A DNA stretch of 64,000 bases from a bacterium. Its GTDB lineage: Bacteria; UBP7; UBA6624; JBBIMK01. Positions 1 through 64,000 of the stretch are shown here, piece by piece. The first letter of the stretch is position 1; each line of letters opens with the position of its first letter. The notes below the pieces were generated by a model. It saw only the letters and a list, made by a program, of their open reading frames with translations, was not told the origin of the DNA and ran no database searches. The stretch covers positions 6-64,005 of the forward strand of contig JBBIMK010000009.1 of NCBI GenBank assembly GCA_037444445.1, given 5' to 3'. The position numbers were made by a program, and so were the translations under genes.

Positions 1-440
1 GCACCTCCCTCAGGTGGTGGTCCGAAGCCAAAACCAGGCCCACCTGGCGGTGGTCCCATCGGCCTGGGCTCCTCAATGACTATCTTCTTCACCAGTTTAA
101 GCGTCTTTGCCTCATACTGGAAAAGAGTGTTGCCGAGGAGGATGTAGATAGAGTCACCGACGGCTACCATAGCAGATGGAGGAGTGGAGGGAGGAAATGG
201 CATCATCGGACGCATTTCCCCAAATCCTGGACGAGGTCCACCTGGCTGAGGACCAAAACCAGGTCCACCCGGCGGTGGTCCACCCGGTGGAGGTCCAAAT
301 CCTGGACCACCGGGTTGTCCGGGAACGGGTGGTTGAGCCAGTGCCACCGGTGCTGTGGAGTTTCCAACGGTCAACCCTACCACCAACCCCACCACAAGAG
401 CCACCAATGTTACTGCGAAAAGCCACTTCTTACCGACCAT
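1..440 (-). CDS. Secreted Gly/Pro-rich repeat protein, partial (N-terminal part only; C-terminus lies beyond the left edge)
   Basis: Open frame on the minus strand from the ATG (complement of 438-440) to the window edge with no stops. GGAGGTGA Shine-Dalgarno sits 8-9 nt upstream. The N-terminus MVGKKWLFAVTLVALVVGLVVG is signal/TM-like, followed by GGPGFGPPPGG-type repeats. It is not in the supplied ORF table because it has no stop inside the window. Confidence 0.5.
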   Translation of the reverse strand, partial: MVGKKWLFAVTLVALVVGLVVGLTVGNSTAPVALAQPPVPGQPGGPGFGPPPGGPPPGGPGFGPQPGGPRPGFGEMRPMMPFPPSTPPSAMVAVGDSIYILLGNTLFQYEAKTLKLVKKIVIEEPRPMGPPPGGPGFGFGPPPEGG

Positions 441-676
441 CTATACTCACCTCCGATCAATTAAACTCGCCAGAGAAGAAAAAGTTTCACCCATCCGGAT
501 TCCCCTGTGGTCAACAAGCCCCTCCCCTACATCACACTACGAACCGTGTGTCATTCTGAGTCGAAGGCAATGCATCCGCCTCGCTTTTCAAAATGCCCCC
601 TTTTGGGGTCAGGCACCAAACGGTGGCATTCTTAGGCGATTCATCGCCGCTTTTGGAAGTGAAAGCGGATGGGTGC

Positions 677-1231
677 CTACAATTTCGGTAGGGTGATGCC
701 CATTTGTTTCTGGTATTTCCCCTGTTTATCTGCGTAAGAGATGAGACACACCTGGTCGGCTTCAAAGAAAATCACCTGGGCAATACCTTCGTTGGCATAG
801 ATTTTGGCTGGCAGGGGTGTGGTGTTGGAAATCTCTAATGTGGCAAAGCCTTCCCACTCTGGCTCAAATGGGGTTACATTGACGATGATTCCGCACCGGG
901 CGTAGGTGCTTTTCCCGAGGCAAATAGTGAGGATATTTCGGGGGATGCGAAAGTATTCCACGGTTTTAGCCAGGGCGAAGGAGTTGGGCGGAATTACGCA
1001 ATAGGCCCCCTTCATCTCCACGAAACTTTTCTCATCAAAGTTTTTTGGGTCCACAATGGTGGTGTAGATATTCGTGAAGACCTTAAATTCGTCCGCCACA
1101 CGGATGTCATAGCCGTAGGAAGAAAGCCCGAAGGAAATCACGCTTCTGGAAATCTGGCTTTCCACGAATGGCTCTATCATTCGGTGTTTCAGAGCCATTT
1201 CCTTAATCCAGGAGTCGGATTTAATGCTCAC
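677..1231 (-). CDS. dcd: dCTP deaminase
   Basis: 184-aa ORF with the dUTPase-like beta-barrel family signature ([40 protein letters not shown]). Its length is typical of Dcd. Confidence 0.85.
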
Positions 1232-1234
1232 AGG

Positions 1235-3553
1235 TTATCCGCAGTTGGAATAGCCGCAGGAATAGCATTTGGCACAACCTTCACTCATCACGAGGATTCC
1301 GCCGCAGTCGGGACACAGGTCCGGGTCTGCCTTTTTCCCTTTGGTTTCCCCCGAACGATTGGAAGATTTGATTTCAGGTTCTTCTAACTGGAAGAGGAGA
1401 GCGTTGCTATCACCATTCAGCCCCAGATACTTTTCAATGGCTTTGGCGATGGCATCCGGAATGGAGTGGGTGATGGAGCCATCCTCCTGGCGTTTGGACA
1501 TAATACTGCGTATGCCTTTGAGTTGTTCAATGACATCATCGGGGCGGAGGCCGGAGCGGAAGGCGAGGGAAATGAGCCTGCCAACGGCTTCCGTCAGGGA
1601 AGCCAGGGCAGAACCGGTTTTCCCGATGTTAGCGAAGACTTCAAAGATGCCCTTCTCATCTTCATTGATGGTGATATAGAGGTGCCCTAATTCGGTGTCC
1701 ATCTTAATGGTTTTTCCGGAGGTAATCTGGGGGCGGGGGCGGGGCTTCAATACCTTCTTCGTGCCCTCAAACTCCGTCTCTTTCGTCCCCACATTCAGAA
1801 CCTGCTGAGGACGCGACCCATCCCGATATACGGTCACTCCCTTACAATGTAACCGGTAAGCCAGGTGATACGCTTTCCCAATGTCCTCCATCGTAGCGGA
1901 GTTGGGCAGGTTGATGGTCTTGGAAACGGACGAATCTACATACTTTTGCCCGGCTGCCTGAATCCTCACATGCTGTTCCGTGGGAATGTCAAAGGTGGTT
2001 TCAAAAATCGCCCGAATATAATCTGGAATCTCCTTCAATCCTTTGATGCTGGGGGCTTCACTGATTTTCCGGAATAAAGCCTCAGTGTAGAAACCCAATT
2101 CTTTGCTTGCCTGCAGGAAATAAGGATTGGCGTAATACAATTTCGTGCCTTCCATCACATGCTTCATCCACACGATGGAAAAATGGGGTTCAATCCCACT
2201 GGAAGCATCCGCAATCATAGAAATGGTGCCAGTGGGTGCGATGGTGTTCACGCAGGCATTCCTCATGGGCGTGCCCTTGAAAATACTATACTCTATCCAG
2301 GGGAAAGACCCTTTCTGCTCCCCCAGCTTTCGGGAAGCCTCCCGGGCTTGCTCATACAACACTTTCATCAGTTCCTCACAGGCCTGAAGAGCATCCTCAG
2401 AGGAATAGGGAATGCCCATCAGATAAAGCAAATCGGCGAAACCCATAATCCCCAGGCCAATTTTACGAGTGTTCTTCGCCATGCGCTCAATCTCCTGTAT
2501 CGGATACAGATTTGCGTCAATTACATTATCCAGGAAATGGGTGCAGAGGCGCACTATCTTCCCATACTCATTCCAGTCAAAGCGGTTACGGACTTCTTTC
2601 CACCGGGCGGGGCGTTTCTTCTCCAAATACCAGGGAGTTCCCGGGTAAAACTTCGCCACATGGATGGAGCCGAGATTGCACACTTCATACGGAAGGAGAG
2701 GCTGTTCTCCACACGGATTCGTGGCTTCAATCTGAAATTCTGGATGATGAACGGGTGTTGCCTCGTTCATTTTATCAATGAAAATCACTCCAGGCTCCCC
2801 GTTTTTCCATGCCTGATAGCATAGTTTATCAAAGACTTCTCGTGCCCTGAGCCTGCCAGTAGTTTGCCCGGTCCTCGGGTTAATCAGGTCATACTCCGTA
2901 TCCTCTTCCACCGCCTCCATAAAGGCATCCGTGACCGCCACCGAGATATTGAAATTGGTGATTTCCCGAACATCATCCTTACAGGTGATGAATTCCAGGA
3001 TGTCCGGATGGTCAACTCGGAGGATGCCCATATTGGCGCCTCTGCGTCTACCGCCCTGCTTGATGGCTTCCGTGGCGCCGTTAAAAACCTTCATAAACGA
3101 AACGGGGCCGGAGGCGACTCCGCCAGTGGTTTTCACCAGGTCGCCACGGGGACGCAGACGGGAGAAAGAGAATCCTGTTCCGCCACCCGTCTGGTGAACT
3201 TTCGCCGCATTCTTCACCGCCTCAAAGATTCCTTCAATAGAGTCTTCCACAGGAAGCACGAAGCAGGCAGATAACTGCCCGATTGGAGTCCCCGCATTCA
3301 TTAGCGTGGGCGAATTGGGCAGGAATTGAAAATTGGTCATCATCGTATAAAAACGGTGTGCCAGTTCCTCTATCTCTTCCCCGGTGGCGCCATAATTTTT
3401 TTCCACATCCGCGATGGCTTTCGCCACCCGCCAGAATAACTCCTCCGGCGTTTCTACCACCTCTCCCCGGTCATCTTTTCTCAAATAGCGATTCCGAAGC
3501 ACCGTCAGTGCATTTTCTGACACCTTTATCGGCTCTAATACCCCTTTTTCCAT
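1235..3553 (-). CDS. nrdJ: Adenosylcobalamin-dependent (class II) ribonucleoside-diphosphate/triphosphate reductase
   Basis: 772-aa ORF with the RNR catalytic core (NPCGEQPL, thiyl-radical Cys region). C-terminal Cys cluster CPDCGG...CAKCYSCGYSNCG is typical of NrdJ. AGGAGGG Shine-Dalgarno lies upstream of the ATG. Confidence 0.9.
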   Translation of the reverse strand: MEKGVLEPIKVSENALTVLRNRYLRKDDRGEVVETPEELFWRVAKAIADVEKNYGATGEEIEELAHRFYTMMTNFQFLPNSPTLMNAGTPIGQLSACFVLPVEDSIEGIFEAVKNAAKVHQTGGGTGFSFSRLRPRGDLVKTTGGVASGPVSFMKVFNGATEAIKQGGRRRGANMGILRVDHPDILEFITCKDDVREITNFNISVAVTDAFMEAVEEDTEYDLINPRTGQTTGRLRAREVFDKLCYQAWKNGEPGVIFIDKMNEATPVHHPEFQIEATNPCGEQPLLPYEVCNLGSIHVAKFYPGTPWYLEKKRPARWKEVRNRFDWNEYGKIVRLCTHFLDNVIDANLYPIQEIERMAKNTRKIGLGIMGFADLLYLMGIPYSSEDALQACEELMKVLYEQAREASRKLGEQKGSFPWIEYSIFKGTPMRNACVNTIAPTGTISMIADASSGIEPHFSIVWMKHVMEGTKLYYANPYFLQASKELGFYTEALFRKISEAPSIKGLKEIPDYIRAIFETTFDIPTEQHVRIQAAGQKYVDSSVSKTINLPNSATMEDIGKAYHLAYRLHCKGVTVYRDGSRPQQVLNVGTKETEFEGTKKVLKPRPRPQITSGKTIKMDTELGHLYITINEDEKGIFEVFANIGKTGSALASLTEAVGRLISLAFRSGLRPDDVIEQLKGIRSIMSKRQEDGSITHSIPDAIAKAIEKYLGLNGDSNALLFQLEEPEIKSSNRSGETKGKKADPDLCPDCGGILVMSEGCAKCYSCGYSNCG

Positions 3554-3844
3554 CCCTTTTCCCTCCTTCTCCCTGCGGTTCCCCGCAGGAGGTCATTTCC
3601 CTCCACAGGGTGTTTTCCCTGTCTCGGTAAATCTTACTATAATACACCCTTCAAGTTTTGTCAACTTTTATGAAAAAAGTTAGTAAATCCCTGCGATTTC
3701 CCCCTTTTATCGCCCCTTATGTTACTCCTTCATTTCCTCACTCCCAAATATAGTATACCTGAATTCTCATGGAAGAGAAATGAGGAAACGATGCCTCAGG
3801 CGAAATGAGAGGAGCCACATCCGGGCAGGGATGGTATAATCAGG

Positions 3845-4798
3845 GTGATGCGGTACTGCCAGAGTGTGATACGGCGAGGAGGTTTCTTCATTATTATTTG
3901 CTGTGCCTTCGTGCTGATTGAACGCTTCTCGTGGCCCGCCTCCCTTACAACATCGGATTCGGATAAGACTTCACCATTACCCGGTAGATATTTCCACCAG
4001 TTGAAAGGGAAGCGGGTGGGAGTTCAGGTGCAAAGCATTGAGTCCACCAACGCTACGGACACTCAGGATTTTAGCCTGGAGAACGACGCCGGGAAGCAAT
4101 TTCTCGGACGAATTCGCATCCCTGTAAAAAAAGGAAAGTATCCTGTGGCTTTCCTGGTGGCCGCTCTGGAAACGGGGCGAACTGTAGTAGACCTCATCCC
4201 TCAGTACGATGACCTGATTGTAGTAAGCCTGGATTATCCTCTAAGCGTGGAACCCATCACCCTCGGAAATGCTCTTCAGGAGATTTCAGCACTTCGCCGG
4301 GGAGGGGCGGAGACCGTGGCAGGCATCTTGCTCACCCTGGACTGGCTGTTAACTCTGCCGGTTGTGGATGTGAAAGATGTCACCCTGATTGCGGTAAGTT
4401 TCGGCGTTTTTACAGCCATTCCAGCGGCAGCCGTGGACGCCCGGATTACGCGCCTCGTGATACTCCAGGGTGGCGGAGACTTGTCCAGAGTCATTTCCGC
4501 CAATGCCTCTCGTTTAGGCCTCCCTCTCCCGCCGAAAATAACTGCCTGGCTCGGAAGCCTGTTCCTCTCACCTTTCGAGCCCAGCTCTTATATCGCACAG
4601 GTTTCCCCCAGGCCTGTCATCATCGTGGCAAGCCAGGATGATGCCTATTTCCCCCGCTCCACAGTGGAATTCCTTTACCGCCGAGCAAAGGAGCCGAAAG
4701 AACTCATCTGGTTCTCTGGCGAGCATCTCGGGCTGGAAAAAGTGGCAATGCTCCAGGAATTTACTCTCTTCATCGTGAAGAAATTGTATGGGAAATGA
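3845..4798 (+). CDS. Membrane-anchored alpha/beta-hydrolase fold protein (dienelactone-hydrolase-like)
   Basis: 317 aa with an N-terminal hydrophobic anchor. It carries a nucleophile-elbow-like AVSFG and alpha/beta hydrolase-like segment pattern. No specific family was recognised. Confidence 0.5.
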   Translation: MMRYCQSVIRRGGFFIIICCAFVLIERFSWPASLTTSDSDKTSPLPGRYFHQLKGKRVGVQVQSIESTNATDTQDFSLENDAGKQFLGRIRIPVKKGKYPVAFLVAALETGRTVVDLIPQYDDLIVVSLDYPLSVEPITLGNALQEISALRRGGAETVAGILLTLDWLLTLPVVDVKDVTLIAVSFGVFTAIPAAAVDARITRLVILQGGGDLSRVISANASRLGLPLPPKITAWLGSLFLSPFEPSSYIAQVSPRPVIIVASQDDAYFPRSTVEFLYRRAKEPKELIWFSGEHLGLEKVAMLQEFTLFIVKKLYGK

Positions 4799-5065
4799 GG
4801 GATAAACCCTCCCCCTGTCAGCACAAGATACCTTTCATTTCTCGCTCATTCTTCACAATACCTGATGGCCTGACACACCAGTGGTTTGAATCTATTCCAG
4901 TGAAAAGATTTTTTCAAACTGTGTTGGTTCATATCCCAAAAACTCGCCCGTGGCTTTTCAGGGTCTAACCTCACAATGTCTTTTACTTTTCGTCCCTGTT
5001 TCAGGATGTGCATTTGCCTCGCTGATTTATGAATTCTTTCCTCCAGCGTATAATGGAAGCAGAGG

Positions 5066-6268
5066 ATGGCGAAAATGGGGAAGGAAGGACAGGTAGAGGT
5101 TGCAATCATTACTTACAATCCGGATTCAGCCATCCTTACCGCCCTTCTGAAGGCTTTGAAGGAGCAAACTTATCCAGTGAGGCAAACCCGGGTGGTGGAT
5201 AATGGCTCCACGGAGCCGGAGAAGGTGAAAGGGATGGCAGGCGAGGTGGAGGTGATTCTCCTCGGGAGGAATGAAGGGTTTCCGTCAGCGGTGAACCGCT
5301 CCGCTCACCTCTCCACCGCTCCTTATCTTCTCATCTTGAATGATGATGTAGTGCCCGAGAGAACCGCCGTGGAAGAGATGATAAAAGTGATGGAGAGTTA
5401 TCCGGATTGCGCCGCCGTGGCGCCCAAAATCTATCTCACTCATTATCCTGGCTTCCTGGATAGCGTGGGAACCCTCGTGAATGAACATCTTTCGGCTTAC
5501 AATCGGGGCATCGGTGAGCCGGACATCGGGCAGTATGACATCGTAGAAAAGACCTTCGGGGTGTGCTTCGCCGCCACTCTCTTGAACCGGAATCTCTTCT
5601 TGAAGATGGGCGGGCTGGAGGCTTCCTTCTTCTCGTATTACGAAGATGTAGACTGGTGCTTCCGTGCCAATGCAGCAGGATGGCATATCTATACCGCTCC
5701 CTCAGCCCGTTTTTTCCACCTCCACGCCCGGGCATGGAGAAAGGAAAATCCACATCGCCGGTATTTTTTAGTTCAGCGAAATCTCCTCCGAACCGCATTA
5801 TGGAACCTTCGCCCACGGGCTTGCCTCCGAACCATCTGCCACAAATTCAGAGAACACTTCCGACGGTTCATTCAGACCCCAGAATACCGCTTTGTTACCC
5901 TCCAAATTTTTTCTTCCTTTCTCCCGGATGTTTTCACTTTCTACCCCCATCGCCTTCGCAGGCAAAAAAAAAGGAAACTCGCTGACCACGACATTTTCCG
6001 CTATTCCTACGGCTATGAACCGCATTTTGACCCGCTGAATTATCGCCCGCTTTATACCCTCGGTAACCTTCATCAAGCCTACAAACGCCTCTTTGAAATC
6101 ACCCTGAAAGATGAAGTCGGCCTAAAGGCCGAAGCGCTGAAAGGATTACAGGAGCGAAGCAGAAGTTTACCTCTCCCCTTTCTTCAACAGAAGTTGAGAG
6201 AGATTTTGAAAGGAGAGCCCCCCATCATCCACCAATTCATAGATAACCTGGAGCCGGAAAATGAATGA
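5066..6268 (+). CDS. Family 2 glycosyltransferase
   Basis: N-terminal GT-A fold signature (VAIITYNPD...LKEQTY, VVDNGSTE, LILNDDVVP with DxD-like motif). 400 aa. Confidence 0.75.
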   Translation: MAKMGKEGQVEVAIITYNPDSAILTALLKALKEQTYPVRQTRVVDNGSTEPEKVKGMAGEVEVILLGRNEGFPSAVNRSAHLSTAPYLLILNDDVVPERTAVEEMIKVMESYPDCAAVAPKIYLTHYPGFLDSVGTLVNEHLSAYNRGIGEPDIGQYDIVEKTFGVCFAATLLNRNLFLKMGGLEASFFSYYEDVDWCFRANAAGWHIYTAPSARFFHLHARAWRKENPHRRYFLVQRNLLRTALWNLRPRACLRTICHKFREHFRRFIQTPEYRFVTLQIFSSFLPDVFTFYPHRLRRQKKRKLADHDIFRYSYGYEPHFDPLNYRPLYTLGNLHQAYKRLFEITLKDEVGLKAEALKGLQERSRSLPLPFLQQKLREILKGEPPIIHQFIDNLEPENE

Positions 6269-7259
6269 ATCCGAAATCGCCAGCGAAACATATCTACAGG
6301 CTATCCAGAAGGAATCCGCTTTCTGGGACCATTTCAACGAGGATGCCGTGGCTCACGGCATCCCTCACTGGCTGGATGTCCGGAAAGCCACTCCTTTAAG
6401 GCGAGGAATCTGGTCGCCATTTGATGACCCGAAATATGAAGAAATCCTTCGGGGTAGTATCAAGCGAACCTACCTGAAAATAGCACTGCAGAAGAAGGGA
6501 AAGGCACTGGACATTGGCTGCGGGCTGGGATGGCTGGCTCTGGAATTAGCCCGCCACGGCATAGATGTCCTGGCTCTGGACATCAGCCAGAAAAGCCTCC
6601 AAATTGCTAAAGCGTATTATGAGAAAGAAAAACCCCCGGGTAAAATTGAGTATCAATGGGCGGATTTGAACCGCATCTCCCTGCCTGAAAACGAGTTTGA
6701 CCTTATTGTCGTCTGGGATGTCCTCCATCACATTACCAATCTAAAGGGCTTATTTTCCGAAATTTCCTCCACACTGAAGCCCGATGGAAGATTATTGATT
6801 TTTGACCATAAAGGGATGGAAGAGAAGAATTTAAGATTCTACCGTTGGTTTCACTATTTCGTCCCCGCCGCCCCTGAAATGTATTTCAATAAAATTCGCT
6901 TCTGGCTGGAAAAAGGGGGCTTTCTACACCCTCGGCCGAAACCTCACCCGCCTCCCAATGAACCTGTGATTGCCGATGCCCCTTTTGAACACCATTCAGA
7001 GAAAGAAATCCTCCCCGTCCTGAAAGAACATTTCCAGGAAATTCAGGTGGAAACCCATCTCTGTTTTGCCATGCACCTGGCTCATTTCCACCGCCTGCCC
7101 AAGCTCGGCGAATACTTCTACTTACGCCTTCTCAGACGCCTGGACGACTGGCTCATCCGGAAAGGATTTCTCACAGGCGAATACTTCCTCGCCATCTACC
7201 CGCCTCCGAGAAACCCACCCATGGGTTCTATCGGGCTGTCGCCCCGCCATCTCCAGTAG
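6261..7259 (+). CDS. Class I SAM-dependent methyltransferase
   Basis: Motif I LDIGCGLGWLALELARHG, acidic motif II VLALDIS, motif IV-like DLIVVWDVLHH. It overlaps the GT2 stop by 8 nt, which suggests an operon. Confidence 0.75.
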   Translation: MNESEIASETYLQAIQKESAFWDHFNEDAVAHGIPHWLDVRKATPLRRGIWSPFDDPKYEEILRGSIKRTYLKIALQKKGKALDIGCGLGWLALELARHGIDVLALDISQKSLQIAKAYYEKEKPPGKIEYQWADLNRISLPENEFDLIVVWDVLHHITNLKGLFSEISSTLKPDGRLLIFDHKGMEEKNLRFYRWFHYFVPAAPEMYFNKIRFWLEKGGFLHPRPKPHPPPNEPVIADAPFEHHSEKEILPVLKEHFQEIQVETHLCFAMHLAHFHRLPKLGEYFYLRLLRRLDDWLIRKGFLTGEYFLAIYPPPRNPPMGSIGLSPRHLQ

Positions 7260-7341
7260 ATGACAGGGAGCCGGAGCACTCAATATCAACAAGGATTTGC
7301 ACCGGGTGGATGCCTGACTGCATACTTTCCTATGAAAGATG

Positions 7342-7349
7342 GTATAATA
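7342..7349 (+). promoter_or_regulatory. Extended -10 promoter element (TGgTATAAT) upstream of hrcA
   Basis: tggtataat lies at 7341-7349, 16 nt upstream of the hrcA ATG (7365). No good -35 is present, consistent with an extended -10 promoter. Confidence 0.35.
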
Positions 7350-7364
7350 TACGGTGGAAGACGG

Positions 7365-8396
7365 ATGGAAGTGCTGACGGAACGTCAGAAAAGGATTTTA
7401 ACCACGATAGTAGAGAATTATTTTGTTCATGCGAAGCCCGTGGCTTCTACCCCGCTGGCAGAATCCGGGGCTTTTCCTTACAGTTCCCCCACGATTCGCA
7501 ACGATATGCTGAAACTGGAGAAAATGGGATATCTCGTGAAACTCCACGCATCCAGCGGGCGAATCCCTTCGGAAAAAGCCTACCGGCTGTATGTGGAGAA
7601 CCTGTTGCTATTCCCCCCCAGAGTTGTTTTTCCAGGCGTTCAGCGGCTGGCTCGGAAGTGGAAAAAAGTGGAGTCGGAACTGAGAACATTCCTGACGGAA
7701 GCATTGAACACCCTTGCTCAGGAGGCTTCAGCGGTTGCCTTTGCCTCTCTTCCTCTTCTGGACTCGGAAGAAATCCAATTCCTGCGGATTACACCCTTTG
7801 AGAGCACCCAGATTTTAGTGTCGCTGAGAGGCGCTTCTGGATGGCAAGAAACTCGCCTGCTATATCTCCCCGAATCGGTTCAGGAGTTCCGCTGGGAAGA
7901 GATTTCTTCGGAACTGACGGATTGGCTGAAAGGACGTCGGATTTCTACGATTACTCCCTCTTTCCTGAATCGGATGTTTTCAAATGTGAAAGAGAAAGTT
8001 CTTCTGAAGGCGGTGTTATCGTCTTTTTTCTACAGCCTTCAAAGTTCCGAGCGTTTCTACCACGAGGGGCTCTGGTATCTTCCTGCCCAGCCGGAGTTTC
8101 AAGCCTCACCGGAGAAGGTGGCAAAACTGCTACGGCTGTTGGAGGAGCCAGGGGACCTGATAGATATTCTGGTGGGGATGGAAGAAAAAATCGGTGTGGT
8201 GTGGGAAAGCGCCCTTCGTTCCATAGGCCTGGAGGGGTGCGTGATTGTCAGCCAGATTTATTCTCCAGGCGGTCTTCGGGGGTTCGTGGGCGTTGCCGGT
8301 CCCATCCGGCTGAATTATCCCCGGGTGCTTCCCCTTTTACAATCCCTTTCCACCACATTGGCTCATCATTTTCACTCCATGCTCATCTCCGAATGA
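7365..8396 (+). CDS. hrcA: Heat-inducible transcription repressor HrcA
   Basis: N-terminal winged-helix MEVLTERQKRILTTIVENYF...PVASTPLAE and overall HrcA architecture. The internal ATG at 7365 was chosen over the table start (7260) because HrcA homology begins there. A CIRCE operator is present in front of groES in the same window. Confidence 0.85.
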   Translation: MEVLTERQKRILTTIVENYFVHAKPVASTPLAESGAFPYSSPTIRNDMLKLEKMGYLVKLHASSGRIPSEKAYRLYVENLLLFPPRVVFPGVQRLARKWKKVESELRTFLTEALNTLAQEASAVAFASLPLLDSEEIQFLRITPFESTQILVSLRGASGWQETRLLYLPESVQEFRWEEISSELTDWLKGRRISTITPSFLNRMFSNVKEKVLLKAVLSSFFYSLQSSERFYHEGLWYLPAQPEFQASPEKVAKLLRLLEEPGDLIDILVGMEEKIGVVWESALRSIGLEGCVIVSQIYSPGGLRGFVGVAGPIRLNYPRVLPLLQSLSTTLAHHFHSMLISE

Positions 8397-9139
8397 GTGT
8401 CCCCAGGGTATTCCTCCCCCATCTTTCCTCGGGGGCAAAAAAAGTAATTCTGCGTAAAGACTCATTTCATCATCTGGTGCATGTCCTGCGCCTTTCTCCG
8501 GGAGATGAATTTACCGTTTATGGCTGGGATGCCGAAGAAGCCCGTGTGGTGGTTCAAGAGGTGGGGAAAGATTATCTAACGGGAGAAATTCTTTCCCGCT
8601 CCCCTTTACCCAGACCCTCCCTCCAGGTTACTGTGCTTCAAGCCCTCCTCAAAGAAAACTCTATGAATACCGTCATCCAGGGGCTTTCCATGCTGGGCGT
8701 CCATCGGCTCATCCCGTTTTATTCTCGCCGAAGCGTCCCTCAACCGGTGCCAGCCCGGGTGGAAAATAAAATGAGACGATGGGGAAAAATCGCCCTCCAC
8801 GCCGCTTCTTTATCCCATCTCCCTTCACCGATGGCTATTCACACACCGACCCCGTTTGCGGAAGCCGTGCAGATGATGCCGGAGATTTCCTGTCGGTGCT
8901 TACTTTATGAGGAAAAGAAGCACTCCGGCTTCGTTTCTTTTCTCCAATCCAGCCCCCCCGCCTCAGAAGTCCTATTGATGGTGGGACCGGAGGGAGGATT
9001 TGAGAAAGGCGAAGTGGAAACCGCACAACAAAACGGCTGGCTACCCCTGTGGCTGGGGCAGCGCATCCTTGCCTCCTCCTTTGCCGGTATCATTGCGGTG
9101 GCGATTCTGCAGGCCTGCTGGGGTGACCTGGGGAAATGA
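8393..9139 (+). CDS. rsmE: 16S rRNA (uracil1498-N3)-methyltransferase RsmE
   Basis: RsmE/YqeU family pattern (N-terminal PUA-like domain, then SPOUT domain with LLMVGPEGGFEKGEVE and C-terminal LGQRILRAETA-like LGQRILASSFA). The ATG overlaps the hrcA stop (ATGA). Confidence 0.85.
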   Translation: MSVPRVFLPHLSSGAKKVILRKDSFHHLVHVLRLSPGDEFTVYGWDAEEARVVVQEVGKDYLTGEILSRSPLPRPSLQVTVLQALLKENSMNTVIQGLSMLGVHRLIPFYSRRSVPQPVPARVENKMRRWGKIALHAASLSHLPSPMAIHTPTPFAEAVQMMPEISCRCLLYEEKKHSGFVSFLQSSPPASEVLLMVGPEGGFEKGEVETAQQNGWLPLWLGQRILASSFAGIIAVAILQACWGDLGK

Positions 9140-10497
9140 TGAATGATGAATCCCCCGATAAAAATCGTGGAAATCCCGCCACAGGGCGCGATACGATGAG
9201 GAAAACCTTTTATATTTTTACCCTCGGGTGCAAAGTGAATCAGGCAGAAAGTGAGGGCATGCGGGCTATGCTCCAGCAGAATGGATACAGACCTGTGGAG
9301 AAGGCAGAAGACGCCGAGACGGTGATTGTTCACACCTGTGCGGTGACGCTGGAGAGCGAGAAGAAATCCAAAAAGTATATTCGCCATTTTCGTCGTTTTC
9401 CCCACCATCCGCAAGTGATAGCCACGGGATGCTACGCCACATTGAAGCCATCCGAGGCGGCGGGAGTCGGCGCCTCGGCAGTGATTCCCAACTCCCGACG
9501 CTCTCATTTCCTAAAATTCATCGCCCCACAAAGGCCTGCACCACCCCCGGCTGTAAACGAAGGCTATCCGTCTCCCCGAACCGGCTTTTTTGATGACCTG
9601 CCCCAGCCGCCTCCTGCTCAACGGACCCGCGCCTTTGTGAAGATTCAGGATGGTTGTTCTCACGGCTGTTCGTATTGCATCATTCCTGCCCTCCGAGGGC
9701 GGGAGCGCAGTCTACCCCCTGAACGGGTCTTGAAAATCCTGGATGAAATGGAAGAGCAGGAAATTCCGGAAGTCGTCCTCACAGGCATTCATCTGGCGGT
9801 TTATGGCAGGGATTTGACCCCGAAATTTTCTCTGGCGAAATTGCTTCAAGCCATTACCCGTCGCTCTTATTCTTTCCGCGTTCGCCTCTCTTCTCTGGAG
9901 CCCCAGGATGTTCGGGATGACCTGATACAGGCCGTAAGCGATGGCGCTCCAAACATCTGCCCCCACTTTCACCTGCCTCTCCAATCCGGAAGTGATAAAA
10001 TTTTGAAACTGATGAGGCGAGGTTACACTTTTACGCAGTTCACCAGGCTGGTGGAACATCTCCGTCGGGCGATTCCAGATGTGGGCATCAGCACAGACCT
10101 CATCGTGGGGTTTCCCGGAGAGGAGGAGGAAGATTTTTCTGCCACCCTCTCTGCTATGAAACTCCTTCAATTTGTTCGGGTTCATATCTTTCCGTTCTCT
10201 GTTCGTCCGGGCACGCCAGCCTCTCTCCTGCCGCAAATCCCTGAAAAAACGAAGTGGGAACGCCAGCAGGAACTCCTGCGATTAGACCGGTGGCTCCGTA
10301 GAAAACTTTCTTGTCAGCAAATCGGAGTCTCGTATGAAGTCATCCCGGAACAGCCATCTGACGAGTTTCCCGGCTTCTTCCAGGGATATACGCAAAATTA
10401 TCTTCCCGCCCTCATCTCGGGAGTATCCCCTGGGACCCGGGTGCGCGGGAAAGTGGTTGACATTCGGGATATTTTCCTTCTGGTGAATCCCGTTTAG
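9136..10497 (+). CDS. mtaB: Radical-SAM methylthiotransferase, MtaB/MiaB family (tRNA t6A/i6A methylthiolation)
   Basis: MTTase N-domain (FYIFTLGCKVNQAESE), radical SAM CxxxCxxC (CSHGCSYC) and a C-terminal TRAM-like domain. It sits next to rsmE, as B. subtilis yqeU-yqeV do. The start may instead be the ATG at 9196 (MRKTFYIF). Confidence 0.8.
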   Translation: MMNDESPDKNRGNPATGRDTMRKTFYIFTLGCKVNQAESEGMRAMLQQNGYRPVEKAEDAETVIVHTCAVTLESEKKSKKYIRHFRRFPHHPQVIATGCYATLKPSEAAGVGASAVIPNSRRSHFLKFIAPQRPAPPPAVNEGYPSPRTGFFDDLPQPPPAQRTRAFVKIQDGCSHGCSYCIIPALRGRERSLPPERVLKILDEMEEQEIPEVVLTGIHLAVYGRDLTPKFSLAKLLQAITRRSYSFRVRLSSLEPQDVRDDLIQAVSDGAPNICPHFHLPLQSGSDKILKLMRRGYTFTQFTRLVEHLRRAIPDVGISTDLIVGFPGEEEEDFSATLSAMKLLQFVRVHIFPFSVRPGTPASLLPQIPEKTKWERQQELLRLDRWLRRKLSCQQIGVSYEVIPEQPSDEFPGFFQGYTQNYLPALISGVSPGTRVRGKVVDIRDIFLLVNPV

Positions 10498-10511
10498 AAA
10501 AGGAGGATGGG

Positions 10512-10862
10512 ATGAAAAAAGAAGATTGTATCTTTTGCCGAATCGTGACCGGTGAAATTCCCGCTGACATCGTGTTTCGCACCGAGAGAGCCCTTGCTTT
10601 CCGTGACATCAATCCTCAGGCCCCTCTCCATTTCGTCGTCATCCCGAAAGACCATGTGGAAACAGTGAGCCAGTTGAGCAATGAGTTTATGCTTGCCCTG
10701 GGAGACATCTTTCGTCTAACAGGAATCCTGGCGGGTTCTTTCGGTGTAGACCAGAAGGGGTTTCGCATCGTGTTCAATGAAGGCCCTGACGCAGGGCGGA
10801 CCGTCCCTCACGCTCACTTTCACTTTTTAGCGGGCAGACCCCTTCACTGGCCCCCCGGATAA
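10512..10862 (+). CDS. HIT-family (histidine triad) nucleotide hydrolase
   Basis: 116 aa with the HxHxHxx motif (HAHFHFLAG) and N-terminal CIFCRIV zinc-ribbon-like motif typical of the Hint branch. Confidence 0.85.
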   Translation: MKKEDCIFCRIVTGEIPADIVFRTERALAFRDINPQAPLHFVVIPKDHVETVSQLSNEFMLALGDIFRLTGILAGSFGVDQKGFRIVFNEGPDAGRTVPHAHFHFLAGRPLHWPPG

Positions 10863-10942
10863 AACAGGGAAATGGAGTGTAAGGAATGGAAATTCGTAGC
10901 AGAGTGCTCGTATTTCATGCGAAGAGGTGAGAACACCAAATT

Positions 10943-11890
10943 ATGCCCTACTCGGAGATGAAAATTCGGTTCAAGGACAATGAGGAAGCGGTGGAACTTC
11001 TGGGCGCTGGCGATGAAAACATCCGCTGGTGGGAGGAAGTCTTTGATGTTCGCTTCCGCCTGAAAGGAGATGAACTGATGATTTCCGGAGAGAAAACGGA
11101 TGTTCAAAAAGTGGGCGAAGCCCTCAAGCGCGCCCTGAAAGATGTTCAGACCGTCCCTTACGAGAACCGGCGGGCTTATTTACTTCGTGCCTTCCAGTCC
11201 CCGCCAGAGGGCAAAGTCCTCAGTATCACAGCCAGCGGAAAGCCCATCAAACCCTTGAGCGAGGGGCAAAGAATCTATGTGGAGCAAATCCTCACCAGCG
11301 ATATTACCCTCTGCATCGGACCGGCGGGCACCGGCAAAACCTTCCTCGCTGTAGCCTGCGGCGTGAACTTCCTGAAGGAAGGAAGGGTGGAACGAATCAT
11401 CCTTACCCGCCCTGCTGTGGAAGCAGGAGAATCCCTCGGCTTCCTCCCCGGAGATATGATTCAAAAAATCAATCCCTACCTCCGCCCGCTGTATGATGCC
11501 CTCTTTGTTGTCCTCGGCTTAGAGAAAACCCGTCGGCTGATTGAGAAAGAAGTGATAGAAATCGCTCCACTGGCGTTCATGCGTGGCCGCACCCTCCGCA
11601 ATGCTTTCATCATCTTAGATGAAGCCCAGAATGTGCGAAAAATCCAGATGAAAATGTTCCTCACCCGACTGGGAGAAGATTCCCGCGCCGTCGTCACGGG
11701 CGACATCACCCAGATTGACCTTCCCACTTCCGAAGATTCCGGCTTGATTCAGGTCATAGAAATTCTGAAAGGTATTCAGGGCATTTCCATCGTCCGCTTA
11801 ACTCATAAAGATGTCATTCGGCATCCTATCGTTACACGCATCATTCAGGCTTATGAGGAGACTTCAAAAAGTGTCCGACCCTCCCAGTAA
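10943..11890 (+). CDS. phoH: PhoH-like ATPase
   Basis: Walker A GPAGTGKTFLAVA and the PhoH/YbeZ family C-terminal region. Its position upstream of the 7TM-HD gene and ybeY matches the conserved phoH-ybeY neighbourhood. Confidence 0.9.
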   Translation: MPYSEMKIRFKDNEEAVELLGAGDENIRWWEEVFDVRFRLKGDELMISGEKTDVQKVGEALKRALKDVQTVPYENRRAYLLRAFQSPPEGKVLSITASGKPIKPLSEGQRIYVEQILTSDITLCIGPAGTGKTFLAVACGVNFLKEGRVERIILTRPAVEAGESLGFLPGDMIQKINPYLRPLYDALFVVLGLEKTRRLIEKEVIEIAPLAFMRGRTLRNAFIILDEAQNVRKIQMKMFLTRLGEDSRAVVTGDITQIDLPTSEDSGLIQVIEILKGIQGISIVRLTHKDVIRHPIVTRIIQAYEETSKSVRPSQ

Positions 11891-13517
11891 GCGCCTCTTC
11901 AAAATCCTTCGCTTCCTTTTTTATCCGTTATTTCTCGTCCTGCTTTCACTTTTCCTGAATCTCTTTTTCCTTCGCTGGACCACCCTGCCTGTAAAGGAAG
12001 GGGCTATTGCACCCCGCACCATCACGGCGCCTCGGACTCTCACCTTGATGCTTCCAGAACCTTCTCCCGGAGGTGTTTCCGAAGGAGCGTCAGTTCGCAT
12101 TCTCACCCTCTCTCCCGGTGACCTCATCGTCCAGAAGGGAGAACTCGTTTCCTCCCCTCTTTACCATGCCCTCCGCGCCCAAAACCTCGTTCCCCCGGAT
12201 TTCTCCCCCCTCTCCCTCTTCTCTATTTTTCTCTATTTCGCTTTCCTCTTCGGGGTTCTCTTTTTCTTTTTCTCCTCTACCCTCAAAAAAGAGTGGAAGT
12301 TTTCTTTACACCGCTTGTTCCTATTTGCCCTGTATGCCTTCACCCTTACTTCCCTTTTCTTTCTCGCAGTGCTACGGGAGAAAACTGGCTGGGATTGGGT
12401 GCCACTCCCGGCAGGCATTGCCGTTCTTCTTTTACACCATACCCTGGGCATCGCTTCGGTTCCCTTTTTCCTTCTCTCCATCCCTCTTCTATTCCCGGGG
12501 ACCATTCTGGGATACGAAGTCGTCACTTTTCCCGTGCTTCTGGCTGGCCTTGCTTCCTCTGCCTCGCTGACCACTGTGAAACAACATCAAAAATCTATCT
12601 TTGCCGGCGTATTCTCTCTCACCCTCCTTTTGAGTCGGATTCTATCCGGCGAAACTCTTCATCCAGCCCCCCAGGAAGGCCTCACACTCGGGCTGATGTT
12701 TCTGGGAATCTACGGGATTGGGTCTGGATTGCTCCGCGTCCTGCCGGGTGCCTTTGGATTTACCAGCCGGGAGAGGCTGTTGGAACTCTTGAACCCGGAT
12801 TCCCCGTTGTTAAAAGAGTTGGCCGCCAGAGCCCCTGGAACTTATGCCCATTCCGAGCAGATGGCCTTGCTGGCAGAGCAGGCGGCGGTGGCCCTGGGTG
12901 CTGACCCGCTGGTCACCCGCATCGGTGCCCTCTACCATGACATCGGCAAAATGAAGCACCCGAAATTTTTCATTGAAAATCAATCCGCGGGAAAAAATCC
13001 CCATGATGATTTGCCCGCCACTATGAGCGCTCGCATCGTAATGTCGCATGTGAAAGAGGGGGAGGAACTTGCCCGTGCTCATCGCCTCCCCCCGGAAATC
13101 ATTTCTTTCATCCGCACCCACCATGGCACATCCCGAGTGAGTTTTTTCTACCAGAGGGCGGTAGAGGATGCGGGTGAATCTTTCCTTACCCCGCCTCCAC
13201 CGGCTGAATTCCGCTATCCCGGCCCCCTCCCCAGAACCCGGGAGGAAACCCTCATCATGCTCGTAGATTCTATGGAAGCCATCCTCCGCACTCAGCCTCA
13301 TTCTTCCACCGACTCCATCCGCCAGACCCTCTGGAATATCACCTATCAAAAGATGAGAGACCATCAACTGGATGAATCGGTCCTCTCTCTGTCCGAATTA
13401 TCACGAGCCATTGAAAAAATGCTGGAGTTCATCTCAGGAGGTGCTCACAAACGCGTTGAATACCCGCAACCGGAAGTATCTCATCCGGATCCGGGGGCCA
13501 CGAATTCCCGGATTTAA
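11853..13517 (+). CDS. Membrane-associated HD-superfamily phosphohydrolase (7TM receptor with intracellular HD domain)
   Basis: Multiple TM helices are followed by an HD domain (ALYHDIGKMKHP...IRTHHG). It is the YqfF-like gene usually found between phoH and ybeY. Start is uncertain: 11811, 11853 ATG or 11871 GTG, all overlapping the phoH 3' end. Confidence 0.8.
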   Translation: MRRLQKVSDPPSKRLFKILRFLFYPLFLVLLSLFLNLFFLRWTTLPVKEGAIAPRTITAPRTLTLMLPEPSPGGVSEGASVRILTLSPGDLIVQKGELVSSPLYHALRAQNLVPPDFSPLSLFSIFLYFAFLFGVLFFFFSSTLKKEWKFSLHRLFLFALYAFTLTSLFFLAVLREKTGWDWVPLPAGIAVLLLHHTLGIASVPFFLLSIPLLFPGTILGYEVVTFPVLLAGLASSASLTTVKQHQKSIFAGVFSLTLLLSRILSGETLHPAPQEGLTLGLMFLGIYGIGSGLLRVLPGAFGFTSRERLLELLNPDSPLLKELAARAPGTYAHSEQMALLAEQAAVALGADPLVTRIGALYHDIGKMKHPKFFIENQSAGKNPHDDLPATMSARIVMSHVKEGEELARAHRLPPEIISFIRTHHGTSRVSFFYQRAVEDAGESFLTPPPPAEFRYPGPLPRTREETLIMLVDSMEAILRTQPHSSTDSIRQTLWNITYQKMRDHQLDESVLSLSELSRAIEKMLEFISGGAHKRVEYPQPEVSHPDPGATNSRI

Positions 13518-13536
13518 ATCCCTCTTTCATCGGGCT

Positions 13537-13941
13537 ATGGAACTCCTCCACATCCCCGCACCCTCTGAAATTAGCCTCCTGTTCACAGATGACCGGGAAA
13601 TCCGAATATATAATCAGCGCTATCTTCATCGTTCTTACTCTACCGATGTTCTTTCTTTCCCACTCTGGGAAAAGGCTGGTGAATGGATGTGCATCGGAGA
13701 TATTGCGATTTCTCTGGAGTCAGCAAGAAGAGATGCGAAATTACTCCGCTCTCCCTTCCGGGTTCACCTTCTAACACTGGCGATTCACGGGCTATTGCAC
13801 CTCTTAGGCTATGAGGATTCCACTCCATCTCTGCGTCAGAAAATGCTTCGCCAGCAGACCCGTTTGGTGAACCGGATTCTGCGTGAACTGGAAGCCGGCA
13901 GGAATGCAAGGGCGAAAAGCCAGATGGAAGAGGATGTATAG
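13537..13941 (+). CDS. ybeY: rRNA maturation endoribonuclease YbeY
   Basis: Zinc-binding HGLLHLLGYEDS (H-x-x-x-H-x-x-G-Y-D) motif. The internal ATG at 13537 was chosen because the table start (13372) overlaps the previous gene. Confidence 0.88.
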   Translation: MELLHIPAPSEISLLFTDDREIRIYNQRYLHRSYSTDVLSFPLWEKAGEWMCIGDIAISLESARRDAKLLRSPFRVHLLTLAIHGLLHLLGYEDSTPSLRQKMLRQQTRLVNRILRELEAGRNARAKSQMEEDV

Positions 13942-13998
13942 CACGATGCCCGCTCAATTCTTTCATTCTTCCACTCCTCCATTCTCTATCGTCCGGCT

Positions 13999-15297
13999 AT
14001 GAGCCTTCTGACTTCTCTCCTGTTCCTGCTCTTCACGGCCGGGACGGCAGCCATGGAAGCGGCGGTATTCTCCACAGACCGGGGGCTACTGCGAAGGCTG
14101 GAAACTCAGGGACATACTCGCGCCAGGCTCCTCCTCCACCTCCTTTCTTCTCCGGAACGCCTCGCCGCTTGTCTCCTCATCACCCTGAATGTTTGCGTCA
14201 TCTTCTTTACCTACACCGCCACCCTCTTTTTCATCCATCTTTCCAGGGTTTATCCTCACTGGAAGCAGGGGATTCTTGTCGGTGGTGCTTCCCTCACCAT
14301 CCTTCTCGCTCTTCTGTTGGGCGAAGTCATTCCAAAAGCGTGGGCTGTGCATCATACCCCCGCTTTCTCCCTTCGTGTGGCACCCTTACTGAACCTTCTC
14401 CAGCGGGTCCTGGCTCTGCCCGTCTCCTTCATTCTGTGGTTTCTACAAAAGCCCCGGCTGGCTATGGGCAAGGCGGCGGAAACGGCTGTCTTTGAATCCC
14501 GCCTGCGCACTCTCGTGGATTTGGCACAGCGCTCGGGAGCCCTGGAAGAGGAGGAGCGGAAGATGATTGAAGGTGTATTTGAATTTGGCGACCGAATCGT
14601 AAAAGATGTCATGATTCCCAGAATTGACACCGTAGCACTGGATGTGGATACCCTGCTGAAAGAGGCTATCCAGACCATCGTGACCACGGGCCATTCCCGC
14701 ATCCCCGTCTACCAGGAAAGCATTGACCGCATCCTCGGCATTCTGTATGCCAAGGACCTGCTGTCCAGGAATTTCTCCCCACACGAGGTGGCCACTCTCC
14801 CCATTTTTGGGCTTGTCAAGCCTGTTCTGTTCATCCCTGAAACCATGCCTGTCTCGGAGGCATTTGCGAAACTCCGACGGCAGAGAATTCACCTGACTGT
14901 GGTAGTAGATGAATACGGTGGCACAGCGGGAATCGTCACCATTGAAGACCTCCTCGAAGAGATTGTGGGGGAAATTCAGGATGAGTTCGACCGGGCGGAA
15001 GCCCCACCCATTGAATTCCTCACCCCGAATAAATCCCATGCCATCGCACTGGGCCGTCTCACCATTGATGAACTCAATCAAGAAATGAACCTGAACCTTC
15101 CCGTGGATAAAGACTACGACACCCTGGCAGGGTTCCTGTTCCACGAAATGGGACGCATCCCCAAAAAAGGGGAATCCTTTCACTATTCATTCGTGGAATT
15201 TCAGATTCTGGAAGTCAGGGGAAACCAGATTCAAAAGGTGAAAATCCTGCGCTCACCCGCTTCTAAAACCCCTGAACCTTCCTCTCACATCTTATGA
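13999..15297 (+). CDS. corC: CNNM/CorC-family transporter-associated protein (DUF21 TM domain + CBS pair + CorC_HlyC domain)
   Basis: N-terminal 4-TM DUF21 region, a tandem CBS pair (DVMIPRIDTVAL..., HLTVVVDEYGGTAGIVTIEDLLEEIVGEIQDE) and a C-terminal CorC/HlyC transporter-associated domain. It follows ybeY as in E. coli ybeZ-ybeY-ybeX. Confidence 0.8.
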   Translation: MSLLTSLLFLLFTAGTAAMEAAVFSTDRGLLRRLETQGHTRARLLLHLLSSPERLAACLLITLNVCVIFFTYTATLFFIHLSRVYPHWKQGILVGGASLTILLALLLGEVIPKAWAVHHTPAFSLRVAPLLNLLQRVLALPVSFILWFLQKPRLAMGKAAETAVFESRLRTLVDLAQRSGALEEEERKMIEGVFEFGDRIVKDVMIPRIDTVALDVDTLLKEAIQTIVTTGHSRIPVYQESIDRILGILYAKDLLSRNFSPHEVATLPIFGLVKPVLFIPETMPVSEAFAKLRRQRIHLTVVVDEYGGTAGIVTIEDLLEEIVGEIQDEFDRAEAPPIEFLTPNKSHAIALGRLTIDELNQEMNLNLPVDKDYDTLAGFLFHEMGRIPKKGESFHYSFVEFQILEVRGNQIQKVKILRSPASKTPEPSSHIL

Positions 15298-16277
15298 CCA
15301 TCGGGCTCTGGATTCTTCCTCTTTCCATTCTTTTCGCTTGCCTCCTGTTTTCCTTCCTGTTTAACCTCGCTGAAATGTCCTTTTTGAATATAGACCGGGT
15401 AAGACTGCGGAAAGAAGTGATGGACCGCATCCCTTCCGCCCTGGCAATCCATCGTTTAACCTCCAACCCCCTATCCCTTTTCGGCACCTTACTGCTGGGA
15501 ATTACCGCCTTCCTTCAAATCAGCAGTATCCTCTTCACCTATCTTTTTTATCCTCTCGTTTCTCACATACCCTACCTGATGGATATTCTGGTTCTACTGT
15601 ACACCCTCATTGTTATCCTGTTCATTGAGGCTTTTCCACAGATTCTGGCGTTGCGGGAGCCCTATCACTTTGCCCGGCGCACACTGCCTTTTGTTCGCCT
15701 TTTTCAGGTTCTTGCTTATCCTGTGGTCTGGCTCCTCACGCTGATACCGCGAACCCTGATGGGAGACACATCCGCCCGAAGTTTTCTGACCATTCCACCC
15801 CCTTCCCGAAAGAGGCTGTTTGAATCCCTTTTAGAGGGTCCGCCTTCGGAAGAAGCCACGGTCATCTACCGTGTTTTACGGGCGGCTGAAACCCCCGCCA
15901 CCGCTGTGATGACCCCCCGGAAGAGCATCGTGTTTGTAAAATCCAGCGACCCTTTGGAAATAGTTTTCAAAACCTTTCAGGACACCCAATTCTCCCGCCT
16001 CCCCGTCTGCACCAAATCCCTGGACGATGCCACCCGATTCCTCCATGTGAAAGACCTCCTCCAGAAGCTGGAAACCCCTACCGAGGACTGGCTGTCCCTC
16101 ACCCGCACCCTCCCCTCCTTCCCCGAATCCACCTCCCTCTACGACCTGTTGAAACGGATGCGTGGACAGGCTTACATCGTCCTCCTTCGTAACCCCAAAA
16201 ACCAGGTCTCAGGCCTCCTCACTATGGAAGACATCCTGGAATACCTGAAAGGCGAAATAGAAGACGAATACGACTGA
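15294..16277 (+). CDS. CNNM-family paralog (DUF21 + CBS pair, lacking the CorC_HlyC domain)
   Basis: Overlaps the upstream stop (ATGA). Hydrophobic N-terminal half, then a CBS pair ending LTMEDILEYLKGEIEDEYD. No C-terminal transporter-associated domain. Confidence 0.7.
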   Translation: MTIGLWILPLSILFACLLFSFLFNLAEMSFLNIDRVRLRKEVMDRIPSALAIHRLTSNPLSLFGTLLLGITAFLQISSILFTYLFYPLVSHIPYLMDILVLLYTLIVILFIEAFPQILALREPYHFARRTLPFVRLFQVLAYPVVWLLTLIPRTLMGDTSARSFLTIPPPSRKRLFESLLEGPPSEEATVIYRVLRAAETPATAVMTPRKSIVFVKSSDPLEIVFKTFQDTQFSRLPVCTKSLDDATRFLHVKDLLQKLETPTEDWLSLTRTLPSFPESTSLYDLLKRMRGQAYIVLLRNPKNQVSGLLTMEDILEYLKGEIEDEYD

Positions 16278-16332
16278 ATTTTTCTCCGATATGGCGGAGT
16301 CTTCTGTTTATTTGTGGTAATCTATAAATGAA

Positions 16333-17073
16333 ATGATGAATGGCGAGGAACCGATTCGGCAGAGAACGCCTCTGCCAGGGAATCGCACCGAGGCAGCCTC
16401 GCGGATGGACTTCACCTTCCTCCGCCACGATGCACCTCCGGAAGCATTCCATCGGTTTCTTCAATATACTCTTTTCTATCCCTTCGCCTGCATTATCGTT
16501 CCCCCGGCTTTATTCAACACTGCACGCACTTTTTATCAACAGCAGGGAGTTTCTAAACCCCTCGGCAGTGTGGTGGGTTTCCCTTTAGGATTTACGCCCA
16601 CTGAAATCAAGAAGGAGGAAGCCCGCTTCCTTCTCCAGAACGGTGCTGTGGAAATAGATATGGTGGGGAATCTTTACTGGCTGAAATCCGACCTTTCCCG
16701 ATGGCAAAAAGAGGTGCAGGAAGTTTCTTCTCTGGTTCACTCTTATCACGGCGTGTTCAAAATCATTCTGGAAACTTCTCTGCTGACTTCGGAAGAAATT
16801 ACTTCTGCCAGCCGGGCATCCATTCCTGCGGGTGTGGATTTTGTGAAAACCTCAACGGGTTATTTTGGCGGCGCTACTGTAAAGACGGTAGCCCTGATCC
16901 GGCAAGCCGTGGACAGGCGGGTAAAAATCAAAGCCTCGGGCGGAATCCGCACCCGTGAGAATTTTCTCCAGATGTTAGAGGCGGGCGCCGACCGCATCGG
17001 CACCTCCCACGCTATCCCCATCTTGCAGGAATTTGAAGATTTTGAAAAACAAGATTTGAAACAGGTGGAATGA
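16333..17073 (+). CDS. deoC: Deoxyribose-phosphate aldolase
   Basis: DeoC class I aldolase motifs (VVGFPLG, Schiff-base Lys region VDFVKTSTGY, IKASGGIRT). The start could be the internal ATG at 16405. Confidence 0.8.
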   Translation: MMNGEEPIRQRTPLPGNRTEAASRMDFTFLRHDAPPEAFHRFLQYTLFYPFACIIVPPALFNTARTFYQQQGVSKPLGSVVGFPLGFTPTEIKKEEARFLLQNGAVEIDMVGNLYWLKSDLSRWQKEVQEVSSLVHSYHGVFKIILETSLLTSEEITSASRASIPAGVDFVKTSTGYFGGATVKTVALIRQAVDRRVKIKASGGIRTRENFLQMLEAGADRIGTSHAIPILQEFEDFEKQDLKQVE

Positions 17074-17645
17074 GGCATCACACCATTAAAGCACTCGTGA
17101 TAAAACGGCGCATTCTACCCGACGGAAGCAAATTTCTCACCCTTTTTTCGGAAGAAATGGGGAAGGTGGAAGCCGTTGCCCGGGCGGGGGCCAGGCCCTC
17201 CCGCTGGTCGGGCAGATTTGAACCTCTCCTCCTTCTTTCCCTTTCCCTCTTCGGCTCCCGCTCTCCCTACCGTATCACGACCGCTGAGGTGCTGGAAGAT
17301 TTTCCAGCCCTCACTTCCTCTCCTCAAACCCTCCAGAAAGTGGCTCCATTCATCTTTCTTCTTACCCGTGCCTTCCCCATTCAAGACCCCTATCCTGACA
17401 TCTTCTCACTCGTGCTGGAAATCCTCCACATATTGCCCGATTGTTCTCGCTCCGATTCCATCTACCTTTACTTCAACTATCGCTGCCTCCTTTCTCTTGG
17501 AGGCATTCCCCCAGAGCCTGCCCTTGCCCCGATAACCCTTCAAGAAATCTGTGAAAACCAGGTTCCCCTCCTGCAGGATGCAGGTTTTCATTCTCGTCTC
17601 CGCTCCGCCTGGCTCATTTCCTTAAACCTGAATCTCGCCCCCTGA
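17070..17645 (+). CDS. recO: DNA repair protein RecO-like (short form, no C-terminal zinc finger)
   Basis: N-terminal OB-fold pattern typical of RecO (KALVIKRRILPDGSKFLTLFSEEMGKVEAVARAGARPSRWSGRFEPL). Only 191 aa with no CxxC pairs, so the assignment is tentative. Confidence 0.5.
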   Translation: MRHHTIKALVIKRRILPDGSKFLTLFSEEMGKVEAVARAGARPSRWSGRFEPLLLLSLSLFGSRSPYRITTAEVLEDFPALTSSPQTLQKVAPFIFLLTRAFPIQDPYPDIFSLVLEILHILPDCSRSDSIYLYFNYRCLLSLGGIPPEPALAPITLQEICENQVPLLQDAGFHSRLRSAWLISLNLNLAP

Positions 17646-17669
17646 GTTTATCCAGAAAGTCCACGAACA

Positions 17670-17695
17670 AAAAGCACTCATTCAGTGCGTTTTCC
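17670..17695 (+). terminator. Putative intrinsic terminator after recO-like gene
   Basis: aaaaGCACTcattcAGTGCgtttt: 5-bp GC-containing stem, 5-nt loop, flanked by an A-tract and a T-tract. Confidence 0.35.
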
Positions 17696-17738
17696 TTCGG
17701 TTTTACCGAAGGATTGAAAGATGTAGCCACTTATGCAC

Positions 17739-17766
17739 TTGACAGAATTGGCTAATATGATAGAAT
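17739..17766 (+). promoter_or_regulatory. Sigma70-like promoter for the SLH-domain porin gene
   Basis: TTGACA (17739-17744), then a 16-nt spacer, then TAGAAT (17761-17766). It lies about 35 nt upstream of the GGAGGTG RBS and GTG start. Confidence 0.5.
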
Positions 17767-17802
17767 AATCCATTGCAAGATGACAGCGGAGGTGGTTTTA
17801 TC

Positions 17803-19389
17803 GTGAAAAGGTTGGGGCAGTGGGCAGGAATTCTCGTTTCTATCGGTATCTGGTGCACCACCCTGTGGGCAAAACCCGGTCCCTTCCCCGATGTCCCCAT
17901 CGACCACTGGGCTTATGACGCCGTGGAGTATCTGGCTTCCAAAGGTTTTGTGGAAGGATACCCCGATGGGGAGTTCAAGGGGGACCGGACGCTGACCCGC
18001 TACGAGTATGCCATGATTATCGCACGAATGGAGCGAAAACTCCTTCAGGAACTCAAGGAAATGGCAGGGCCATCAGCGGAAATCCTCTCCATGATTCAGC
18101 AGATGAAGGATGAATTCTCTGCTGAACTGGAGGATATTAAAGCCAAACTGGCTTCCCACGAGATGCGGCTGGAAGATTTAGAGACCCAGGTCGGTGGATT
18201 ATCCCAGCGGACGACTGCTCTGGAGCAGAAGGTGGAGAAGCATGAAGAAATTCTTGCCGCTCTGAAAAAGATTGATGTCTCAGGCTCCGCTTCCTTTGAT
18301 TATATCTGGGGAAGCGGGCAGAAATTTAATCCCACCCTTGCCGACTTCTCTCAGTCGGATGTGGACTTCTCCTTCGTTCTGGCTCTCCATATCCCTGTTG
18401 CCGAGACGGTGACCCTGGATTCTAAGGTAACCACCCTGGGACCACTGGGGACGACGAACATCTATGGCGGTGCTGGCACCGACCCTCCCCAGCCCTGCCC
18501 TCAGGGCATCGGCAAGCCCTTTGACCCCCTCGTTTCCTATAACTGCATCACCTACGGGAAATATGATGTTTTCCGCACCGGCGATTATCGCCTCCCCTCC
18601 ACCAACGACCAGACGAACAAAAGTTTTGACCTGAATGAAGCCTACATCACCTGGACGAAGGATTGGGGAAATATTCAAGCCACCTTCTGGGGTGGGAAAT
18701 TCAACCCCCACTGGTTTTCCTCCCCACTGTTCTTCAACCCTTACATCGGATACGAAGGCTTCGGCGCCATCTTCAACTGGAGAAAGAAATGGAACCTGAC
18801 GCTGGTAGATATGCGGACCGAGGACTTTACACAGGGTGCCCTCCCATCCCTTAATGACACGGACCTGGAATTGATTCAACTTTCTTCCCAGAATCGGGCG
18901 GTAAAAAATCTTGACTTCTCCTTCGGCTGGGTTTTCTCCAATACTTCCGACCTTCGCCAGGTCATCTCTGATTCCCCGGAAACCTTCCTCACCCATCTGG
19001 CTTATCGGATTCCCTACCGCCGCCCGCTGAAAATCTATGCCGCATTCGCTTCCAACGGTGAAGAATTCCGTGGCCCTCCCAATGCCAGCACGGATTACGC
19101 CGATGACATCTTCGCCAACTCCTGGATGATTGGAGTGAAACTCCGAAAAGCCGAAAATATTCGGGATTGGGCTCTGGATGTCAACTGGAAGGATGTGGGG
19201 CTGAACACGGGCTTGCCCGGCTACTTTACCCCGGATACGAAATTCCTCACCGCTACCTTTTCCTACCGGGCGGCTAAAAATACCCTCTGGAGCCTCCGCA
19301 TTGATTCCGGCACCTTCGGTGATAATGCCAGCATCCCCCGAGAGCCTACCGTTACCTCCTTCACCACAGGCGTCACCACCACCTTTTAA
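17803..19389 (+). CDS. S-layer-homology (SLH) domain outer-membrane protein: SLH + coiled coil + C-terminal beta-barrel (OmpM/Slp-like OM-peptidoglycan tether/porin)
   Basis: Signal peptide after GTG 17803, with GGAGGTG 8 nt upstream. SLH motif DVPIDHWAYDAVEYLASKGFVEGYPDGEFKGDRTLTRYEYA. Heptad-rich segment at about aa 90-170. Alternating beta-strand-like C-terminal half ending in aromatic Phe (TTTF), typical of OM beta-barrels. Confidence 0.78.
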   Translation: MKRLGQWAGILVSIGIWCTTLWAKPGPFPDVPIDHWAYDAVEYLASKGFVEGYPDGEFKGDRTLTRYEYAMIIARMERKLLQELKEMAGPSAEILSMIQQMKDEFSAELEDIKAKLASHEMRLEDLETQVGGLSQRTTALEQKVEKHEEILAALKKIDVSGSASFDYIWGSGQKFNPTLADFSQSDVDFSFVLALHIPVAETVTLDSKVTTLGPLGTTNIYGGAGTDPPQPCPQGIGKPFDPLVSYNCITYGKYDVFRTGDYRLPSTNDQTNKSFDLNEAYITWTKDWGNIQATFWGGKFNPHWFSSPLFFNPYIGYEGFGAIFNWRKKWNLTLVDMRTEDFTQGALPSLNDTDLELIQLSSQNRAVKNLDFSFGWVFSNTSDLRQVISDSPETFLTHLAYRIPYRRPLKIYAAFASNGEEFRGPPNASTDYADDIFANSWMIGVKLRKAENIRDWALDVNWKDVGLNTGLPGYFTPDTKFLTATFSYRAAKNTLWSLRIDSGTFGDNASIPREPTVTSFTTGVTTTF

Positions 19390-19490
19390 ACTTCTTATCC
19401 CACCCTCATCCCCTACCTCTTCCCATAAGTCCTGCCCACAGAAAAGGTCGTCTCTATTTCAGCCATTCTTGTGTGTAAGGTATTAGAAGA

Positions 19491-20717
19491 ATGAGATATC
19501 GTTTTCTTGTGGTGGGTGATGATGTAATTTCTCTTCTCCTTGCCAGCCGACTTCAGCAGTCAGGCCCAACCCTCCTCATCCGCTCCTGGGCTGGCTCTCC
19601 CCTGATGGAGATTTCCCATCGCCTCTTTCCTCTCCTTCCCCCTTTCTCCCTCCAAACCCTTTTACCTTTTTCTACTCCAGCCACGGGCATTTTGATACAC
19701 TCTGCCTTCCAAAATCAGCTTCACCCTCCAGCAGTCGGTCTGAAGATTCAAGGCGACCTTCTCACCTTCTTTCGCCACCTGGAACAGGTCTTCCCTCAGC
19801 AGGCTACAGTCCTTGCTTCCCTGCACCAGGATTTCTTCTCCCGCTATCCCGCCTTTCCACCTCACCTTCACGAATATCCCCTTCGCCAGATTTTTGAGCC
19901 CTTCAGCATCTACTTTTCACACCTTCCTCTCCTCAGTCTTTCTTTCCTTGCTCTTCGGAAATCCTTTCAGCAGTTTTCCCCCTCTCTTCTTTCTCTCGGT
20001 GAATTTACCCGAACCATAGAAAGGGAATTCCGCAAAGCAGGAGGTGAAATTGCAGAGTCCACCCGGGTTCACTCTTTTCTTTACCGGGGTGTTTTCCCTT
20101 CTGGTGTGTCCACCGTGGATGGTGAACCCCGTCACGCTCACTCTCTCTTTTTTGGGAACTCCCCCTTCCTCCATCAAAGGTTGAAAGCATTCTCCACGGG
20201 GATTTCTCCCTTTTTAGGCTATGGAATCTTAAAAACTCCCTTAAACCCGGAGGTTTCATTCATTTTCCGGATTTTTGACCGGGATTTTCCTCCGGTGGAA
20301 CAGAATTTCTTCTTTGCTTTTCTACTTCCCTGGGTGAAAGGGGAAGCGGAATATCCAGAAATTCGTGTGATTTTCGGCTATTTCAGTCGTGAAGACCACT
20401 GGGCAGGCTCTGGTGAAAAAGTAGAAAAGCGGTACCGGGCAACCCTTCTGGAAGCGGTGTCTGAAAGTGTGGGCCAGGTGGAGATTCTGCAGTTCCTCAC
20501 ACCGCTGGAAGTTCGGAATCACTCGCTGTTCTACACTTTCCCCACGCCCACTTACCTTCCCGGTGAGATTTCCCTTTCACGCAGGATGAAGTTCCGTTCC
20601 GCATTTCCACCCGCCTGCCGCCTACTGATTTCACCCGAGATGATGACAGGGGAGGCGGGAGCGTGGATTCTGCAGGCTGAACGCCTGGCGTTGCCCTACC
20701 TGAAAGTCCCGATGTAA
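19491..20717 (+). CDS. Hypothetical protein, weakly FAD/NAD-oxidoreductase-like (degenerate Rossmann N-terminus)
   Basis: 408-aa ORF. N-terminus RFLVVGDDVISLLLASRL resembles a degenerate dinucleotide-binding fold. C-terminal GE-containing segment resembles amine-oxidase/phytoene-desaturase C-termini. Composition is unusually L/P/F/S-rich. Confidence 0.4.
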   Translation: MRYRFLVVGDDVISLLLASRLQQSGPTLLIRSWAGSPLMEISHRLFPLLPPFSLQTLLPFSTPATGILIHSAFQNQLHPPAVGLKIQGDLLTFFRHLEQVFPQQATVLASLHQDFFSRYPAFPPHLHEYPLRQIFEPFSIYFSHLPLLSLSFLALRKSFQQFSPSLLSLGEFTRTIEREFRKAGGEIAESTRVHSFLYRGVFPSGVSTVDGEPRHAHSLFFGNSPFLHQRLKAFSTGISPFLGYGILKTPLNPEVSFIFRIFDRDFPPVEQNFFFAFLLPWVKGEAEYPEIRVIFGYFSREDHWAGSGEKVEKRYRATLLEAVSESVGQVEILQFLTPLEVRNHSLFYTFPTPTYLPGEISLSRRMKFRSAFPPACRLLISPEMMTGEAGAWILQAERLALPYLKVPM

Positions 20718-21255
20718 ACGCCAGCGTCCCGTCGCCTGCAGATTTTTTATTGATTTCTCCTCCCCGGGAAATGCGGAAAGAAAGTCAAAAACAGAAAAAG
20801 ATAGATTCTTTTACCTGTCCTTCCTACAAAAGATTGATTTTTTTACATTTCCTTTACACTATATAATGCCAGTGAAGTTAAAGAGAGAAAGAAACCGAAA
20901 TTTTTCGTTTTTCCCATTTACCGACTCTCTCTCGTAGTAGCCGTTGGTGGCAGGCTTTTTTCCTATCTCTTTGCCATTTTATACCCCTTATTATTCGGGA
21001 AAAGGCAATTCCTTATAGCCAGGCGACTGGGATATGAGAGCATTCGGCTGGAAGAGCGTCCTGCACCAGAAGACCCCACTCGCCCCGATTTCACGCTCCC
21101 CGATGTGCCCATGCCCCCAGAACCCGAACCACCCCCTGCACCACCCCCCTGAAGAGGAAAAGAGGAGCATTCTACTTTTTTATTGCCGTTGTCATCGCCT
21201 GTCCACCAGCATCCGCACAATTCTTGGGCAGATTTTCTTCTTTTGTGTAATCTTT

Positions 21256-22572
21256 TCAGTCTACCTCTTTTCTCTTCACGCCTTCTTTCAAGGAATGAGC
21301 GTCAACGCTGTGGATGATGTGCTCAAAATCAGGGCTCCACTGAGAAGTATGGCACTGCCGGCATTGAGTCCTGCGAGGCACGCTTACTTTCACCGAGGGA
21401 TTCAGGGTATGCGGAAGTGCAGGATTATGACAGGCTTCACATTGCACATTGATGAAGGTGGGCGTGTCTTTGATGTTCATAAACCCACCCGGTTTCCCAA
21501 ATCCCAGAGTATGGCAGGTAAGGCATTCGGGGTTATATTCATCCCGTGTGGGAATAAGAGAATTGATGGCGCGAGCGTGGCGGGAAGAAACCCACATTTC
21601 ATAGATTTTCTCGTGACAGCGCCGGCAGGAGAAAGCACCGGAATAATCTTTAGGTTTCCACCCCCGGCTTAACCCCAGGATTTCCCGCTGTTTCATATAC
21701 TCTTCCAGTAGAGGCAGAAGGGTCTTTGCATCTTCCTGCGTAGCCTTCACTGGATGCCATTTCACCTGCAGTTGGACAATGCTCCCGGCACGGATTAGCA
21801 TCACCAGCTCCGCCACCCCGAGTTGTGTCGCATTCCAGGACAGGATATGCACTTTACCGTATGATTTTGCGACGACAGGGGTATCTTTCTCCCGCATATC
21901 AGGAATGCTTCCCAGAACCAGGTCCACCTCTGGATACTGGTTGAGCCATTTCATCACATCCTTCAGCCTGCTCTCGTGAACCAAAAGGGCGAGGAGATTA
22001 CTTTCTGCTTTCAGCGTTTGCATGGCTTCTTCTAATTGTTGGGGATTTAGTGTAACATCCCCCATAGAAGGAATGCTTTTGGGGATGGCAGTAGCCACTC
22101 CGAGGACAAGTCCTCTACCAATCTCCTTTTTATAGATTCGGGGCAGGGTAGGGGATTCAATGTAAGTTCCGACAGCGGTGCACTTGCCTTCGGACAGGGA
22201 TGTCAGGATGCGGGCGCTGGTGAGAATTTCCTGCGGCCCCAGGGCGCAAACATCCACCCCTGCATCATCAAAACCCTGCCGAAATAGAGCGGCGCTCTGC
22301 TTCGCCATCACCAGGTCAGGCGGCAAAAAATTCCCCCCCTCCAGCGTAACCTGGATATTTCCCGCAGAGCGGAGCTCCTTTACTATCGCTACCTCTTTTA
22401 CCCACCCACCCCCCGAACCAGAACTCAGGATTCTTCCGTCCTCCCCATAAAGCCAGAGAAAACGAACAGTTTCTGACCTGTAAATGCTACAGGTGGAAAG
22501 GACGAAGAAAATCAGGAAATAACGGCGTCTCCACAACAGATTCACGGGCAATGTTCCATTCCTGCTACCCAT
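21256..22572 (-). CDS. Secreted multiheme c-type cytochrome (four CxxCH motifs) with a roughly 300-aa N-terminal domain of unknown function
   Basis: N-terminal signal/TM anchor. C-terminal 120 aa contain CRRCH, CLTCH, CEACH and CRQCH heme-binding motifs. Confidence 0.7.
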   Translation of the reverse strand: MGSRNGTLPVNLLWRRRYFLIFFVLSTCSIYRSETVRFLWLYGEDGRILSSGSGGGWVKEVAIVKELRSAGNIQVTLEGGNFLPPDLVMAKQSAALFRQGFDDAGVDVCALGPQEILTSARILTSLSEGKCTAVGTYIESPTLPRIYKKEIGRGLVLGVATAIPKSIPSMGDVTLNPQQLEEAMQTLKAESNLLALLVHESRLKDVMKWLNQYPEVDLVLGSIPDMREKDTPVVAKSYGKVHILSWNATQLGVAELVMLIRAGSIVQLQVKWHPVKATQEDAKTLLPLLEEYMKQREILGLSRGWKPKDYSGAFSCRRCHEKIYEMWVSSRHARAINSLIPTRDEYNPECLTCHTLGFGKPGGFMNIKDTPTFINVQCEACHNPALPHTLNPSVKVSVPRRTQCRQCHTSQWSPDFEHIIHSVDAHSLKEGVKRKEVD

Positions 22573-22616
22573 TCTCCCTGGGAGTGAAAAGATGCGGAGA
22601 ACGAAGGCTTCTTTCT

Positions 22617-22865
22617 TCAGTGTTCTATATCCTCTCGGGCTTCCCAGTAAGGGCAGTAGAAGGGATGGTCCTGAAGGAGCACCCGTCCATCAGAGTTTCT
22701 CATCACCGGCTCCATCATCGGATATTCCTCTCGCTTCCATCCTAAAAGATGGCAGGTTTCCTCTACACACAAAGTATCCTCCAGCCCTTGAACAGCATAC
22801 CCGCGCTCTTGAATCTCAAAATGTCTGCAGTTGATGCAGTGCTGAAGGATGGGTTTCATACCCAT
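22617..22865 (-). CDS. Small cysteine-rich protein (possible metal-binding), translationally coupled to the FBP aldolase/phosphatase gene
   Basis: 82 aa with Cys at CxxC (CINC), CVEETC, CPY. Its ATG overlaps the upstream TGA (TGATGG). Function unknown. Confidence 0.4.
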   Translation of the reverse strand: MGMKPILQHCINCRHFEIQERGYAVQGLEDTLCVEETCHLLGWKREEYPMMEPVMRNSDGRVLLQDHPFYCPYWEAREDIEH

Positions 22866-23965
22866 CAGGATTCTTTCTGAAACCGGTCCTTCAGCCTTTC
22901 AATAATTTGTGGGATGGTGGTGTATTCCATATTGGGAAGGGAAAGGCGGTGGGGTTCAAAAGGTCCATGAAGGCGCATATAAGAGGCAATTTCACCGGCA
23001 AAATAGCGGGAATTGTCAAAGGCAGGGTCGTCAAACAGGTCCACAGGACCCACCAGTTGCCCATTCGCCAGTTGAAATCCTGCAGAAATCACCCGGGGAG
23101 GTCCGTCAAATCGGCTGGTCTGGGCTTCCCGAAAGGGCACGGGGAAAAGGGGTCCAAAGTGGCTCCCCCGATTCCACCCTTCCACCAGATGAGGGAAGGC
23201 AAAGGCTTCCAGGATTTCCCCCACAGCAGGCAACCCGGCTTGCGCCCGAACTATCAGAACCGGGTCATCCTTCCCTACATACTTCCCCGCTATCAAAGCA
23301 AGTTTCTGCGTGGAGGCAGAGGCGCAAACCATTCCACCTCTGGTGAATACCTTCCGGACAAGATACCGCTCCACTGCTCCAATCAATGCCAGCAAATCAT
23401 ACATCTCTTCCGGGCAGTTGAGGCGAATGCTCTGATTTTCTTCTATATCCAGGATTTCAAACTGGAAGCCATCGTGCATTTTGGGGTCAATCACCAGGCC
23501 AGCGGTGCAGAAAGGGTCGGCAAACATACGATATACAGGAAGATTCCAGGCGCCCGGTGAACATTTATCCCCCATAAAAATCACCACCGGCTCTGATGGG
23601 CGTTCCTCTATTTCCATCTCCGCTACCCCCGGTCCTAAACCTTTCACATTCCCGCTGAAGGCATCTTTCAGAAGGTCCTGCCCTGCCCCATACAACTTCA
23701 ACTCCTTCGCCACCTCCGTGCATCCGACAAAAGTATCCCAGGCGATTTTGTGAATCTGCTCGCTATTTTCACCCATTTTATGAGTGAGAATCAATTCCAG
23801 GTCATCCCCGCAGGACATCACACAAAAATCAACAAGAACCCCTTTTTCCTTGTGAGCCTGAAGTTGCTCCTCAGCGGTGTCAATCAGGTCTTCGTGGATA
23901 TGCGAGTGCCCCACATACCCCCCCACATCTGCTTTAATCACACTCAGCGTTATTTTTTCAGCCAT
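22865..23965 (-). CDS. fbp: Bifunctional fructose-1,6-bisphosphate aldolase/phosphatase (archaeal-type, class V FBPase)
   Basis: N-terminus MAEKITLSVIKADVGGYVGHSHIHEDL matches the hallmark FBPA/P N-terminus, with family-wide similarity over about 366 aa. The internal ATG at 23965 was chosen; AAGGAGGG Shine-Dalgarno lies 7 nt upstream. Confidence 0.88.
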   Translation of the reverse strand: MAEKITLSVIKADVGGYVGHSHIHEDLIDTAEEQLQAHKEKGVLVDFCVMSCGDDLELILTHKMGENSEQIHKIAWDTFVGCTEVAKELKLYGAGQDLLKDAFSGNVKGLGPGVAEMEIEERPSEPVVIFMGDKCSPGAWNLPVYRMFADPFCTAGLVIDPKMHDGFQFEILDIEENQSIRLNCPEEMYDLLALIGAVERYLVRKVFTRGGMVCASASTQKLALIAGKYVGKDDPVLIVRAQAGLPAVGEILEAFAFPHLVEGWNRGSHFGPLFPVPFREAQTSRFDGPPRVISAGFQLANGQLVGPVDLFDDPAFDNSRYFAGEIASYMRLHGPFEPHRLSLPNMEYTTIPQIIERLKDRFQKES

Positions 23966-24497
23966 CCGGCATCCCTCCTTTCGTTCTTCGTCCATACTCA
24001 TTATAACAAATTGTGGATGAGCGTTCGCAGTAACCCGCCCGAGATTTTTCCTCACTCTATGAAATGAAACTTTATCCCGACCCACTCGTGATTCCTGAAA
24101 CCAGGTATGTCATTTTCTGATTATTCCTATTGTCTACTTCCTGAATTTCGTGGTTGAGGATATTCCTCACCTCCTTTCCATAAGAGGAATGGAAGAATAC
24201 GCACGAGGGATTTTACCTGACCATTTGACTTTGGAATAATTTTGTAGTCATATTATCGTGCTCATGCTATGAGATTTGATAAGGGAAAGAGGAAGCCTTT
24301 TATGACAATGAGGGGGCAGGGAGAAAGTGGTAGGGTGCCGGGTTTTATCTCCTCCTTATGCCTTTGCTTTTCTATATCTACCCCCCCCCGTATAATCGCC
24401 TTTTCAACCCTTTCTGCTGGCTCATCCCTAAAATTCCTCTCTTTTTGGGAACTTTCTGGCAAAAAAGGAAGTCCACTTTATCAGGAGGTGGTAAAAT

Positions 24498-26918
24498 ATG
24501 AAGCGAGGGAAGGTGGGAATTCTGCTGAAGGCAATCTGGGGCGCCTTCCTGTTGTATGCACTTTTTTCCTGCGGCGGAGGGGGTTCCGCTACTACACCTG
24601 CGCCTGCGGCCCGAAGCCAGAAAATAATAGTGCCGTTTTCGGCGGGAAGAGGTGGTTTGCCGAGCAGCTCCCATAGAACTGCAATGACGAACCCGGCTGA
24701 GAATGCGACAGATACAACCAGCTCATCCCTGCCTCCAGCGACCCTGACACAGGAAGGTTTGCTGGAAGGACCGCCGGATTGGCGAGTCAACGAGCATCTT
24801 CCCTCTGTCCCGTTCCCGGAGTCGTTTCTCTGGGAGTTTGTGGATTCCCGGGGCCGCGCTTTCACGGAAACCGGCAGGGCTCACATAAATGTGCGGGAGT
24901 TCGGGCTTGTCCTCAGGGACTCCACGACACTGTTTCAATTGTCAGAACTGCTTCACCTCACGGATGCGTCCATATTGGGCGCAAGCCCAAAGATGAAGAT
25001 GCTTTTTGTGCGCCTCAAACAGCGACGGAATCTGGACGAATATCTCGCCTTGCTGAATCGTTTAGAAGAAGACCCCCGAGTGGAGAGGGTGATTCCGCAA
25101 GTGACTGTGTACAAAGCCTCAGCGCTCGTTCCTACTGATGAAGCAGACTGGCGCTGGGAAGTCAGTCCAGGTGGAGGCAACTGGAATTTTGAGGCAGTAA
25201 GAGTGCCCCAGGCATGGAGCCTTATGGGCTGGATTTACAGGAGACAGAATCTGGTCACCGGGGGCATCGTAGACGAGGGTTTTTTCCTTCACCCAGACCT
25301 CTCAATGAACCATGAGGAATTGAACGGTGCCAATCCAAGACTTGACAATCATCATGGAACCGGAGTTGCTGGAGTGTGGGCTGCCCTATGGGGCTCCACC
25401 GTGCAACAGAGATGGCTGGACGGAGTGCTACCGAACTCTATTCTGACCCTGTGGGGTTTAACGGGGCGAAATGTGCCGCCCCGCGGACCCGGTGACCCTC
25501 GCTGGCCCCCTCCCTGCGACATTTTCGGGCCCCAGGATGACTACGGCAAACAGTGTCTCTTCTGGCTCCAATTGTTAGATGACCTTTTCTCACAGAACAA
25601 GTTTCTGGACCTGCACCCGGAAATCAGCGTCCTGAATCTCAGCATCGGATATGGGTGTTTGTTCGCAGGCGATGCGGCGGATCCTCCCGGTAACCCTCCT
25701 GACGAGCGAGCCCGTCAAATCGCTGAGATGCTGGGCAGGGATTTTGCGCACCACTTCCAGAGCCGGGCAGACACTCTTCTACTGTTCCAGGCTGCTATGA
25801 ACTGCTACCTGAGGCGCCTGGATGAAGCCGAGGACGATGCCCGCTGGAATTCTCCCTCCTGCTATGCGTCCATAGTGGGCGACCCCACCTCCAATCCCCC
25901 TGTGCCACCCCAACAAAACATCATCTGCGTGGAAGCCACGAAGAACGCGGCGGGTTATCCGCTCGCCGGTTTCTCCAATGTGAGCGGGCAACTCTCCGCC
26001 CCGGGAAATAGCGTCACAGTATTGCTTGGAGTAGATGAAACAGCCGGGACTTCCGGCACATCCTATGCCAGCCCGCTATCCGCCGGTGCGGCATCCCTTC
26101 TGAAGTCATTCCGTCCGAGCCTGACGGTGACGCAGATTCGTCAGGCGCTTCTGACCTATTCCCGCTCCACGCCGGCAAACCAGCCTGAACCTCGGCGCGC
26201 ACCGATGCTGGATGCCTTCTACGCTCTCACCGGGCTGGACCTGATGGCAGGAAATACCGATGTCCAGAGGGAACTGGTGGATGCGGATGATGGGACGGTG
26301 GACGGGAACCTGCGGATGAGGGTATTCACCAGCGACCCGAACCCGGATGATGTTCACGCCATCCCGCCCGGAGGAACAACCCCAGACCACCGACGCGGGG
26401 ACGGGTATGTGACCCCACGCGATTTCCGCACCTTCCGGGATGTCTTCCTTCAGGTTCGCTCTGTGGAGGATGCCAATCTCGCTCCGCTCATCTCTCTGGA
26501 CGGTTCTGCGACGCATTTCAAGAGGGATTTGAATATGGACGGATGTTTGAGGGCGAGGGCGGATGCCTGCGACCCCAGCACCAATCCCTGCGTCCCCGCC
26601 AATCCCCCACACCCGGTGGACATCCCTACTCCCACCAACTGCTCGGCAGAAACCGGCGCTCCGGTGGAGAATGTCTATCCCCGGTATGATTTCAACGGGG
26701 ATGGGAGAATCACGGCTAATGCGGTCAATCCCGCCTCCGGCGATGTGGCGCCGTTCAAGATTGACCCGGACACCCACTGCACCGGGCTCAACCAGCCTGC
26801 CGGATGTCTGCGGGATATAGATGTGATGGCGCAGGTGTGGGATGCCTCTTCCTGCGAGCTTCCCGCCGGAGAATCAGCCGGTTGCCCGTCAGCACTATAT
26901 AGAGAATGTGGGCAATGA
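24498..26918 (+). CDS. Subtilisin-like (S8) serine peptidase lipoprotein with C-terminal Ca-binding dockerin/EF-hand-like repeats
   Basis: GGAGGTG RBS, then a signal peptide with lipobox LFSC. S8 triad motifs are present: Asp region GGIVDEG, His HHGTGVAG, Ser GTSYASPLSAG. Downstream are D-x-D/N-x-D-G loops (YDFNGDGRI, DLNMDGCLRA). Confidence 0.75.
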   Translation: MKRGKVGILLKAIWGAFLLYALFSCGGGGSATTPAPAARSQKIIVPFSAGRGGLPSSSHRTAMTNPAENATDTTSSSLPPATLTQEGLLEGPPDWRVNEHLPSVPFPESFLWEFVDSRGRAFTETGRAHINVREFGLVLRDSTTLFQLSELLHLTDASILGASPKMKMLFVRLKQRRNLDEYLALLNRLEEDPRVERVIPQVTVYKASALVPTDEADWRWEVSPGGGNWNFEAVRVPQAWSLMGWIYRRQNLVTGGIVDEGFFLHPDLSMNHEELNGANPRLDNHHGTGVAGVWAALWGSTVQQRWLDGVLPNSILTLWGLTGRNVPPRGPGDPRWPPPCDIFGPQDDYGKQCLFWLQLLDDLFSQNKFLDLHPEISVLNLSIGYGCLFAGDAADPPGNPPDERARQIAEMLGRDFAHHFQSRADTLLLFQAAMNCYLRRLDEAEDDARWNSPSCYASIVGDPTSNPPVPPQQNIICVEATKNAAGYPLAGFSNVSGQLSAPGNSVTVLLGVDETAGTSGTSYASPLSAGAASLLKSFRPSLTVTQIRQALLTYSRSTPANQPEPRRAPMLDAFYALTGLDLMAGNTDVQRELVDADDGTVDGNLRMRVFTSDPNPDDVHAIPPGGTTPDHRRGDGYVTPRDFRTFRDVFLQVRSVEDANLAPLISLDGSATHFKRDLNMDGCLRARADACDPSTNPCVPANPPHPVDIPTPTNCSAETGAPVENVYPRYDFNGDGRITANAVNPASGDVAPFKIDPDTHCTGLNQPAGCLRDIDVMAQVWDASSCELPAGESAGCPSALYRECGQ

Positions 26919-27717
26919 TTCCGGGGACGAAAACAATGACCCCTTTCAATGCGACTCCACCTGGAGGTGGCAGCCCCGCCGATACCTCCTTGCTGACCGG
27001 AACAGCGACCAGAGAATAGATTACCTGTATTCCGTGGATTTACATTTTTCGGGGGCGGCGCTTCCCTCTTCAGGAGCCCCCTCTATTCTCATCGTTGTCA
27101 AATCCCGGATGCCGGATGGGAATAGGCAGGATGATGATGGAGATGGGATGATAGATGAACCCTATGACCGTTCCTTCACCCGGCACATTCGGATTCCTGC
27201 CAGTGAGTGGGCATCCCAGCGGCTGGTGCTCACCGTTCCTATCTATTCCCTCGTCGCACAGGACCCACCGCCGCCGGACCAGTTAGGGAGAATTCGTGTA
27301 TCGGTCAAAGGGGTGAGCATCCAGCCTTCTTGCTGGGAATATTTCCCCCTTCATTACGGGCAGGATGTGGCGGTGCCGCCCCGGCAGGGCGTTGACCCCG
27401 CCACCCCCTGCCCTTCCCCTCCCACCCGGGCCATACACCTCGGGGGTCCCAACGACCGGCTGTATAAAATCCTCACCTTACCTGACGGCGGTTATCTGGC
27501 GGTGGGCGGCACCTACACAATGGCAGGTGGAACCCCACCAGATATGTGGGTTTTCCGGCTGGGAAGCGATGGCAATGTTGTGTGGGCGAAAGCCTATGGA
27601 GACCCCCATATGGGCAACATTTATTTTGGCAAACAGGATAGCGCAACGACTGCCGCAATTATCCTTCAGGTTCCCTACAGACTCCAGCAAGCCTCTATAA
27701 TAGCCAGAAGCCAATAG
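26827..27717 (+). CDS. Probable frameshifted continuation of the S8 peptidase (Ca-binding repeat / beta-rich C-terminal domains), or a separate overlapping ORF
   Basis: Frame +1 relative to the peptidase. The first stop-free codon is at 26827, right after an in-frame TGA at 26824. It overlaps the peptidase ORF by about 90 nt and has no signal peptide of its own. It carries the same kind of acidic Ca-loop motifs (NDSGDENND, ADRNSDQRIDYL). Confidence 0.4.
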   Translation, partial: WRRCGMPLPASFPPENQPVARQHYIENVGNDSGDENNDPFQCDSTWRWQPRRYLLADRNSDQRIDYLYSVDLHFSGAALPSSGAPSILIVVKSRMPDGNRQDDDGDGMIDEPYDRSFTRHIRIPASEWASQRLVLTVPIYSLVAQDPPPPDQLGRIRVSVKGVSIQPSCWEYFPLHYGQDVAVPPRQGVDPATPCPSPPTRAIHLGGPNDRLYKILTLPDGGYLAVGGTYTMAGGTPPDMWVFRLGSDGNVVWAKAYGDPHMGNIYFGKQDSATTAAIILQVPYRLQQASIIARSQ

Positions 27718-27845
27718 CGATTGGCGAATGGCAGATTCAGAAACAGTGAGATTTTGCAGGCAACACAAGAGTGCAAACCGTCTCTGCACGCCCCTGCCTG
27801 ATATTCGTTTGATTCGTTGAATCCTGCGACCTTTGCTCCGAGCGA

Positions 27846-28451
27846 TTAAGGGTAATACTTGACCCGAACCCCTGCGAGGTAAGTGTCCACTATCGTTTTG
27901 GTTTTCAGGCTATTCGTCCGATAAACATAATATAACTGGTCTTTGATGTAAGGTTTAATACGCTCAAAAGTGAGTTCCGACGGCTTTAATCCGTAGGTCT
28001 TCATCAGAGTTTGGTTCCATACCTCTTTATTTTCCTCATAATATCTGCGAACCTCCTCATCCGTGGGCTCCAGCAGGGAACGAAAGAGAGCGTCTTTGAG
28101 CAATTGATTCCGGATATACTGGCGATAATCTTCGTCCGTTAAACCCCTTTCTTTCAGCCATTGCTGGTAGTGCTGGAGGTTCTGGAAGCGTTCCGAGATG
28201 TCTCGCGACAGGGCTTTATCCACCGTGGAATCCGAAACGCTGAAGCCCCGGGCGACCGCGGCGCGAACCAGGACAAAATCCTGCACATATTCGTCCAGAA
28301 ACCGCTGGAATGATGGGTCCTTTACCAGGTCCTCGGTTAGTATAGGAACCTCGTTAATCCACAGTATTGGACGGGCAGTGGGCCCACGGCACGAACCCCA
28401 TAAAACAAAAAAGGCTATGACCCCCAGCGGTTTCAAAACCCTCATTTTCAT
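27846..28451 (-). CDS. Periplasmic SurA-N-terminal-domain-like chaperone (no PPIase domain)
   Basis: Signal peptide, then a helical region resembling the SurA/PpiD N-terminal chaperone domain. Overlaps the upstream stop by 4 nt. Confidence 0.5.
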   Translation of the reverse strand: MKMRVLKPLGVIAFFVLWGSCRGPTARPILWINEVPILTEDLVKDPSFQRFLDEYVQDFVLVRAAVARGFSVSDSTVDKALSRDISERFQNLQHYQQWLKERGLTDEDYRQYIRNQLLKDALFRSLLEPTDEEVRRYYEENKEVWNQTLMKTYGLKPSELTFERIKPYIKDQLYYVYRTNSLKTKTIVDTYLAGVRVKYYP

Positions 28452-31279
28452 TTCTCCTCTCCCTCCTTAGAAATCGGGATAACCCCGGCATCCAGCCAGG
28501 GACTCCAGAAAAGTAAAAGACTGCCCCGCTCCATTGATGTCCCGCGATATGAAATTCTCATTCTTCTTTCCCCTTTTACTTCCTCCAGCCAGAGCACCAC
28601 CTCATTTCTCCCAATTTCCATGCCCTCCTCCGGGGTAAGACCTGTAATTCCATAAAATTCTACTCCTGTTGCATGGCGGATGTGAACACATAGAAAAGGG
28701 AGTGGCGCTCTTGGAACGAGGGAAAGGAAAAGAGAAGAGCCATTCACATCTGATTGAAATTCCGTTCTGACCTCCAGCAAAGAAGGAGAAAGGGAAGTGC
28801 AGGAGGCTGAGGTAGGCTTGCCCAGATGTCTATCGCGAAGGGCTTCCTCAGGAAACAGAGTGCACCGCACAGGAGGCTTTCCCTCTATCACGGGCTGAAC
28901 CACAGAGCGGAGATAATCACTCATAGGGAAATTCGCAGGAAGCAGTGGAAGAGGAGAAATTTCAGAGGCTTTCTTCAGGAGAAAATGGAATGGGAAAGCC
29001 GATGGAAGAATAGAGAAAGTTTTCATTCCAGGGGGTCGCAGAAGAGAAAAAACAGCGGTGGCAAACGGACTGTAAGCGGTAGGTTCTTCCGGCAGGAAGG
29101 CACCGGCTTTCGCTACCACGCCCTCATCCACTGCCTGCCCTTTCTCCTGCAGCGCTCTTAAAGCCAGTAGCGCCCATGCGGTGGCCTCTACATTTCCCTT
29201 CTTCATCGTTCGCAAAAAATGAAACCCCCCGTCCGACTGTTGAAACCGATAAAGCCAGCGGAGCAGGATAGAGTCGGAAAATTCCCTATCCGGGAGGAAG
29301 GAACGGGTGAGCAAATTCAGAAACGAAAAATCTTCAGAGCCTGCAGAAGCCGTAGAGACTTCCGCAATAGATTGAGAAAACAGGAGCGGTTTCCCTTCCA
29401 CTGAAAAGGCCCGGATGGTAATCGGCCAGGATGGGTCAACAGAATTCATCGGGAGAACCCTCTGGAATGAGGTTCTTTCGCCCTTCCGCAGGTCCACCCG
29501 CACCGGCACATCGCTACGAACCACCAGAGTGGGGTCTGAAACTGTGGAGGGTAAAAAATCCGCCTCCAGCCTTTTCTCCTGAGTATCAGCGATGGAAGAT
29601 AGGCGAACCTGAGTATAAATGCCCTCAGGAACCTGTAAAATTCGCGATGTGAATGCGTAAGAACCCCCCGCAGGCTCAATCAGGCTCAACCGATAATAGC
29701 CCGGCGAAGGTGGTAGCGAGATCCGTGTTTTCTCATCACCTGAAATCGGCTGAAGCAAAAATGCTGATGACAGTCCAGAGGATGAAAAGACAAAGGTGGA
29801 GTGCTTTTCCACTCTCAGGGTGGAAAGAGGAAGGGGAGGTGGAGTTCCCCCAAGGAACTCCGTCAGGCGGAAGGAAGGAGGAGTCAGTAAAAGCCATCCC
29901 TCTTCTACCTCCGGATGCTGAACCGTTAGCAGGGCTCCACCCAGAAGCACCTCCTCGGTCTGATAAGTCAAAGTCGGTGGCGGAATATTCGCCACCGGCA
30001 CGAAGGTCTGTTGAACCTGCAATCGGCCAGATTCCACCCATTCCTCACTCATCCAGAAGCCCGGTGCATAGGCTTCCGCAAGGGGCAGACGAACCTCCTG
30101 CCCCGGCTTGAAAATGCGAATGCCATCAGGCAAATAAAAATAAATCGTCTTGAAATCTGAAGGAGGCAAACTGTAAACCCCTCCGCTATTCAGGGAAGAA
30201 TCTTCCTCTCCGGTGAACTTCCAGAAATACTCCTCTCCATCTCCTTCAAGCCAGACAAAAGAATAGGGGCTGGATACAGTGGATAAGGGGGGTGCAAGAG
30301 TTATTTTCCCCGAAGTCCGGGAGTCAAAAATTCGGGTGGACGAAATCCATTCCTTTTCTCCATCTTTTATTCCATACACCGCAACCTGAAAAGGCCGGGG
30401 TGCACGGGGAAAGTAACTCAATCCCTCGCCGTCCGAGGTTAACGGTGGAAGTAGAAGAAATCGGGAGGGCTGGATGATTTCCACCCTGTAAGGCTCCCTC
30501 CCATACCCCTCCAGTTGCACTTCAATTTCTTCATCAAAAGGCTGGGGAAGGTGAAAAAACTGGAGTAAGGAAGAAACGGGAGAAAAGTAGAACAATCTCC
30601 GGGAAGAATCAAAAATCCTGAAAGAGCGGTGCTCTCCACCCCGCAGGAGTAAAGAAACTGCCCTCTCATCAACGGTATAGACCCCATCCGGAGAAACGCC
30701 CTCAGGAGCCGATGGAATTTCTATCGGAAGTTCATCTATGTCTTGCCCTTTCTGAACCCTGAGGATAGAGCCTGCGGGAACCATATCCAGTGAAACTTTT
30801 CCGCCTCCATCCGTTAGCCCGAATAGAAGTTTTTCCTGCTGGAAGAAGAGAGAAAAGGACACACTTCCCACCGGTTTTCCTGTTCTTCGCTCCACCACTT
30901 CCAGATAGAAATATCGCCCTGTTGGGTGGAGTATCATAGATAGGGAAGTAATCAAAAATGTCCGAACCGCTTCGCAGGCGCCGGATTGGAAAATTGTGCG
31001 ATAATATCCTCGTTCCAGGGGCTTCTTCAGCGGTCCCGGGAAGGGCCCGGAATAGAGAGACTCAAATCCTCCCTCATCCTCCAGAAATTCTCCCTCCCAT
31101 TTTTCTACTTGAATCGTGAACGGTGGAGGGCAGGGAGGTTCACCCAGGGAAATCGTTTCACCGGGTGAAAAACGCCAGAGAGATGAAGCAGGGGTGGAAA
31201 CAGAAGCCACAGAACCTGCCATTAGAACCGCTAACCACCAGAGTGGAATTCGTGAAATTGAAAATGGGAGGGGTGTCAA
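28448..31279 (-). CDS. Large secreted alpha-2-macroglobulin-like / prenyltransferase-squalene-oxidase-repeat (alpha/alpha-toroid) protein
   Basis: 943 aa with a signal peptide. N-terminal beta-rich modules. C-terminal region has the QxxDGGF repeat (LLRWLYRFQQSDGGFHFLRTMKKGNVEATAWALLALRA) characteristic of the A2M thioester domain and of terpenoid-cyclase-like toroids. No CxEQ thioester motif was found. Confidence 0.45.
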   Translation of the reverse strand: MTPLPFSISRIPLWWLAVLMAGSVASVSTPASSLWRFSPGETISLGEPPCPPPFTIQVEKWEGEFLEDEGGFESLYSGPFPGPLKKPLERGYYRTIFQSGACEAVRTFLITSLSMILHPTGRYFYLEVVERRTGKPVGSVSFSLFFQQEKLLFGLTDGGGKVSLDMVPAGSILRVQKGQDIDELPIEIPSAPEGVSPDGVYTVDERAVSLLLRGGEHRSFRIFDSSRRLFYFSPVSSLLQFFHLPQPFDEEIEVQLEGYGREPYRVEIIQPSRFLLLPPLTSDGEGLSYFPRAPRPFQVAVYGIKDGEKEWISSTRIFDSRTSGKITLAPPLSTVSSPYSFVWLEGDGEEYFWKFTGEEDSSLNSGGVYSLPPSDFKTIYFYLPDGIRIFKPGQEVRLPLAEAYAPGFWMSEEWVESGRLQVQQTFVPVANIPPPTLTYQTEEVLLGGALLTVQHPEVEEGWLLLTPPSFRLTEFLGGTPPPLPLSTLRVEKHSTFVFSSSGLSSAFLLQPISGDEKTRISLPPSPGYYRLSLIEPAGGSYAFTSRILQVPEGIYTQVRLSSIADTQEKRLEADFLPSTVSDPTLVVRSDVPVRVDLRKGERTSFQRVLPMNSVDPSWPITIRAFSVEGKPLLFSQSIAEVSTASAGSEDFSFLNLLTRSFLPDREFSDSILLRWLYRFQQSDGGFHFLRTMKKGNVEATAWALLALRALQEKGQAVDEGVVAKAGAFLPEEPTAYSPFATAVFSLLRPPGMKTFSILPSAFPFHFLLKKASEISPLPLLPANFPMSDYLRSVVQPVIEGKPPVRCTLFPEEALRDRHLGKPTSASCTSLSPSLLEVRTEFQSDVNGSSLFLSLVPRAPLPFLCVHIRHATGVEFYGITGLTPEEGMEIGRNEVVLWLEEVKGERRMRISYRGTSMERGSLLLFWSPWLDAGVIPISKEGEEK

Positions 31280-32457
31280 ATACTCCCGACCATGGCATCA
31301 TCCGGCCGGTCAAACGGATAGACTTCAATTTCCGTCTTTTTCGCTTCCCGCAGAACCTGAAGTTTTAACTTATCATCCGGTCCTAACTGTCGGATGTTCA
31401 GCGCCAGGTCTCGTGGACTTTTATACAGGATTTCCTCGGTCACCAATTGGCCAGCGGGGGATTGGCGCGTGAACTTGGCGCCCAGGATAATGTCACCCAC
31501 CCGAAGCCCACGCTTGGCCGCAGGTCCTTTGAGATCCACAGTATCCACGATAATTCCTGCATCCTTCTCTATCCATTCTTCAGGCATACCGGCGAAAATC
31601 CGAAGGAGTTTCGTGGTGGGTGAAGCGATGACCCCAAACCAGGGGTGATAGATTTTCCGTCCCGCAATTAAATCAAAAGCATACTGCCGAAGGTCATTGG
31701 AAGGGAATACAATGTTCAAATTCTGCACTTCCCGCACCAGTTCTGTGGGAATGATAGTGGATTGCTCCACTGCCAGGGCATTGATGCCCAGCACCTCACC
31801 TCGCATATTCGCCAGCGGTCCTCCCAGATTGTATAGGTAAAAGCGAGCATCCGTCTGAATCACCTTCGGAACGAAGTAATCCCAGTTCATGTAGTAATCC
31901 CGAACGGAACTAATGACACCCACGGATGCGGCTACCGTTTCCCCCAGCGGATATCCGAGAGCCAGCACGGTTTCTCCCGCTTGAACTGCGGAGGAATCTC
32001 CGAAGGTAACAGCGGGGAAAGGACCCGGGCCCAGAATCTGGATGATGGCGAGGTTATTCCAGCGGTCATAATTCGCCAGACGGGCGGGCAGAATCCGCCC
32101 GTCGTGGAGGCGAACCTGCATTTCCTTCGCCCCCTTCACCTGTGTATACAGCGTAACCGCATACCCCTCGGGTGATACGATGAATCCTGAAGTTCCACCC
32201 TGGGCTATCAGACGCTGGAAGGAGCGACGAAACACGGGCGACTGATATAATGTCGTCACCACTTCCACAGACACCACCGCCGGCGCTACCTTCTCCACTG
32301 CTTCCACGAAGGCAAAACTTCCAGGGTCAAACACATAGGTGGGAGTCATTGCAGAGCAAAAAAGCAACAGGCTTACTCCCACCACCCAGAAGATGGAACT
32401 CTTCTTCCCCCGGCTATCCATCTTTTCACCCCTTTCCCGCCATTGGCTCCCAGCCAT
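31276..32457 (-). CDS. HtrA/DegP-family pseudo-protease with PDZ domain (catalytic triad replaced)
   Basis: Trypsin-fold + PDZ architecture. The His box reads VTLYTQV (no His). The Asp box reads NNLAIIQI (Asp to Asn). The Ser box reads YNLGGPL instead of GNSGGPL (Ser to Leu). Confidence 0.7.
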   Translation of the reverse strand: MAGSQWRERGEKMDSRGKKSSIFWVVGVSLLLFCSAMTPTYVFDPGSFAFVEAVEKVAPAVVSVEVVTTLYQSPVFRRSFQRLIAQGGTSGFIVSPEGYAVTLYTQVKGAKEMQVRLHDGRILPARLANYDRWNNLAIIQILGPGPFPAVTFGDSSAVQAGETVLALGYPLGETVAASVGVISSVRDYYMNWDYFVPKVIQTDARFYLYNLGGPLANMRGEVLGINALAVEQSTIIPTELVREVQNLNIVFPSNDLRQYAFDLIAGRKIYHPWFGVIASPTTKLLRIFAGMPEEWIEKDAGIIVDTVDLKGPAAKRGLRVGDIILGAKFTRQSPAGQLVTEEILYKSPRDLALNIRQLGPDDKLKLQVLREAKKTEIEVYPFDRPDDAMVGSI

Positions 32458-32466
32458 TTCTTTGCC

Positions 32467-33669
32467 TCAAACGGTTCCCCCGGCGCCCGCAGGGGGCTGG
32501 GGCTGCTCTTCTATCCGCAAAGTCACCAGTCGGAACACACCGCCCCGCCGAATGAAAAATTCCACCGAGTCCCCCACTGACATACTCCGAATCATCTTCC
32601 GAAGTTCAAAGGCATCTTTGTATACTTTCCCGTTAACGGAGTAAATCACATCCCCGGCGGCAAGCCCCGCCTGCTCCGCCGGCGAGCCCGGAAAAACCCC
32701 CTTGATTTTTACCGGATATTTCATTCCCTTGTAAAATTCATCTAATCTCAGAATCTCTTCCTTGATATAACGCTGAATATCCTGCTGTGGATTAAACCCC
32801 TGCTCTACACCGGGCCAGCCACCGATATAAGTAGGATTCCTCTCCTGAGGGGTCCAGAAGATGAAGAGCCCTGCCCACGGGTAAATCACCCGCCCGTATT
32901 TTAAGATGTCTTCCGCACTCTTCTTCGCATCGTTGATGGGGTAGAAAAGATTTTGTGCCTCCATCGCACTGGAACCCCAGGAGTTAATCCCAATCTGCTC
33001 GCCCCGGGCATTAAAAGTGGCTCCCCCGCTGTTACCGGCATTGATGGTGGCCGTGGATTGAATTATCCAGGTGAGTTCCTTACCATAGTCCGGATTATTG
33101 AAAACATCCTCCGCACTCATCAGCGGAAATGGATATTCAAAATCCTTCACAATACCCACCGTTACAGTGTTCACCAGCTGGAACTCTTTGAGCCGGAATC
33201 CCGGGTTGAATTGCTCAATCATAAATCCTAAGGAGGCATCGCCGGGAGAGCCAATGGCGAAAACCAGGTCATTTTTCTGAATCTTCTCAGAATCCGCCAG
33301 GTCTACATACGGGAAGACTCTGGGTTCCGGGGTGATGATTTTCACCAGGCCGAAATCCACCTTCACATTAGTGCCCACCACTTTCCCGGGAAGCACCTCC
33401 CCATTATCCAGAGTAATATCTACGAGTTTAGCGGAGGTGACCACATGCCAGTTGGTGTAGATATAGCCATCCGGCGAGACGATGGAGCCGCTTCCTCCAC
33501 CCCCCCCTGCTCCACCGGGGCTCCGATGTAACACCCGAACCATGGCAGGCTTCACTTTCGCCACCACCGGCGTCAGGTCCATCGTCGCTATCCCTTCCGC
33601 TCCCTGCTCCTCCGTTGCTTCCAGCGACAGCACCATAAAAGAAAGCAAAAGGATAGAAAGTTTTTTCAT
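32467..33669 (-). CDS. htrA: HtrA/DegP-family serine endoprotease with PDZ domain (catalytically intact)
   Basis: Signal peptide MKKLSILLLSF. His box YTNWHVV, Asp box VDFGLVKI, Ser box GNSGGATF, C-terminal PDZ. The ATG at 33669 overlaps the upstream stop (ATGA). Confidence 0.8.
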   Translation of the reverse strand: MKKLSILLLSFMVLSLEATEEQGAEGIATMDLTPVVAKVKPAMVRVLHRSPGGAGGGGGSGSIVSPDGYIYTNWHVVTSAKLVDITLDNGEVLPGKVVGTNVKVDFGLVKIITPEPRVFPYVDLADSEKIQKNDLVFAIGSPGDASLGFMIEQFNPGFRLKEFQLVNTVTVGIVKDFEYPFPLMSAEDVFNNPDYGKELTWIIQSTATINAGNSGGATFNARGEQIGINSWGSSAMEAQNLFYPINDAKKSAEDILKYGRVIYPWAGLFIFWTPQERNPTYIGGWPGVEQGFNPQQDIQRYIKEEILRLDEFYKGMKYPVKIKGVFPGSPAEQAGLAAGDVIYSVNGKVYKDAFELRKMIRSMSVGDSVEFFIRRGGVFRLVTLRIEEQPQPPAGAGGTV

Positions 33670-34706
33670 CTTTTCATCCCTCCTTTCCACTCGGCGATGG
33701 TCACATCTCGCTCAAGGATGCGGCCATCCCGCCAGATTTTCACTGAAAAAGTATCCCCGATATTCAACTGATTCACAGGAATCCAGAAGTCCTGAGGCAG
33801 GGTAAGAGATTTCCCCCCCAGTTCCAGCAGGAAATCGTTGGCACGAATCCCCGCTTTATCGGCTGGACTCCCCTCATCTACGAAAGTAACAAATAGTCCA
33901 TAATCATACGGGTATCCGTAGCGGGTTCGCTGGGTGTCATCCACCACCAGCAAAGATACCCCGGTCCAGGGGCGGGCGAATCGCCCCTTCTCCACTATCT
34001 CCTTCACCACTCTCCGCACCGTATTCACCGGAATGGCAAAGTGCAAGTATAATTCCTTATATTGCTGACGCAGGAAAGTAAGAACCCCCACCACTTCTCC
34101 TCGGAAATTCAAAAGAGGTCCCCCCTGCATTCCGTAGGAAATAGGGGCATCCGTTTGAATAAAGGTAGTCACTCCACCTTCCGCCCAGGGTCCCGCGGTG
34201 GGCAGTGCAGAAAGTATCCCGAAAGAAGGTGTGAACAGCCCATTTGAACTCACACCGACGGCAATCAGAGGCTCACCCACTCTCGGTGATTCGTTCTCGG
34301 GCAGGAAAGGAACCGCGGTCAGTTTCTCCGCCCGGATGCGAACCACTGCCACATCCGTCGGCTCATCCATTCCCAACAGCACCCCCTCATAACTTTTCCC
34401 ATCTGAAAGAATCACCTGGATATAACGGGCATACTTCAAGGTTTGAGCCGTCGTGAGTATATATCCCTTTTTGTCATCAAAAATGAATCCAGAGCCTACT
34501 TCCGTAAGGGTTGCGTCACCCAGAATCCCTCGCTTACGCTCTAAAAAACGAACCTTCACCTGCACCAGAGCCGGTAACACTCCGTTGGAAATATCATTCA
34601 TCCGCTGGGCATAAGGATGTATTTCCCGGGGCACGGTGGTGCCGAAAAGGAACACCATACAGACCCCCCCCACCAGTCCAGCCATTTTCAGCCTGAGTCC
34701 TTTCAC
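33666..34706 (-). CDS. HtrA/DegP-family pseudo-protease with PDZ domain (His and Ser replaced)
   Basis: The His box reads LTTAQTL (His to Gln). The Asp box PTDVAVVRI is retained. The Ser box reads GMQGGPL (Ser to Gln). Signal peptide and PDZ domain are present. Confidence 0.7.
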   Translation of the reverse strand: MKGLRLKMAGLVGGVCMVFLFGTTVPREIHPYAQRMNDISNGVLPALVQVKVRFLERKRGILGDATLTEVGSGFIFDDKKGYILTTAQTLKYARYIQVILSDGKSYEGVLLGMDEPTDVAVVRIRAEKLTAVPFLPENESPRVGEPLIAVGVSSNGLFTPSFGILSALPTAGPWAEGGVTTFIQTDAPISYGMQGGPLLNFRGEVVGVLTFLRQQYKELYLHFAIPVNTVRRVVKEIVEKGRFARPWTGVSLLVVDDTQRTRYGYPYDYGLFVTFVDEGSPADKAGIRANDFLLELGGKSLTLPQDFWIPVNQLNIGDTFSVKIWRDGRILERDVTIAEWKGGMKR

Positions 34707-34719
34707 CGCATTCCTCCTC

Positions 34720-35091
34720 TCATTCCAGTAATCCTGTAACTTCCTGTTTTCCGGAGACCTTCAAATTATTGATCACATCCCTCACCTTCTCCACACCTCG
34801 GGCAAGGGCCTCTGCTTTTTTCTTCTGCTCCTCCGTTTCCAGCTCCCCATCCAGGATGACCACCCGATTCTTCACCGTAATTTTCACATTTTTCAACTGA
34901 AGGGCAATATAGGGGTCAGAAGCGAGGCTCTCCAGCACAGTGGTCTGGATGGCCATATCAATGCTTTCCACCGCCATATGCTGGGGCGCCAGAGAAGTTC
35001 TCTCCCGCATCGTCCTCCCCTTCCCCTCACACGCCACTCCCATTCCTATCGCCAGCACCAGCGCCACAAGTACACTCCCTCTCATCGCCAT
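34720..35091 (-). CDS. BON-domain (OsmY-like) periplasmic protein
   Basis: 123 aa with a signal/lipobox-like N-terminus. BON-domain pattern: LKNVKITVKNRVVILDGELETEEQKKKAEALARGVEKVRDVINNLKV. Confidence 0.7.
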   Translation of the reverse strand: MAMRGSVLVALVLAIGMGVACEGKGRTMRERTSLAPQHMAVESIDMAIQTTVLESLASDPYIALQLKNVKITVKNRVVILDGELETEEQKKKAEALARGVEKVRDVINNLKVSGKQEVTGLLE

Positions 35092-35151
35092 TGTTCATTT
35101 TACCACATCTTTTCTAAAAACTGCAAGTCAACTGCTCCTTCTCCGACTCCA

Positions 35152-36492
35152 TCAGACGGAAAGCCCCCGCAAAAGGCTTCGGTCAGGGGTAAACGCCGAG
35201 GCCGCCTGGGCTGCATAATTCTGCACCAGGTAATATCCCACCCCTCCCACCACCAGCGCAATGAACACCACAGAAATCAGCAAGGCTCCCACGGCATTCC
35301 CCCGTCGCATATGCCCGAATTCCGCCAGGGCCACGATGGTCAAATACAGCCCCCACAGAAATAGAATTCCTGCAAGCCCATACAGGACAGCGGAGCCCGA
35401 AAGAAATGCCATGTCCCCCGCATATCCAGAGAGAAAAAAAGGCACAAACAGGAAGGATGACCCCTTCCAGACCCAGGGAAAGGTGGTATATTGTCGGAGT
35501 ATCACCAGAGCGAGGAAGAAACTCACGGAGTAGACCAGCCAGAGAGCCAGAACAAGGAAAGGAATGAGGTAAGGCCCATAAGTGAGCATTTGCTCATACG
35601 GCTGGAGAGCACGGCGCCGAACATCATACAGAAGCGCCTGCCTCATATCCTCATCCTTCGTCATCTGGTTAATGGCTGACACAGATTGTATCTGAGCCTG
35701 AGTCATAACCATCTGGTCAAAGTTTGCCATCAAATTGTCCGCATTTTGAAACATTCTTGCCGAGGTCAGAGAGCCCGTAAGCAGGACGATAAACAGGGGG
35801 TAAAGGAAAGTGGCTCCTCGGGCGGTGTCCCGGAAAACATCCCCGGGTGCTACCACCAGCCGATAAAGGTCCACCCAGAAATCTTTCCACAAAAAAATCA
35901 AAATAATCAACGCCAGAAGAACCATAGAGAAAGCACCCATATTCCGTCCCGTGACCGTCCAGAATGGGGTTGCCCAGACCAAACGGTAGTTCCCGGTGAA
36001 TTTCAGCGTCCGAAAAATTTGGTCCACTCCTTTAACATCGGATGAGAACTCTGCCGCCGGCGCCTCATACCGGAAGAGATAATCCTTCAGAACCGTTGGA
36101 ATCGCTGCCACATATATCCGCACTGAAGCGCTCTCCTTCCGAGCCTCCAGGATTTTCACATACTGCCCATCCACCCGTAAAAGCCCTGCATCCGAAACCT
36201 TGAACCCCTCCTTTTCCAGTCCTTCCCGGAGAGCCTTCACTTTCCGGTCCGTTGCCTCCACAGGCCGGTCCAGGAGCTCTTCCTCGGTGGTAATGGTCAA
36301 AGTGGCTTTTCCAGAGAATTTCAGCACGAGAGTTCCCTTCTCCTCGGTAACGGAGAGGGAGGAAGGGTGACGAAAAAAAAGCCCCCATTCTGTGTTGTAA
36401 TAAGGGGTCGTGCCAAAATTCTGCAATACCGTGCACCCGGACAGCACTCCCACAAAAGATAACAAAATCCAACCTCTCCTCTTCGCCATCAC
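35152..36492 (-). CDS. Lipoprotein with periplasmic domain and C-terminal multi-TM (Yip1-like) domain, function unknown
   Basis: Lipobox LSGC, then about 180 aa that are predicted soluble, then 5 or more hydrophobic helices. Confidence 0.45.
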   Translation of the reverse strand: MMAKRRGWILLSFVGVLSGCTVLQNFGTTPYYNTEWGLFFRHPSSLSVTEEKGTLVLKFSGKATLTITTEEELLDRPVEATDRKVKALREGLEKEGFKVSDAGLLRVDGQYVKILEARKESASVRIYVAAIPTVLKDYLFRYEAPAAEFSSDVKGVDQIFRTLKFTGNYRLVWATPFWTVTGRNMGAFSMVLLALIILIFLWKDFWVDLYRLVVAPGDVFRDTARGATFLYPLFIVLLTGSLTSARMFQNADNLMANFDQMVMTQAQIQSVSAINQMTKDEDMRQALLYDVRRRALQPYEQMLTYGPYLIPFLVLALWLVYSVSFFLALVILRQYTTFPWVWKGSSFLFVPFFLSGYAGDMAFLSGSAVLYGLAGILFLWGLYLTIVALAEFGHMRRGNAVGALLISVVFIALVVGGVGYYLVQNYAAQAASAFTPDRSLLRGLSV

Positions 36493-36640
36493 TGATGAAA
36501 GTGTATGACGAAATCACAAAAAAATCAAGGGATTCCTGATTTCCACCTCAGAGGATGTTACAGGATGCCAGTGTGGAGCCTTTCCCCTCTTGGCGGGGCG
36601 GAGATAGAATCCCCCCTGAATGTATCACCGAGGAATGCGG

Positions 36641-36666
36641 GTGGGCGAGCCGACAGGCTCGCCCAC
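36641..36666 (-). terminator. Strong stem-loop downstream of groEL (possible terminator/processing site; no U-tract)
   Basis: GTGGGCGAGCC gaca GGCTCGCCCAC: perfect 11-bp stem, 35 nt after the groEL stop. Confidence 0.3.
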
Positions 36667-36701
36667 GAAACCTGCCTCACCCCTCGGAAAGACAGCGGGT
36701 T

Positions 36702-38324
<1,623 letters not shown>

Positions 38325-38340
38325 TCATCCCTCCTTTTGC

Positions 38341-38631
38341 TTAATCTTCCACGATGGCGAGAATGTCATCTTCCCGGAGGATTAAGTATTCATCCCCCTT
38401 ATACCGAACCTCATTCCCGCCATATTTGGAAAACAGCACCTTCTGCCCTTTCTTCACTTCCATGGAGGCTCTCTGCCCATTCTCCAAAAGCCTTCCGGGT
38501 CCCACCGCAATCACCTCACCGAGGATGGGCTTATCCTTCGCTACATCCGGTAACACGATGCCGCCTTCACTGACGGCTTCCTTCTCCAGACGCTTCACCA
38601 CAACCCTGTCTCCTAACGGCTTTAACGCCAT
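38341..38631 (-). CDS. groS: Co-chaperonin GroES (Cpn10)
   Basis: 96 aa, LKPLGDRVVVKR...GEVIAVGPG...VKKGQKVLFSKYGG. Confidence 0.95.
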   Translation of the reverse strand: MALKPLGDRVVVKRLEKEAVSEGGIVLPDVAKDKPILGEVIAVGPGRLLENGQRASMEVKKGQKVLFSKYGGNEVRYKGDEYLILREDDILAIVED

Positions 38632-38667
38632 TCTCTCTACCTCCTGTTAAAATTTTATTTTCCATTT

Positions 38668-38694
38668 TAGCACTCTCGTGCCTTGACCGCTAAT
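38668..38694 (-). promoter_or_regulatory. CIRCE operator (HrcA binding site) upstream of groES
   Basis: On the gene strand it reads TTAGCGGTC-N9-GAGTGCTAA (consensus TTAGCACTC-N9-GAGTGCTAA). One arm is perfect, the other has 2 mismatches, with 9-nt spacing. A TATAAT-like -10 lies immediately upstream on the same strand. Confidence 0.6.
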
Positions 38695-38707
38695 AATTAT
38701 AGAAGAT

Positions 38708-39361
38708 TCAAAAACCCTGTGTCAAGTCCTTCCAGTTACCTCTGGTTTCCCACTCATATTCCAGAATTTGAATGGTTGCTCCTTCCTTCTGAAAGGTTTT
38801 CAGCAGGCGGAAGTTCCACTCGGCCGCCGCCAGCACCGGATTCCCCTGCCAGGGCTCCTGATAGGAAAATCCATAATGGGGATGATAGGTGAGCATCATC
38901 AACCGATACCCGGGGTATCGGATGGGACGAGGAACCACCAGCCCCAGCAAATCCACCACTTCGCAGTCGCAGTAATACCCTAAATACCCGATGTCTGTGG
39001 AAGAAACGGAAATGGGGGGCTGACCATTCTCCTTCAGCCACTCCGCCGCTTCCTTCTTCAATTCACTCTTCGTTTTGTGTTCCTGAAGTTCATCCCACAG
39101 CCCGGCGGAATGCTCCAGAAAAGACGGAAGCAAGGCAATGCCAGCCAAAACAAGCCCGAATCCAGCCGCTGGCTTCCATTTCCCCAGCCATTGCCATACT
39201 TTCCCTGTTCCGATACTCACCAGCAAAAGATAAATCGGATAGATGGACATAAAGTACCACGGCGCTATGAGAGCGTGGGTGATGGAGAAAAACACTAAAA
39301 AAGTCCAGTGCCACACCATCAGCAACAGCCCTTCATTTCTTCTCGCCACGATAGAATACAT
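38708..39361 (-). CDS. C-terminal fragment of a GT39/GT83 (PMT/ArnT-like) membrane glycosyltransferase
   Basis: Its frame is open upstream through the C8 tract at 39455-39462 and would join the N-terminal fragment after a 1-nt change in that tract. Confidence 0.55.
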   Translation of the reverse strand: MYSIVARRNEGLLLMVWHWTFLVFFSITHALIAPWYFMSIYPIYLLLVSIGTGKVWQWLGKWKPAAGFGLVLAGIALLPSFLEHSAGLWDELQEHKTKSELKKEAAEWLKENGQPPISVSSTDIGYLGYYCDCEVVDLLGLVVPRPIRYPGYRLMMLTYHPHYGFSYQEPWQGNPVLAAAEWNFRLLKTFQKEGATIQILEYEWETRGNWKDLTQGF

Positions 39362-39449
39362 CCCGAACAGGTAAAAGGGGAAGAGAAAAATTTTCAGTGG
39401 AGCCAGCGTGTGAATAAAGGGGTTATAAAAGAAAAAATAACCGAAAACA

Positions 39450-40301
39450 TCATACCCCCCCCTGTGGGTGAATGAAATACTGGGACAGAAGCGAGGTATC
39501 TAAAGACCCCATCGCCCCCATCTTCAATCTCCAGATAACATCCGATAAGTCCTTTTTCGCAAGGAGAGGCTCCGGCAGGAGAACTCCATAATATCCATAA
39601 ATCAAAAGGGCAGTCAGAAATGAAAAAAGCCCCAAAAATAGCAGGGTTTTCATTCCCCTTTTCCAGTTTTGATAAAAAAGAAACAGGATTGCCGAGGCAT
39701 CGTAAAATATGGCTTCCGGTCGTGTGAGAACCATTGTCAGCATCACTAAAGACAGGTTGAAAGGCTCTGCCTTCTTCCTCATAAGAACGAGAAGCAGGAA
39801 AAACAAAAAGTGAAAAAGTGGCGTTTCCATCCCCGAGGCTTCAAAAATATGAAAGAAGGGATTCCAGGTGAAAAAAAGGAGGGCAATGGTGGCTGTGCCT
39901 CTTCCCCATTCTTCTTTCACAAAAAAATAGAGGAGGATACAGGTGAATAGAAAAAAAAGCCAGTTCAGGAGGTAAGCCGAAAGAATTCCTTCTACCCCGA
40001 TAGAAATCAGTCCAGCGTTCAACAGCATAAAAAGGGGTGCAGAGGTTCCGAAAATCCGCATCCCCGGATTGAACACCGCCCCCAGCCCATCCGCCAGGTT
40101 CCGGGCATATCGCAGGGTGATCAGAGCATCGTCCGTGGGATATTGAACCAGAACATACGCCAGCAAACGAAGAACCGCACCCGTAAGAATCAGCAGGATT
40201 GCCGTCTTCTCTGTTTTCCAGTATTTCTTTACCTGACGAGTGATTATTTTTCTGCCTGTGCAAATATAAGAAAAACCTGCTATGTGGAAGAGCACACCCA
40301 T
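39450..40301 (-). CDS. N-terminal fragment of a GT39/GT83 (PMT/ArnT-like) membrane glycosyltransferase
   Basis: Multi-TM protein. A first-loop motif YPTDDALITLRYARNLADGLG resembles the DE/DD catalytic loop of ArnT/PMT enzymes. The ORF ends ...HPQGGV* immediately after a G8 run on the coding strand. Confidence 0.55.
   Translation of the reverse strand: MGVLFHIAGFSYICTGRKIITRQVKKYWKTEKTAILLILTGAVLRLLAYVLVQYPTDDALITLRYARNLADGLGAVFNPGMRIFGTSAPLFMLLNAGLISIGVEGILSAYLLNWLFFLFTCILLYFFVKEEWGRGTATIALLFFTWNPFFHIFEASGMETPLFHFLFFLLLVLMRKKAEPFNLSLVMLTMVLTRPEAIFYDASAILFLFYQNWKRGMKTLLFLGLFSFLTALLIYGYYGVLLPEPLLAKKDLSDVIWRLKMGAMGSLDTSLLSQYFIHPQGGV
39455..39462. repeat. Homopolymeric G8/C8 tract at the junction of the two glycosyltransferase fragments
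   Basis: cccccccc at 39455-39462. Changing the tract to 7 or 10 fuses the two ORFs into one reading frame of about 530 aa. Confidence 0.8.
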
Positions 40302-40338
40302 ATGCAGTTCAGGAGGTAAAATGTGTCGGGAAGTGGAT

Positions 40339-41460
40339 TTATTCTTCTAAACCGGCGATCCCGCCTTTGAACTCGGTTCGTGCTTTCCTCAACGAGCGCT
40401 GGCGGACGAAAAGTTTGAAATCGTGTGGGCTGGAAGCCGCATTTAATGCGGTCTCATAGGTGATTTTCCCCTCCGTATATAACTGATACAGGTGCTGGTC
40501 AAAAGTCTGCATCCCCTCAAACTCATCCTCTTCCATAGCCTGGCGGATGAGGGAAAGGTCTTCCCCTTCCTGAATCAATTCTCGGATTCTTGCCGTGGCG
40601 ACCATAATTTCCATAGCGGGGATGCGTCCCCCTCCCACCATAGGCAGTAGTCGCTGGCAGAGAATGCTCTCCAGGGTAGTGGCAAGCATTATCCGAATCT
40701 GGTTCTGAAACTCTGGTGGGAAGTATTCCACAATCCGGTTCAAAGTTTGAACCACATCCATCGTGTGGAGTGTGGTCATCACCAATCTCCCGGTGATGGC
40801 CGCCGTGATAGCCGCCATAATGCTTTCCCGGTCCCGCATCTCTCCAATCATAATGGCATCCGGGTCCTCCCGCAGAATGGTGCGGAGAGCGGAAGCAAAG
40901 TCCGAGGTGTCCAGCCCCACTTCCCGCTGGTTGATGATAGCCTTTTTATCGTAGAACACATACTCAATGGGGTCTTCCACACAGATGATGTGATACGGCT
41001 TGTGAAGATTGATGTGCTCAATCATAGTGGCGAGAGTGGTGGACTTCCCGCTTCCCGTGGTTCCAGTAACAATAATCAGCCCCCGGGGTCGCAGAGAGAG
41101 CTGCGCCAGCAGGGGGGGAAGGTTGATCTCTTCAAAGGTGGGGATGCGAGTTTTCACATGGCGAATAGCAAAGGCGAGGGTTCCTCTCTGGCGGAAGAAG
41201 TTCACTCGGAAGCGCCCCTCAATATCCGGCGCCCGATAGGAGAAGTCCAGTTCATCCCGCTCTTCCAGGAGATGTTCCCGCTTGGCAGTCAGGAGGGTTC
41301 GCCCCGCCGCTTCCAGGTCCTCTTCCGTCAGGATAGGCAGGTCCGTAGGTTCCAGAATCCCATCAATCCGAAGATAGGGAGGGCGTTCAAACCCCAGATG
41401 AAGGTCTGATGCCCCCCGCTCCACCATCATTCGGAGCAAATCTCTGATGTCTATCGGCAT
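40339..41460 (-). CDS. pilT: Type IV pilus retraction ATPase PilT
   Basis: PilT N-terminal, Walker A GLIIVTGTTGSGKSTTLA, Asp box, His box. 373 aa. Confidence 0.9.
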   Translation of the reverse strand: MPIDIRDLLRMMVERGASDLHLGFERPPYLRIDGILEPTDLPILTEEDLEAAGRTLLTAKREHLLEERDELDFSYRAPDIEGRFRVNFFRQRGTLAFAIRHVKTRIPTFEEINLPPLLAQLSLRPRGLIIVTGTTGSGKSTTLATMIEHINLHKPYHIICVEDPIEYVFYDKKAIINQREVGLDTSDFASALRTILREDPDAIMIGEMRDRESIMAAITAAITGRLVMTTLHTMDVVQTLNRIVEYFPPEFQNQIRIMLATTLESILCQRLLPMVGGGRIPAMEIMVATARIRELIQEGEDLSLIRQAMEEDEFEGMQTFDQHLYQLYTEGKITYETALNAASSPHDFKLFVRQRSLRKARTEFKGGIAGLEE

Positions 41461-41510
41461 TCCTCATCGCCCCCTTTGCGTTTCATCTTCATTTTAATTA
41501 TACTCTATTT

Positions 41511-41549
41511 ATAAAAATCAGGGGGGTCTCCTTCAGGAGGAGACCCCCC
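41511..41549 (-). terminator. Rho-independent terminator after the first pilin gene
   Basis: On the minus strand: GGGGGGTCTCC tcctgaa GGAGACCCCCC (11-bp GC stem) followed by TGATTTTTAT. Confidence 0.6.
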
Positions 41550-41589
41550 CATTATACGGGCGCCCCACAGAATTGGAAATGAACTTTCT

Positions 41590-42684
41590 TTACTGTTCTA
41601 CGGTGCCGCCGGTGGCTTGCTCGGTTCCAGCGGAGTAGTAAACCACGACGCCGTCATAACGACCATCCTGGTTGGGTGTGCTCACATCCGTGGCTCGGGC
41701 AACCCCTGGTGCAGGAACAAAGGCCACATTGGGTATCTCCGCCACGCCCAGGAGTGTGCCCTGAGAGCTCACTCCACCATAGCCCGGCTCATTTAACCAA
41801 ATCGAGCCCGGGATAAAAGCGTTAGGATTCTGACGGCATCCGAACCTGTCTACCACCGTGCCTGACAGGGTGCCAAACTCTGTGGGCAGACCGTTTAGTC
41901 CACCGTTTGGATTTCGTGTCCCCCAGCAGTGCAGGACATCCTTCCCCACAGTGCGGACCGAGCCATACCCAGCCAGCAGGAAGTGGTCAATAGAGAATGG
42001 CCTCATAATGCCTCCGGTGGTGCCTAACTGGCGGATAATCCCCGGCGTTACCCCGTAAGCCCGATAGGCGAACTCACCCGGAATCCAGTCCACCGTCTGG
42101 GTGTTATCATCCCCCATGAAGTAGTAAATTACCTGCTGTTGACCAGTGGCTAAAGGGTTATCACTGGGTAACGGACTCAGGGTGCCGCACTGGGAAGTCT
42201 GGGTATTGCAGTTGTTGGTGTCTCGTCCGGGGTAATTCGGGTCCGATAGAATGTTACCCAGAAGATCGCCGCCTTGTGGCCGCGGGGGTAAGCCCGCTCT
42301 CCACCAGCAGCCGAAGCGCGGGTCCAGGTTGGTCCGAATGCAGAGAGAGCTTCCGTCCTTCATAAATGGATTCCGATGGTAAGAAGTTTGATACCCGTAG
42401 AAAATTAAGGGGTCCATGGGCTGTGCAGTAGCGAGAGCAGCCCACCCTTGCCCATTGGTCCAGGAAGCCACATCCCCACCGTAAATATAGTTCGGATATA
42501 GGCCATCCTGATCCGTGGCGTATCGCTCCAGGGATATCTGGATGGCGTGGACGGAGGACTTGGTTTGCACCTCCAGCGCCTTGTCCTTCGCCTTGATGAA
42601 GTTGGGAAGGGCAAGGGAAACCAGTATCCCGATGATGGTGATGACCACCAATAACTCAATGAGGGTAAACCCTCTACGAATCAT
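41590..42684 (-). CDS. Type IV pilin-like protein with class III prepilin signal and a large (about 300 aa) Cys-rich globular domain (candidate major pilin)
   Basis: N-terminus MIRRGFTLIELLVVITIIGILVSLALPNF (G-F-T-L-I-E cleavage/methylation motif, Glu+5). A strong terminator follows immediately downstream. Confidence 0.75.
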   Translation of the reverse strand: MIRRGFTLIELLVVITIIGILVSLALPNFIKAKDKALEVQTKSSVHAIQISLERYATDQDGLYPNYIYGGDVASWTNGQGWAALATAQPMDPLIFYGYQTSYHRNPFMKDGSSLCIRTNLDPRFGCWWRAGLPPRPQGGDLLGNILSDPNYPGRDTNNCNTQTSQCGTLSPLPSDNPLATGQQQVIYYFMGDDNTQTVDWIPGEFAYRAYGVTPGIIRQLGTTGGIMRPFSIDHFLLAGYGSVRTVGKDVLHCWGTRNPNGGLNGLPTEFGTLSGTVVDRFGCRQNPNAFIPGSIWLNEPGYGGVSSQGTLLGVAEIPNVAFVPAPGVARATDVSTPNQDGRYDGVVVYYSAGTEQATGGTVEQ

Positions 42685-42817
42685 AAAAACACCTCCTTTT
42701 TTCCGTCAGGGAGAAAAGGAAGCCCGCTTTTTCAGGGAGAACCCTGTGGGGCGCCCTTTCTTTTTTATCTCTCTTCAATGCAGGCTTCCCTTCCTCTCTG
42801 CACGGAATTTTTATTCC

Positions 42818-43987
42818 TTACTTCAGTTCCCGTTTGGGCTCCTTATCCAATCCACCGTAAACCAGGGTGATAATTTGGTCAGGCGTGCCATCAGGGCCAC
42901 TTCCACTGGGTCCCACCTCATCTCCAGGCTTCAGGGGCGTAATGGTATAGGTGCACTGCCAGGTACTTGGCGGGACTTTGTAGAAGGGGACATTCATCGG
43001 GTCTGGCTCAAAGGAGAAATATCCCGTGAGAAACCCGTGAGCACCGCCGAAGGAGGTCCAACACCAACCCCCCGCACCCGGTGGTTCACAGCAGGAGCGG
43101 TGCATATAATCGTAGCCCAGGGTTTTGATAGAGCCGAAGCCCACGAGAACATATCCGCAGACGGCGTGGGAAAGGATTCGGGCCGCCGGTAGGCTACCCG
43201 TGTTGTTCAAGGCTTCCAGATGGGCATCCACGGTCTCACCGTCGCAGAAAACCGGGTGATAAAAGAACTGACCCGGCACATCCATGCTCGGAGGACCATA
43301 CTGCTGACGATAGCCGGACATGTCATTTGCCCACAAATCCGTCCACACCGATTCGCCTTTCCCCCAGCCGAGGTCGAACATAAGGTTGCCATATCTGCCT
43401 CCCACGGCGTAACCAGGGCTGTAGAGTTGAACATAAGGGGACCCCGCAGCCCAGACGCTGTTGATGTTTGGCGGTATGAACGGATTCTTCGGATACTCGC
43501 TCAGATAGCCGAACATCAACAGCATGTCCATGCAGACTTCCTTGCTCGGGGAGTTGGGACCCCGATACTCCGGAACTCTCTGCTTCAGGGTTCCCAGTTC
43601 AGGCAGACAGTAAGGCCGGTTGGTGTTGCAATCCACAAAGTCCGGCGGGTTTAGCCAACTGCCATCGTAATCCAGGAAGGCAGATTCACCGGCGTTCGTT
43701 CCCGGATTGCATCCGGAGGAACTAGCGTATGGTCCTCCGTCTGCACTGGCGATATTGAACTCCTGGTCACCTCCCGTGACTACCTGTGGATAGAGCCCCG
43801 CATTTTCCACAGCGTAGCGCTCCAGTGCCATCTGAATGATGTGGATGTTGGCTTTGATCTGCGTTTCCTTCGCCTTATCCCGCGCCCGTATATAGTTGGG
43901 TAAGGCGATAGAAACCAGAATTCCCAGAATCACCATAACCACCAGTAACTCAATAAGCGTGAAACCTCGAATCATTCGGGATTTCAC
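42818..43987 (-). CDS. Type IV pilin-like protein paralog (389 aa)
   Basis: N-terminus MKSRMIRGFTLIELLVVMVILGILVSIALPNYIRARDKAKE is nearly identical to the paralog at 44082-45221. Large Cys/Trp/Tyr/Gly-rich C-terminal domain. Confidence 0.75.
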   Translation of the reverse strand: MKSRMIRGFTLIELLVVMVILGILVSIALPNYIRARDKAKETQIKANIHIIQMALERYAVENAGLYPQVVTGGDQEFNIASADGGPYASSSGCNPGTNAGESAFLDYDGSWLNPPDFVDCNTNRPYCLPELGTLKQRVPEYRGPNSPSKEVCMDMLLMFGYLSEYPKNPFIPPNINSVWAAGSPYVQLYSPGYAVGGRYGNLMFDLGWGKGESVWTDLWANDMSGYRQQYGPPSMDVPGQFFYHPVFCDGETVDAHLEALNNTGSLPAARILSHAVCGYVLVGFGSIKTLGYDYMHRSCCEPPGAGGWCWTSFGGAHGFLTGYFSFEPDPMNVPFYKVPPSTWQCTYTITPLKPGDEVGPSGSGPDGTPDQIITLVYGGLDKEPKRELK

Positions 43988-44081
43988 CGCGTATCACCTC
44001 CTTTCAGATTCTTGTTGTTCTCTTTCATTTTTTGGGTTCCTTCGTTTTACCGCCTTTCATCCTCGGATAACGAAGTAGCCT

Positions 44082-45221
44082 TTACGGCGGTGGCCCCTGA
44101 CCTGAGGCTTCGCATCCGGGCTTCCGGGTGTCCATGAGCACCTTCACATCCACGCCGGAGGAGAGAACGGTGATGACACCGTCTGGCAACCCGTCAGGAC
44201 CGTTATACACGCAGTAAGCATCGCGTGCGGAGGCATAGTTCAAGTCCCCCGGTTCCAGTTTGCAATCCCCCTCCGCATCATCACAGGCGAGAGTGCTCTC
44301 TGCGTAATCGCCCAGGACATCATAGACATCGTGCCCGCGATTCCAGCTAGCACCATAGCCTGCCAGATGATAGCCCACCACCTTTGCCTGCATAAAGAAC
44401 CCTGTCCAGACATAATTCGAGTCTGGCTGTATGGGGTAGTAGTAGAAGTTGCCCGGTAGGTAATTGTGGAGGATTTTGTTGGAGGTTTGAGCCTGGGCGG
44501 GGTCGCAGCCGGGGCTCCCTAACTTGCATCGGATGGAATAGGGTGGGTGCCCTGCCCAGCCTCGGGCGGTAACGGTAAGCCCTGATACAGTATTATTCAA
44601 TTGCCCCCCGCGCTGGCAAGCGCCTTTGCCTAACCCATAAGCCCCGGAAGGACCGCAGATGGCTCCGTAAACCCCCTCGCTGACATCCCACATAAAGGAG
44701 TTGGTAGGTCCGCCCACATGTCGACAAGAGGCGTCGTCGGCTGATTGACACCGATTGTTGGGGAAAACCGTGCTGTAGTTGCAGAACACATCGGCGTTGC
44801 CCCCCATGTTATTTGGCCAGCGCGGGTGTGGACACTCCCGCACCTGAAACTGGATTCCGGTGCCCGCCGCTGACATAAAGGGATTGTTAGGGTACCGATT
44901 GAGGTAGCCGTATTCCATGAGTGGGTCCCCATCCCCGCAGGGCTGGCTGATCCTCGGGCAGTATATCGGGGCAAAGGGGGAAGCATTCCAGTCGTCGTAA
45001 TTCCCCCCCAACAGCCACTTGGGAAAGGCCCCGTCATTATCCGAAGCATACCGTTCCAGCGCAGTGCGGATAATGTGCAGGTTCGCCTCCACCTGCTTCT
45101 CTCGCGCTTTGTCCCGCACCCTCGTGTAGTTGGGCAACGCAATGGCCACCAGTATCCCGATGATGACCATGACCACCAGTAACTCAATCAGTGTGAATCC
45201 ACGAATCATTCGGGATTTCAC
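44082..45221 (-). CDS. Type IV pilin-like protein paralog (379 aa)
   Basis: N-terminus MKSRMIRGFTLIELLVVMVIIGILVAIALPNYTRVRDKAREKQ. Its 5' UTR, including the AAAGGAGGTGATA RBS, is near-identical to that of the neighbouring paralog. Confidence 0.75.
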   Translation of the reverse strand: MKSRMIRGFTLIELLVVMVIIGILVAIALPNYTRVRDKAREKQVEANLHIIRTALERYASDNDGAFPKWLLGGNYDDWNASPFAPIYCPRISQPCGDGDPLMEYGYLNRYPNNPFMSAAGTGIQFQVRECPHPRWPNNMGGNADVFCNYSTVFPNNRCQSADDASCRHVGGPTNSFMWDVSEGVYGAICGPSGAYGLGKGACQRGGQLNNTVSGLTVTARGWAGHPPYSIRCKLGSPGCDPAQAQTSNKILHNYLPGNFYYYPIQPDSNYVWTGFFMQAKVVGYHLAGYGASWNRGHDVYDVLGDYAESTLACDDAEGDCKLEPGDLNYASARDAYCVYNGPDGLPDGVITVLSSGVDVKVLMDTRKPGCEASGQGPPP

Positions 45222-45285
45222 CTGATATCACCTCCTTTGAATTGGATTTGAAAGTGTTTCCGGTTCTTTTTCATTTTTTCATCCC

Positions 45286-46509
45286 TTATTTGAACAGGTC
45301 AATGATGTGGAAAATGGGGAGGTACAGGGCGATGACAATCGTTCCCACCACGGCGCCAATGACAAGAATCATCACGGGCTCAATCAGGCTGGCAAGCCCT
45401 TTGATGGTGGCATCAATCTCCACATCGTAGAAATCGGACAGTTTATACAGCATATCCTCCAGGTTTCCCGCCTCTTCGCCTACGGCCACCATGTGGTAGA
45501 CCATAGGGGGGAAAATCCCGGTTCGCTTCATCGCAGGTGCAATCCCTTCCCCTTCTCGCACCCGGTCCCGAATGTAGTGCACACTCTGAGTGACCACATA
45601 GTTATCGGCGGTATCCGAAACCACTTCCAGTGCCTCCAGGATTGGTACCCCACTCTGGGTGAGTGTGCCTAAGGTTCTGGAAAAACGAGTGATAGCCACT
45701 TTCTTGGACAGAGGACCCAGAATCGGAAGACGGATGAAAAGAGGGTCCAGCAAGCGATGCCCCCACCGACTCTTCCGAAACCGCCAGAAAATCATCACTC
45801 CCACAAAAGGAGATGGAAGCACCCACCACCAGTTTAAGACGATAAAGTCGGAAATTTCTACCAGCTTCTGCGTGAGCGCTGGAAGAGGCACATTCCCGGA
45901 AGAAAGGCTCTCATACAGGCTGGCAAACTGTGGCACGATGTAAATTAAAATCCCCATCGTAATCAGGAATGCAATCACGGTAACGAAGGAAGGGTAAGCC
46001 ATGGCGGAGCGAATCTTATGCCGCAAATCCAGTTCCTTCTCAAAGAACATGGCCATACGCTCCAGAATGGCTTCCAGAACGCCACCGATTTCCCCCGCAT
46101 GCACCATACTTACGAAGAAGTTAGAGAACGAACGGGGGTGCTTCTTCATGGCTCTCGCCAGGGTTTCTCCGCTCTCCACATCCAGCCGCAACTGATGCAC
46201 AATCCGCTTCAGGTTGGTGTCCTGGGTCTGCTCCTCTATCACATCCAGGGCGTTGGCAAGGGTAAGACCCGCCGAAATCAAAAGGGAGAACTGACGGGAA
46301 AAAACGGTGAGGGACTTTAATCCGACACCACGGAAGCGACCCATGAAAGCCCCCGCACTCCTTCCCCCTTTCTTTTCCCGAATGCGAACCACCCAGTATC
46401 CCTGGCGGCGCAGTGCATCCACCACCGTCTGGGGATTATCCGCCTCCATTACCCGCGAGAAGGTCTTCCCCCCCGCTCCCCTCGCAGTAAATACAAATGT
46501 CTTCGCCAT
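45286..46509 (-). CDS. pilC: Type IV pilus inner-membrane platform protein PilC (GspF family)
   Basis: Two GspF repeats and 3 TM segments. 407 aa. Confidence 0.9.
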   Translation of the reverse strand: MAKTFVFTARGAGGKTFSRVMEADNPQTVVDALRRQGYWVVRIREKKGGRSAGAFMGRFRGVGLKSLTVFSRQFSLLISAGLTLANALDVIEEQTQDTNLKRIVHQLRLDVESGETLARAMKKHPRSFSNFFVSMVHAGEIGGVLEAILERMAMFFEKELDLRHKIRSAMAYPSFVTVIAFLITMGILIYIVPQFASLYESLSSGNVPLPALTQKLVEISDFIVLNWWWVLPSPFVGVMIFWRFRKSRWGHRLLDPLFIRLPILGPLSKKVAITRFSRTLGTLTQSGVPILEALEVVSDTADNYVVTQSVHYIRDRVREGEGIAPAMKRTGIFPPMVYHMVAVGEEAGNLEDMLYKLSDFYDVEIDATIKGLASLIEPVMILVIGAVVGTIVIALYLPIFHIIDLFK

Positions 46510-46604
46510 TTCTTATCCCTCAGGCAATTTTATATTACCACAGGCAAAAAAACTTGTCAAGTGGGGGGGAGGAAAAAGGGGTAAAAAGATGGAAATGTGC
46601 GTAT

Positions 46605-47747
46605 TCATGGGCTTTCCATTGCCTCCCGGGATGCCATCTCCAGTGCCTCTTCCACACCGCCGGCAGGACCTGCCGCGATGAGACGCTGGAGTTCCTTCGG
46701 ATTATGGGCGGCAGCCATGGCAGTCTCCAGGGTTATCCTCCCGGAGAAATAATAATCTCGCAGACACTGGTCCATCGTCTGCATTCCTAATTTGGTGTGG
46801 GTCATCATGGTGGAGTGAATCTGATAGATTTTTTGCTCCCGAATCAGGTTCCGGACCGCCGGGATGTTGAGCATCACTTCAAAGGCAGCCAGGCGCCCCT
46901 TCCCATCCGCTGTGGGCAGAAGTTGCTGGGATAAAACGACCTCCAGGGCATTGGCTAACTGCGCCCGAACCTGGGATTGCTGATGTGCAGGAAAAACATC
47001 AATGATGCGGTCAATGGATAACGGAGCATTGATGGTGTGGAGGGTGGAAAAAACCAGGTGTCCCGTCTCTGCAGCGGTAATGGCGGTAGAAATAGTTTCC
47101 AGATCCCGCATCTCCCCCACCAGAATCACATCCGGGTCCTGACGGAGCACCCTTCGCATGGCTTCCGCGAAGGAGAAAGTATGGTCGCCCACCTCCCGCT
47201 GATTCACATTGGCTTTTCCATGCGGAATCACATATTCAATCGGGTCTTCCATTGTGACCATGTGAAGAGGCTTGGTCTGGGAAATGACATTGAGCATGGC
47301 AGCCAGGGATGTGGTTTTCCCGCTCCCCGTGGGACCGGTGACCAGAATCAGCCCCCGAGGAAGCATAATTTTCTCCTTCATAATCGGAGGAAGCAGGAGT
47401 TCATCCATGGTGGGAATGCGGCTGGGCAGCGCCCGAATAGCGAGGGTCACTCCCGTGCGGGTCAGGGATAGATTGCACCGAAACCGACCCAATCCCTCCT
47501 GCTCGTAGGAAAAGTCCAATTCCCTCTCGTTCTCAAACCGCTTCCTCCTCTCCTCCCGAATCATACTGTAAGCCAGTGCACGGGTATCCTCCGCGTCCAG
47601 CACCTCGTATTCTGTCAGGCGGACCAGGTTCCCCAGCACCCGAATCGTGGGAGGAAGGCCCGGCGTCAGATGCAAATCCGTGCCGTTGACTTCATGAACC
47701 TTTACCAGCAGGTCCAGAACAGTATATTCGCCCACTCCCTTCGGCAT
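46605..47747 (-). CDS. pilT: PilT/PilU-family type IV pilus ATPase (second paralog)
   Basis: Walker A GLILVTGPTGSGKTTSLAAM and PilT-type Asp/His boxes. 380 aa. Confidence 0.88.
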   Translation of the reverse strand: MPKGVGEYTVLDLLVKVHEVNGTDLHLTPGLPPTIRVLGNLVRLTEYEVLDAEDTRALAYSMIREERRKRFENERELDFSYEQEGLGRFRCNLSLTRTGVTLAIRALPSRIPTMDELLLPPIMKEKIMLPRGLILVTGPTGSGKTTSLAAMLNVISQTKPLHMVTMEDPIEYVIPHGKANVNQREVGDHTFSFAEAMRRVLRQDPDVILVGEMRDLETISTAITAAETGHLVFSTLHTINAPLSIDRIIDVFPAHQQSQVRAQLANALEVVLSQQLLPTADGKGRLAAFEVMLNIPAVRNLIREQKIYQIHSTMMTHTKLGMQTMDQCLRDYYFSGRITLETAMAAAHNPKELQRLIAAGPAGGVEEALEMASREAMESP

Positions 47748-47765
47748 TTCAGCACCACCTCCATA

Positions 47766-49568
47766 TTACGAAATCAGGGGAGCCAGTTTCCGCGGCGCCT
47801 CCGCCAGACCGGGAACCCTCCGCTCGGGAACCCGTTCAGGTATTAACTCCAGAGCCCGTTCCTCGGGTGGAACCACCCGGAGCACTTCCTCCAGCGTCGT
47901 AATTCCCTCCAGGGCTTTGCGAACACCGTTTTCGTACAGGGTCCGCATTCCCTCCCGCATCGCCTGGCTCTTGATTTCCATGTGAGAAGCGCCCGACAGA
48001 GCCATTTCCCGGATCCGGGGGCTCATCACCATAATTTCAAACAGGGCGGTTCGGCCCTTGTAGCCAATCCCGTTGCAGAACTTGCACCCCACCTTGTTAT
48101 AAAGAATCACTTCCTCCGTTTCCTTCCGCCCCAGAACCTTCATCACCCCCGCTATCTTCTCCATCTCGTACGAAGAGGGATGGTAGGATTTCTTGCAATA
48201 AGGGCAGAGGACGCGAATCAAACGCTGGGCAACCGCCGCTATCAGTGTGGCATTCACCAGGTAGGGCTCCACGCCGATGTTCACCAGACGAATGATGGAT
48301 GAAGGTGCATCATTGGTGTGAAGGGTAGAAAAAACGAGGTGACCGGTCAGGGAAGATTGAATCGCCATCTCCGCCGTTTCGTAGTCCCGAATTTCCCCGA
48401 TCATCATGATGTCCGGGTCGGAGCGGAGAAAGTGCCGGAGCGCCGAGGCGAAAGTCACTCCCACCTTCGTGTTCACCTGCACCTGATTCACCCGGTCAAT
48501 TTCATACTCCACCGGCTCTTCAATGGTCATCACATTCACTTCATCGGTGGCAATTTTCATCAAAGAAGCATACAGCGTCGTGGTTTTCCCGCTCCCCGTA
48601 GGACCCGTGAGAAGGATAATCCCGTGAGGGCGGGAAATCAATGAGTTCCACACCTTCATCTCGTCCTCCGAGAACCCCAGGTCCACCAGGCTCATCAACC
48701 CCACCGCCCGGTCCAGTATTCGCATGACAATTTTCTCCCCGTACACCGTAGGAACGGAAACCACACGCATATCAATCTCCCGGTCGGGCATCTGGAAAAA
48801 AATCCTCCCATCCTGAGGCTTTCGTCGCTCCGCCGTGTCCATCCCTGCAAGAATCTTGACCCGGGCCAGCGTAGCCGCTATGGCTTGCTTCGGGATTTCC
48901 ATCTGTGGTATCAAAATGCCGTCCACCCGGTACCGAACCTTCATTTTTTCTCTCCGGGGTTCCAGGTGGATGTCCGAAGCCCGGGAATTTACCGCTCCCG
49001 TAATCAGCGTGTCCACCAGCTTGACAATCGGGGCATCTTCTACCTCAAACTCTTTGGAAATCTGCTTGAGTTCCAGAAGGTCCAGCCCCTTTTCCCGCCG
49101 CTCCGCCACAAACTCTTTGATGGCTTTCTGCGCAGCGTGCTTCACCCCGTAGTGCTGTTCAAAGGCGTGCTTTAAAGCATCCAGGGTGGTGATAGCCGGG
49201 CGAACCTCATATCCAGTCGCCAGCCGTATGTCATCAATCGCAAGAAGATTCAGAGGGTCCACCATCGCCAGCACAAGCGTATTCCCCTCCAGTCGCACCG
49301 GAAAAACCTGATGCCGAAGAATCAGGTCGGGAGTAATCACCCCTTTCGTAATCAGCGCCTGGTCCACGGGCGTCTCAAACAGGTCAATCACCTCCACACC
49401 CAGTTGATGGGAGAGGGTCCGGGTGATATCCTCCGGGGAAGCCATCGCCAGTTCCACAATCACCTCTCCCAGGCGCTTCCCCGTTTCCTGCTGGACTTTC
49501 AGGGCACGCTCCAGGTCCTCGGCAGTAAGTAACCCTGCCTCCACCAGCAAATCACCTAATCTCTTCAT
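47766..49568 (-). CDS. pilB: Type IV pilus assembly (extension) ATPase PilB/GspE with N-terminal MshEN-like domain
   Basis: N-terminal GLLTAEDLERALKVQQETGKRLGEVIVEL, Walker A GIILLTGPTGSGKTTTLYA, and a tetracysteine motif CPYC...CKFC. Confidence 0.9.
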   Translation of the reverse strand: MKRLGDLLVEAGLLTAEDLERALKVQQETGKRLGEVIVELAMASPEDITRTLSHQLGVEVIDLFETPVDQALITKGVITPDLILRHQVFPVRLEGNTLVLAMVDPLNLLAIDDIRLATGYEVRPAITTLDALKHAFEQHYGVKHAAQKAIKEFVAERREKGLDLLELKQISKEFEVEDAPIVKLVDTLITGAVNSRASDIHLEPRREKMKVRYRVDGILIPQMEIPKQAIAATLARVKILAGMDTAERRKPQDGRIFFQMPDREIDMRVVSVPTVYGEKIVMRILDRAVGLMSLVDLGFSEDEMKVWNSLISRPHGIILLTGPTGSGKTTTLYASLMKIATDEVNVMTIEEPVEYEIDRVNQVQVNTKVGVTFASALRHFLRSDPDIMMIGEIRDYETAEMAIQSSLTGHLVFSTLHTNDAPSSIIRLVNIGVEPYLVNATLIAAVAQRLIRVLCPYCKKSYHPSSYEMEKIAGVMKVLGRKETEEVILYNKVGCKFCNGIGYKGRTALFEIMVMSPRIREMALSGASHMEIKSQAMREGMRTLYENGVRKALEGITTLEEVLRVVPPEERALELIPERVPERRVPGLAEAPRKLAPLIS

Positions 49569-49604
49569 CCCTTCTTCACCTGCCTCATCCTTATCCTCTT
49601 TCCC

Positions 49605-51857
49605 TCATCGTTTTTCCCGTCTCATTTTCATTGTAGCATCTTTTTTATTTCTGTCAACTCTTACATCCAGGTGCCTTATACCAGCCTGCAGTGCCACCAG
49701 GGATTCGGGGGATGGAGGCTCTCCCCCATAAAAATACTTCTCCACACAGGTTAACAGCCCGTGAATTTCCCGCTCCGACGATGGTGAAACCCGGAGGACA
49801 GAAACCAGATACTCCCGATAGGTTGCCGAAGGCGAGCGCGGGAACCCGGCTTTCTTTTCCACCCTCCCCACCAGCGATAACAGCCTCTCCCGGAAAGAGG
49901 GCGAACGCGGAAAACGCCCACCCATAGATAAAATGACAGAATGGATATGGTGATAAGCATAAGGGAAAAAAAGAGGCAGCAGGAACGCAAGGATTAGAGG
50001 AACTTTTACCCGGTTGAACCAATTCCCAATAGGCCTCGCAAGCGTAGATACATAATACGACAGCGTGGCGGCGAGGAAAGCCAGACGGTCCTGAAAATAA
50101 TTTCCCGGGCTGAGAGGGTTCACATCCCGGCTGAGACCCCCCACACCACCCGGGTTTGTCACGGAAACATTCTGCAAAACCTCAGGCGTGGGGTCCATCG
50201 TTATCCAGGCATAATTTGGGATATACGCTTCCACCCACGCATGGGCATCCTTATCCTTCAGCGTAAAACTCCCCTGCAAGAAATCATACTCCCCGCCCAT
50301 ATACCCACCCACCACTCGCGCAGGGATTCCCACCGCTCTTAACAGCACAGCCATCGCACTCGCATAAAACTCACAGTACCCACTCCGCCCCTCAAACAAG
50401 AAATAATCCACCGCATCCCGGTCCCTCGGAATCCTCCCCAATTCCAGCTTGTACTGGTAACGCGGCGAATTCAGGAATCTCCGTATCGCCTCCATCTTCT
50501 CATAAGCGGAAGCAAAGCCGTCCGTAATCTCGTGCGCCAGCGCATAAACCCGCTCAGGAACCTCAGGCAATTCCAGATACCGCCTCAGGACCATGGCCTC
50601 CCTGGAGGGTAGTGAATCCACCCGATAAATTTTCAGGGTCGTCTCATCCGTCTTCACCACATACGACTCTACGGAGTAAGAATACCCCGGGTTTAACACA
50701 AAAGAGGTTCGCAACGACCCCTCCCGGTCCGACGACACGAAACTACCCTCCTGGCGGTGAAATGAAAACGGTAACCTCACCGAAACGGGCTCCCACAGGG
50801 CAAACAGCACATTCGGGTGAGGTTTCAACACCCGAAAAGTAGTTCTCACCCTTTCATATTCGTAATCCCGCTCCTCATCAGGCTCTATCAGAGGAATATA
50901 CCCCTTTTCCGAGTCAACCGAATGAGGTGTCAGGGGCGAATGCGAGGGGATTTCCCATCCCCTGCCCGTATAAGTCGTGAACACCAGCCCGCGGAAATAC
51001 CCCGCAAAAGGAGCAGAAACCTCCATCGCAGGCTCCTCCGACAGGTGGATACTTTCCCCCGATGCCAGTTGCAAGTAAGGCGAGAAGCCCGAATACCGCA
51101 CATAAGCGGGAGGCAGGTCATCCGAAAAATTTAACGGCACAAGACTTCCAATGGTTCCGCCGGCAGAGGTGGGTCCAGCCAGCAACACCAGAGACTCACC
51201 CCGGGGAATCTTCGCTACCATCAAGAACACAATAGATGAAAGCAGAAAAGCCCATAGAAAAATGTTCAACCCCAGGCGGAAGAAGACGGGCACAGTCCAT
51301 TTCTCTCGCTTCTCCAGATTTTTCTGAAAACCTCCCCGTTGGATAAACATAGTGGATTCCCCAAAGATGACCAGTAGCAGGCTTGCCAGCCCCAGAATCG
51401 CAAAAAGTATCCCCGTAAAATTATAAAGGGATAGACCCCCGGTGAACAGCGACACCGCTACAGGAAACGACAGGAAAAATAGCACATCCTGAAGGGTAAA
51501 TAACCGGAGGAGAAAAACTATCAACAGCCAGGGAACCAGCCGGCCGATATAGAGATAAAAGTTACCAAAATCCTTCACCCCCTGATAAGTATAGTAAGTG
51601 AACAAAAGGAAGGAACAAATTTCTCCCAGTATCCGAACCCACTTGTGCAGTGAGCGAGGAATGAACAGGCTGAGAAAAAAACTGCCGTTCATCAGGGCAT
51701 AGAGAAGGATTGCCTCATAGGGCTTGTAGGAAAGCGCCAGAAACACCAGCGCAAAACACAAAGAGGAAATCACCCATACCAGCACATACTGGAGGGTGGA
51801 AATGGGCATCTGCCACAGCCCTTTCCCCCTTTGTTTATCCAGAATAGAGTAAGTCAT
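49605..51857 (-). CDS. Transglutaminase-like membrane protein (DUF3488 N-terminal TM domain + transglutaminase core; TgpA-like)
   Basis: Multi-TM N-terminal half. Transglutaminase Cys-His-Asp core with GYCEFYASAMAVLLRAVGIPARVVGGY. Start set at the ATG at 51857, just after the DUF58 gene stop. Confidence 0.75.
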   Translation of the reverse strand: MTYSILDKQRGKGLWQMPISTLQYVLVWVISSLCFALVFLALSYKPYEAILLYALMNGSFFLSLFIPRSLHKWVRILGEICSFLLFTYYTYQGVKDFGNFYLYIGRLVPWLLIVFLLRLFTLQDVLFFLSFPVAVSLFTGGLSLYNFTGILFAILGLASLLLVIFGESTMFIQRGGFQKNLEKREKWTVPVFFRLGLNIFLWAFLLSSIVFLMVAKIPRGESLVLLAGPTSAGGTIGSLVPLNFSDDLPPAYVRYSGFSPYLQLASGESIHLSEEPAMEVSAPFAGYFRGLVFTTYTGRGWEIPSHSPLTPHSVDSEKGYIPLIEPDEERDYEYERVRTTFRVLKPHPNVLFALWEPVSVRLPFSFHRQEGSFVSSDREGSLRTSFVLNPGYSYSVESYVVKTDETTLKIYRVDSLPSREAMVLRRYLELPEVPERVYALAHEITDGFASAYEKMEAIRRFLNSPRYQYKLELGRIPRDRDAVDYFLFEGRSGYCEFYASAMAVLLRAVGIPARVVGGYMGGEYDFLQGSFTLKDKDAHAWVEAYIPNYAWITMDPTPEVLQNVSVTNPGGVGGLSRDVNPLSPGNYFQDRLAFLAATLSYYVSTLARPIGNWFNRVKVPLILAFLLPLFFPYAYHHIHSVILSMGGRFPRSPSFRERLLSLVGRVEKKAGFPRSPSATYREYLVSVLRVSPSSEREIHGLLTCVEKYFYGGEPPSPESLVALQAGIRHLDVRVDRNKKDATMKMRREKR

Positions 51858-53103
51858 CCTCCTGTGATAAAGTATACACCCTGGCTCCCCCGGATGCAAC
51901 CTGCTGGAGAAACTTCTGCACAGGGTCCCGAGGGAGAGAGAGAGGAGAAATCTTGCCTGAATCCGCCCCCCCACCGGAACGAAAAGCCTCGGGATTGATG
52001 TAAAAAAAGGATACAGAAGCCACAACACAACTGAGGTGATGGAGAATCGGAATCATTTCCTCCCTGATGCTGGAGGTGAATAAAAGGAGATGAAGGTTGG
52101 GAGAACGAAGATGAGACAGGAGGCGGAGAAGCACGGTAGAGAAGGGGTTAGAGCCTTTTCCCTGAATGCAGGCTAATTTTTGGAAGGCCACAAGAAGGGA
52201 GGCAGGTCCCGAAGCAAGGGTGAAATCCATTCCATCCGGCTCATCAAAATAAACACTCCCCAGTGCACCCGTAGAGAAATAGTAATGCGCCACGGAAGCG
52301 GCAGAGCGAATAGCCACCTCCAGGGTATTCCGGGGACCATCCCCCAGAATTTGATGGGGGTCCACATCCACCACGATTAAGAAATTCCCCCCCATTTCCC
52401 TGAGGAACTGTTTCAGGACCGGGAAACCCAATCGGGCGGAGGTGAGCCAGTGAATATTCTTAAATGGGTCCCCCGGGACATACGGACGCAGTCCGATGAA
52501 TTCATCCCCCGCTCCTTCCAGGGATACGCTGGGTCGCAGAGGAAGCGGTGAGCCCCCGCCCGCTTCCAGGGGAAAAGAGGTGAGAATGAGAAACCGAGGA
52601 TACACGGTGAATGCCCGTTCTATCCGGAATATCTCCTGCACCTGATATAACTTCATCGGGTCCTGCGATTCCAGAACTATAGTGGAAAACGGATAGATTC
52701 CCCGACGCACACTCCGAAGGCTGAAAGGATAACGCACCTCCTCCCCTTTCTGAATCCGGGCAAGATGAATTTCCAGCGGCGACTCTATATAGGGCGCCTG
52801 AAAACTCACTTTTAACAGAATCTTCTGAAGTGGCGTGTGATTCCGCACCACCACTTCACCCTGAAAACTATGCCCCTCTACATTCCCCTCCGGAACCCGC
52901 AGGTCCACACTCACTCCCCGGAGACTCCGAGTCACCCAGATGAAGGCGATGATGTGTAAAGCCACGAAGAAAGATAGCACCGCATCCAGCGTTTCCACAG
53001 CAGCACTCGTAACAGACAGCACAAAGATAAAAAGGGCAATGAGCAAAAGAGAAATCCCCCGGGGTGCTATGAAATACCGGGTCCTATGCGATGGGAACTT
53101 CAT
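51835..53103 (-). CDS. DUF58 domain protein (vWA-like; MoxR partner)
   Basis: DUF58 signature GLRPYVPGDPFKNIHWLTSARLG, N-terminal TM helices. Positioned between the MoxR and transglutaminase genes. Confidence 0.8.
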   Translation of the reverse strand: MKFPSHRTRYFIAPRGISLLLIALFIFVLSVTSAAVETLDAVLSFFVALHIIAFIWVTRSLRGVSVDLRVPEGNVEGHSFQGEVVVRNHTPLQKILLKVSFQAPYIESPLEIHLARIQKGEEVRYPFSLRSVRRGIYPFSTIVLESQDPMKLYQVQEIFRIERAFTVYPRFLILTSFPLEAGGGSPLPLRPSVSLEGAGDEFIGLRPYVPGDPFKNIHWLTSARLGFPVLKQFLREMGGNFLIVVDVDPHQILGDGPRNTLEVAIRSAASVAHYYFSTGALGSVYFDEPDGMDFTLASGPASLLVAFQKLACIQGKGSNPFSTVLLRLLSHLRSPNLHLLLFTSSIREEMIPILHHLSCVVASVSFFYINPEAFRSGGGADSGKISPLSLPRDPVQKFLQQVASGGARVYTLSQEDDLLYSG

Positions 53104-54022
53104 GAAGAAGAGCCGTGAGAACCTCTTTCTCCGTAAGACCGGAGACCTTCAGATGAGGCTTCAGATACACCCTGTGGGAGAGCAGTGGGACAAAAAGTTC
53201 TTTCACATCGTCCGGAATCACATACTCCCTGCCCCGAAGAAAAGCCAGAGCCTGAGAAGTGCGTAATAGCCCCAGGGCACCCCGAGGACTGGCCCCCAGC
53301 AGAAAATCCCCGTGCCTGCGAGTGGCATCCCCTAACGCCACGATGTATTCCAGAATGGAACCCGACACCTTAATATGCCGTATCGCCCTCTGTAGTTCCA
53401 GAATCTCTTCCTTCCCTACCACTGGAGTTATCGTGGTGATAGGGTGCTGAAGCATCTGGTCTAACAACATTTGCACCTCTTTCTCCGGGGGGAGATAGCC
53501 CAGGGAAATCCGCATCATAAACCGGTCCAGTTGTGCCTCCGGTAGCTTATACACCCCTTGATATTCCACCGGGTTCTGCGTGGCAACAACGAAAAAGGGG
53601 TCATCCAGAGGTGTGGTAATTCCCTCCACCGTCACTTGATGTTCTTCCATCGCTTCCAGGAGAGAGGATTGAGTCCGAGGCGTTGCCCGATTGATTTCAT
53701 CCGCCAGGAGAATATGAGTGAAGATAGGCCCCTTTTTGAAGTCAAAATCACTGGTTTTCTGATTATAAATGTAAGCGCCCGTGATGTCCGAAGGCAAGAG
53801 GTCTGGCGTCAATTGAATCCGCCGAAAGGTGAGTTGGGTGGAAAGGGCAAGGGCTTTGGCCAGTGTGGTTTTCCCGGTCCCGGGCACATCTTCAATCAGA
53901 AGATGTCCACCCGCAAGGAAGCAAACGAGGCACTGCTCCACGACAGAGTCTTTCCCGATAATCACCCGCTGAACAGAATTTTTCAGCTGGGAAGCGAGAG
54001 CGAATCCCTGGTCCCAGTTCAA
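53084..54022 (-). CDS. moxR: MoxR-family AAA+ ATPase
   Basis: Walker A GHLLIEDVPGTGKTTLAKALA, Walker B LLADEINRA, 312 aa. Confidence 0.9.
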   Translation of the reverse strand: MNWDQGFALASQLKNSVQRVIIGKDSVVEQCLVCFLAGGHLLIEDVPGTGKTTLAKALALSTQLTFRRIQLTPDLLPSDITGAYIYNQKTSDFDFKKGPIFTHILLADEINRATPRTQSSLLEAMEEHQVTVEGITTPLDDPFFVVATQNPVEYQGVYKLPEAQLDRFMMRISLGYLPPEKEVQMLLDQMLQHPITTITPVVGKEEILELQRAIRHIKVSGSILEYIVALGDATRRHGDFLLGASPRGALGLLRTSQALAFLRGREYVIPDDVKELFVPLLSHRVYLKPHLKVSGLTEKEVLTALLHEVPIA

Positions 54023-54037
54023 TCTCCTACCTCCTCA

Positions 54038-55393
54038 TCAATAGGCGCCCCGGGCTGACAGCACAGCCACCGGTGTCAAAAAAAGAATTTTCATATCCAG
54101 CCAGGGCGTCCAGTTCTGGATATAATACAGGTCCAGCCTTACCCGCTGTTCATACGACAGGTCCGACCGTCCGCTCACCTGCCATAACCCGGTGAGTCCG
54201 GGTTTCACGGAAAGGAATAAACCTTCTGATGGAGCATAGCGGGGAAGTTCCTCGGGCACTACGGGCCGGGGTCCCACCAGACTCATCTCCCCCCGAAGAA
54301 CATTCACTAACTGGGGTAACTCATCTAACGAATACTTCCGAAGAAATCTTCCGAGAATCGTCACCCTCGGGTCCTGCTTTAACTTGAATTGCTGTTGAAA
54401 TTTCTCCGCCAGAGCGGGCTCCTGCTTCAGCATCTCCTCCGCCTCAGGAACCATCGTCCGAAACTTCCATAAAAAAATCGGCTTTCCCCCTTTCCCTATC
54501 CGCATCTGAAAATGGAATGGGCTCACTCGCACCTCCAGAAAAAGAAGTAAGGAAAGAAGAAGAAACAGCGGAAGGGAAACTATGAACAAAAAACTTCCCA
54601 GGGTGTAGTCCACCACTCCTTTGAAAATTTTTCCGGCAAAGGATGCATATAGACAGCGATGACTCATCAGAGGAATGCCCTCCAGTTCCTCAAAAGATAA
54701 GGTGGAAAACAAAAACCCTGTCACGGGGGGAGTGGCTTTCATCGGAAGACCGTGCTGGAAAGCAAAACGCACCACCTGCGCAAATCTCTCCTCATCTCGC
54801 ACGGGAACCACCAGCAATAGATGAGGTGAATCCTGCATCACCCTGGCTTCTAATCGCTCCATCAAAGTGTCCAGCGGCGCCCAGGAAACGGCAATCACTT
54901 CCGCCCTCGGGTACATCCGCAAAAGTTTACGCTGAACCTCCTCGCCCCCCTCATCCTCTGAAAGAAACAGAACCTTCCACTGAGCCCGCCGATAATGGGG
55001 TAATAGCCATCCATCTTTCAGAACAAGGAAGAGAAAAGAAAGCCCCCAGGAAACAACCAGCACTACGCGGGAAGGGTCAAGGGTGTTCAGAAAAAATGCC
55101 AGTAGTGTGAGGGAAAAAAGCGCAAAAGTGGAGGCATGAAAATAATGCACCGCATTTTTTTTTAGATTAAAAAAGAAATTGTCTAATTCGTAAAACCCGC
55201 TAAAAAGCAGGTAAATAAGCAGGAAAAAGGCAAACCCGAAGGCATGAAATAGATACCAGGGCAGGGGAGCGTAGGAGGGTGAGAAAAAACCAGCCAACAG
55301 CGAAAAACGAAGCCAGTAGGAGAAAAGAAAAGCCAGGAAGGAAACCAAAACATCCAGAACTATCCGATAACTCAAGTTATACCGGGTTGCCAT
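54038..55393 (-). CDS. Undecaprenyl-phosphate sugar phosphotransferase (WbaP/exopolysaccharide priming glycosyltransferase family)
   Basis: N-terminal TM segments. C-terminal bacterial sugar transferase domain with KFRTM and [22 protein letters not shown]. Start uncertain: the table ORF begins at 55453 and overlaps the GT4 gene. Confidence 0.85.
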
Positions 55394-56468
55394 GAGCGGA
55401 TAGAAAACTGAAGAACCTTTCCCGAAAGACCTGCGGAGAAAACCTTCGCGCATAGTTCTGTAGCACCTCCCGGGAGTAGGAGGAGGAGGAGAAGGAGCGA
55501 ACCGCAGACTCCAGAGATTGGGGAGTGGGGGCCGGGAACAGAACGCCCGTTTGACCGGGAATTACCGTTTCCACCGCCGCACCATCGGATAAAGCAATGA
55601 CTGGTGTCCCCGCGGCCATGGCTTCCACAGCACACAGCCCGAAATCCTCTACTCCGGGAAAAATCAGGGCTTGCGCCCGGGCGTATAAGCCACGCAGAAC
55701 ATCTCGCTCCACCCAGCCCAGAAATTCTATATTCTTTCCCGCCTTCTGACGAAGAGTTGAACCCAGGGGGCCCTGCCCTACAATCTTCAAGGGCAATCCC
55801 AGAGAATGGAAGGCTTCTATTGCCATTTCTACCCCTTTATACGGGACGAGTCGGGAGACCAGCAGAAAGTATTCCTCACGAGGCAAACAGCCCGCACTGG
55901 CAAAAAACTCTACATCCACAGGAGGGTAAATCACCTCAGCAGGGCGGCGGTAGTACCGCTCAATCCGCTTCGCCACGAATTGCGAAATCGCCACAAACTC
56001 ATCCACCCGATGGGAGGCCACCACATCCCACTGCCGTAGCGATGGGAAAAAAGAGGCAGCCAGCGGCCGCTTCCACACGGAGAGTGACGAAAGATACACA
56101 TCCCGCTGGTCCCAGATATACCGCATGGGCGTGTAGCAGTAGCAGACATGAAACGACCGGGCAGGGGGAAGAACGCCCTTCGCCACACAGTGATTCCCGG
56201 TAATGACCAGGTCCACATCTTCTATCCGCAAACTCTCCACCGCCAGGGGGAATAGAGGAAGAAGATTCCGGTAATACCGATGGATGCCAGGGAAATTCTG
56301 TAAAAATGAGGGGTGAACCCGATGAACCCCCAGGAATCGTTTCCATCGCCGGGGATGATAAAACAACACATACACCGATGCATTCGGGAAAAAAGTGAGA
56401 AAGTGTGACAGAACTTCTTCCGCACCACCGGGCTCCTCCAACCACTCATGAACCAGCGCGACCTTCAC
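55377..56468 (-). CDS. Family 4 glycosyltransferase (GT-B, retaining)
   Basis: N-terminus MKVALVHEWL. The C-terminal GT4 donor-binding region reads LLVSRLVPYKGVE...GVEDFGLCAVEAMAAGTPVIA. Confidence 0.8.
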   Translation of the reverse strand: MKVALVHEWLEEPGGAEEVLSHFLTFFPNASVYVLFYHPRRWKRFLGVHRVHPSFLQNFPGIHRYYRNLLPLFPLAVESLRIEDVDLVITGNHCVAKGVLPPARSFHVCYCYTPMRYIWDQRDVYLSSLSVWKRPLAASFFPSLRQWDVVASHRVDEFVAISQFVAKRIERYYRRPAEVIYPPVDVEFFASAGCLPREEYFLLVSRLVPYKGVEMAIEAFHSLGLPLKIVGQGPLGSTLRQKAGKNIEFLGWVERDVLRGLYARAQALIFPGVEDFGLCAVEAMAAGTPVIALSDGAAVETVIPGQTGVLFPAPTPQSLESAVRSFSSSSYSREVLQNYARRFSPQVFRERFFSFLSAHGNPV

Positions 56469-57828
56469 CCGTTGAACTCCCTGACGGTGTCGGCAAGGGG
56501 GAAATCCGAATGACCTCCGGCGGAGGCTGGGGAGACATTTCCGGAAATAGATTCACCAAATCCTGTGATTTCATCATTAATATCAGCGGATACGAACGAG
56601 GTGGAAGATTCTGGATATACCACCCTTCCGCTGTCTTCTGCAGGGTAAACTGCACATCAGAGGCGAGAGCAGGATCCACGAGGGCCACAGGCACGAACCC
56701 CGGCGCCCTCGCCACAAGAATCCCTGTATCCTTTGCACCCGTACTCCAGAACACAATCGCTCCCACTCCCCCATTCAGGAAAAAGTAACTCCCGCTCCCT
56801 TCCATCGCCATCCCGGGATAAAGGATTTGATATGAAAACGGCGGATACACAGGCTTCATCCCGGCGAGGAAAGAGTTCATTGAAAGAAACATCACATACA
56901 CAGGCCGCGGTAACCCCTCCGGAGGTAACAACCCATCCATAGAGTTCTCATCCCTGTTATGCAGCGGGTCAACGAACCACCTATCCACTCCCATTGCCGT
57001 CAAAGATACAGCAAGTCTTGCCATAGCGCTCGCTCGTTCCTCCCCGCTTCTCATATAACCCACAACCCCCAGACGCCCCACCACCACATCCTTCTTACTC
57101 CCCACCAGCCGGCGGATATAATCCACCACCCTATAAGTGCGCAAGTATGTAGAGTAATCCCAATAAGTAGAGGAAGAGAAAGGAATCACCAAAGAAATCC
57201 CGTCGGCGAAAGACAAAACCCCTCTCGCTTGAAGAGTCTCCAGGAACACCTCATCCTCACCAGATACCCCTCCCACATACACCTTCGCCAGAGGGTCAAA
57301 GGCGCGGATGGCTTGATATGCCAGCAAAAATGTCCTCCCATAAGACACAGCCAGAGGTTGAGAAAACGAAATCCCACCGATGGGACCCCCTCCCTCATCC
57401 ACATTCTCAAACACCTCATACCCATAAATCAGCCACCGATACCGCTCCGCCACTCTCCCGGCAAACCGTGCGAACGCTTCCGCCCTCTCATCCCCTCCAT
57501 ATAGCAGGTTAGAGCCCGTTAACAGAGCCAGCACATCCAGCCCCAGGCTCCGTGCATGCTGAACCACAGGGTCATAAACTGAGAAGTCATACTTCCCCTT
57601 TATCCTTTCAATCTCATTCCACAGGATGCTCAACCGGATGGCAGAAAAGTTCCCCCTCCGTATCTCTGCCACATCCTTCTGCCAGTCTGCATCCACCGTC
57701 ACATTTACCCCGGCAGGTTCATACACCTCACCCCTCACTTCCTTCCCCTGCACCAGAAAAACCACCGCAGGGGCAATCCACTTTGCTAGATACAAAAAGG
57801 CACTTTCCTTATACTTCATACCAATCAC
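56446..57828 (-). CDS. Hypothetical secreted protein, possibly TIM-barrel glycoside-hydrolase-like (EPS-modifying?)
   Basis: Signal-like N-terminus. Alternating beta/alpha pattern and acidic residues after predicted beta-strands (NEIERIKGKYDF, GYEVFENVD). The family assignment is weak. Confidence 0.4.
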   Translation of the reverse strand: MIGMKYKESAFLYLAKWIAPAVVFLVQGKEVRGEVYEPAGVNVTVDADWQKDVAEIRRGNFSAIRLSILWNEIERIKGKYDFSVYDPVVQHARSLGLDVLALLTGSNLLYGGDERAEAFARFAGRVAERYRWLIYGYEVFENVDEGGGPIGGISFSQPLAVSYGRTFLLAYQAIRAFDPLAKVYVGGVSGEDEVFLETLQARGVLSFADGISLVIPFSSSTYWDYSTYLRTYRVVDYIRRLVGSKKDVVVGRLGVVGYMRSGEERASAMARLAVSLTAMGVDRWFVDPLHNRDENSMDGLLPPEGLPRPVYVMFLSMNSFLAGMKPVYPPFSYQILYPGMAMEGSGSYFFLNGGVGAIVFWSTGAKDTGILVARAPGFVPVALVDPALASDVQFTLQKTAEGWYIQNLPPRSYPLILMMKSQDLVNLFPEMSPQPPPEVIRISPLPTPSGSSTGEGRAGS

Positions 57829-60476
57829 CTTCCTCCGTAAGGCGAGGGTCCCAATAGTTGAAGGAACAGAGAGTCAGCAGCGTTCTGGATGGCCAACGAG
57901 AGAGAATCCACCTTCTTCCCCCCCGCCTGTGCAAAGTGGTCCTGACCTCCTCCCTCTCCCTGAATGATATCCCGAACCTCATGGATAATCGTGCGAGCCG
58001 ACACCCCTTCCTTCATCAGATTCGGTCCTATGGCCACCACCACATACGCTTTCTTCTCGTGGACACACCCCAGTACCACCGCCTTATCCGGGTTTCTCCG
58101 GATGAACAGCCCGGCCACATCTGCCAGTTCCTTAGGGGTCACATCCTCTAATTCTTTATACCCGACAGCATTCCCAATTTTTTCCAGGTGGTCCAGAGAT
58201 TCCACCAGCGTGCGGGCTTTCCATCTCTGTACCTGTTTCCGCAGCCCTTCCAGCAGGCGTTGATGTTCCAGGAATTTCTTTTCCAACGATATGATGGGGG
58301 TAGAAAGGTGGCGGGAAAGGGCTCGGAGAATGCGGTCGGAGTGCTGAACCCACCGGAGAGCCTCCAGCCCGGTGACAGCCTCCAGACGCCGGAGCCCGGC
58401 CCCCACTCCTTCCTCGCCGGTAATCTTAAAAAATCCCACTTCATGCGTCCTGTCTAAATGGGTTCCTCCGCATAACTCCCGGGAAATTCCTTCTACTTCC
58501 ACCACACGAACCGTGCTACCATACTTCTCCCCGAACAGAGCCACCGCTCCAGAAGCCATTGCTTCTTCATACGATTTCTCCTCGGCTTTCACCGGATGAT
58601 TCTGGAAAATCCACTCGTTCACCTTTTGCTCCAGTTCCTCCAGTTGCTCCTGGGATATAGGGTGCAAAGCATGAACATCAAACCGGAGAAGGTCAGGTCC
58701 AACGAGGGAGCCAGCCTGGGTGGCGCCCTCTCCCAGCAGGTTCCGCAAGGCGGAGTGGAGAAGATGAGTGGCCGTATGAGCACGACGAATGGCCGCCCGC
58801 CGTTGCCCGTCCACTTTTGCTTCCACCTCTTCGCCTACCCTCACATCCCCGTTCAGAATTCTACCATAGTGCAGGATGGTTCCCATCTCGTGTCGGGTGT
58901 CCAGAACCTCAATCCGGGCATCCGTGAGGAGGCTTTTAATCTCGCCGGTGTCGCCCATTTGCCCCCCCGCTTCCGCATAAAAGGGCGTTACATCTAAAGC
59001 CACAATAATTTCGTCATTTTTCCGACGGATATATTGAATGTGCGCCGGGCTCTCCAGACGCTGGTAACCCACAAATTGGGACGCCCGGGGTTCCCCCGCT
59101 GCCGCCCACTCCTCAGAAGCCACCCGGTGAGCCCGGCGCCCCCTTTCCCTCTGCCGTTCCATCTCCCGCTGATACCCCTCTTCATCCACCTTCAGCCCTT
59201 GCTCTCTCGCCATCTCTATGGTCAACTCCAGCGGGAATCCGTAGGTATCGTAGAGAGCGAATGCCACCTCACCGGGAAGGGTGTCCTCCCTCAGCCCCGA
59301 AATTTTTTCCTCAAAATATCTCGTGCCTACTTCCAGCGTCCGGAAGAATGCCGTTTCTTCCGCTTCAATGGCTTTCCAGATGAGATAACTTCTCTCCCGA
59401 AAGTTCGGCAAATAAGTCATATCCATGTCAGTGGATTTCCCCACCAGGGTATTGACCCCGGTGTGGAAAAAGGGGCGGGACATTCCCATCTTCACGCCGT
59501 AGCGGACAGCCCGTCGGATGAGCCGCCGAACCACATATCCGTGTTTCACATTGCTGGGACGGATATTCTCTGCCATGGTGAAACACACCGCCCGTAGATG
59601 GTCGGCACAAATCTGCGCCACTTTCACTCTTTCCTTCGGGTCCTTTTTCTCAAACAGGTTCAAATAATGTTGAACAAGAGGGGCCAGAAGATGGGTCTCA
59701 AATACCGAAGTATAGCCATTGACGACGGCACAAAGACGCTCCAGCCCCATGCCCGTGTCCACGCCCCGCTCCGGTAAACGCTCCAGCTTCCCCTCTCCCC
59801 GACGGTTGTATTCCATAAACACCAGGTTCCAGATTTCCAGGCTCTTCTCCTCATCTCCCGGTAGTGCCTTCTCCGTCAGGCGGTAGTATATCTCTGTGCA
59901 CGGGCCACAGGGTCCGGTCTCCCCCATCTTCCAGAAATTATCCTCTTTGCCCCGAGCCAGAATCCGGTCCGCGGGAATCCCCGCTTCACGCCAGAAATCC
60001 CGACTCTCTTCATCCGCTGGAACCTCCTCATCTCCCTGAAATACGGTCACCCACAGTCGGTTCGGGTCCATCTTCAGAAATTCCGTTAGAAACTCCAGTG
60101 CCATAAATATGGCTTGAGCCTTAAAATAACTTTTGGAGCCGAAGGAAAAATTGCCCAGCATCTCAAAAAAAGTCAGGTGCCGTGGGGTGGTGCCCACCTT
60201 CTCCACATCCGTGGTCCGTAAGCAGGGCTGGCAGGTAACGAGGCGTGGAAAAGGTGGCGCTTTTACCCCCAGATAGTATGGCTTGTATTGCGCCATACCT
60301 GCATTGGTGAACAACAGAGAAGGGTCATCCCTGAGCACCAGTGGAGCCGGCATCTCCTCCCTGTGGTCCAGATTTTTATAGACAGGGCGGGTGCGAAAAT
60401 AAACCAGAAACTCCCTCCGCAGGGTTGAAGCATCCGCCACGCTTTCTTTCGATTCAAACCGTCCTCTCTTCATCAT
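57825..60476 (-). CDS. alaS: Alanine--tRNA ligase
   Basis: 883 aa. Class II aaRS catalytic domain (DDPSLLFTNAGM), editing-domain HxxxH...CxxxH motifs (AHTATHLLHSAL, LCGGTHL) and C-terminal DHHA1-like domain. Confidence 0.95.
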   Translation of the reverse strand: MMKRGRFESKESVADASTLRREFLVYFRTRPVYKNLDHREEMPAPLVLRDDPSLLFTNAGMAQYKPYYLGVKAPPFPRLVTCQPCLRTTDVEKVGTTPRHLTFFEMLGNFSFGSKSYFKAQAIFMALEFLTEFLKMDPNRLWVTVFQGDEEVPADEESRDFWREAGIPADRILARGKEDNFWKMGETGPCGPCTEIYYRLTEKALPGDEEKSLEIWNLVFMEYNRRGEGKLERLPERGVDTGMGLERLCAVVNGYTSVFETHLLAPLVQHYLNLFEKKDPKERVKVAQICADHLRAVCFTMAENIRPSNVKHGYVVRRLIRRAVRYGVKMGMSRPFFHTGVNTLVGKSTDMDMTYLPNFRERSYLIWKAIEAEETAFFRTLEVGTRYFEEKISGLREDTLPGEVAFALYDTYGFPLELTIEMAREQGLKVDEEGYQREMERQRERGRRAHRVASEEWAAAGEPRASQFVGYQRLESPAHIQYIRRKNDEIIVALDVTPFYAEAGGQMGDTGEIKSLLTDARIEVLDTRHEMGTILHYGRILNGDVRVGEEVEAKVDGQRRAAIRRAHTATHLLHSALRNLLGEGATQAGSLVGPDLLRFDVHALHPISQEQLEELEQKVNEWIFQNHPVKAEEKSYEEAMASGAVALFGEKYGSTVRVVEVEGISRELCGGTHLDRTHEVGFFKITGEEGVGAGLRRLEAVTGLEALRWVQHSDRILRALSRHLSTPIISLEKKFLEHQRLLEGLRKQVQRWKARTLVESLDHLEKIGNAVGYKELEDVTPKELADVAGLFIRRNPDKAVVLGCVHEKKAYVVVAIGPNLMKEGVSARTIIHEVRDIIQGEGGGQDHFAQAGGKKVDSLSLAIQNAADSLFLQLLGPSPYGGR

Positions 60477-60507
60477 TACCAGAATAATTATATCAGGTGC
60501 CGGCTCA

Positions 60508-61626
60508 TCACAGGCGAACGAGGTATGGATTTTCCCATCGGAGCGAGAGAAGAAGCGTCACCACCAGGAGAATTCCATTGGGAAGCCAGGCGGCAATCAC
60601 AGGAGACAGGGCTCCCCCCTGCCCTACCCGGATGGTTACCGTTACCAGGATGTAGTAAATGAGAGCAATCACGGCGGAGACCCCCAGTCCTATTCCAGAC
60701 CCGGAACGCTCCCGGGTTACCCCCAGCGGCACCCCCAGCAAAGCAAAAACAAAACTGGCAAAAGGAATAGCCACTTTCAGGTGCAGTTGAGTTTCCCATT
60801 TTTTTACCACTTCCGGCTCTATCCCGGCGAGCTTCAGGTGTTGAATGTACCGTCGGAGTTCCCGATGAGTCATCTGCTCTGGTGCCAGGGTTTCTTTCAT
60901 AGCCTCCTCCAGGGTCCTGGAGAAATCTACATTCAGGCGAGAGAAGTCCGTGTTTAGTGAGCGTCCGTCAGGGAAGAATTGAGTTAACCTTCCGTTAAAG
61001 AGTTCCCATTTTCCAGGCGAAGAGGGTTGAGCCCTTTCCGCTGTAGCCAGTTGTCCGGGTTTTCCCTGCTTATCAAATTCTATCCAGGTGATGGCGTAGA
61101 GCACGCCGCCCTGCAATTTCGTGGCGTAAATCACTCTCTGAACCACATTCCCCACCTTCTCCGGGAGAATGATATTTTCTGCTTCTACGGCTGGCTTTCG
61201 GAGGGCATCTGCTTTCACGCGTTCAAATTCCACCGCCGCCCACGGCACCAGGGTCTCGTTCAACACCAGCCCCGCCAGGCTCACGAATACACCGAAAAAG
61301 GCAAATGAACTCAGAATTTGAAAAAATCCTAACCCCGTAGCCAGTAAGGCGGTAAACTCCCCTCGGGAGGAAAGCCGATTGGCTGTTAAAAGAGCCGCCA
61401 GCAATAACCCCATGGGCAGAGAATAGGTGATTGCCTGCGGGACGCCTAACAGAAAAAGCACACCCACATAGGATATATGAACCTTATGCTCCACCAGAAG
61501 AGAAAGTAAAGGGCGCAGCAAAAGGATGGAAATCATCAGGGTGGAAAAAGCCAATACACCAAAAATGAACAGGGGAAATAATTCTGTCAGGATGATTTTA
61601 TTTTTCAGGCTGAAGTGGAATAACAT
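60508..61626 (-). CDS. lptF: LPS export ABC permease, LptF/LptG (YjgP/YjgQ) family
   Basis: 372 aa with 6 predicted TM helices and a periplasmic beta-jellyroll-like insert between TM3 and TM4. Adjacent to lptB. Confidence 0.8.
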   Translation of the reverse strand: MLFHFSLKNKIILTELFPLFIFGVLAFSTLMISILLLRPLLSLLVEHKVHISYVGVLFLLGVPQAITYSLPMGLLLAALLTANRLSSRGEFTALLATGLGFFQILSSFAFFGVFVSLAGLVLNETLVPWAAVEFERVKADALRKPAVEAENIILPEKVGNVVQRVIYATKLQGGVLYAITWIEFDKQGKPGQLATAERAQPSSPGKWELFNGRLTQFFPDGRSLNTDFSRLNVDFSRTLEEAMKETLAPEQMTHRELRRYIQHLKLAGIEPEVVKKWETQLHLKVAIPFASFVFALLGVPLGVTRERSGSGIGLGVSAVIALIYYILVTVTIRVGQGGALSPVIAAWLPNGILLVVTLLLSLRWENPYLVRL

Positions 61627-62417
61627 TAGCCAGTGGGGGCGGAAGGAGAGGGTGGCAGAGATTCCTTCGGCGCTTCCTGAAGTTCTTCCGGCACCCGAAA
61701 ATGCCGACCCAGGTAGTATTCCTTGGCCACCGGGTCCTCCGCCACCTGCCGGGATGTGCCCGACAGGAGGATGCGTCCCTGGTGCATGATATACACTCGG
61801 TCGCAGATGGCAAGAGTCTCACGAACATTGTGGTCGGTCACCAGAAGGCCCACACCCCGGCTCTCTCTCAGCCGGCGGATGATTTGCTGGAGGTCCTGGA
61901 TCGCGATGGGGTCCACGCCGGTAAAGGGTTCATCCAGCAGGAGGAAGGAAGGACTGGTGGCCAGGGCCCTGGCAATTTCCACCCTCCGCCTCTCCCCGCC
62001 GGACAAGGCATATCCTTTCTGCTGTTTCAGTTCCGTAAGCCCCATTTCACTCAAAATCTGCTGAGCAGTTTCCTGTCGTTCCTTCTTCTTTTTCCCCAGT
62101 ACTTCCAGCACGAGGAGGACATTCTCTTCCACAGTGAGTTTGCGAAAGACGGAAGGCTCCTGGGCAAGGTAGCCGATGCCCATTCGGGCTCTGCGATGCA
62201 CCGGCACCCTCGTAATGTCCTTCCCGTCCATAAACACCCGCCCCCGACTGGGGGGGATTAACCCCGTGAGCATATAAAAGGTGGTGGTCTTCCCGGCCCC
62301 GTTGGGTCCTAAAAGCCCCACGATTTCACCCTGGTTCACCTCTATCTGAACGGAATCTACTACCCTCTTCCGCCCATAGCGCTTCACCAGGTCTCGCCCT
62401 TCCAGTTTCTGGTTCAT
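61626..62417 (-). CDS. lptB: LPS export ABC transporter ATP-binding protein LptB
   Basis: Walker A GPNGAGKTT, ABC signature LSGGERRRVEIARAL, Walker B LLLDEP. C-terminal extension typical of LptB. Confidence 0.88.
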   Translation of the reverse strand: MNQKLEGRDLVKRYGRKRVVDSVQIEVNQGEIVGLLGPNGAGKTTTFYMLTGLIPPSRGRVFMDGKDITRVPVHRRARMGIGYLAQEPSVFRKLTVEENVLLVLEVLGKKKKERQETAQQILSEMGLTELKQQKGYALSGGERRRVEIARALATSPSFLLLDEPFTGVDPIAIQDLQQIIRRLRESRGVGLLVTDHNVRETLAICDRVYIMHQGRILLSGTSRQVAEDPVAKEYYLGRHFRVPEELQEAPKESLPPSPSAPTG

Positions 62418-62486
62418 GCCCTCACACCTGAAAATACTCTGATTTTATGAATGGATTATTCTCCCCTTTTATTCCATGAAAGAATA

Positions 62487-62558
62487 GCCGGCGGGCGGAC
62501 TTGAACCGCCAACCTGCTGATTACGAATCAGCCGCTCTGCCGATTGAGCTACACCGGC
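62487..62558 (-). tRNA. tRNA-Thr (anticodon CGU)
   Basis: The minus strand folds as a cloverleaf: acceptor GCCGGTG/CGCCGGC (one G-U pair), D-arm AGCTCAATCGGCAGAGC, anticodon stem GCTGA/TCAGC with loop TTCGTAA (anticodon CGT), T-arm GGCGGTTCAAGTCCGCC. 72 nt, no encoded CCA. Confidence 0.8.
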
Positions 62559-62615
62559 ATCCTATCACCGCAAATATCATATCATAATCCGTTGAGATAA
62601 AATAGAGTTCAGAAG

Positions 62616-64000
62616 ATGAATCGCATCGTCCTCTGGGGATTTATGGGGTCCGGGAAAACCACCGTGGGGAAACTCCTTGCCCAATATCTGGGCTGGAAAT
62701 TCGTGGATGTGGATGAGGAAATCTGCCAGAGAACTGGAAAATCTATCCCTGAATTTTTTCAGCAACAGGGGGAGGAGGCTTTTCGCACCCTTGAATCTCG
62801 CATCATTCGCTCCCTTTCTCACCGCTCAAAAGTGGTGATAGCCCCCGGCGGCGGAGCAGTGATGGAAACAGAAAATGTCATCGCCCTTCAGCCCCACAGC
62901 CTGATGGTTCACCTTTCCGCATCACCAGAAACCCTGCTCCAGAGGTTAAAAAAGGTGAAGACCCGCCCCCTGTTGTTGAAAGGTAAGTCCGTCCGCCAGA
63001 ACATCCTCCGCCTTCTCGCTCTCCGACAGCCTTCCTATGACCGAATCCCTTTCCGGGTTCCCACCGACGACAAAACTCCTGTGGAAGTGGCGCAAGAGAT
63101 TCTCACTTTGCTTCCTTCCCGGATGGAGGAACTCACCCCGAAATCCCCTCGCTTGCCCACGAAAGTCTGGCTGGGAAGGGGCATCACCGCTCATCTCGGT
63201 GATTTCCTCAAGATGGCTTCCTGCACCCCAAAGGTGCTTTTTCTCTCCGACCCGAAAGTGCCTCCTTTCTTCCGCCTTCAGGCAAAAACCTCTCTTTTTC
63301 TCTCTAACTTTCAGGTGCACGAAAGGTTATTCTCTTCTGGAGAAGAATTAAAAAATCTTTCCTTCGCACAAAAAATCTGGTCTGCTCTGTTTGAAATTCA
63401 AGCGGATAGAAGAACTCCTGTGGTGGTGATGGGCGGCGGAACCCTCACCGATGTGGCTGGTTTCGCCGCCTCCACCTTCCTCCGCGGCCTGCCCCTGATT
63501 CTCATTCCCACCACTCTTCTTGCTCAGGTGGATGCCTCCATCGGCGGTAAAAATGCCCTCCACTTCCATTCTATAATCAATCAAATCGGAACCTTCTATT
63601 TCCCCGCCATCGTCCTCATTGACCCCCTGTTTCTGCTGGACCTTCCGGAGAAAGAAATCCAATCCGGTATGGCAGAGGCAGTGAAAGCAAGTATCGTGGC
63701 TAACCCCTCCCTTTTTGCGTTCATCCAGAAAAATGCAGGTGGCATCCTGAATAGAAATCTCCAGGTGCTGGAGAAAGTAATTCGGTCCGCTGTGGGTGTG
63801 AAAATGAGGGTGGTGGAAGAGGACCCTTACGAGAAAGGCAGGCGGAGGGTGTTGAACCTGGGGCATACTTTTGCCCACGCCCTCGTTTCTGCTTATCCAT
63901 TTCTTTCTCACGGTGAGGCTGTATCCATTGGGCTGGTTCTTTCCGCCCGCCTTTCATCCGCCCTCCGTCAGGCTTCCCCATCCCTTGTGAAAACTGTAGT
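62616..64000 (+). CDS. aroKB: Bifunctional shikimate kinase / 3-dehydroquinate synthase fusion (AroK-AroB), 3'-partial
   Basis: Single uninterrupted frame from the ATG at 62616 to the window end. The N-terminal 170 aa are shikimate kinase (P-loop GFMGSGKTTVGK, LID region). From about aa 190 onward it is DHQ synthase (VVMGGGTLTDVAGFAASTFLRGLPLILIPTTLLAQVDASIGGKNAL). It is absent from the ORF table because no stop lies in the window. Confidence 0.8.
   Translation, partial: MNRIVLWGFMGSGKTTVGKLLAQYLGWKFVDVDEEICQRTGKSIPEFFQQQGEEAFRTLESRIIRSLSHRSKVVIAPGGGAVMETENVIALQPHSLMVHLSASPETLLQRLKKVKTRPLLLKGKSVRQNILRLLALRQPSYDRIPFRVPTDDKTPVEVAQEILTLLPSRMEELTPKSPRLPTKVWLGRGITAHLGDFLKMASCTPKVLFLSDPKVPPFFRLQAKTSLFLSNFQVHERLFSSGEELKNLSFAQKIWSALFEIQADRRTPVVVMGGGTLTDVAGFAASTFLRGLPLILIPTTLLAQVDASIGGKNALHFHSIINQIGTFYFPAIVLIDPLFLLDLPEKEIQSGMAEAVKASIVANPSLFAFIQKNAGGILNRNLQVLEKVIRSAVGVKMRVVEEDPYEKGRRRVLNLGHTFAHALVSAYPFLSHGEAVSIGLVLSARLSSALRQASPSLVKTV

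Follow-up and report, generated by a model that had tools for sequence, protein, structure and literature searches.

What kind of protein is encoded by a 943-codon gene that, in a lineage of uncultured bacteria, lies between three HtrA-type genes and a gene for a SurA-N-like protein, and what might it do there? The window considered here (the whole stretch of 64,000 nucleotides) had been given a sequence-only reading, in which the product was described as a secreted alpha-2-macroglobulin (A2M)-like protein without a thioester, shorter than is usual for this superfamily and possibly acting together with the HtrA proteins. We refer to it as mini-A2M; the relevant features are collected in Table 1.

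The mini-A2M gene and its product

The gene is real and conserved. Its TTG start codon, with a GGGAG Shine-Dalgarno sequence just upstream, shares the letters ATTTGA with the TGA stop of the preceding HtrA gene, and its own TGA stop lies within an ATGA shared with the start of the SurA_N-like gene. Both 4-nt overlaps and the 943-aa secreted reading frame were therefore described correctly from the sequence. The NCBI gene call begins at Met20 and gives a protein of 924 aa. The closest homologue (79% identity, locus L001) has no ATG at the NCBI start position but keeps the TTG/ATTTGA start, and its frame is likewise open upstream and encodes a hydrophobic stretch resembling a signal peptide; we therefore favour the longer, secreted form. 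The dN/dS ratio against the L001 homologue is 0.227, indicating purifying selection, and no sliding window exceeds 1. The hydropathy maximum falls at residues 11-29, a hydrophobic N-terminus is kept in the homologues from L001, P0004 and P0006, and the cleavage site was inferred by eye. Mini-A2M thus carries a predicted secretion signal. It contains five cysteines, and the family alignment has two conserved pairs, one of which (C806, C827) precedes the C-terminal beta-sandwich. The window also encodes LptF/G, LptB and an SLH protein, which marks the host as an LPS diderm. Taken together, the signal peptide, the two cysteine pairs and the diderm host point to a periplasmic location. No anchoring motif (SLH domain, beta-barrel, sortase signal or lipobox) was found in mini-A2M itself.

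The family comprises six known sequences, including that of the window, with identities to the latter of 79%, 31%, 25%, 23% and 22%. Among 1.84 billion representatives it accounts for five clusters at 50% identity, and is therefore extremely rare; where recorded, its sources are hot-spring or unclassified bacterial assemblies.

Table 1. Coordinates of the features discussed, given as positions of the window
Feature	Position	Strand	Evidence or remarks
Terminator-like hairpin after SurA-N gene	27771..27789	-	consensus match only
SurA-N-only lipoprotein	27846..28451	-	201 aa, no PPIase domain; SurA_N_3 E 1.4e-8; ATGA coupling
Mini-A2M-like secreted protein	28448..31279	-	943-codon ORF, TTG start
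C-terminal beta-sandwich, aa 834-935	28475..28780	-	pLDDT 70-83
Vestigial TED-like helical segment, aa 645-745	29045..29347	-	QQSDGGF ... NVEATAWALLAL; hhalign TED 41%, E 2.8e-4
About six MG/Ig-like beta-sandwich domains in a row, aa 33-625	29405..31183	-	AF2 secondary structure and confidence, Foldseek
Most conserved beta domain, aa 512-609	29453..29746	-	aligns with Pfam 'A2M' (MG7-type), ECAM residues 980-1087
Variable segment, predicted disordered, aa 474-506	29762..29860	-	pLDDT 23-27; poorly conserved in alignment A2
Beta-sandwich domain, bacterial A2M MG3 homologue, aa 110-190	30710..30952	-	hhalign 92.3%, E 5.7e-7; pLDDT 70-87
Signal peptide, about aa 1-25 of mini-A2M	31205..31279	-	Arg10, hydrophobic IPLWWLAVLMAGSVASV, likely cleavage after VAS
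HtrA3 pseudoprotease with PDZ	31276..32457	-	His to Thr, Asp to Asn, Ser to Leu
HtrA2 with PDZ	32467..33690	-	sole paralogue with intact His/Asp/Ser triad; large loop insertions
HtrA1 pseudoprotease with PDZ	33666..34706	-	His to Gln, Ser to Gln; Asp kept
BON-domain lipoprotein	34720..35091	-	74% identity to L003, the highest conservation in the cassette
First cassette gene	35152..36492	-	LSGC lipoprotein-like signal, about 160-aa soluble domain, polytopic Yip1-like membrane domain
groES (38341-38631), groEL (36702-38321)	36702..38631	-	immediately upstream of cassette
Sigma-70 promoter (TTGACA-18-TATAAT, 38725-38696), then CIRCE/HrcA operator (38667-38693)	38667..38725	-	consensus promoter, upstream of groES

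A conserved seven-gene cassette

Mini-A2M belongs to a cassette of seven genes in the order Yip1-like lipoprotein, BON lipoprotein, HtrA1, HtrA2, HtrA3, mini-A2M and SurA-N-only lipoprotein. This full order is found in the window and at loci L001, L003 and L004. The SurA_N gene lies directly 3' of mini-A2M in six of six loci, with overlaps of 4-41 nt, and an HtrA gene lies upstream at every locus whose contig reaches that far. The position of mini-A2M, with the HtrA triplet on one side and the SurA-N protein on the other, is thus confirmed, and the linkage is kept across clades that share only 22-31% identity. The first gene keeps its place in L001, L003 and L004; its Yip1 match is weak (E 2e-4), and its membrane segments were derived from hydropathy. 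The signal of the SurA-N lipoprotein ends in Cys in all orthologues. Mini-A2M evolves faster than all other members of the cassette (25% identity versus 32-74%). Such fast evolution also fits a client or surface protein.

All three HtrA genes encode a Trypsin_2 domain with PDZ. The catalytic triads were assigned by alignment with E. coli DegP and the orthologues, together with Pfam and NCBIfam matches; judged by these residues, HtrA1 and HtrA3 are catalytically dead, a point that had escaped the sequence-only reading. One live and two dead paralogues are also seen in L001, L003 and L006.

A scan of ORFs of 150 aa or longer throughout the 64-kb window revealed no pbpC (transglycosylase/transpeptidase) and no DUF1175-type gene, and none was detected in L001-L006, whereas the reference A2M loci do carry pbpC or DUF1175. 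The sequence-only reading had treated a missing pbpC neighbour as unusual; its absence near mini-A2M holds for the window, but lacking both pbpC and the thioester is not in itself unusual, as type II A2Ms lack both (PMC5764988).

The cassette lies directly 3' of groESL, which is preceded by CIRCE/HrcA control elements, and this suggests that it is used under heat or envelope stress. The groESL genes adjoin the cassette in the window and in L001, where a CIRCE element was found too, but not in L003, where the cassette has no CIRCE. The hrcA gene is present in the window (7260-8396). Heat-shock co-regulation with groESL would be in line with this arrangement; the stretch from groEL to the cassette contains a GC-rich hairpin and what may be a separate promoter. 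The hairpin that follows the SurA-N gene is the probable end of the transcription unit.

Is mini-A2M a macroglobulin?

Searches of Pfam, NCBIfam and PDB sequences with mini-A2M gave nothing significant. None of the six family members matches any of the curated A2M models (MG2, A2M, A2M_BRD, TED_complement, bMG1-10), even at E<=10; E. coli YfhM matches eleven A2M-specific models. The relationship emerges from structure and from profile comparison. An AlphaFold (AF2) model built from the six sequences has a mean pLDDT of 54 and a pTM of 0.32, with a poor helical region. Searched with Foldseek, its best 17 matches are all A2M, complement or TEP structures (E 3e-18 to 4e-12): E. coli ECAM (5a42) ranks first at E 3.2e-18, and ranks 2-17 are taken by C3, C4, TEP1r, A2M, Salmonella A2M (4u48), C5 and CD109, while generic Ig/FN3 arrays reach only about 1e-9 to 1e-10. 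The TM-scores are only 0.11-0.17. A failed two-sequence AF2 model, used as negative control, gave no match better than E 0.14.

The family profile was also compared by hhalign with a profile of eight diverse bacterial A2Ms. Three colinear matches were obtained, to bMG3, to the A2M/MG7 domain and to the first hairpins of the thioester domain (TED). Their probabilities are modest save for bMG3, a widespread kind of beta-sandwich. The full-length local match (E 4.7e-5, probability 68%) aligns residues 512-730 with ECAM 980-1285, running from MG7 into TED; it scores 55.1, versus 28.6 for the reversed and at most 19.6 for shuffled queries. For bMG3 the corresponding scores are 38.6, 12.4 and at most 15.2; overall, reversed and shuffled controls score 10-29 and real queries 24-55. 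An MG7-type 'A2M' domain followed by TED, in that order, gives moderate but not decisive support to the relationship. A tandem array of MG beta-sandwiches is likewise indicated by AF2, Foldseek and the bMG3 match, at a resolution that is low because of the mean pLDDT of 54.

The empty Pfam, NCBIfam and PDB searches, the low model confidence, the small TM-scores and a match that is not significant against a shallow ECAM-only profile would also suit a multi-Ig-domain periplasmic protein unrelated to A2M, in which convergent beta-sandwich arrays and a generic alpha-hairpin repeat of the type 'QxxDGGF / TAWALLAL' mimic the A2M signals. We consider this very unlikely, since scores rose sharply with the more diverse template profile while colinearity was kept, reversed and shuffled controls lie far lower, and all 17 best PDB matches belong to the A2M/TEP/complement superfamily. 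Mini-A2M is thus most likely a very distant relative of bacterial A2M, at the level of remote homology only. The A2M-like assignment of the sequence-only reading stands in this sense, through Foldseek on a low-confidence model and colinear hhalign matches, but no A2M Pfam model applies and neither CUB nor bait region is recognisable.

Domain architecture

The AF2 model contains about seven beta-sandwich units in total. The domain at residues 512-609 has invariant columns in the family alignment, a domain-level hhalign E of 1.1e-3, and the motifs LPPSPGYYRL, EGI and D-x-P-x-R. The disordered segment just before this MG7-like domain may, speculatively, be a candidate bait-like linker; no profile match to a bait-region domain (BRD) was obtained (scores <=15.5). 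CUBa and CUBb scores lie at background, and the helices are flanked by short segments of low confidence (residues 610-650 and 746-830). The C-terminal beta-sandwich has no hhalign profile match to MG10/bMG10 or CUB, and mini-A2M has no internal sequence repeats of adhesin type.

The TED-like region consists of about five helices (residues 652-745) of low pLDDT, and only the hairpins of ECAM 1220-1285 align with it. In P0004-P0006 the segment is shorter still, by some 46 columns. A complete alpha/alpha6-toroid TED of about 280 aa is not present, and the modelled remnant is too small to close into a toroid, the element that drives conformational trapping in canonical A2Ms. Hence, to call mini-A2M an alpha-alpha-toroid repeat protein, as had been done from the sequence, was too strong. 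The structure prediction that had been proposed as a check does suggest an MG array and a TED-like segment, but at low pLDDT and with the full toroid absent. Two other expectations hold: mini-A2M is roughly half the normal size of an A2M, and it lacks a CxEQ thioester. The motif occurs nowhere in its sequence, and the aligned thioester position of the bacterial A2M TED reads GSEDF, without Cys; seven of eight reference bacterial A2Ms carry CxEQ.

The helices also bear on whether mini-A2M could instead be an alpha/alpha-toroid enzyme (prenyltransferase, terpene cyclase or glycoside hydrolase); a fold like that of a prenyltransferase or glycoside hydrolase had been named by the sequence-only reading as fatal to its proposal. 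Two family members out of six do show a match to PF00432 (Prenyltrans) over some 50 residues (668-719), at E 0.08, but its 12.7 bits are far below the 26.5-bit cut-off. The helices span about 100 aa against about 300 aa for a toroid and shrink further in P0004-P0006, beta-sandwich makes up more than 75% of the protein, and it is secreted. A six-hairpin prenyltransferase toroid is thereby effectively refuted, and we give an enzyme of any of these kinds hardly any credence.

Possible functions

Our proposals on the function of mini-A2M and its cassette are drawn from sequence and gene order. The reading that we prefer, with a probability of about 0.45, is that mini-A2M is a secreted, non-enzymatic, miniature and extremely divergent relative of bacterial A2Ms that works within an envelope quality-control machine, encoded by the cassette, as a subunit for non-covalent capture or scaffolding. 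It would be exported to the periplasm, produced at a set ratio to the neighbours with which it is translationally coupled, and join the SurA-N lipoprotein and an HtrA hetero-oligomer in which one subunit is active and the other two, the pseudoproteases, are regulatory. In this complex it would act as a non-covalent clamp or platform, either capturing unfolded proteins of the envelope for the one HtrA that is active, or enclosing and restraining that HtrA, as MagD and other type II A2Ms, themselves devoid of a thioester, trap proteases. We infer complex formation and a trapping or holding activity; the gene order would fit a role in inhibiting the HtrA paralogs or in delivering substrates to them.

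A purely defensive role is unlikely: mini-A2M, as a type-II-like A2M, would then trap foreign proteases entering the periplasm, as ECAM and MagD do, and belong to the cassette only through a general envelope-stress regulon shared by all its genes, without acting on or with the HtrAs. The remote A2M homology and the existence of thioester-less, non-covalently trapping A2Ms (PMC5764988) are compatible with this, and fast evolution together with a variable disordered segment at a bait-like position would suit an arms-race protein. However, the reduced TED and undetectable CUB make a canonical spring-loaded trap doubtful, dN/dS stays at or below 1 in every sliding window, and the tight translational coupling to HtrA3 and the SurA-N gene persists at identities as low as 22%, which favours a shared complex.

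Alternatively, mini-A2M could be a structural or surface Ig-like array, for whose folding, export or maturation the cassette is a private pathway. Its rank as the fastest-evolving member, its long beta-sandwich array with disordered linkers, its gene position between protease and chaperone genes, and the weaker matches of generic Ig/FN3 arrays to the model all fit a dedicated client. Yet the colinear MG7-into-TED match is specific to A2Ms, not adhesins, and both anchoring motifs and adhesin-like repeats are missing, so that we hold this to be distinctly unlikely.

Within the preferred reading of a capture or scaffold subunit, a bolder version can be formulated, equally improbable in our estimate as the dedicated client. 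Here the cassette would encode a periplasmic machine of a kind not known before, and mini-A2M would be an obligatory subunit that cages or gates the HtrA hetero-oligomer, tethered to the membrane via the SurA-N, BON and Yip1-like lipoproteins; the A2M fold would regulate the cell's own protease or deliver its substrates rather than defend against foreign proteases. The half-size form, with an MG array, a few TED hairpins and one C-terminal sandwich but no CUB, would be a stripped-down or ancestral-like version of the A2M/complement fold.

Comparison with known systems

Mini-A2M has in common with the type I A2Ms (E. coli ECAM/YfhM, Salmonella SaA2M; 5a42, 4u48) its predicted periplasmic location, a tandem MG array, a helical TED-type segment and a C-terminal beta-sandwich. 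These, however, have 1,650 aa, a CLEQ thioester and a 12-helix toroid TED, against about 920 aa, GSEDF and about five helices in mini-A2M, which is also devoid of recognisable CUB, bait-region domain, MG1/MG2 and MG10, of a lipobox and of an adjacent pbpC. Like the type II A2Ms (MagD, E. coli YfaS), it has no thioester and is encoded in a multi-gene operon; the type II operons also specify envelope or membrane proteins that are believed to stabilise the A2M and to anchor it. MagD of Pseudomonas aeruginosa has neither thioester nor pbpC, traps protease non-covalently and needs its operon partners (PMC5764988). Unlike mini-A2M, it is full-size (about 1,500 aa) and recognised by A2M models, and its partners (MagA, B, C, E, F) include no HtrA, BON or SurA-N protein, whereas those of mini-A2M are a protease/chaperone set.

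An active HtrA encoded with a catalytically dead paralogue is also known from magnetotactic bacteria, where the dead MamO works with the active MamE in a non-proteolytic role (PMC4794232). That pair serves magnetosome biomineralisation, without two dead paralogues or A2M-like, SurA-N or BON partners, and the similarity of the cassette HtrAs to MamE/MamO models is only generic. The cassette further resembles the DegP/DegQ-SurA-Skp network of Proteobacteria in combining PDZ HtrA protease and SurA-type chaperone domain and, as proposed here, in unfolded envelope substrates and stress-linked expression. In that network the genes are scattered, every HtrA forms active homo-oligomers, SurA has PPIase domains and there is no macroglobulin-like subunit.

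If the proposed relationship is true, mini-A2M would be the smallest and most divergent A2M-superfamily protein described, and the first member hard-wired to an HtrA/chaperone operon instead of to PBP1c or mag-type partners. The HtrA trio, of which two members are dead and one is live, would add a new case of HtrA function regulated by pseudoproteases. A macroglobulin scaffold would then work without thioester, CUB domain or full TED, and would be connected to endogenous envelope proteostasis.

The mini-A2M-like gene and its product

The ORF singled out in the sequence-only reading as a secreted A2M-like protein was recovered as described: it has 943 codons, the whole protein contains no CxEQ motif, and it overlaps both neighbours by 4 nt. 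Its TTG start shares the sequence ATTTGA with the TGA that ends the preceding HtrA gene, and a GGGAG Shine-Dalgarno lies just 5' of it; its TGA stop lies within ATGA, together with the ATG of the downstream gene, which carries its own AAGGAGG. The call deposited at NCBI begins at Met20 and gives 924 aa. The homologue on contig L001, which bears a related locus, is 79% identical and has the same ATTTGA junction, an open upstream frame and a hydrophobic N-terminus, with no ATG at the Met20 position; on this comparison the TTG start, followed by a cleavable signal peptide, is the better reading. By hydropathy the strongest hydrophobic segment is aa 11-29, and the signal peptide is of type I, without a lipobox. 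Four of the five cysteines make two pairs conserved across the family, which fits an oxidising periplasmic location. The only internal repeat is a short PGxYR strand motif common to aa 71-95 and 507-531. Between the target and L001, dN is 0.127 and dS 0.560 (dN/dS 0.227), and no 60-codon window has dN above dS; by this measure it is a genuine protein-coding gene under purifying selection, and a non-coding or spurious ORF was rejected.

Relatives are very few. A word-indexed search of 5.8 billion clusters returned the target itself and one homologue, P0002 (79% identity), which comes from the Chocolate Pots hot-spring metagenome (JGI sample 3300010938; PMC6137239). An exhaustive HMMER search of 1.84 billion representatives gave five clusters in total: the target's own, P0003 (E 1e-88), and P0004, P0005 and P0006 (E 1e-17 to 1e-26). 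Seeded either with the target or with its better conserved BON neighbour, two scans of GTDB representative genomes yielded no relatives; two of JGI metagenome contigs found nothing beyond one known contig. In the six-sequence alignment of the family, no stretch reached the conservation needed to seed such a scan. None of the six family members has a significant match in sequence searches of Pfam, NCBIfam or the PDB; for the target, NCBIfam gave nothing, and phmmer and hmmsearch against the PDB gave only chance matches to RecJ and CD94. PADLOC has no match for the target and only generic protease-domain matches for the HtrAs; a known anti-phage defence system was rejected.

Remote homology to bacterial A2Ms

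AlphaFold with a six-sequence alignment gave a model of mean pLDDT 54. It has confident beta-sandwiches at aa 33-185 (pLDDT 70-87) and, at the C-terminus, aa 834-925 (pLDDT 70-83), more beta domains predicted with intermediate confidence (aa 296-610), some five low-confidence helices at aa 652-745, and disordered stretches at aa 187-217, 232-294, 474-506, 610-654 and 748-830. With this model, Foldseek ranks 1-17 against the PDB are all taken by structures of the A2M/TEP/complement superfamily (E from 3e-18 to 4e-12), with E. coli ECAM (YfhM, 5a42) best at E 3.2e-18, and C3, C4, TEP1r, frog A2M, Salmonella A2M 4u48, C5 and CD109 among the others. Unrelated Ig/FN3 arrays enter the list from about 1e-10. 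We consider it unlikely that the protein is an Ig-array unrelated to A2M. The TM-scores are low (0.11-0.17), as expected because the inter-domain geometry is not predicted. An AF2 model from a two-sequence alignment failed (pLDDT 30) and was kept as a negative control; with the same sequence its best Foldseek match was no better than E 0.14, and the signal therefore comes from the predicted structure, not from composition.

Profile comparisons with hhalign depended on the breadth of the A2M profile. Against E. coli YfhM alone (probability 2.8%) or a shallow enterobacterial profile (2.5%; YfhM-seeded homologues that are, among the matches listed, 83-98% identical) the result was not significant, even though the best domain pairs already fell on a diagonal. 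A diverse profile of eight A2Ms (E. coli, Citrobacter, Rhizobium, Sinorhizobium, Azospirillum, Fulvitalea, Fusobacterium and Deinococcus) was then assembled, drawing on plasmid-borne homologues. Here the family gave one colinear local alignment of 219 columns (E 4.7e-5, probability 68%), which pairs query positions 512-730 with ECAM 980-1285, running across the MG7-type domain (Pfam "A2M") and on into the initial hairpins of the TED. At the domain level aa 110-190 match bMG3 (probability 92%, E 5.7e-7), aa 645-760 the TED (E 2.8e-4) and aa 505-612 the A2M domain (E 1.1e-3). Reversed queries scored 10-29 and column-shuffled ones no more than 20, whereas the real queries reached 24-55. ECAM YPYGCLEQ stands opposite GSEDF, so the thioester position has no cysteine in the target. 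Equivalents of CUB, the bait region, MG1/2 and MG10 went undetected against the diverse profile.

The A2M-like assignment thus has partial support, as a remote homology only, seen by Foldseek and by hhalign with controls; no curated model is matched. The protein probably descends from bacterial A2Ms or shares ancestry with them, and it is no ordinary member, lying outside the curated A2M family. It has about half the usual A2M length, and no more than a few helices of the TED remain, in a segment that P0004-P0006 shorten by about 46 further alignment columns. To call it a toroid repeat protein, as had been done, overstates this helical remnant. The sole recurrent Pfam hint is Prenyltrans (E ~0.08 over ~50 residues); the toroid-enzyme reading was rejected, and we give it almost no credence.

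One protease and two conserved pseudoproteases

Aligned with E. coli DegP, only HtrA2 retains the His-Asp-Ser triad. HtrA1 has Gln, Asp and Gln at these positions (His->Gln, Ser->Gln), and HtrA3 has Thr, Asn and Leu (His->Thr, Asp->Asn, Ser->Leu), with Ile or Arg at the Ser position in other clades. The catalytic losses, missed in the sequence-only reading, are common to the orthologues on contigs L001, L003 and L006; the "HtrA triplet" is therefore one protease and two conserved pseudoproteases. In all clades HtrA2 ends in GAGGT[VIL] and HtrA3 in G[ST] plus a hydrophobic residue (AMVGSI, AFPGTV, AAVGSF); HtrA1 has no such tail. Speculatively, these tails might bind PDZ domains and join the paralogues into a hetero-oligomer.

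Conservation of the cassette and its setting

The target belongs to a co-directional cassette whose seven genes all have export or anchor signals (see table). The full order recurs on L001, L003 and L004, the big protein of the last two being just 25% identical to the target. L006 keeps HtrA3 together with the big gene and SurA-N, and on the short contigs L002 and L005 the SurA-N gene again comes after the big gene; at each of the loci these two genes overlap by 4-41 nt. Identity between the window and L003 is 74% for BON, 44-52% for the HtrAs, 36% for the membrane protein, 32% for SurA-N and 25% for the big protein.

Features of the window discussed in the text
Feature	Position	Strand
hrcA	7260-8396	+
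538-aa protein with N-terminal SLH domain	17773-19389	+
FBPase_3-family fructose-1,6-bisphosphatase and multihaem cytochrome	21256-24085	-
S8 subtilase-family ORF (806 aa) and overlapping 291-aa ORF	24498-27717	+
Cassette gene 7: 201-aa lipoprotein, SurA N-terminal chaperone domain alone	27846-28451	-
Cassette gene 6: target (mini-A2M)	28448-31279	-
Cassette gene 5: HtrA3	31276-32457	-
HtrA3 C-terminal tail	31276-31293	-
Cassette gene 4: HtrA2	32467-33690	-
HtrA2 C-terminal tail	32467-32484	-
Cassette gene 3: HtrA1	33666-34706	-
Cassette gene 2: BON lipoprotein	34720-35091	-
Cassette gene 1: lipoprotein-like signal, soluble domain, Yip1-like polytopic domain	35152-36492	-
Spacer hairpin	36640-36670	-
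groEL	36702-38321	-
groES	38341-38631	-
Promoter and CIRCE operator	38667-38725	-
Type IV pilus/T2SS-like cluster	40339-49568	-
MoxR-type AAA ATPase (AAA_3), DUF58 protein, TgpA protein	49605-54022	-
LptF/G and LptB	60508-62417	

In the window and on L001 the cassette lies directly 3' of groES-groEL. Upstream of these is a perfect TTGACA-18-TATAAT promoter with a CIRCE operator (2 mismatches; the same CIRCE occurs in L001), and with hrcA in the window they form a textbook heat-shock unit. On L003 the cassette is found elsewhere and without a CIRCE element. After groEL, the spacer holds a GC-rich hairpin without a T-tract (GTGGGCGAGCC-TGTC-GGCTCGCCCAC), and 3' of it a weak promoter-like site (TTGATT-17-TACACT) that lies just 5' of cassette gene 1; co-transcription of the cassette with groESL is thus possible, though unproven. 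The hairpin might attenuate, process or stabilise the transcript.

LptF/G, LptB and the SLH protein indicate an LPS-containing outer membrane, and by these genes the host is an LPS diderm. The SLH protein may tether the outer membrane to peptidoglycan, as such proteins do in some diderm bacteria. The window contains no rRNA gene. The cytochrome (Cytochrome_C554 / MtrC-like) adjoins the FBPase_3 gene, a pair that would fit a thermophilic, possibly iron-cycling host; the source of the close homologue, Chocolate Pots, is an Fe-rich hot spring. Between the FBPase_3 gene and the cassette, on the opposite strand, the subtilase ORF and its overlapping partner, which has no family match, are missing from the otherwise syntenic L001 and have a higher local GC (0.57 against ~0.51-0.53); the region is a probable insertion. 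The pilus/T2SS-like cluster, whose genes precede groES in L001 too, encodes three ATPases of the T2SSE type, a single T2SSF platform protein, and three proteins with N-terminal methylation (prepilin) motifs that are unusually large (364-389 aa). The MoxR AAA/DUF58/TgpA trio, here with an 807-aa transglutaminase-like TgpA protein, is recurrent and poorly understood.

A putative envelope quality-control subunit

The closest known relatives of the target are the type I (ECAM/SaA2M) and type II (MagD/YfaS) bacterial A2Ms, with which it shares the MG array, the MG7-to-TED order and the periplasmic location. Only with type II does it have in common that the thioester is missing and that the gene resides in an operon. 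Both types differ from it in its smaller size, truncated TED, lack of detectable CUB or bait domains, failure against every curated A2M model and entirely different partners. The missing thioester and pbpC had been taken as unusual; they are not, because type II A2Ms are the same. The window ORFs scanned, all of 150 aa or more, include no pbpC-like gene. A 1,484-aa reference A2M with CTEQ on a Deinococcus plasmid (contig L015, 1317-7100) adjoins a gene for DUF1175, a neighbour associated with type II A2M operons, and an Azospirillum homologue (L012) has no CxEQ at all; thioester and neighbourhood therefore do not separate types I and II cleanly.

Translational coupling ties the target to a chaperone-type lipoprotein and a pseudoprotease, an arrangement retained over deep divergence. 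From this coupling to SurA-N and HtrA3, and from a secreted, non-enzymatic MG array whose TED is vestigial and which lacks a thioester, we infer with a probability of about 0.45 that the target is a stoichiometric part of a complex for envelope quality control, serving as a non-covalent clamp or platform. It would either hold unfolded substrates for the single active protease, HtrA2, or enclose and restrain HtrA2. Both halves of the clamp and pseudoprotease idea have precedents: the type II A2M MagD traps protease without a thioester and needs its operon partners for stability and membrane association (PMC5764988), and the dead HtrA MamO works together with active MamE (PMC4794232). A conventional defensive trap against foreign proteases is rather unlikely. 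That the target is instead a dedicated client of the protease/chaperone set agrees with its fast evolution, and is a shade less likely again. The proposed cooperation of the mini-A2M with the HtrAs has support from conserved synteny. A mini-A2M kept in a conserved cassette alongside an active HtrA and two inactive ones would come as a surprise to specialists; against this stand computational evidence, a weak model and an uncultured lineage.

Follow-up and report, generated by a model that had tools for sequence, protein, structure and literature searches.

A conserved HtrA triplet with one intact and two degenerate catalytic triads in an uncultured bacterial clade

Why would a bacterium keep three adjacent HtrA genes when only one of them encodes an intact catalytic triad? 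The question is raised by a locus within a 64,000-nucleotide stretch of bacterial DNA (hereafter the window), in which an earlier note had described an HtrA triplet at 31276-34706. Three minus-strand open reading frames were found exactly there and are designated C, B and A in the order of their transcription (Table 1). Most likely, the triplet forms the centre of a conserved operon for periplasmic protein quality control in an uncultured bacterial clade.

Table 1. Genes and regulatory elements at the triplet locus (positions in the window)
Feature	Position	Strand	Details
SurA-N-like chaperone-domain protein	27846-28451	minus	201 aa; Pfam SurA_N_3, E 1.4e-8
943-aa protein	28448-31279	minus	secreted; no family assignment; TTG start overlapping the stop codon of A (TTGA)
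HtrA-A	31276-32457	minus	ORF of 393 aa; transcribed last of the triplet
HtrA-B	32467-33690	minus	ORF of 407 aa; transcribed second
HtrA-C	33666-34706	minus	ORF of 346 aa; transcribed first
BON-domain protein	34720-35091	minus	123 aa; Pfam BON, E 1e-14
Yip1-like integral membrane protein	35152-36492	minus	446 aa; weak match to Pfam Yip1, E 2e-4, below cutoff
groEL	36702-38321	minus	groES-groEL together span 36702-38631
groES	38341-38631	minus	region directly upstream of the cassette
CIRCE-like inverted repeat	38693-38667	minus	TTAGCGGTC-N9-GAGTGCTAA; just downstream of the promoter, upstream of groES
Sigma-70 promoter	38725-38696	minus	TTGACA-18-TATAAT; 12/12 consensus match; upstream of groES

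Family membership and catalytic residues of the triplet

All three proteins matched the Pfam families Trypsin_2 (E 2e-22 to 6e-23; 80-83 bits, with the cutoff at 27.6) and PDZ_2, in agreement with the trypsin fold and PDZ domain claimed for each of them earlier, and phmmer searches of the PDB with A, B and C gave matches to HtrA structures with E values of 1e-26 to 1e-37. Each has the architecture of HtrA/S1C proteins, a chymotrypsin-fold protease domain with at least one PDZ domain (here a single one), together with a short LA loop. Scores against curated NCBIfam models fell below the cutoffs, both for the Do family TIGR02037 (163, 169 and 203 bits; cutoff 416) and for the DegS equivalog (98-157 bits; cutoff 423), and the NCBIfam equivalog cutoffs for DegS, DegP and DegQ were reached by none of the three; A, B and C are therefore regarded as divergent HtrA subfamilies. 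Pairwise identity among the paralogs is just 22-26%. Signal peptides had also been proposed for all three; what stands of this is a hydrophobic N-terminal leader, visible on reading the sequences of A, B and C and of their orthologs. The start codon of B is likely the ATG at 33669, resulting in an ATGA overlap with the stop codon of C, and that of A is likely the ATG at 32421, giving a polypeptide of 381 amino acids like its orthologs.

Triad positions were set by residue-by-residue alignment to solved HtrA structures, namely MucD (8k2y), Legionella DegQ (4ynn and 3pv2) and E. coli DegQ (4a8a). In B the triad is intact (His82/Asp112/Ser221, in the boxes TNWHV, VDFGLV and GNSGGA). In A the His box TNNH is changed to TLYT (His to Thr105), the Asp box TDVAV to NNLAI (Asp to Asn135) and the Ser box GNSGGPL to YNLGGPL, the Ser being replaced by Leu211 and the oxyanion-hole glycine, equivalent to Gly193, by Tyr209. 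The catalytic Asp118 of C is retained, and the His and Ser boxes of this copy read TTAQ for TNDH (His to Gln88) and GMQGG for GNSGG (Ser to Gln194). The substitutions of A and C fall on the true catalytic boxes, as the alignment check suggested in the earlier note was meant to establish, and the residues listed there (all three boxes kept in the middle copy; no His, Asn for Asp and YNLGGPL in A; Gln at the His and Ser positions of C) were recovered at the same places.

The HtrA/S1C triad with its TNxHV, D[LIV]A[VL] and GNSGG boxes was found in B only, which on this basis is a member, whereas A and C appear to be HtrA homologs by descent and not peptidases. B is accordingly predicted from its sequence to be the sole protease of the triplet. 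Loss of the triad appears to be unusual within the HtrA family, judging by the relatives retrieved: 249 of the 263 other sequences carry H-D/E-S, and among 112 complete generic matches to A there was no dead copy (one further match was truncated before the His box).

Conservation and descent

The distribution of live and dead copies is common to all lineages. B orthologs have an invariant H-D-S (8/8). In eight C-type sequences from seven lineages (the window and locus L006 count as one lineage) the Asp is invariant, the His position is occupied by Q, S, M or R, and the Ser position by Q in seven and by N in the remaining sequence; the His position is Ala in two further C cluster representatives, P0126 and P0159, the former of which has Phe at the Ser position as well. 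The A orthologs are dead throughout, with the pattern [T/E/D/S/N]-[N/D/R]-[L/R/I] and Tyr or Phe in place of the oxyanion-hole glycine, and C keeps its Gly193-equivalent in all lineages.

These residues bear on the idea that A, C or both are hydrolytic through a non-canonical site, for instance with another nucleophile or with Asp118 and Gln194 of C. The Asp and Gly193-equivalent kept by C in every lineage, and the Gln that replaces its Ser in 7/8 sequences, could be read in this way. However, the former His position has been free to vary (Q, S, M, R or A in C; T, E, D, S or N in A), no alternative conserved nucleophile was apparent on comparing the orthologs, and the change from Gly to Tyr or Phe in the oxyanion hole of A is of the type that blocks catalysis in MamO (PMC4794232). 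Such an activity is very improbable.

The order C-B-A was found in all eight loci of sufficient length (the window, L006, L001, L003/L004, L005, L125/L126, L128/L129 and L124). The genes are closely packed: in six of these loci (five of seven lineages, with the window and L006 again taken as one) an overlap of 1-4 nt joins the stop codon of C to the start codon of B, and A overlaps the next gene in the window and in L001. Independent metagenomes and MAGs contain orthologs with the dead pattern that are as little as about 30-37% identical, and cross-lineage identities are similar among A, B and C. Relative to a sequence with 90% identity, dN/dS was 0.097 for A, 0.119 for B and 0.165 for C (dS about 0.5-0.8); A and C are thus under purifying selection comparable to that on active B. 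Phylogenetic analysis placed A, B and C in separate clades with one member per lineage each (bootstrap 95, 81 and 87 of 100), indicating that the triplication is older than the split of the lineages. Joint monophyly of A, B and C was unsupported (bootstrap 17 of 100).

Apart from the loss of the triad itself, nothing speaks for A and C being recently decayed, lineage-specific pseudogenes. This explanation is ruled out, for all practical purposes, by the conserved dead pattern in distant orthologs and by dN/dS values that are not elevated (in rounded terms, 0.10 for A and 0.17 for C against 0.12 for B); in addition, the reading frames of A and C are full length and the AF2 model of A has a high-confidence fold (pLDDT 87.3, pTM 0.81). 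The earlier note had named dead orthologs in related genomes and dN/dS as the points to check for recent decay, and both speak against it. In several uncultured lineages the three genes stay side by side in an unchanged order, with purifying selection acting on them; the dead copies are thus not decaying but appear to be functional non-catalytic partners, and the data support the view that they are old, conserved and selected non-catalytic HtrA paralogs that have kept their fold and PDZ domain.

Gene neighbourhood of the triplet

The triplet lies in a cassette of conserved order, in which the genes for a Yip1-like protein and a BON lipoprotein are followed by C, B, A, an optional gene for the 943-amino-acid protein and the gene for a SurA-N-like chaperone. 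The Yip1-like gene opens the cassette and has orthologs in all cassettes; its product has a leader with a lipobox-like LSGC, a periplasmic domain of approximately 170 amino acids and a multi-pass C-terminal domain. In every cassette the BON gene directly precedes C, and it was found in L001, L003, L005, L006, L122, L123, L125 and L128; the protein is probably a lipoprotein since a hydrophobic leader is followed by a Cys. The SurA-N-like protein, which is without a PPIase domain, is probably a lipoprotein too, based on a leader ending in WGSC; its gene closes the cassette, and orthologs follow the cassette in all lineages, L125 included.

In the window, in L006 and in L123/L125/L126, groESL is found directly upstream of the cassette. 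Heat-shock operons controlled by HrcA and CIRCE have the CIRCE repeat between the promoter and groES, and this is where the inverted repeat of the window is situated. It is CIRCE-like by comparison with the consensus, TTAGCACTC-N9-GAGTGCTAA, with which it agrees by eye at 16 of 18 positions.

The 943-amino-acid protein adjacent to A had been described in the earlier note as an 'A2M-like trap protein'. The fold of bacterial A2Ms is a chain of MG beta-sandwich domains with an alpha/alpha-toroid TED, and the CxEQ thioester is absent from some of them, for example, MagD. Like E. coli YfhM/ECAM and Pseudomonas MagD, the protein is large and secreted, and it has very weak matches to ECAM fragments (E 0.68-1.4 in a PDB profile search) and to BiPBP_C (E 0.027), the latter being, with Prenyltrans (E 0.08), all that a relaxed-threshold profile search with five orthologs returned. 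It differs from these A2Ms in being about half their length, in having no significant match and in having no CxEQ, a motif that was found in none of six orthologs. No Pfam or NCBIfam family matched at E <= 0.01. Beta structure is predicted to dominate the N-terminal two thirds; the helical stretch that comes next has a single weak prenyltransferase-like (alpha/alpha-toroid) repeat, and an AF2 model from a two-sequence alignment was unusable (pLDDT 29). The protein is fast-evolving, with 22-30% identity to its counterparts in L001, L003 and L005 and a dN/dS of 0.22, and L125/L126 have the cassette complete except for this gene. The assignment as an A2M is not supported, given the lack of a significant A2M, MG or TED match and of CxEQ and the absence of the gene from L125/L126.

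Possible roles of the subunits lacking a triad

Although they lack the triad, A and C retain the loops of the substrate cleft (IQTDA and GGPL), a PDZ domain whose carboxylate-binding loop, PWxG, is intact, and a conserved L3 'sensor' loop that is specific to each family (RDYYMNxDYFVP in A, PTAGPWAEGG in C). A also has an insertion of about 15 amino acids within its PDZ domain. In B, L3 is longer, a conserved insertion of about 20 amino acids is present in loop LD, and about 30 amino acids are inserted N-terminal of the PDZ domain. Conserved C-terminal tails ending in G-[ST]-hydrophobic are found only in B (EQPxxPxGAGGT[VILA]) and A (RPxDAxxG[ST][IVF]), there being no conserved tail among the C orthologs compared. 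These tails match no textbook PDZ ligand class, and in the monomer model of A the last residues are outside any beta-strand.

In known HtrAs, L3 of one subunit acts on LD, L1 and L2 of its neighbour, and the subunit-specific conserved changes of the triplet sit in the loops that carry these inter-subunit signals. Together with the strict co-occurrence, fixed order and overlapping stop and start codons of the genes, these changes are indirect evidence that makes a hetero-oligomer with B plausible. The most likely explanation, at about even odds, is that the products form a hetero-oligomeric, DegS/MucD-like HtrA, probably a heterotrimer, in which a single catalytic subunit is joined by two that act as sensors or bind substrate. 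Points against it are the low identity between the paralogs, the lack of support for their joint monophyly, the tails that fit no textbook PDZ ligand class and the homotrimeric make-up of the HtrAs described so far. The 'cage' envisaged in the earlier note is not favoured, because the single PDZ domain and short LA loop of each protein and the model of A, whose best structural matches are the trimeric MucD, DegS and AlgW (TM up to 0.86 to peptide-bound DegS), would make a DegS-like trimer the simpler expectation.

Under this proposal, translational coupling of the genes would yield C, B and A in nearly equal amounts, and these would join as a hetero-oligomer, in its simplest form a DegS/MucD-like C-B-A heterotrimer. 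A and C, the dead subunits, would be where unfolded clients or C-terminal peptides are bound, and they would control in trans the one active site, that of B; the conserved tails of B and A might be PDZ ligands. A more elaborate version, which we put forward tentatively and would sooner doubt than affirm, is an obligate C-B-A heterotrimer with A and C as sensors. It would be held together by L3, the PDZ domains and the tails of B and A, which would also control the enlarged LD of B, and it would dock to the Yip1-like protein and the BON lipoprotein.

The triplet belongs to a known theme, exemplified by MamO/MamE and Deg7, in which an active protease is paired with a pseudo-protease paralog. Dead paralogs are likewise obligate ring subunits beside active ones in ClpP/ClpR and FtsH/FtsHi of cyanobacteria and plastids, but those are ATP-dependent machines of unrelated folds and offer a design analogy only. 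In magnetotactic bacteria, pairs of an active and an inactive HtrA evolved three times, and MamE needs MamO, which promotes its activity by a route in which the triad of MamO is dispensable (PMC4794232). MamE/MamO (MamE1/MamE2) resemble the triplet in that the genes of an active HtrA and a degenerate paralog occur together and are maintained by selection, and in MamO a non-Gly residue at chymotrypsin position 193 blocks the oxyanion hole, comparable to Tyr/Phe209 of A (PMC4794232). MamO differs in its fused TauE transporter domain, its surface di-His metal site, the absence of a PDZ domain and its service in biomineralisation, whereas in the triplet the dead paralogs are two different proteins, each has a PDZ domain, and the operon is one for envelope chaperones in general. 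Pfam detected no TauE domain in A or C, and the NCBIfam MamO model gave them 62 and 40 bits (cutoff 800), within overall MamO/MamE scores of 40-87 bits.

E. coli DegS and P. aeruginosa AlgW and MucD share with the triplet a short LA loop, a hydrophobic N-terminal leader and one PDZ domain, and their PDZ/L3-driven allosteric activation, with trans-activation from L3 to LD, provides a ready mechanism for sensor subunits. DegS and AlgW differ in that each forms a homotrimer, has three active sites and serves a dedicated substrate (RseA or MucA); two of the three proteins of the triplet lack the triad. To our knowledge, the HtrAs described so far are homotrimers. The only natural HtrA hetero-oligomer noted in a review is Deg5/Deg8, in which HtrA paralogs form a defined 1:1 complex; however, the triad is retained in each of the two, and they associate as homotrimers (PMC4877387). 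Engineered HtrA2 heterotrimers show crosstalk between PDZ and protease domains in trans (bioRxiv 10.1101/2021.10.04.462974). In plant Deg7 a degenerate protease domain has a role beside an active one, mediating oligomerisation (PMC3194040), but the two are fused in one chain and not encoded by separate genes. Deg7 and Deg5/Deg8 are, moreover, eukaryotic or plastid proteins.

Spiess and colleagues are said to have reported in 1999 that protease-dead DegP alone is a competent chaperone, so separate homo-oligomers would also explain the retention of A and C. The three proteins would then work in one pathway, with A and C as protease-free holdases comparable to 'S210A-like' DegP, capturing unfolded envelope proteins and passing them on, whether to B, the SurA-N-like chaperone or the membrane, and with B degrading those that cannot be rescued. 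The fold, cleft loops and PDZ domains kept under purifying selection are consistent with this, as are the chaperone-type genes filling the operon (BON and SurA_N, with groESL upstream). It leaves unexplained, however, that two dead paralogs, differently yet conservedly degenerate, are always both kept, that order and coupling with B are strict, and that B has a conserved insertion in LD, the receiver of a neighbour's L3 signal. We consider both the separate homo-oligomers and this division of labour rather unlikely.

Substrate-binding elements and PDZ domains retained without catalysis would also suit negative regulators or decoys, which would hold proteolysis low until stress sets in by competing with B for substrates or for activating peptides, or by poisoning its trimers, and the gene order agrees with this in two lineages, where the cassette is directly downstream of groESL (in the window, with the strong promoter and the CIRCE-like element). 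Yet no feature is specific to a decoy role, and MamO, the only bacterial case studied, promotes its active partner (PMC4794232). An inhibitor produced in equal amounts from the same operon would be an odd design, and we regard this explanation as improbable.

Should C, B and A instead assemble into the obligate, docked heterotrimer, the C-B-A particle would be the first natural HtrA composed of three different subunits with one active site, and would constitute a fixed quality-control station of the envelope.

Catalytic residues and conservation of the three HtrA proteins

The three neighbouring HtrA genes of the window, transcribed in the order C, B, A, encode proteins matching the Pfam families Trypsin_2 (80–83 bits, cutoff 27.6) and PDZ_2. 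Matches to the Do family model of NCBIfam (TIGR02037) were well below its cutoff for all three (163–203 bits against 416), identifying them as divergent HtrAs. Triad positions were fixed by residue-by-residue alignment to solved HtrA structures. HtrA-B contains an intact triad of H82, D112 and S221. HtrA-A lacks the entire triad, with TLYTQV (T105 at the His position) replacing TNxHV in the His box, N135 replacing the Asp of TD[LIV]AV, and YNLGGPL (Y209, L211) replacing GNSGGPL in the Ser box; the Gly at chymotrypsin position 193 is also absent. HtrA-C retains D118 and has glutamines at the His (Q88) and Ser (Q194) positions. Since the substitutions in A and C fall on genuine catalytic boxes, the triad state that an earlier note had read from the sequence for each copy was correct. 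In sequence comparisons dead triads are rare in the HtrA family; H-D/E-S was present in 249 of 263 other HtrA relatives retrieved, and none of the 112 complete generic matches to A had a dead triad (one further generic match, P0050, is truncated before the His box and lies outside this number).

A search of 5.8 billion proteins gave only seven clusters of close homologs for HtrA-A (97–43% identity), below which scores dropped sharply to generic DegQ/DegP-like proteins at 31%. For HtrA-C, four close clusters were obtained among 1.84 billion representatives, together with a few more distant C-like dead proteins. The triad was absent from all close homologs of A and C and from the distant C-like proteins. 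The pattern of A over the lineages is [T/E/D/S/N]-[N/D/R]-[L/R/I], with Tyr or Phe at the Gly193 position except in the most distant lineage. That of C is [Q/S/M/R]-D-[Q/N], with an invariant Asp and Gln in place of Ser in seven of eight aligned sequences; in two further C cluster representatives, P0126 and P0159, the His is replaced by Ala, and in P0126 the Ser is replaced by Phe. HtrA-B is always H-D-S. Cryptic, non-canonical catalysis is considered very improbable.

Comparison of the window with a 90%-identical relative (contig L006, JGI 3300010938) by the Nei–Gojobori method gave dN/dS values of 0.097 for HtrA-A, 0.165 for HtrA-C, 0.119 for the active HtrA-B, 0.069 for groEL and 0.221 for a neighbouring gene encoding a 943-aa protein, with dS of approximately 0.5–0.8 for all five. 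The earlier note had proposed that elevated dN/dS would mark the dead copies as pseudogenes, and that their conservation in relatives would argue against recent decay. The ratios of A and C are low, and orthologs of both without a triad occur across lineages; the same dead pattern in these lineages and the low dN/dS refute the pseudogene reading, to which we assign a negligible probability. An AF2 model of HtrA-A from a 64-sequence alignment (pLDDT 87.3, pTM 0.81) was closest to the structures of MucD, peptide-bound DegS (TM 0.86) and AlgW. Scans of genome and metagenome contigs with a profile of A orthologs returned nothing beyond generic HtrAs (26–36% identity), back-translated patterns lacking specificity, and the GTDB representatives appear not to include the clade.

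Location of the HtrA genes and of features in their neighbourhood (positions in the window unless a contig is named)
Feature	Position	Strand	Details
HtrA-C	33666-34706	minus	346 aa; first transcribed
HtrA-B	32467-33690	minus	407 aa; second transcribed
HtrA-A	31276-32457	minus	393 aa; last transcribed
'A2M-like' protein of the earlier note	28448-31279		943 aa
Promoter and CIRCE-like repeat	38667-38725	minus	upstream of groES
GC-rich hairpin	36642-36663	minus	just past the groEL stop
Adjacent multi-pass membrane ORFs	38708-39361, 39450-40301	minus	between PilT and groES; no Pfam match
PilT-like ATPases	40339-41460, 46605-47747		two genes
Type IV pilus/T2SS-like cluster	41590-49568	minus	
TgpA-like transglutaminase	49605-52028		after the pilus cluster
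Subtilase-like gene and second ORF	24498-27717	plus	806 aa (S8) and 291 aa, overlapping/adjacent
FBP aldolase/phosphatase and cytochrome	21256-24085	minus	
SurA-like and FBP aldolase/phosphatase genes	L006, 13974-14579, 14688-15788		108 nt apart
S8 peptidase with PKD domains; Tricorn-N-like/PD40 beta-propeller protein	L125, 1168-6032; L006, 17438-18583		near the cassette, different lineages

The cassette and its genomic surroundings

Besides L006, ortholog-bearing contigs came from GCA_054402855.1 ('bacterium JZ-2024 1' at NCBI; L001/L002), JGI 3300045950 (L003/L004), Logan SRR22388033 (L005), ENA ERZ24794640 with GCA_014384545.1 (L125/L126/L123) and GCA_015492955.1 (L128/L129), all independent sources. 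The common order is a Yip1-like membrane protein, a BON-domain protein, C, B, A, a protein of 750–940 aa belonging to no recognised family and a SurA-N-like protein of about 200 aa. A, B and C were all present in the order C-B-A in eight of eight loci long enough to judge. The more distant L124 (JGI 3300017992) retains a C-like dead, a B-like live and an A-like dead gene in this order; the context there differs, the genes following a CheA-like gene. On the short contigs L122 and L127 a BON-like gene is followed by a C-like dead gene. The cassette flanks vary by lineage, with groES-groEL upstream in the window, L006 and L123/L125/L126, SufBCD upstream in L003 and L128, and enolase and pyruvate kinase downstream in L001, L005 and L125. 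The stop of C and the start of B overlap by 1–4 nt in six of eight loci, or in five of seven lineages when the window and L006 are counted as one; in the window the overlap is ATGA, with a GGAGGG Shine-Dalgarno sequence immediately upstream. Spacing between B and A is 25–45 nt, or a 4-nt overlap instead in L125, and A and the gene that follows it overlap in the window (TTGA) and in L001. Most accessory proteins have a hydrophobic leader followed by Cys and are thus lipoprotein-like, so the whole cassette is predicted to be exported to the envelope. Two further proteins, an S8 peptidase with PKD domains and a Tricorn-N-like/PD40 beta-propeller protein, recur near the cassette in different lineages; the neighbourhood may have a loose association with additional secreted or envelope proteases.

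The earlier note had regarded the large protein next to A as an A2M-like trap, for which we obtained no significant sequence support. It had no Pfam or NCBIfam match, and word-index homolog searches with it returned only itself and one 79% relative. Identity to its positional counterparts was 22–30%, and no ortholog contained a CxEQ motif. Relaxed thresholds yielded only sub-threshold hits to Prenyltrans (E 0.08), BiPBP_C (E 0.027) and fragments of E. coli A2M (E 0.68–1.4); an AF2 model from a two-sequence alignment was unusable (pLDDT 29). The gene is gone from L125/L126, where all remaining cassette genes are found, and is therefore dispensable, accompanying the triplet optionally and not as a constant partner. 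The interpretation in that note is supported in part: the dead copies are conserved under selection, and an A2M-like identity of the neighbour is unsupported.

Upstream of groES, a perfect sigma-70 consensus promoter (12/12) is directly followed by a CIRCE-like inverted repeat, TTAGCGGTC-N9-GAGTGCTAA, which suggests HrcA-type heat-shock control in this bacterium. Between groEL and the cassette lies a 209-nt spacer, about 130 nt longer than that of L006, with a GC-rich hairpin, GGGCGAGCC-TGTC-GGCTCGCCC, that lacks a T-run and may serve as an attenuator or as a site of RNA processing between groESL and the HtrA genes. No convincing terminator was found inside the cassette, and heat-shock co-regulation would be plausible.

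On the far side of groES, the two adjacent membrane ORFs together resemble two halves of one larger membrane protein and may be a split or frameshifted gene or two small genes. The pilus cluster includes three unusually large proteins (364–389 aa) with N-terminal methylation motifs, PilC (T2SSF), the PilT-like ATPases and a PilB/MshE-like ATPase. In the other direction, the subtilase-like gene and its companion ORF lie between the SurA-like and FBP aldolase/phosphatase genes; the close spacing of the latter two in L006 indicates an insertion of about 3.6 kb in the window or a deletion in L006. GC content is slightly raised here (0.571 in 26001-28000). The fructose-1,6-bisphosphate aldolase/phosphatase, of type V, whose L006 ortholog matches PF01950 (FBPase_3), adjoins a multihaem cytochrome c554/c7-like protein, and together with a Thi4-type thiazole synthase in L001 these genes make the gene content reminiscent of a thermophile or a deep-branching organism.

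Divergence of the paralogs and a possible mixed assembly

When 27 generic HtrAs were included in a neighbour-joining tree, the A, B and C proteins fell into three distinct clades, with bootstrap values of 95, 81 and 87 of 100, respectively, and every lineage contributed one member to each clade. The three paralogs of the window share 22–26% identity, less than each shares with a generic DegQ, indicating that the three-way split long predates divergence of the lineages. Joint monophyly of A, B and C, as expected of a clade-specific triplication, was not supported (17 of 100), and a recent tandem duplication was therefore rejected.

All three proteins contain one PDZ domain and are without the long LA loop found in DegP/DegQ; at the PDZ carboxylate-binding loop, where generic HtrAs have RGxLG, they share PWxG. 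Loop LD of B contains a conserved insertion of about 20 aa, GSPGD...[RK][ED][FW]QLVNTVT; its L3 is lengthened and an insert of about 30 aa precedes the PDZ domain. Segments of L3 are strongly conserved in A (RDYYMNxDYFVP) and C (PTAGPWAEGG), and A has a conserved insertion in L2 as well as an insertion in the PDZ domain. Conserved tails follow the PDZ domain in B (EQPxxPxGAGGT[VILA]) and A (RPxDAxxG[ST][IVF]); C, unlike these, has none. An apparent mapping of the HtrA1/HtrA2 trimer-lock Phe (HtrA2 F149) to an aromatic residue in A, an acidic one in B and a basic one in C, which would favour a heterotrimer, was discarded as evidence because the N-terminal register shifts by 1–3 residues between families.

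In DegS, DegP and HtrA2, occupancy by a PDZ domain or peptide is signalled from L3 of one subunit to loops LD, L1 and L2 of its neighbour. Conserved putative sensor loops on the dead subunits, with an elaborated putative receiver loop on B, the only live one, would be expected of a hetero-trimer with divided labour. Engineered HtrA2 heterotrimers showed crosstalk in trans (bioRxiv 10.1101/2021.10.04.462974). The best reading, to which we give roughly an even chance, is a periplasmic quality-control module whose HtrA would be hetero-oligomeric, in the simplest case a DegS/MucD-type C-B-A trimer, in which a single catalytic subunit would be joined by two non-catalytic ones for substrate binding or sensing. 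Its main rival, three separate homo-oligomers with A and C as permanent holdase chaperones, has a precedent in protease-dead DegP, which can act as a holdase, and is possible though somewhat unlikely. That A and C are decoys or negative regulators seems improbable.

HtrA proteases are textbook allosteric homotrimers, and engineered mixed DegS and HtrA2 trimers have served to probe how many active sites and PDZ sensors a trimer requires. Within the family, the retention of a pseudo-protease next to an active paralog is already known. MamE-dependent proteolysis is promoted by MamO, whose own triad is dispensable for this, and active/inactive HtrA pairs have three origins in magnetotactic bacteria (PMC4794232). 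Plant Deg7 oligomerises via a degenerate protease domain (PMC3194040). Some cyanobacteria have inactive Deg paralogs, and Deg5/Deg8, composed of homotrimers, was described in 2016 as the only Deg hetero-oligomer (PMC4877387). Among the relatives retrieved here, six long HtrA-like proteins of 584–2393 aa (P0128, P0134, P0135, P0145, P0154 and P0172) match C in at least two stretches, some with degenerate triads (A-N-G in P0134, E-G-N in P0154, R-D-S in P0128), and may be Deg7-style fused HtrAs with dead domains from other bacteria. The new features here are two different, anciently fixed dead paralogs that flank one live copy, PDZ domains in all three, and a translationally coupled arrangement within a general envelope-chaperone operon of an unclassified bacterial clade. 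No description of such a live/dead HtrA triplet was found in open-access papers.

The cassette adds a bacterial, non-magnetosome case of pseudo-enzymes retained beside an active paralog and defines a compact six- or seven-gene envelope proteostasis set, two components of which are uncharacterised. Long-term natural fixation of one catalytic and two differently degenerate subunits would amount to nature's version of the mixed-trimer experiment, and such a system could reveal which functions, such as sensing, substrate holding and assembly, can be divided among subunits.

Follow-up and report, generated by a model that had tools for sequence, protein, structure and literature searches.

When a reading frame stops directly after a run of eight G nucleotides, the gene might be a switch caught in its off state, it might be in the course of being lost, or the sequence might be wrong. 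Such a run occurs in the 64,000-nucleotide stretch of DNA that we have analyzed (the window), where it separates the two halves of a putative membrane glycosyltransferase. The sequence-only reading of the locus had proposed on/off switching by phase variation, with a sequencing error as the other possibility. We have therefore asked whether the two frames form one gene, what the gene encodes, and how its interruption is best explained.

One gene divided at a G8 tract

The features of the locus are collected in Table 1. The forward strand contains C8 at 39455-39462, that is G8 on the coding minus strand. The 283-aa N-terminal frame contains a DD motif, the sequence SGMET and TRPE with R194, and ends with ...SQYFIHPQGGV, encoded by CAG GGG GGG GTA and followed by the stop codon TGA that lies 3 nt past the G8. 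The C-terminal frame is open from 39499, 37 nt upstream of the G8, and reads ...THRGGYDVFGYFFFYNPF... across the tract. It comprises about four transmembrane (TM) helices and a periplasmic alpha/beta domain with a DIGYLGYY...DLLGLV motif. Removal of one G creates an ORF of 530 aa with the junction ...HPQGGYDVF..., and addition of two Gs (G10) creates one of 531 aa. It had been noted from the sequence that the N-terminal fragment ends at the G8, that the downstream frame is open back through the tract, and that 7 or 10 G would fuse the two; all of this is confirmed. The G8 corresponds to codon 281 of 530, within a loop that is variable in the alignment and of low confidence in the AlphaFold model described below.

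Table 1. Position and strand of the features of the glycosyltransferase locus in the window
Feature	Position	Strand	Remark
Whole disrupted gene	38708..40301	-	G7 version is a 530-aa GT-C (AftB-like) membrane glycosyltransferase
N-terminal reading frame, 283 aa, ending HPQGGV-stop	39450..40301	-	annotated as P0243 in the NCBI record
C-terminal reading frame, 263 codons stop to stop	38708..39499	-	first ATG at 39361
G8 tract on coding strand, CAG GGG GGG G	39455..39462	-	in-frame length plus one G
T8 tract on coding strand, CTT TTT TTT (Leu-Phe-Phe)	39951..39958	-	in frame in the window
Codons D57-D58, GT-C 'DD' motif	40128..40133	-	D58 aligned to catalytic D62 of AftB (PMC12041299)
5' leader and first 26 codons, including the sole start codon (ATG at 40301)	40224..40337	-	swapped out in L007
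Upstream neighbour, PilT-type ATPase (pilT)	40339..41460	-	37-nt gap to the glycosyltransferase start
Sigma-70-type promoter for groES, TTGACA-18-TATAAT, perfect	38696..38725	-	overlaps last codons and stop of the glycosyltransferase gene
CIRCE-like element	38667-38693		past the groES promoter; followed by groES and groEL
Segment shared by the window and L007, missing from L008	38707..40326	.	marks the gene as accessory

In the NCBI record of the 64,437-nt source contig the locus is annotated as two CDSs, of 283 and 203 aa. It is, however, one membrane glycosyltransferase gene and not two. Each half aligns to proteins of 450-570 aa that are single chains, so that the single-gene architecture exceeds chance. 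In addition the ortholog in a close relative (L007, below) crosses the tract site in frame as HPQGGYDVF, which proves the single-ORF state. The suspicion, raised from the sequence, that the two-CDS annotation is not the biological gene was therefore correct.

The glycosyltransferase gene lies at the end of a group of type IV pilus genes, ordered on the minus strand as pilB-like (47766-49568), pilT-like, pilC, three large N-methyl pilin-like genes, pilT and the glycosyltransferase. No terminator is predicted in the gap that follows pilT. Compared with L007 the pilin-like genes of the window are hypervariable, with dS = 0.78-1.26 vs 0.07-0.16 in the flanks. [quoted passage not shown] Yet the TfpW gene immediately follows pilA and its product carries a TPR domain at the C terminus, whereas the window gene follows pilT, and no TPR domain was detected in its protein using Pfam. 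Homologs of the glycosyltransferase elsewhere adjoin birA, coaX, groES or unrelated genes, with no linkage to pilus genes. We have therefore rejected a role in pilin glycosylation based on homolog context, and a TfpW-like role is speculation only. An ancient synteny of the glycosyltransferase with groES, suggested by L001, was also rejected, because groES is preceded by other, unrelated genes in the relatives whose GroEL is 77-79% identical.

An AftB-related family of GT-C enzymes

A Pfam search of the window protein gave no significant match, and the PMT (PF02366), PMT_2 (PF13231) and ArnT models were absent at E ≤ 1. The sole match in NCBIfam was a local one, of residues 54-94 to the AftB equivalog NF041481, and at 32.2 bits it is below the cut-off of 1050. 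A protein search with the fused protein returned several hundred homologs of 450-570 aa, the best having 24-31% identity over 76-94% of the query. Most of these are unnamed, some are labelled 'arabinofuranosyltransferase' by JGI, and a few members of the family have a precomputed match to PF13231 (PMT_2). Among the matches listed in this first search no relative that covers much of the query exceeds ~31-36% identity, and close relatives of the fused protein were not found in GTDB genomes or JGI metagenomes using back-translated peptides. Look-ups of the exact protein were unsuccessful for the window GroES, the N-terminal fragment, PilT and the 100%-identical GroEL P0121.

A profile was built from an alignment of the homologs (A1), and representatives of 50%-identity clusters matching it at E ≤ 1e-30 were counted, giving 17,407. 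The best 150 of these are 449-660 aa in length, except for one of 1223 aa, and 147 of the 150 have a single near-full-length match to the profile. Motifs of the alignment fall on both sides of the break. DD...RYA.N...G.G.V.NPG, SGMET, TRP(D/E) and YG..P.S..AK are N-terminal to it, WY..P and DIG.LGYY....LD..GLV.P are C-terminal to it, and the junction itself is a variable loop. D57-D58 is placed past TM1, and D58 is conserved in 99% of 106 homologs.

On comparison with the sequences of the PDB the profile matched AftB (9dlf) with E = 1.8e-20 and GPI mannosyltransferase 1 with E ~1e-4, and nothing else at E ≤ 1, including no ArnT or PMT chain. The AlphaFold model of the fused protein has pLDDT = 77 and pTM = 0.83, with low confidence at the junction residues 271-298. 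All 23 matches of this model at E ≤ 1e-3 in Foldseek are GT-C enzymes (STT3, PglB, AglB, ALG9/12, AftB and ArnT).

AftB is the mycobacterial terminal beta-(1->2)-arabinofuranosyltransferase, a GT-C_A enzyme in which D62 (the catalytic residue), R221 and R372 are essential (PMC12041299). It is the sole strong sequence match among solved structures (9dlf/9dlh), where the E value applies to the transmembrane domain and the periplasmic domain contributes a second, weak stretch. It also has the top identity (17%) and the smallest rmsd (7.0 Å) among the significant Foldseek matches. The catalytic D62 of AftB corresponds to D58 of the window protein and R221 to R194, the arginine of TRPE, and both are conserved. 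R372 is aligned to a tryptophan that is conserved in the family (W347), in a weak part of the HMM alignment. Both proteins are built from a polytopic N-terminal and a periplasmic C-terminal domain. They differ in size, AftB being 617-669 aa vs ~530 aa for the window protein, and the window family is found across non-mycobacterial phyla. The donor of AftB is decaprenyl-phospho-arabinose (DPA) and its acceptor an arabinan; no genes of the DPA pathway were seen among the window ORFs scanned.

The protein had been described from its sequence as ArnT/PMT-like (GT39/GT83). ArnT (GT83) does share the GT-C superfamily fold, its structures 5f15/5ezm matching the model with a TM-score of 0.52 and E ~3e-5 in Foldseek. 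But STT3/PglB, ALG9/12 and AftB score equally well or better against the model, and PMT (GT39) structures match it weakly, with E ~0.4-0.7. Given that there is no Pfam match to PMT or ArnT and that the likeness is one of fold, the GT39/GT83 description is valid at the superfamily level only, and the nearest sequence relative of solved structure is AftB. We conclude that the window protein belongs to a large AftB-related family of uncharacterised GT-C_A enzymes. By analogy with this class of enzyme it would take a sugar from a polyprenyl-phosphate donor and attach it to a periplasmic acceptor by means of the DD-motif aspartate.

State of the gene in two close relatives

We reached the close relatives through the neighbouring GroEL. 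P0122, with 99% identity, led to L007 (Logan SRR11582170), and P0123, with 95% identity, to L008 (JGI 3300010938). The latter sample is cited in a study of the Chocolate Pots hot springs (PMC6137239). The next GroEL sequences have 77-81% identity ('bacterium JZ-2024 1'), followed by ~68% to Armatimonadota and Firmicutes. These sequences place the source organism in a deep uncultured hot-spring lineage.

L007 has ~96% DNA identity to the window, and shares the gene order pilT, glycosyltransferase, groES and groEL. At the site of the tract it has CAC CCC CAG GGA GGC TAT GAT, where GGGAGGC is 7 nt in length and in frame, encoding HPQGGYDV(F). The window differs from this by one extra G and by two synonymous differences (GGA/GGG and GGC/GGG) that make the run homopolymeric. 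The L007 gene is broken elsewhere. It has T7 in place of the T8 of the window, shifting the frame after ...LLNWLF and leaving ORFs of 82 and 403 aa. At the 5' end 14 unrelated bases replace window positions 40224-40337, so the start codon is gone, and no ATG, GTG or TTG is left upstream of TM1. In the 3562 nt that start with the glycosyltransferase and end with groEL, 96 substitutions and 2 indels separate the two assemblies. Both indels are in the glycosyltransferase gene, and no homopolymer of the shared region is longer than the two at which they occur. Length differences between the window and L007 are also seen in noncoding homopolymers (e.g. A6 vs A8), the pattern that would be expected from real slippage filtered by selection.

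L008 has no glycosyltransferase gene. Its homology to the window stops at ~40327 and restarts at ~38706, and the interval from the pilT stop to groES is 232 nt, of which 143 nt are an unrelated spacer. Its absence from L008 shows that the gene is accessory. It is carried by two genomes only, among ~15 billion proteins, and the apparent trend of decay is therefore based on few observations. The sequence-only reading had regarded uniform G8 in all reads, together with orthologs that are also split, as the sign of a fixed pseudogene. The L007 ortholog is not split at the tract, but that copy is broken at other sites and L008 lacks the gene altogether.

The composition of the gene is atypical. It has a GC content of 47.7% (rank 4 of 312 windows), and GC3 = 0.56 vs 0.63-0.68 in the neighbouring genes. 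These low values are consistent with a horizontally acquired accessory gene.

The selection on the coding sequence was calculated for the window and L007 with both frames repaired, over 504 codons. There are 23 amino-acid differences, with dS = 0.098, dN = 0.021 and dN/dS = 0.21, and ~23.5 nonsynonymous differences were observed vs roughly 113 under neutrality. For the other genes dN/dS is 0.04 (pilT), 0.08 (pilC), 0.04 (groEL) and 0.14 (groES). Conservation reaches 80% or more of the 106 homologs in 32 columns, and the fused protein retains 30 of these, which is the median for the family. The two deviations are V83I and Y497F, and all the conserved C-terminal residues past the break are kept. 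These comparisons show that the gene was under purifying selection through most of the divergence of the window and L007. The value of dN/dS, together with conserved residues that are intact on both sides of the break, indicates that the lesions are recent, reversible or artefactual, and argues against a long-standing pseudogene, which we have rejected. This ratio and the intact 263-codon frame are equally expected of a gene that is still functional, be it phase-variable or mis-sequenced.

Origin of the extra G

The window contains 41 homopolymers of at least 7 bases, and the G8 at 39455-39462 is the sole one that breaks an ORF. The remaining 40 include A9, T9, two further G8 (C8 on the forward strand) and two A8. 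ORF overlaps at 7260/7841, 24269/24498, 49605/51835 and 54038-57828 were considered as other homopolymer frameshifts and rejected, being separate intact genes with over-extended starts. G/C runs of at least 8 number 4 in the 64-kb window, compared with 11.5 ± 3.6 expected from a first-order Markov model. The commonest glycine codon is GGG (36%), and GGGGGG encodes 12 of 107 Gly-Gly pairs. The G8 tract itself is not beyond chance.

The explanation that we prefer, with a probability of about 0.55, is that slippage has recently shifted the frame of an accessory GT-C gene, which is dispensable, probably acquired and in the course of being lost from the clade. The gene would be a compositionally atypical accessory insert between pilT and the groES promoter. 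A G7 run probably arose through ordinary codon usage, with Gln-Gly-Gly encoded as CAG GGG GGG, and replication slippage would have added one G and shifted the frame. Translation is predicted to halt past residue 283 and to leave out the periplasmic domain and the last transmembrane helices. The enzyme would therefore be off in the sequenced consensus, and the truncated product is likely to be inactive. In this reading the lesion is one step in the loss, still under way, of a gene that can be dispensed with, and no on/off switch has evolved.

All this requires that the extra G be real rather than an assembly error, which we think is probable, although an error or a mixture of G7 and G8 within the population is possible. 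If the true sequence were G7, the gene would be intact and functional and its split would be an artefact of the MAG. The break is exactly at a homopolymer, the downstream frame and its conserved residues are intact, dN/dS is low at 0.21 and the in-frame state of the ortholog is 7 nt, all as expected for an error in sequencing, assembly or consensus. An error that depends on length would likewise favour long homopolymers, and the two indels that separate the window from L007 lie at the two longest of their common region. Yet all 40 of the other runs of at least 7 bases in the 64 kb leave ORFs whole, so this assembly is not prone to homopolymer error. The T7 frameshift of L007 would need a second independent error in another assembly, and both the 5' replacement that removes its start codon and the absence of the gene from L008 would be left unexplained. 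The error is therefore disfavoured, and we consider it unlikely. Alternatively the G8 might be real and be read through, either by +1 ribosomal frameshifting on GGG-G or by transcriptional slippage on G8, giving the full-length protein. A tRNA-Gly could perhaps re-pair perfectly after a +1 slip in the G8, the G run may resemble a Shine-Dalgarno sequence, and a UGA stop codon follows one codon later. But the stop codon is outside the A site at the position of the slip, unlike prfB, and the best 150 of the ~17,000 representatives are essentially all unsplit, full-length single chains. There is no indication of a programmed event, given that the ortholog is in frame at this site and has no slippery run there. 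A prfB-like frameshift was rejected on its lack of conservation and wrong geometry, and recoding of any kind is barely credible here.

Phase variation would make the G tract, and maybe the T8 too, a contingency switch of an enzyme that glycosylates the surface, with the MAG caught in the OFF state. Glycosyltransferases switched by homopolymers are well known from Campylobacter, Neisseria and Helicobacter (e.g. PMC3025981). The likeness to the contingency loci of these genera and of Haemophilus lies in a poly-G run within the ORF of a surface-glycan enzyme, where +1 or -1 toggles the frame. Here too the repeat is within the ORF and its length sets the frame, G8 being out of frame and G7 and G10 in frame. 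A run of eight G is long enough for raised slippage, the class of enzyme modifies the cell surface, and the gene ends a type IV pilus cluster with hypervariable pilin-like genes (dS as given above). Moreover the coding sequence was selected until recently, with purifying selection, and the two sister genomes are OFF, each at a different homopolymer. A more specific proposal is that an AftB-like enzyme captured into the type IV pilus locus modifies the hypervariable pilins or another surface target, with G7/8 and T8 as ON/OFF toggles under pressure from phage or predators. The tract is, however, not conserved in the nearest relative, where at 96% nucleotide identity L007 has GGGAGGC, and in L008 the remaining G8 runs of the window are interrupted as well. 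Long G/C runs are unenriched within the window (4 vs 11.5 expected), codon usage accounts for this one, and it is placed mid-gene, in the variable low-confidence loop at codon 281. The locus departs from the contingency loci of those genera in its unconserved tract, in the lack of enrichment and in the damage to the sister copy, in which the loss of the start codon is irreversible; the gene is missing from L008, and the window organism is an environmental thermophile without known host-driven selection. The switch proposed from the sequence is therefore not upheld as the explanation of this locus. We regard phase variation as unlikely, and the captured enzyme with two toggles as more doubtful still. 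Were such toggles real, a free-living thermophile of a deep uncultured lineage would possess a contingency locus. Similarly, a stable mixture of G7 and G8, if true, would add an environmental thermophile to the organisms with homopolymer phase variation.

Under the preferred reading of gene loss the locus is ordinary biology. The annotation should be corrected by joining the CDSs of 283 and 203 aa into one gene, marked as frameshifted. The AftB-related GT-C family to which it belongs, with ~17,000 clusters at 50% identity (E ≤ 1e-30), has no Pfam model and no known substrate. The locus would illustrate how an accessory surface-modification gene is lost, with the first lesions occurring at the longest homopolymers, independently in sister lineages, at a time when the coding sequence still looks selected.

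Pilin-like genes and the pilT transcription unit

Features flanking the glycosyltransferase gene and elsewhere in the window are summarized in the table. The three large pilin-like genes carry the N_methyl motif and encode proteins of 364-389 aa. We compared them with positions 3224-6852 of L007, the Logan contig with a damaged copy of the glycosyltransferase gene. They are hypervariable, with dS = 0.78-1.26 and amino-acid differences of 21-35%, whereas dS is only 0.07-0.16 in the flanking pilT, pilC and groEL. This disparity suggests that recombination or diversifying selection acts on these pilus subunits.

Features of the window discussed here
Feature	Position	Strand
hrcA	7260-8396	plus
SLH-domain, porin-like protein and multihaem cytochrome	17773-19389 and 21256-22572	
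Class V fructose-1,6-bisphosphatase gene	22865-24085	minus
C9 run	24381-24389	
Subtilase gene	24498-26918	plus
Three tandem HtrA-like paralogs (Trypsin_2 + PDZ)	31276-34706	minus
groES promoter and CIRCE-like element	38667-38725	minus
Direct repeat, two copies	39961-39975 and 40305-40319	plus
Hairpin and T-run	41513-41550	minus
Three pilin-like genes	41590-45221	minus

The third pilin-like gene is followed on its 3' side by a strong hairpin and a T-run (GGGGGGGTCTCC...GGAGACCCCCC TGATTTTT), and thus pilT and the glycosyltransferase gene may form a transcription unit of their own. The G run of this hairpin has seven nucleotides in the window and eight in L007, a difference that arises by substitution and not by an indel.

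Ends of the glycosyltransferase gene

An exact 15-nt direct repeat, CAGTTCAGGAGGTAA, has one copy directly upstream of the glycosyltransferase ATG, within the 5' segment that is missing from L007, and the other just upstream of the T8 tract. By a rough estimate, about 0.003 such repeats would be expected by chance in the glycosyltransferase region. At L007 8083-8101 the N-terminal remnant of the gene shares a frame with pilT, and only five codons and the TAA stop of pilT lie between them; the shared frame is probably a coincidence.

At the other end of the gene, the −35 box of the groES promoter lies within the final codons. This promoter is a perfect sigma-70-type match (TTGACA-18-TATAAT), with a CIRCE-like inverted repeat, TTAGCGGTC-N9-GAGTGCTAA, on its 3' side. 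Both elements are kept in L007 and in L008, a relative that lacks the glycosyltransferase gene. The cognate repressor is the product of hrcA, encoded in the same window.

Other G/C runs

The window's longest G/C run, C9, is situated between the divergent fructose-1,6-bisphosphatase and subtilase genes, and therefore likely falls in promoter space. Two of the three HtrA-like paralogs have an in-frame G8 run (plus-strand C8 at 33500 and 34664); in L008 each of these runs is interrupted or has diverged.

The host lineage

After two close relatives, the nearest GroEL sequences have 77-81% identity; those with a name (79%) come from 'bacterium JZ-2024 1'. Those of Armatimonadota and Firmicutes come next, at about 68% identity. 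Sample 3300010938, the source of a related contig, is cited in a study of Yellowstone's Chocolate Pots hot springs (PMC6137239). Among the products of the window's genes are a porin-like protein with an SLH domain and a multihaem cytochrome. The host belongs to a deep, uncultured lineage of probably diderm thermophiles.
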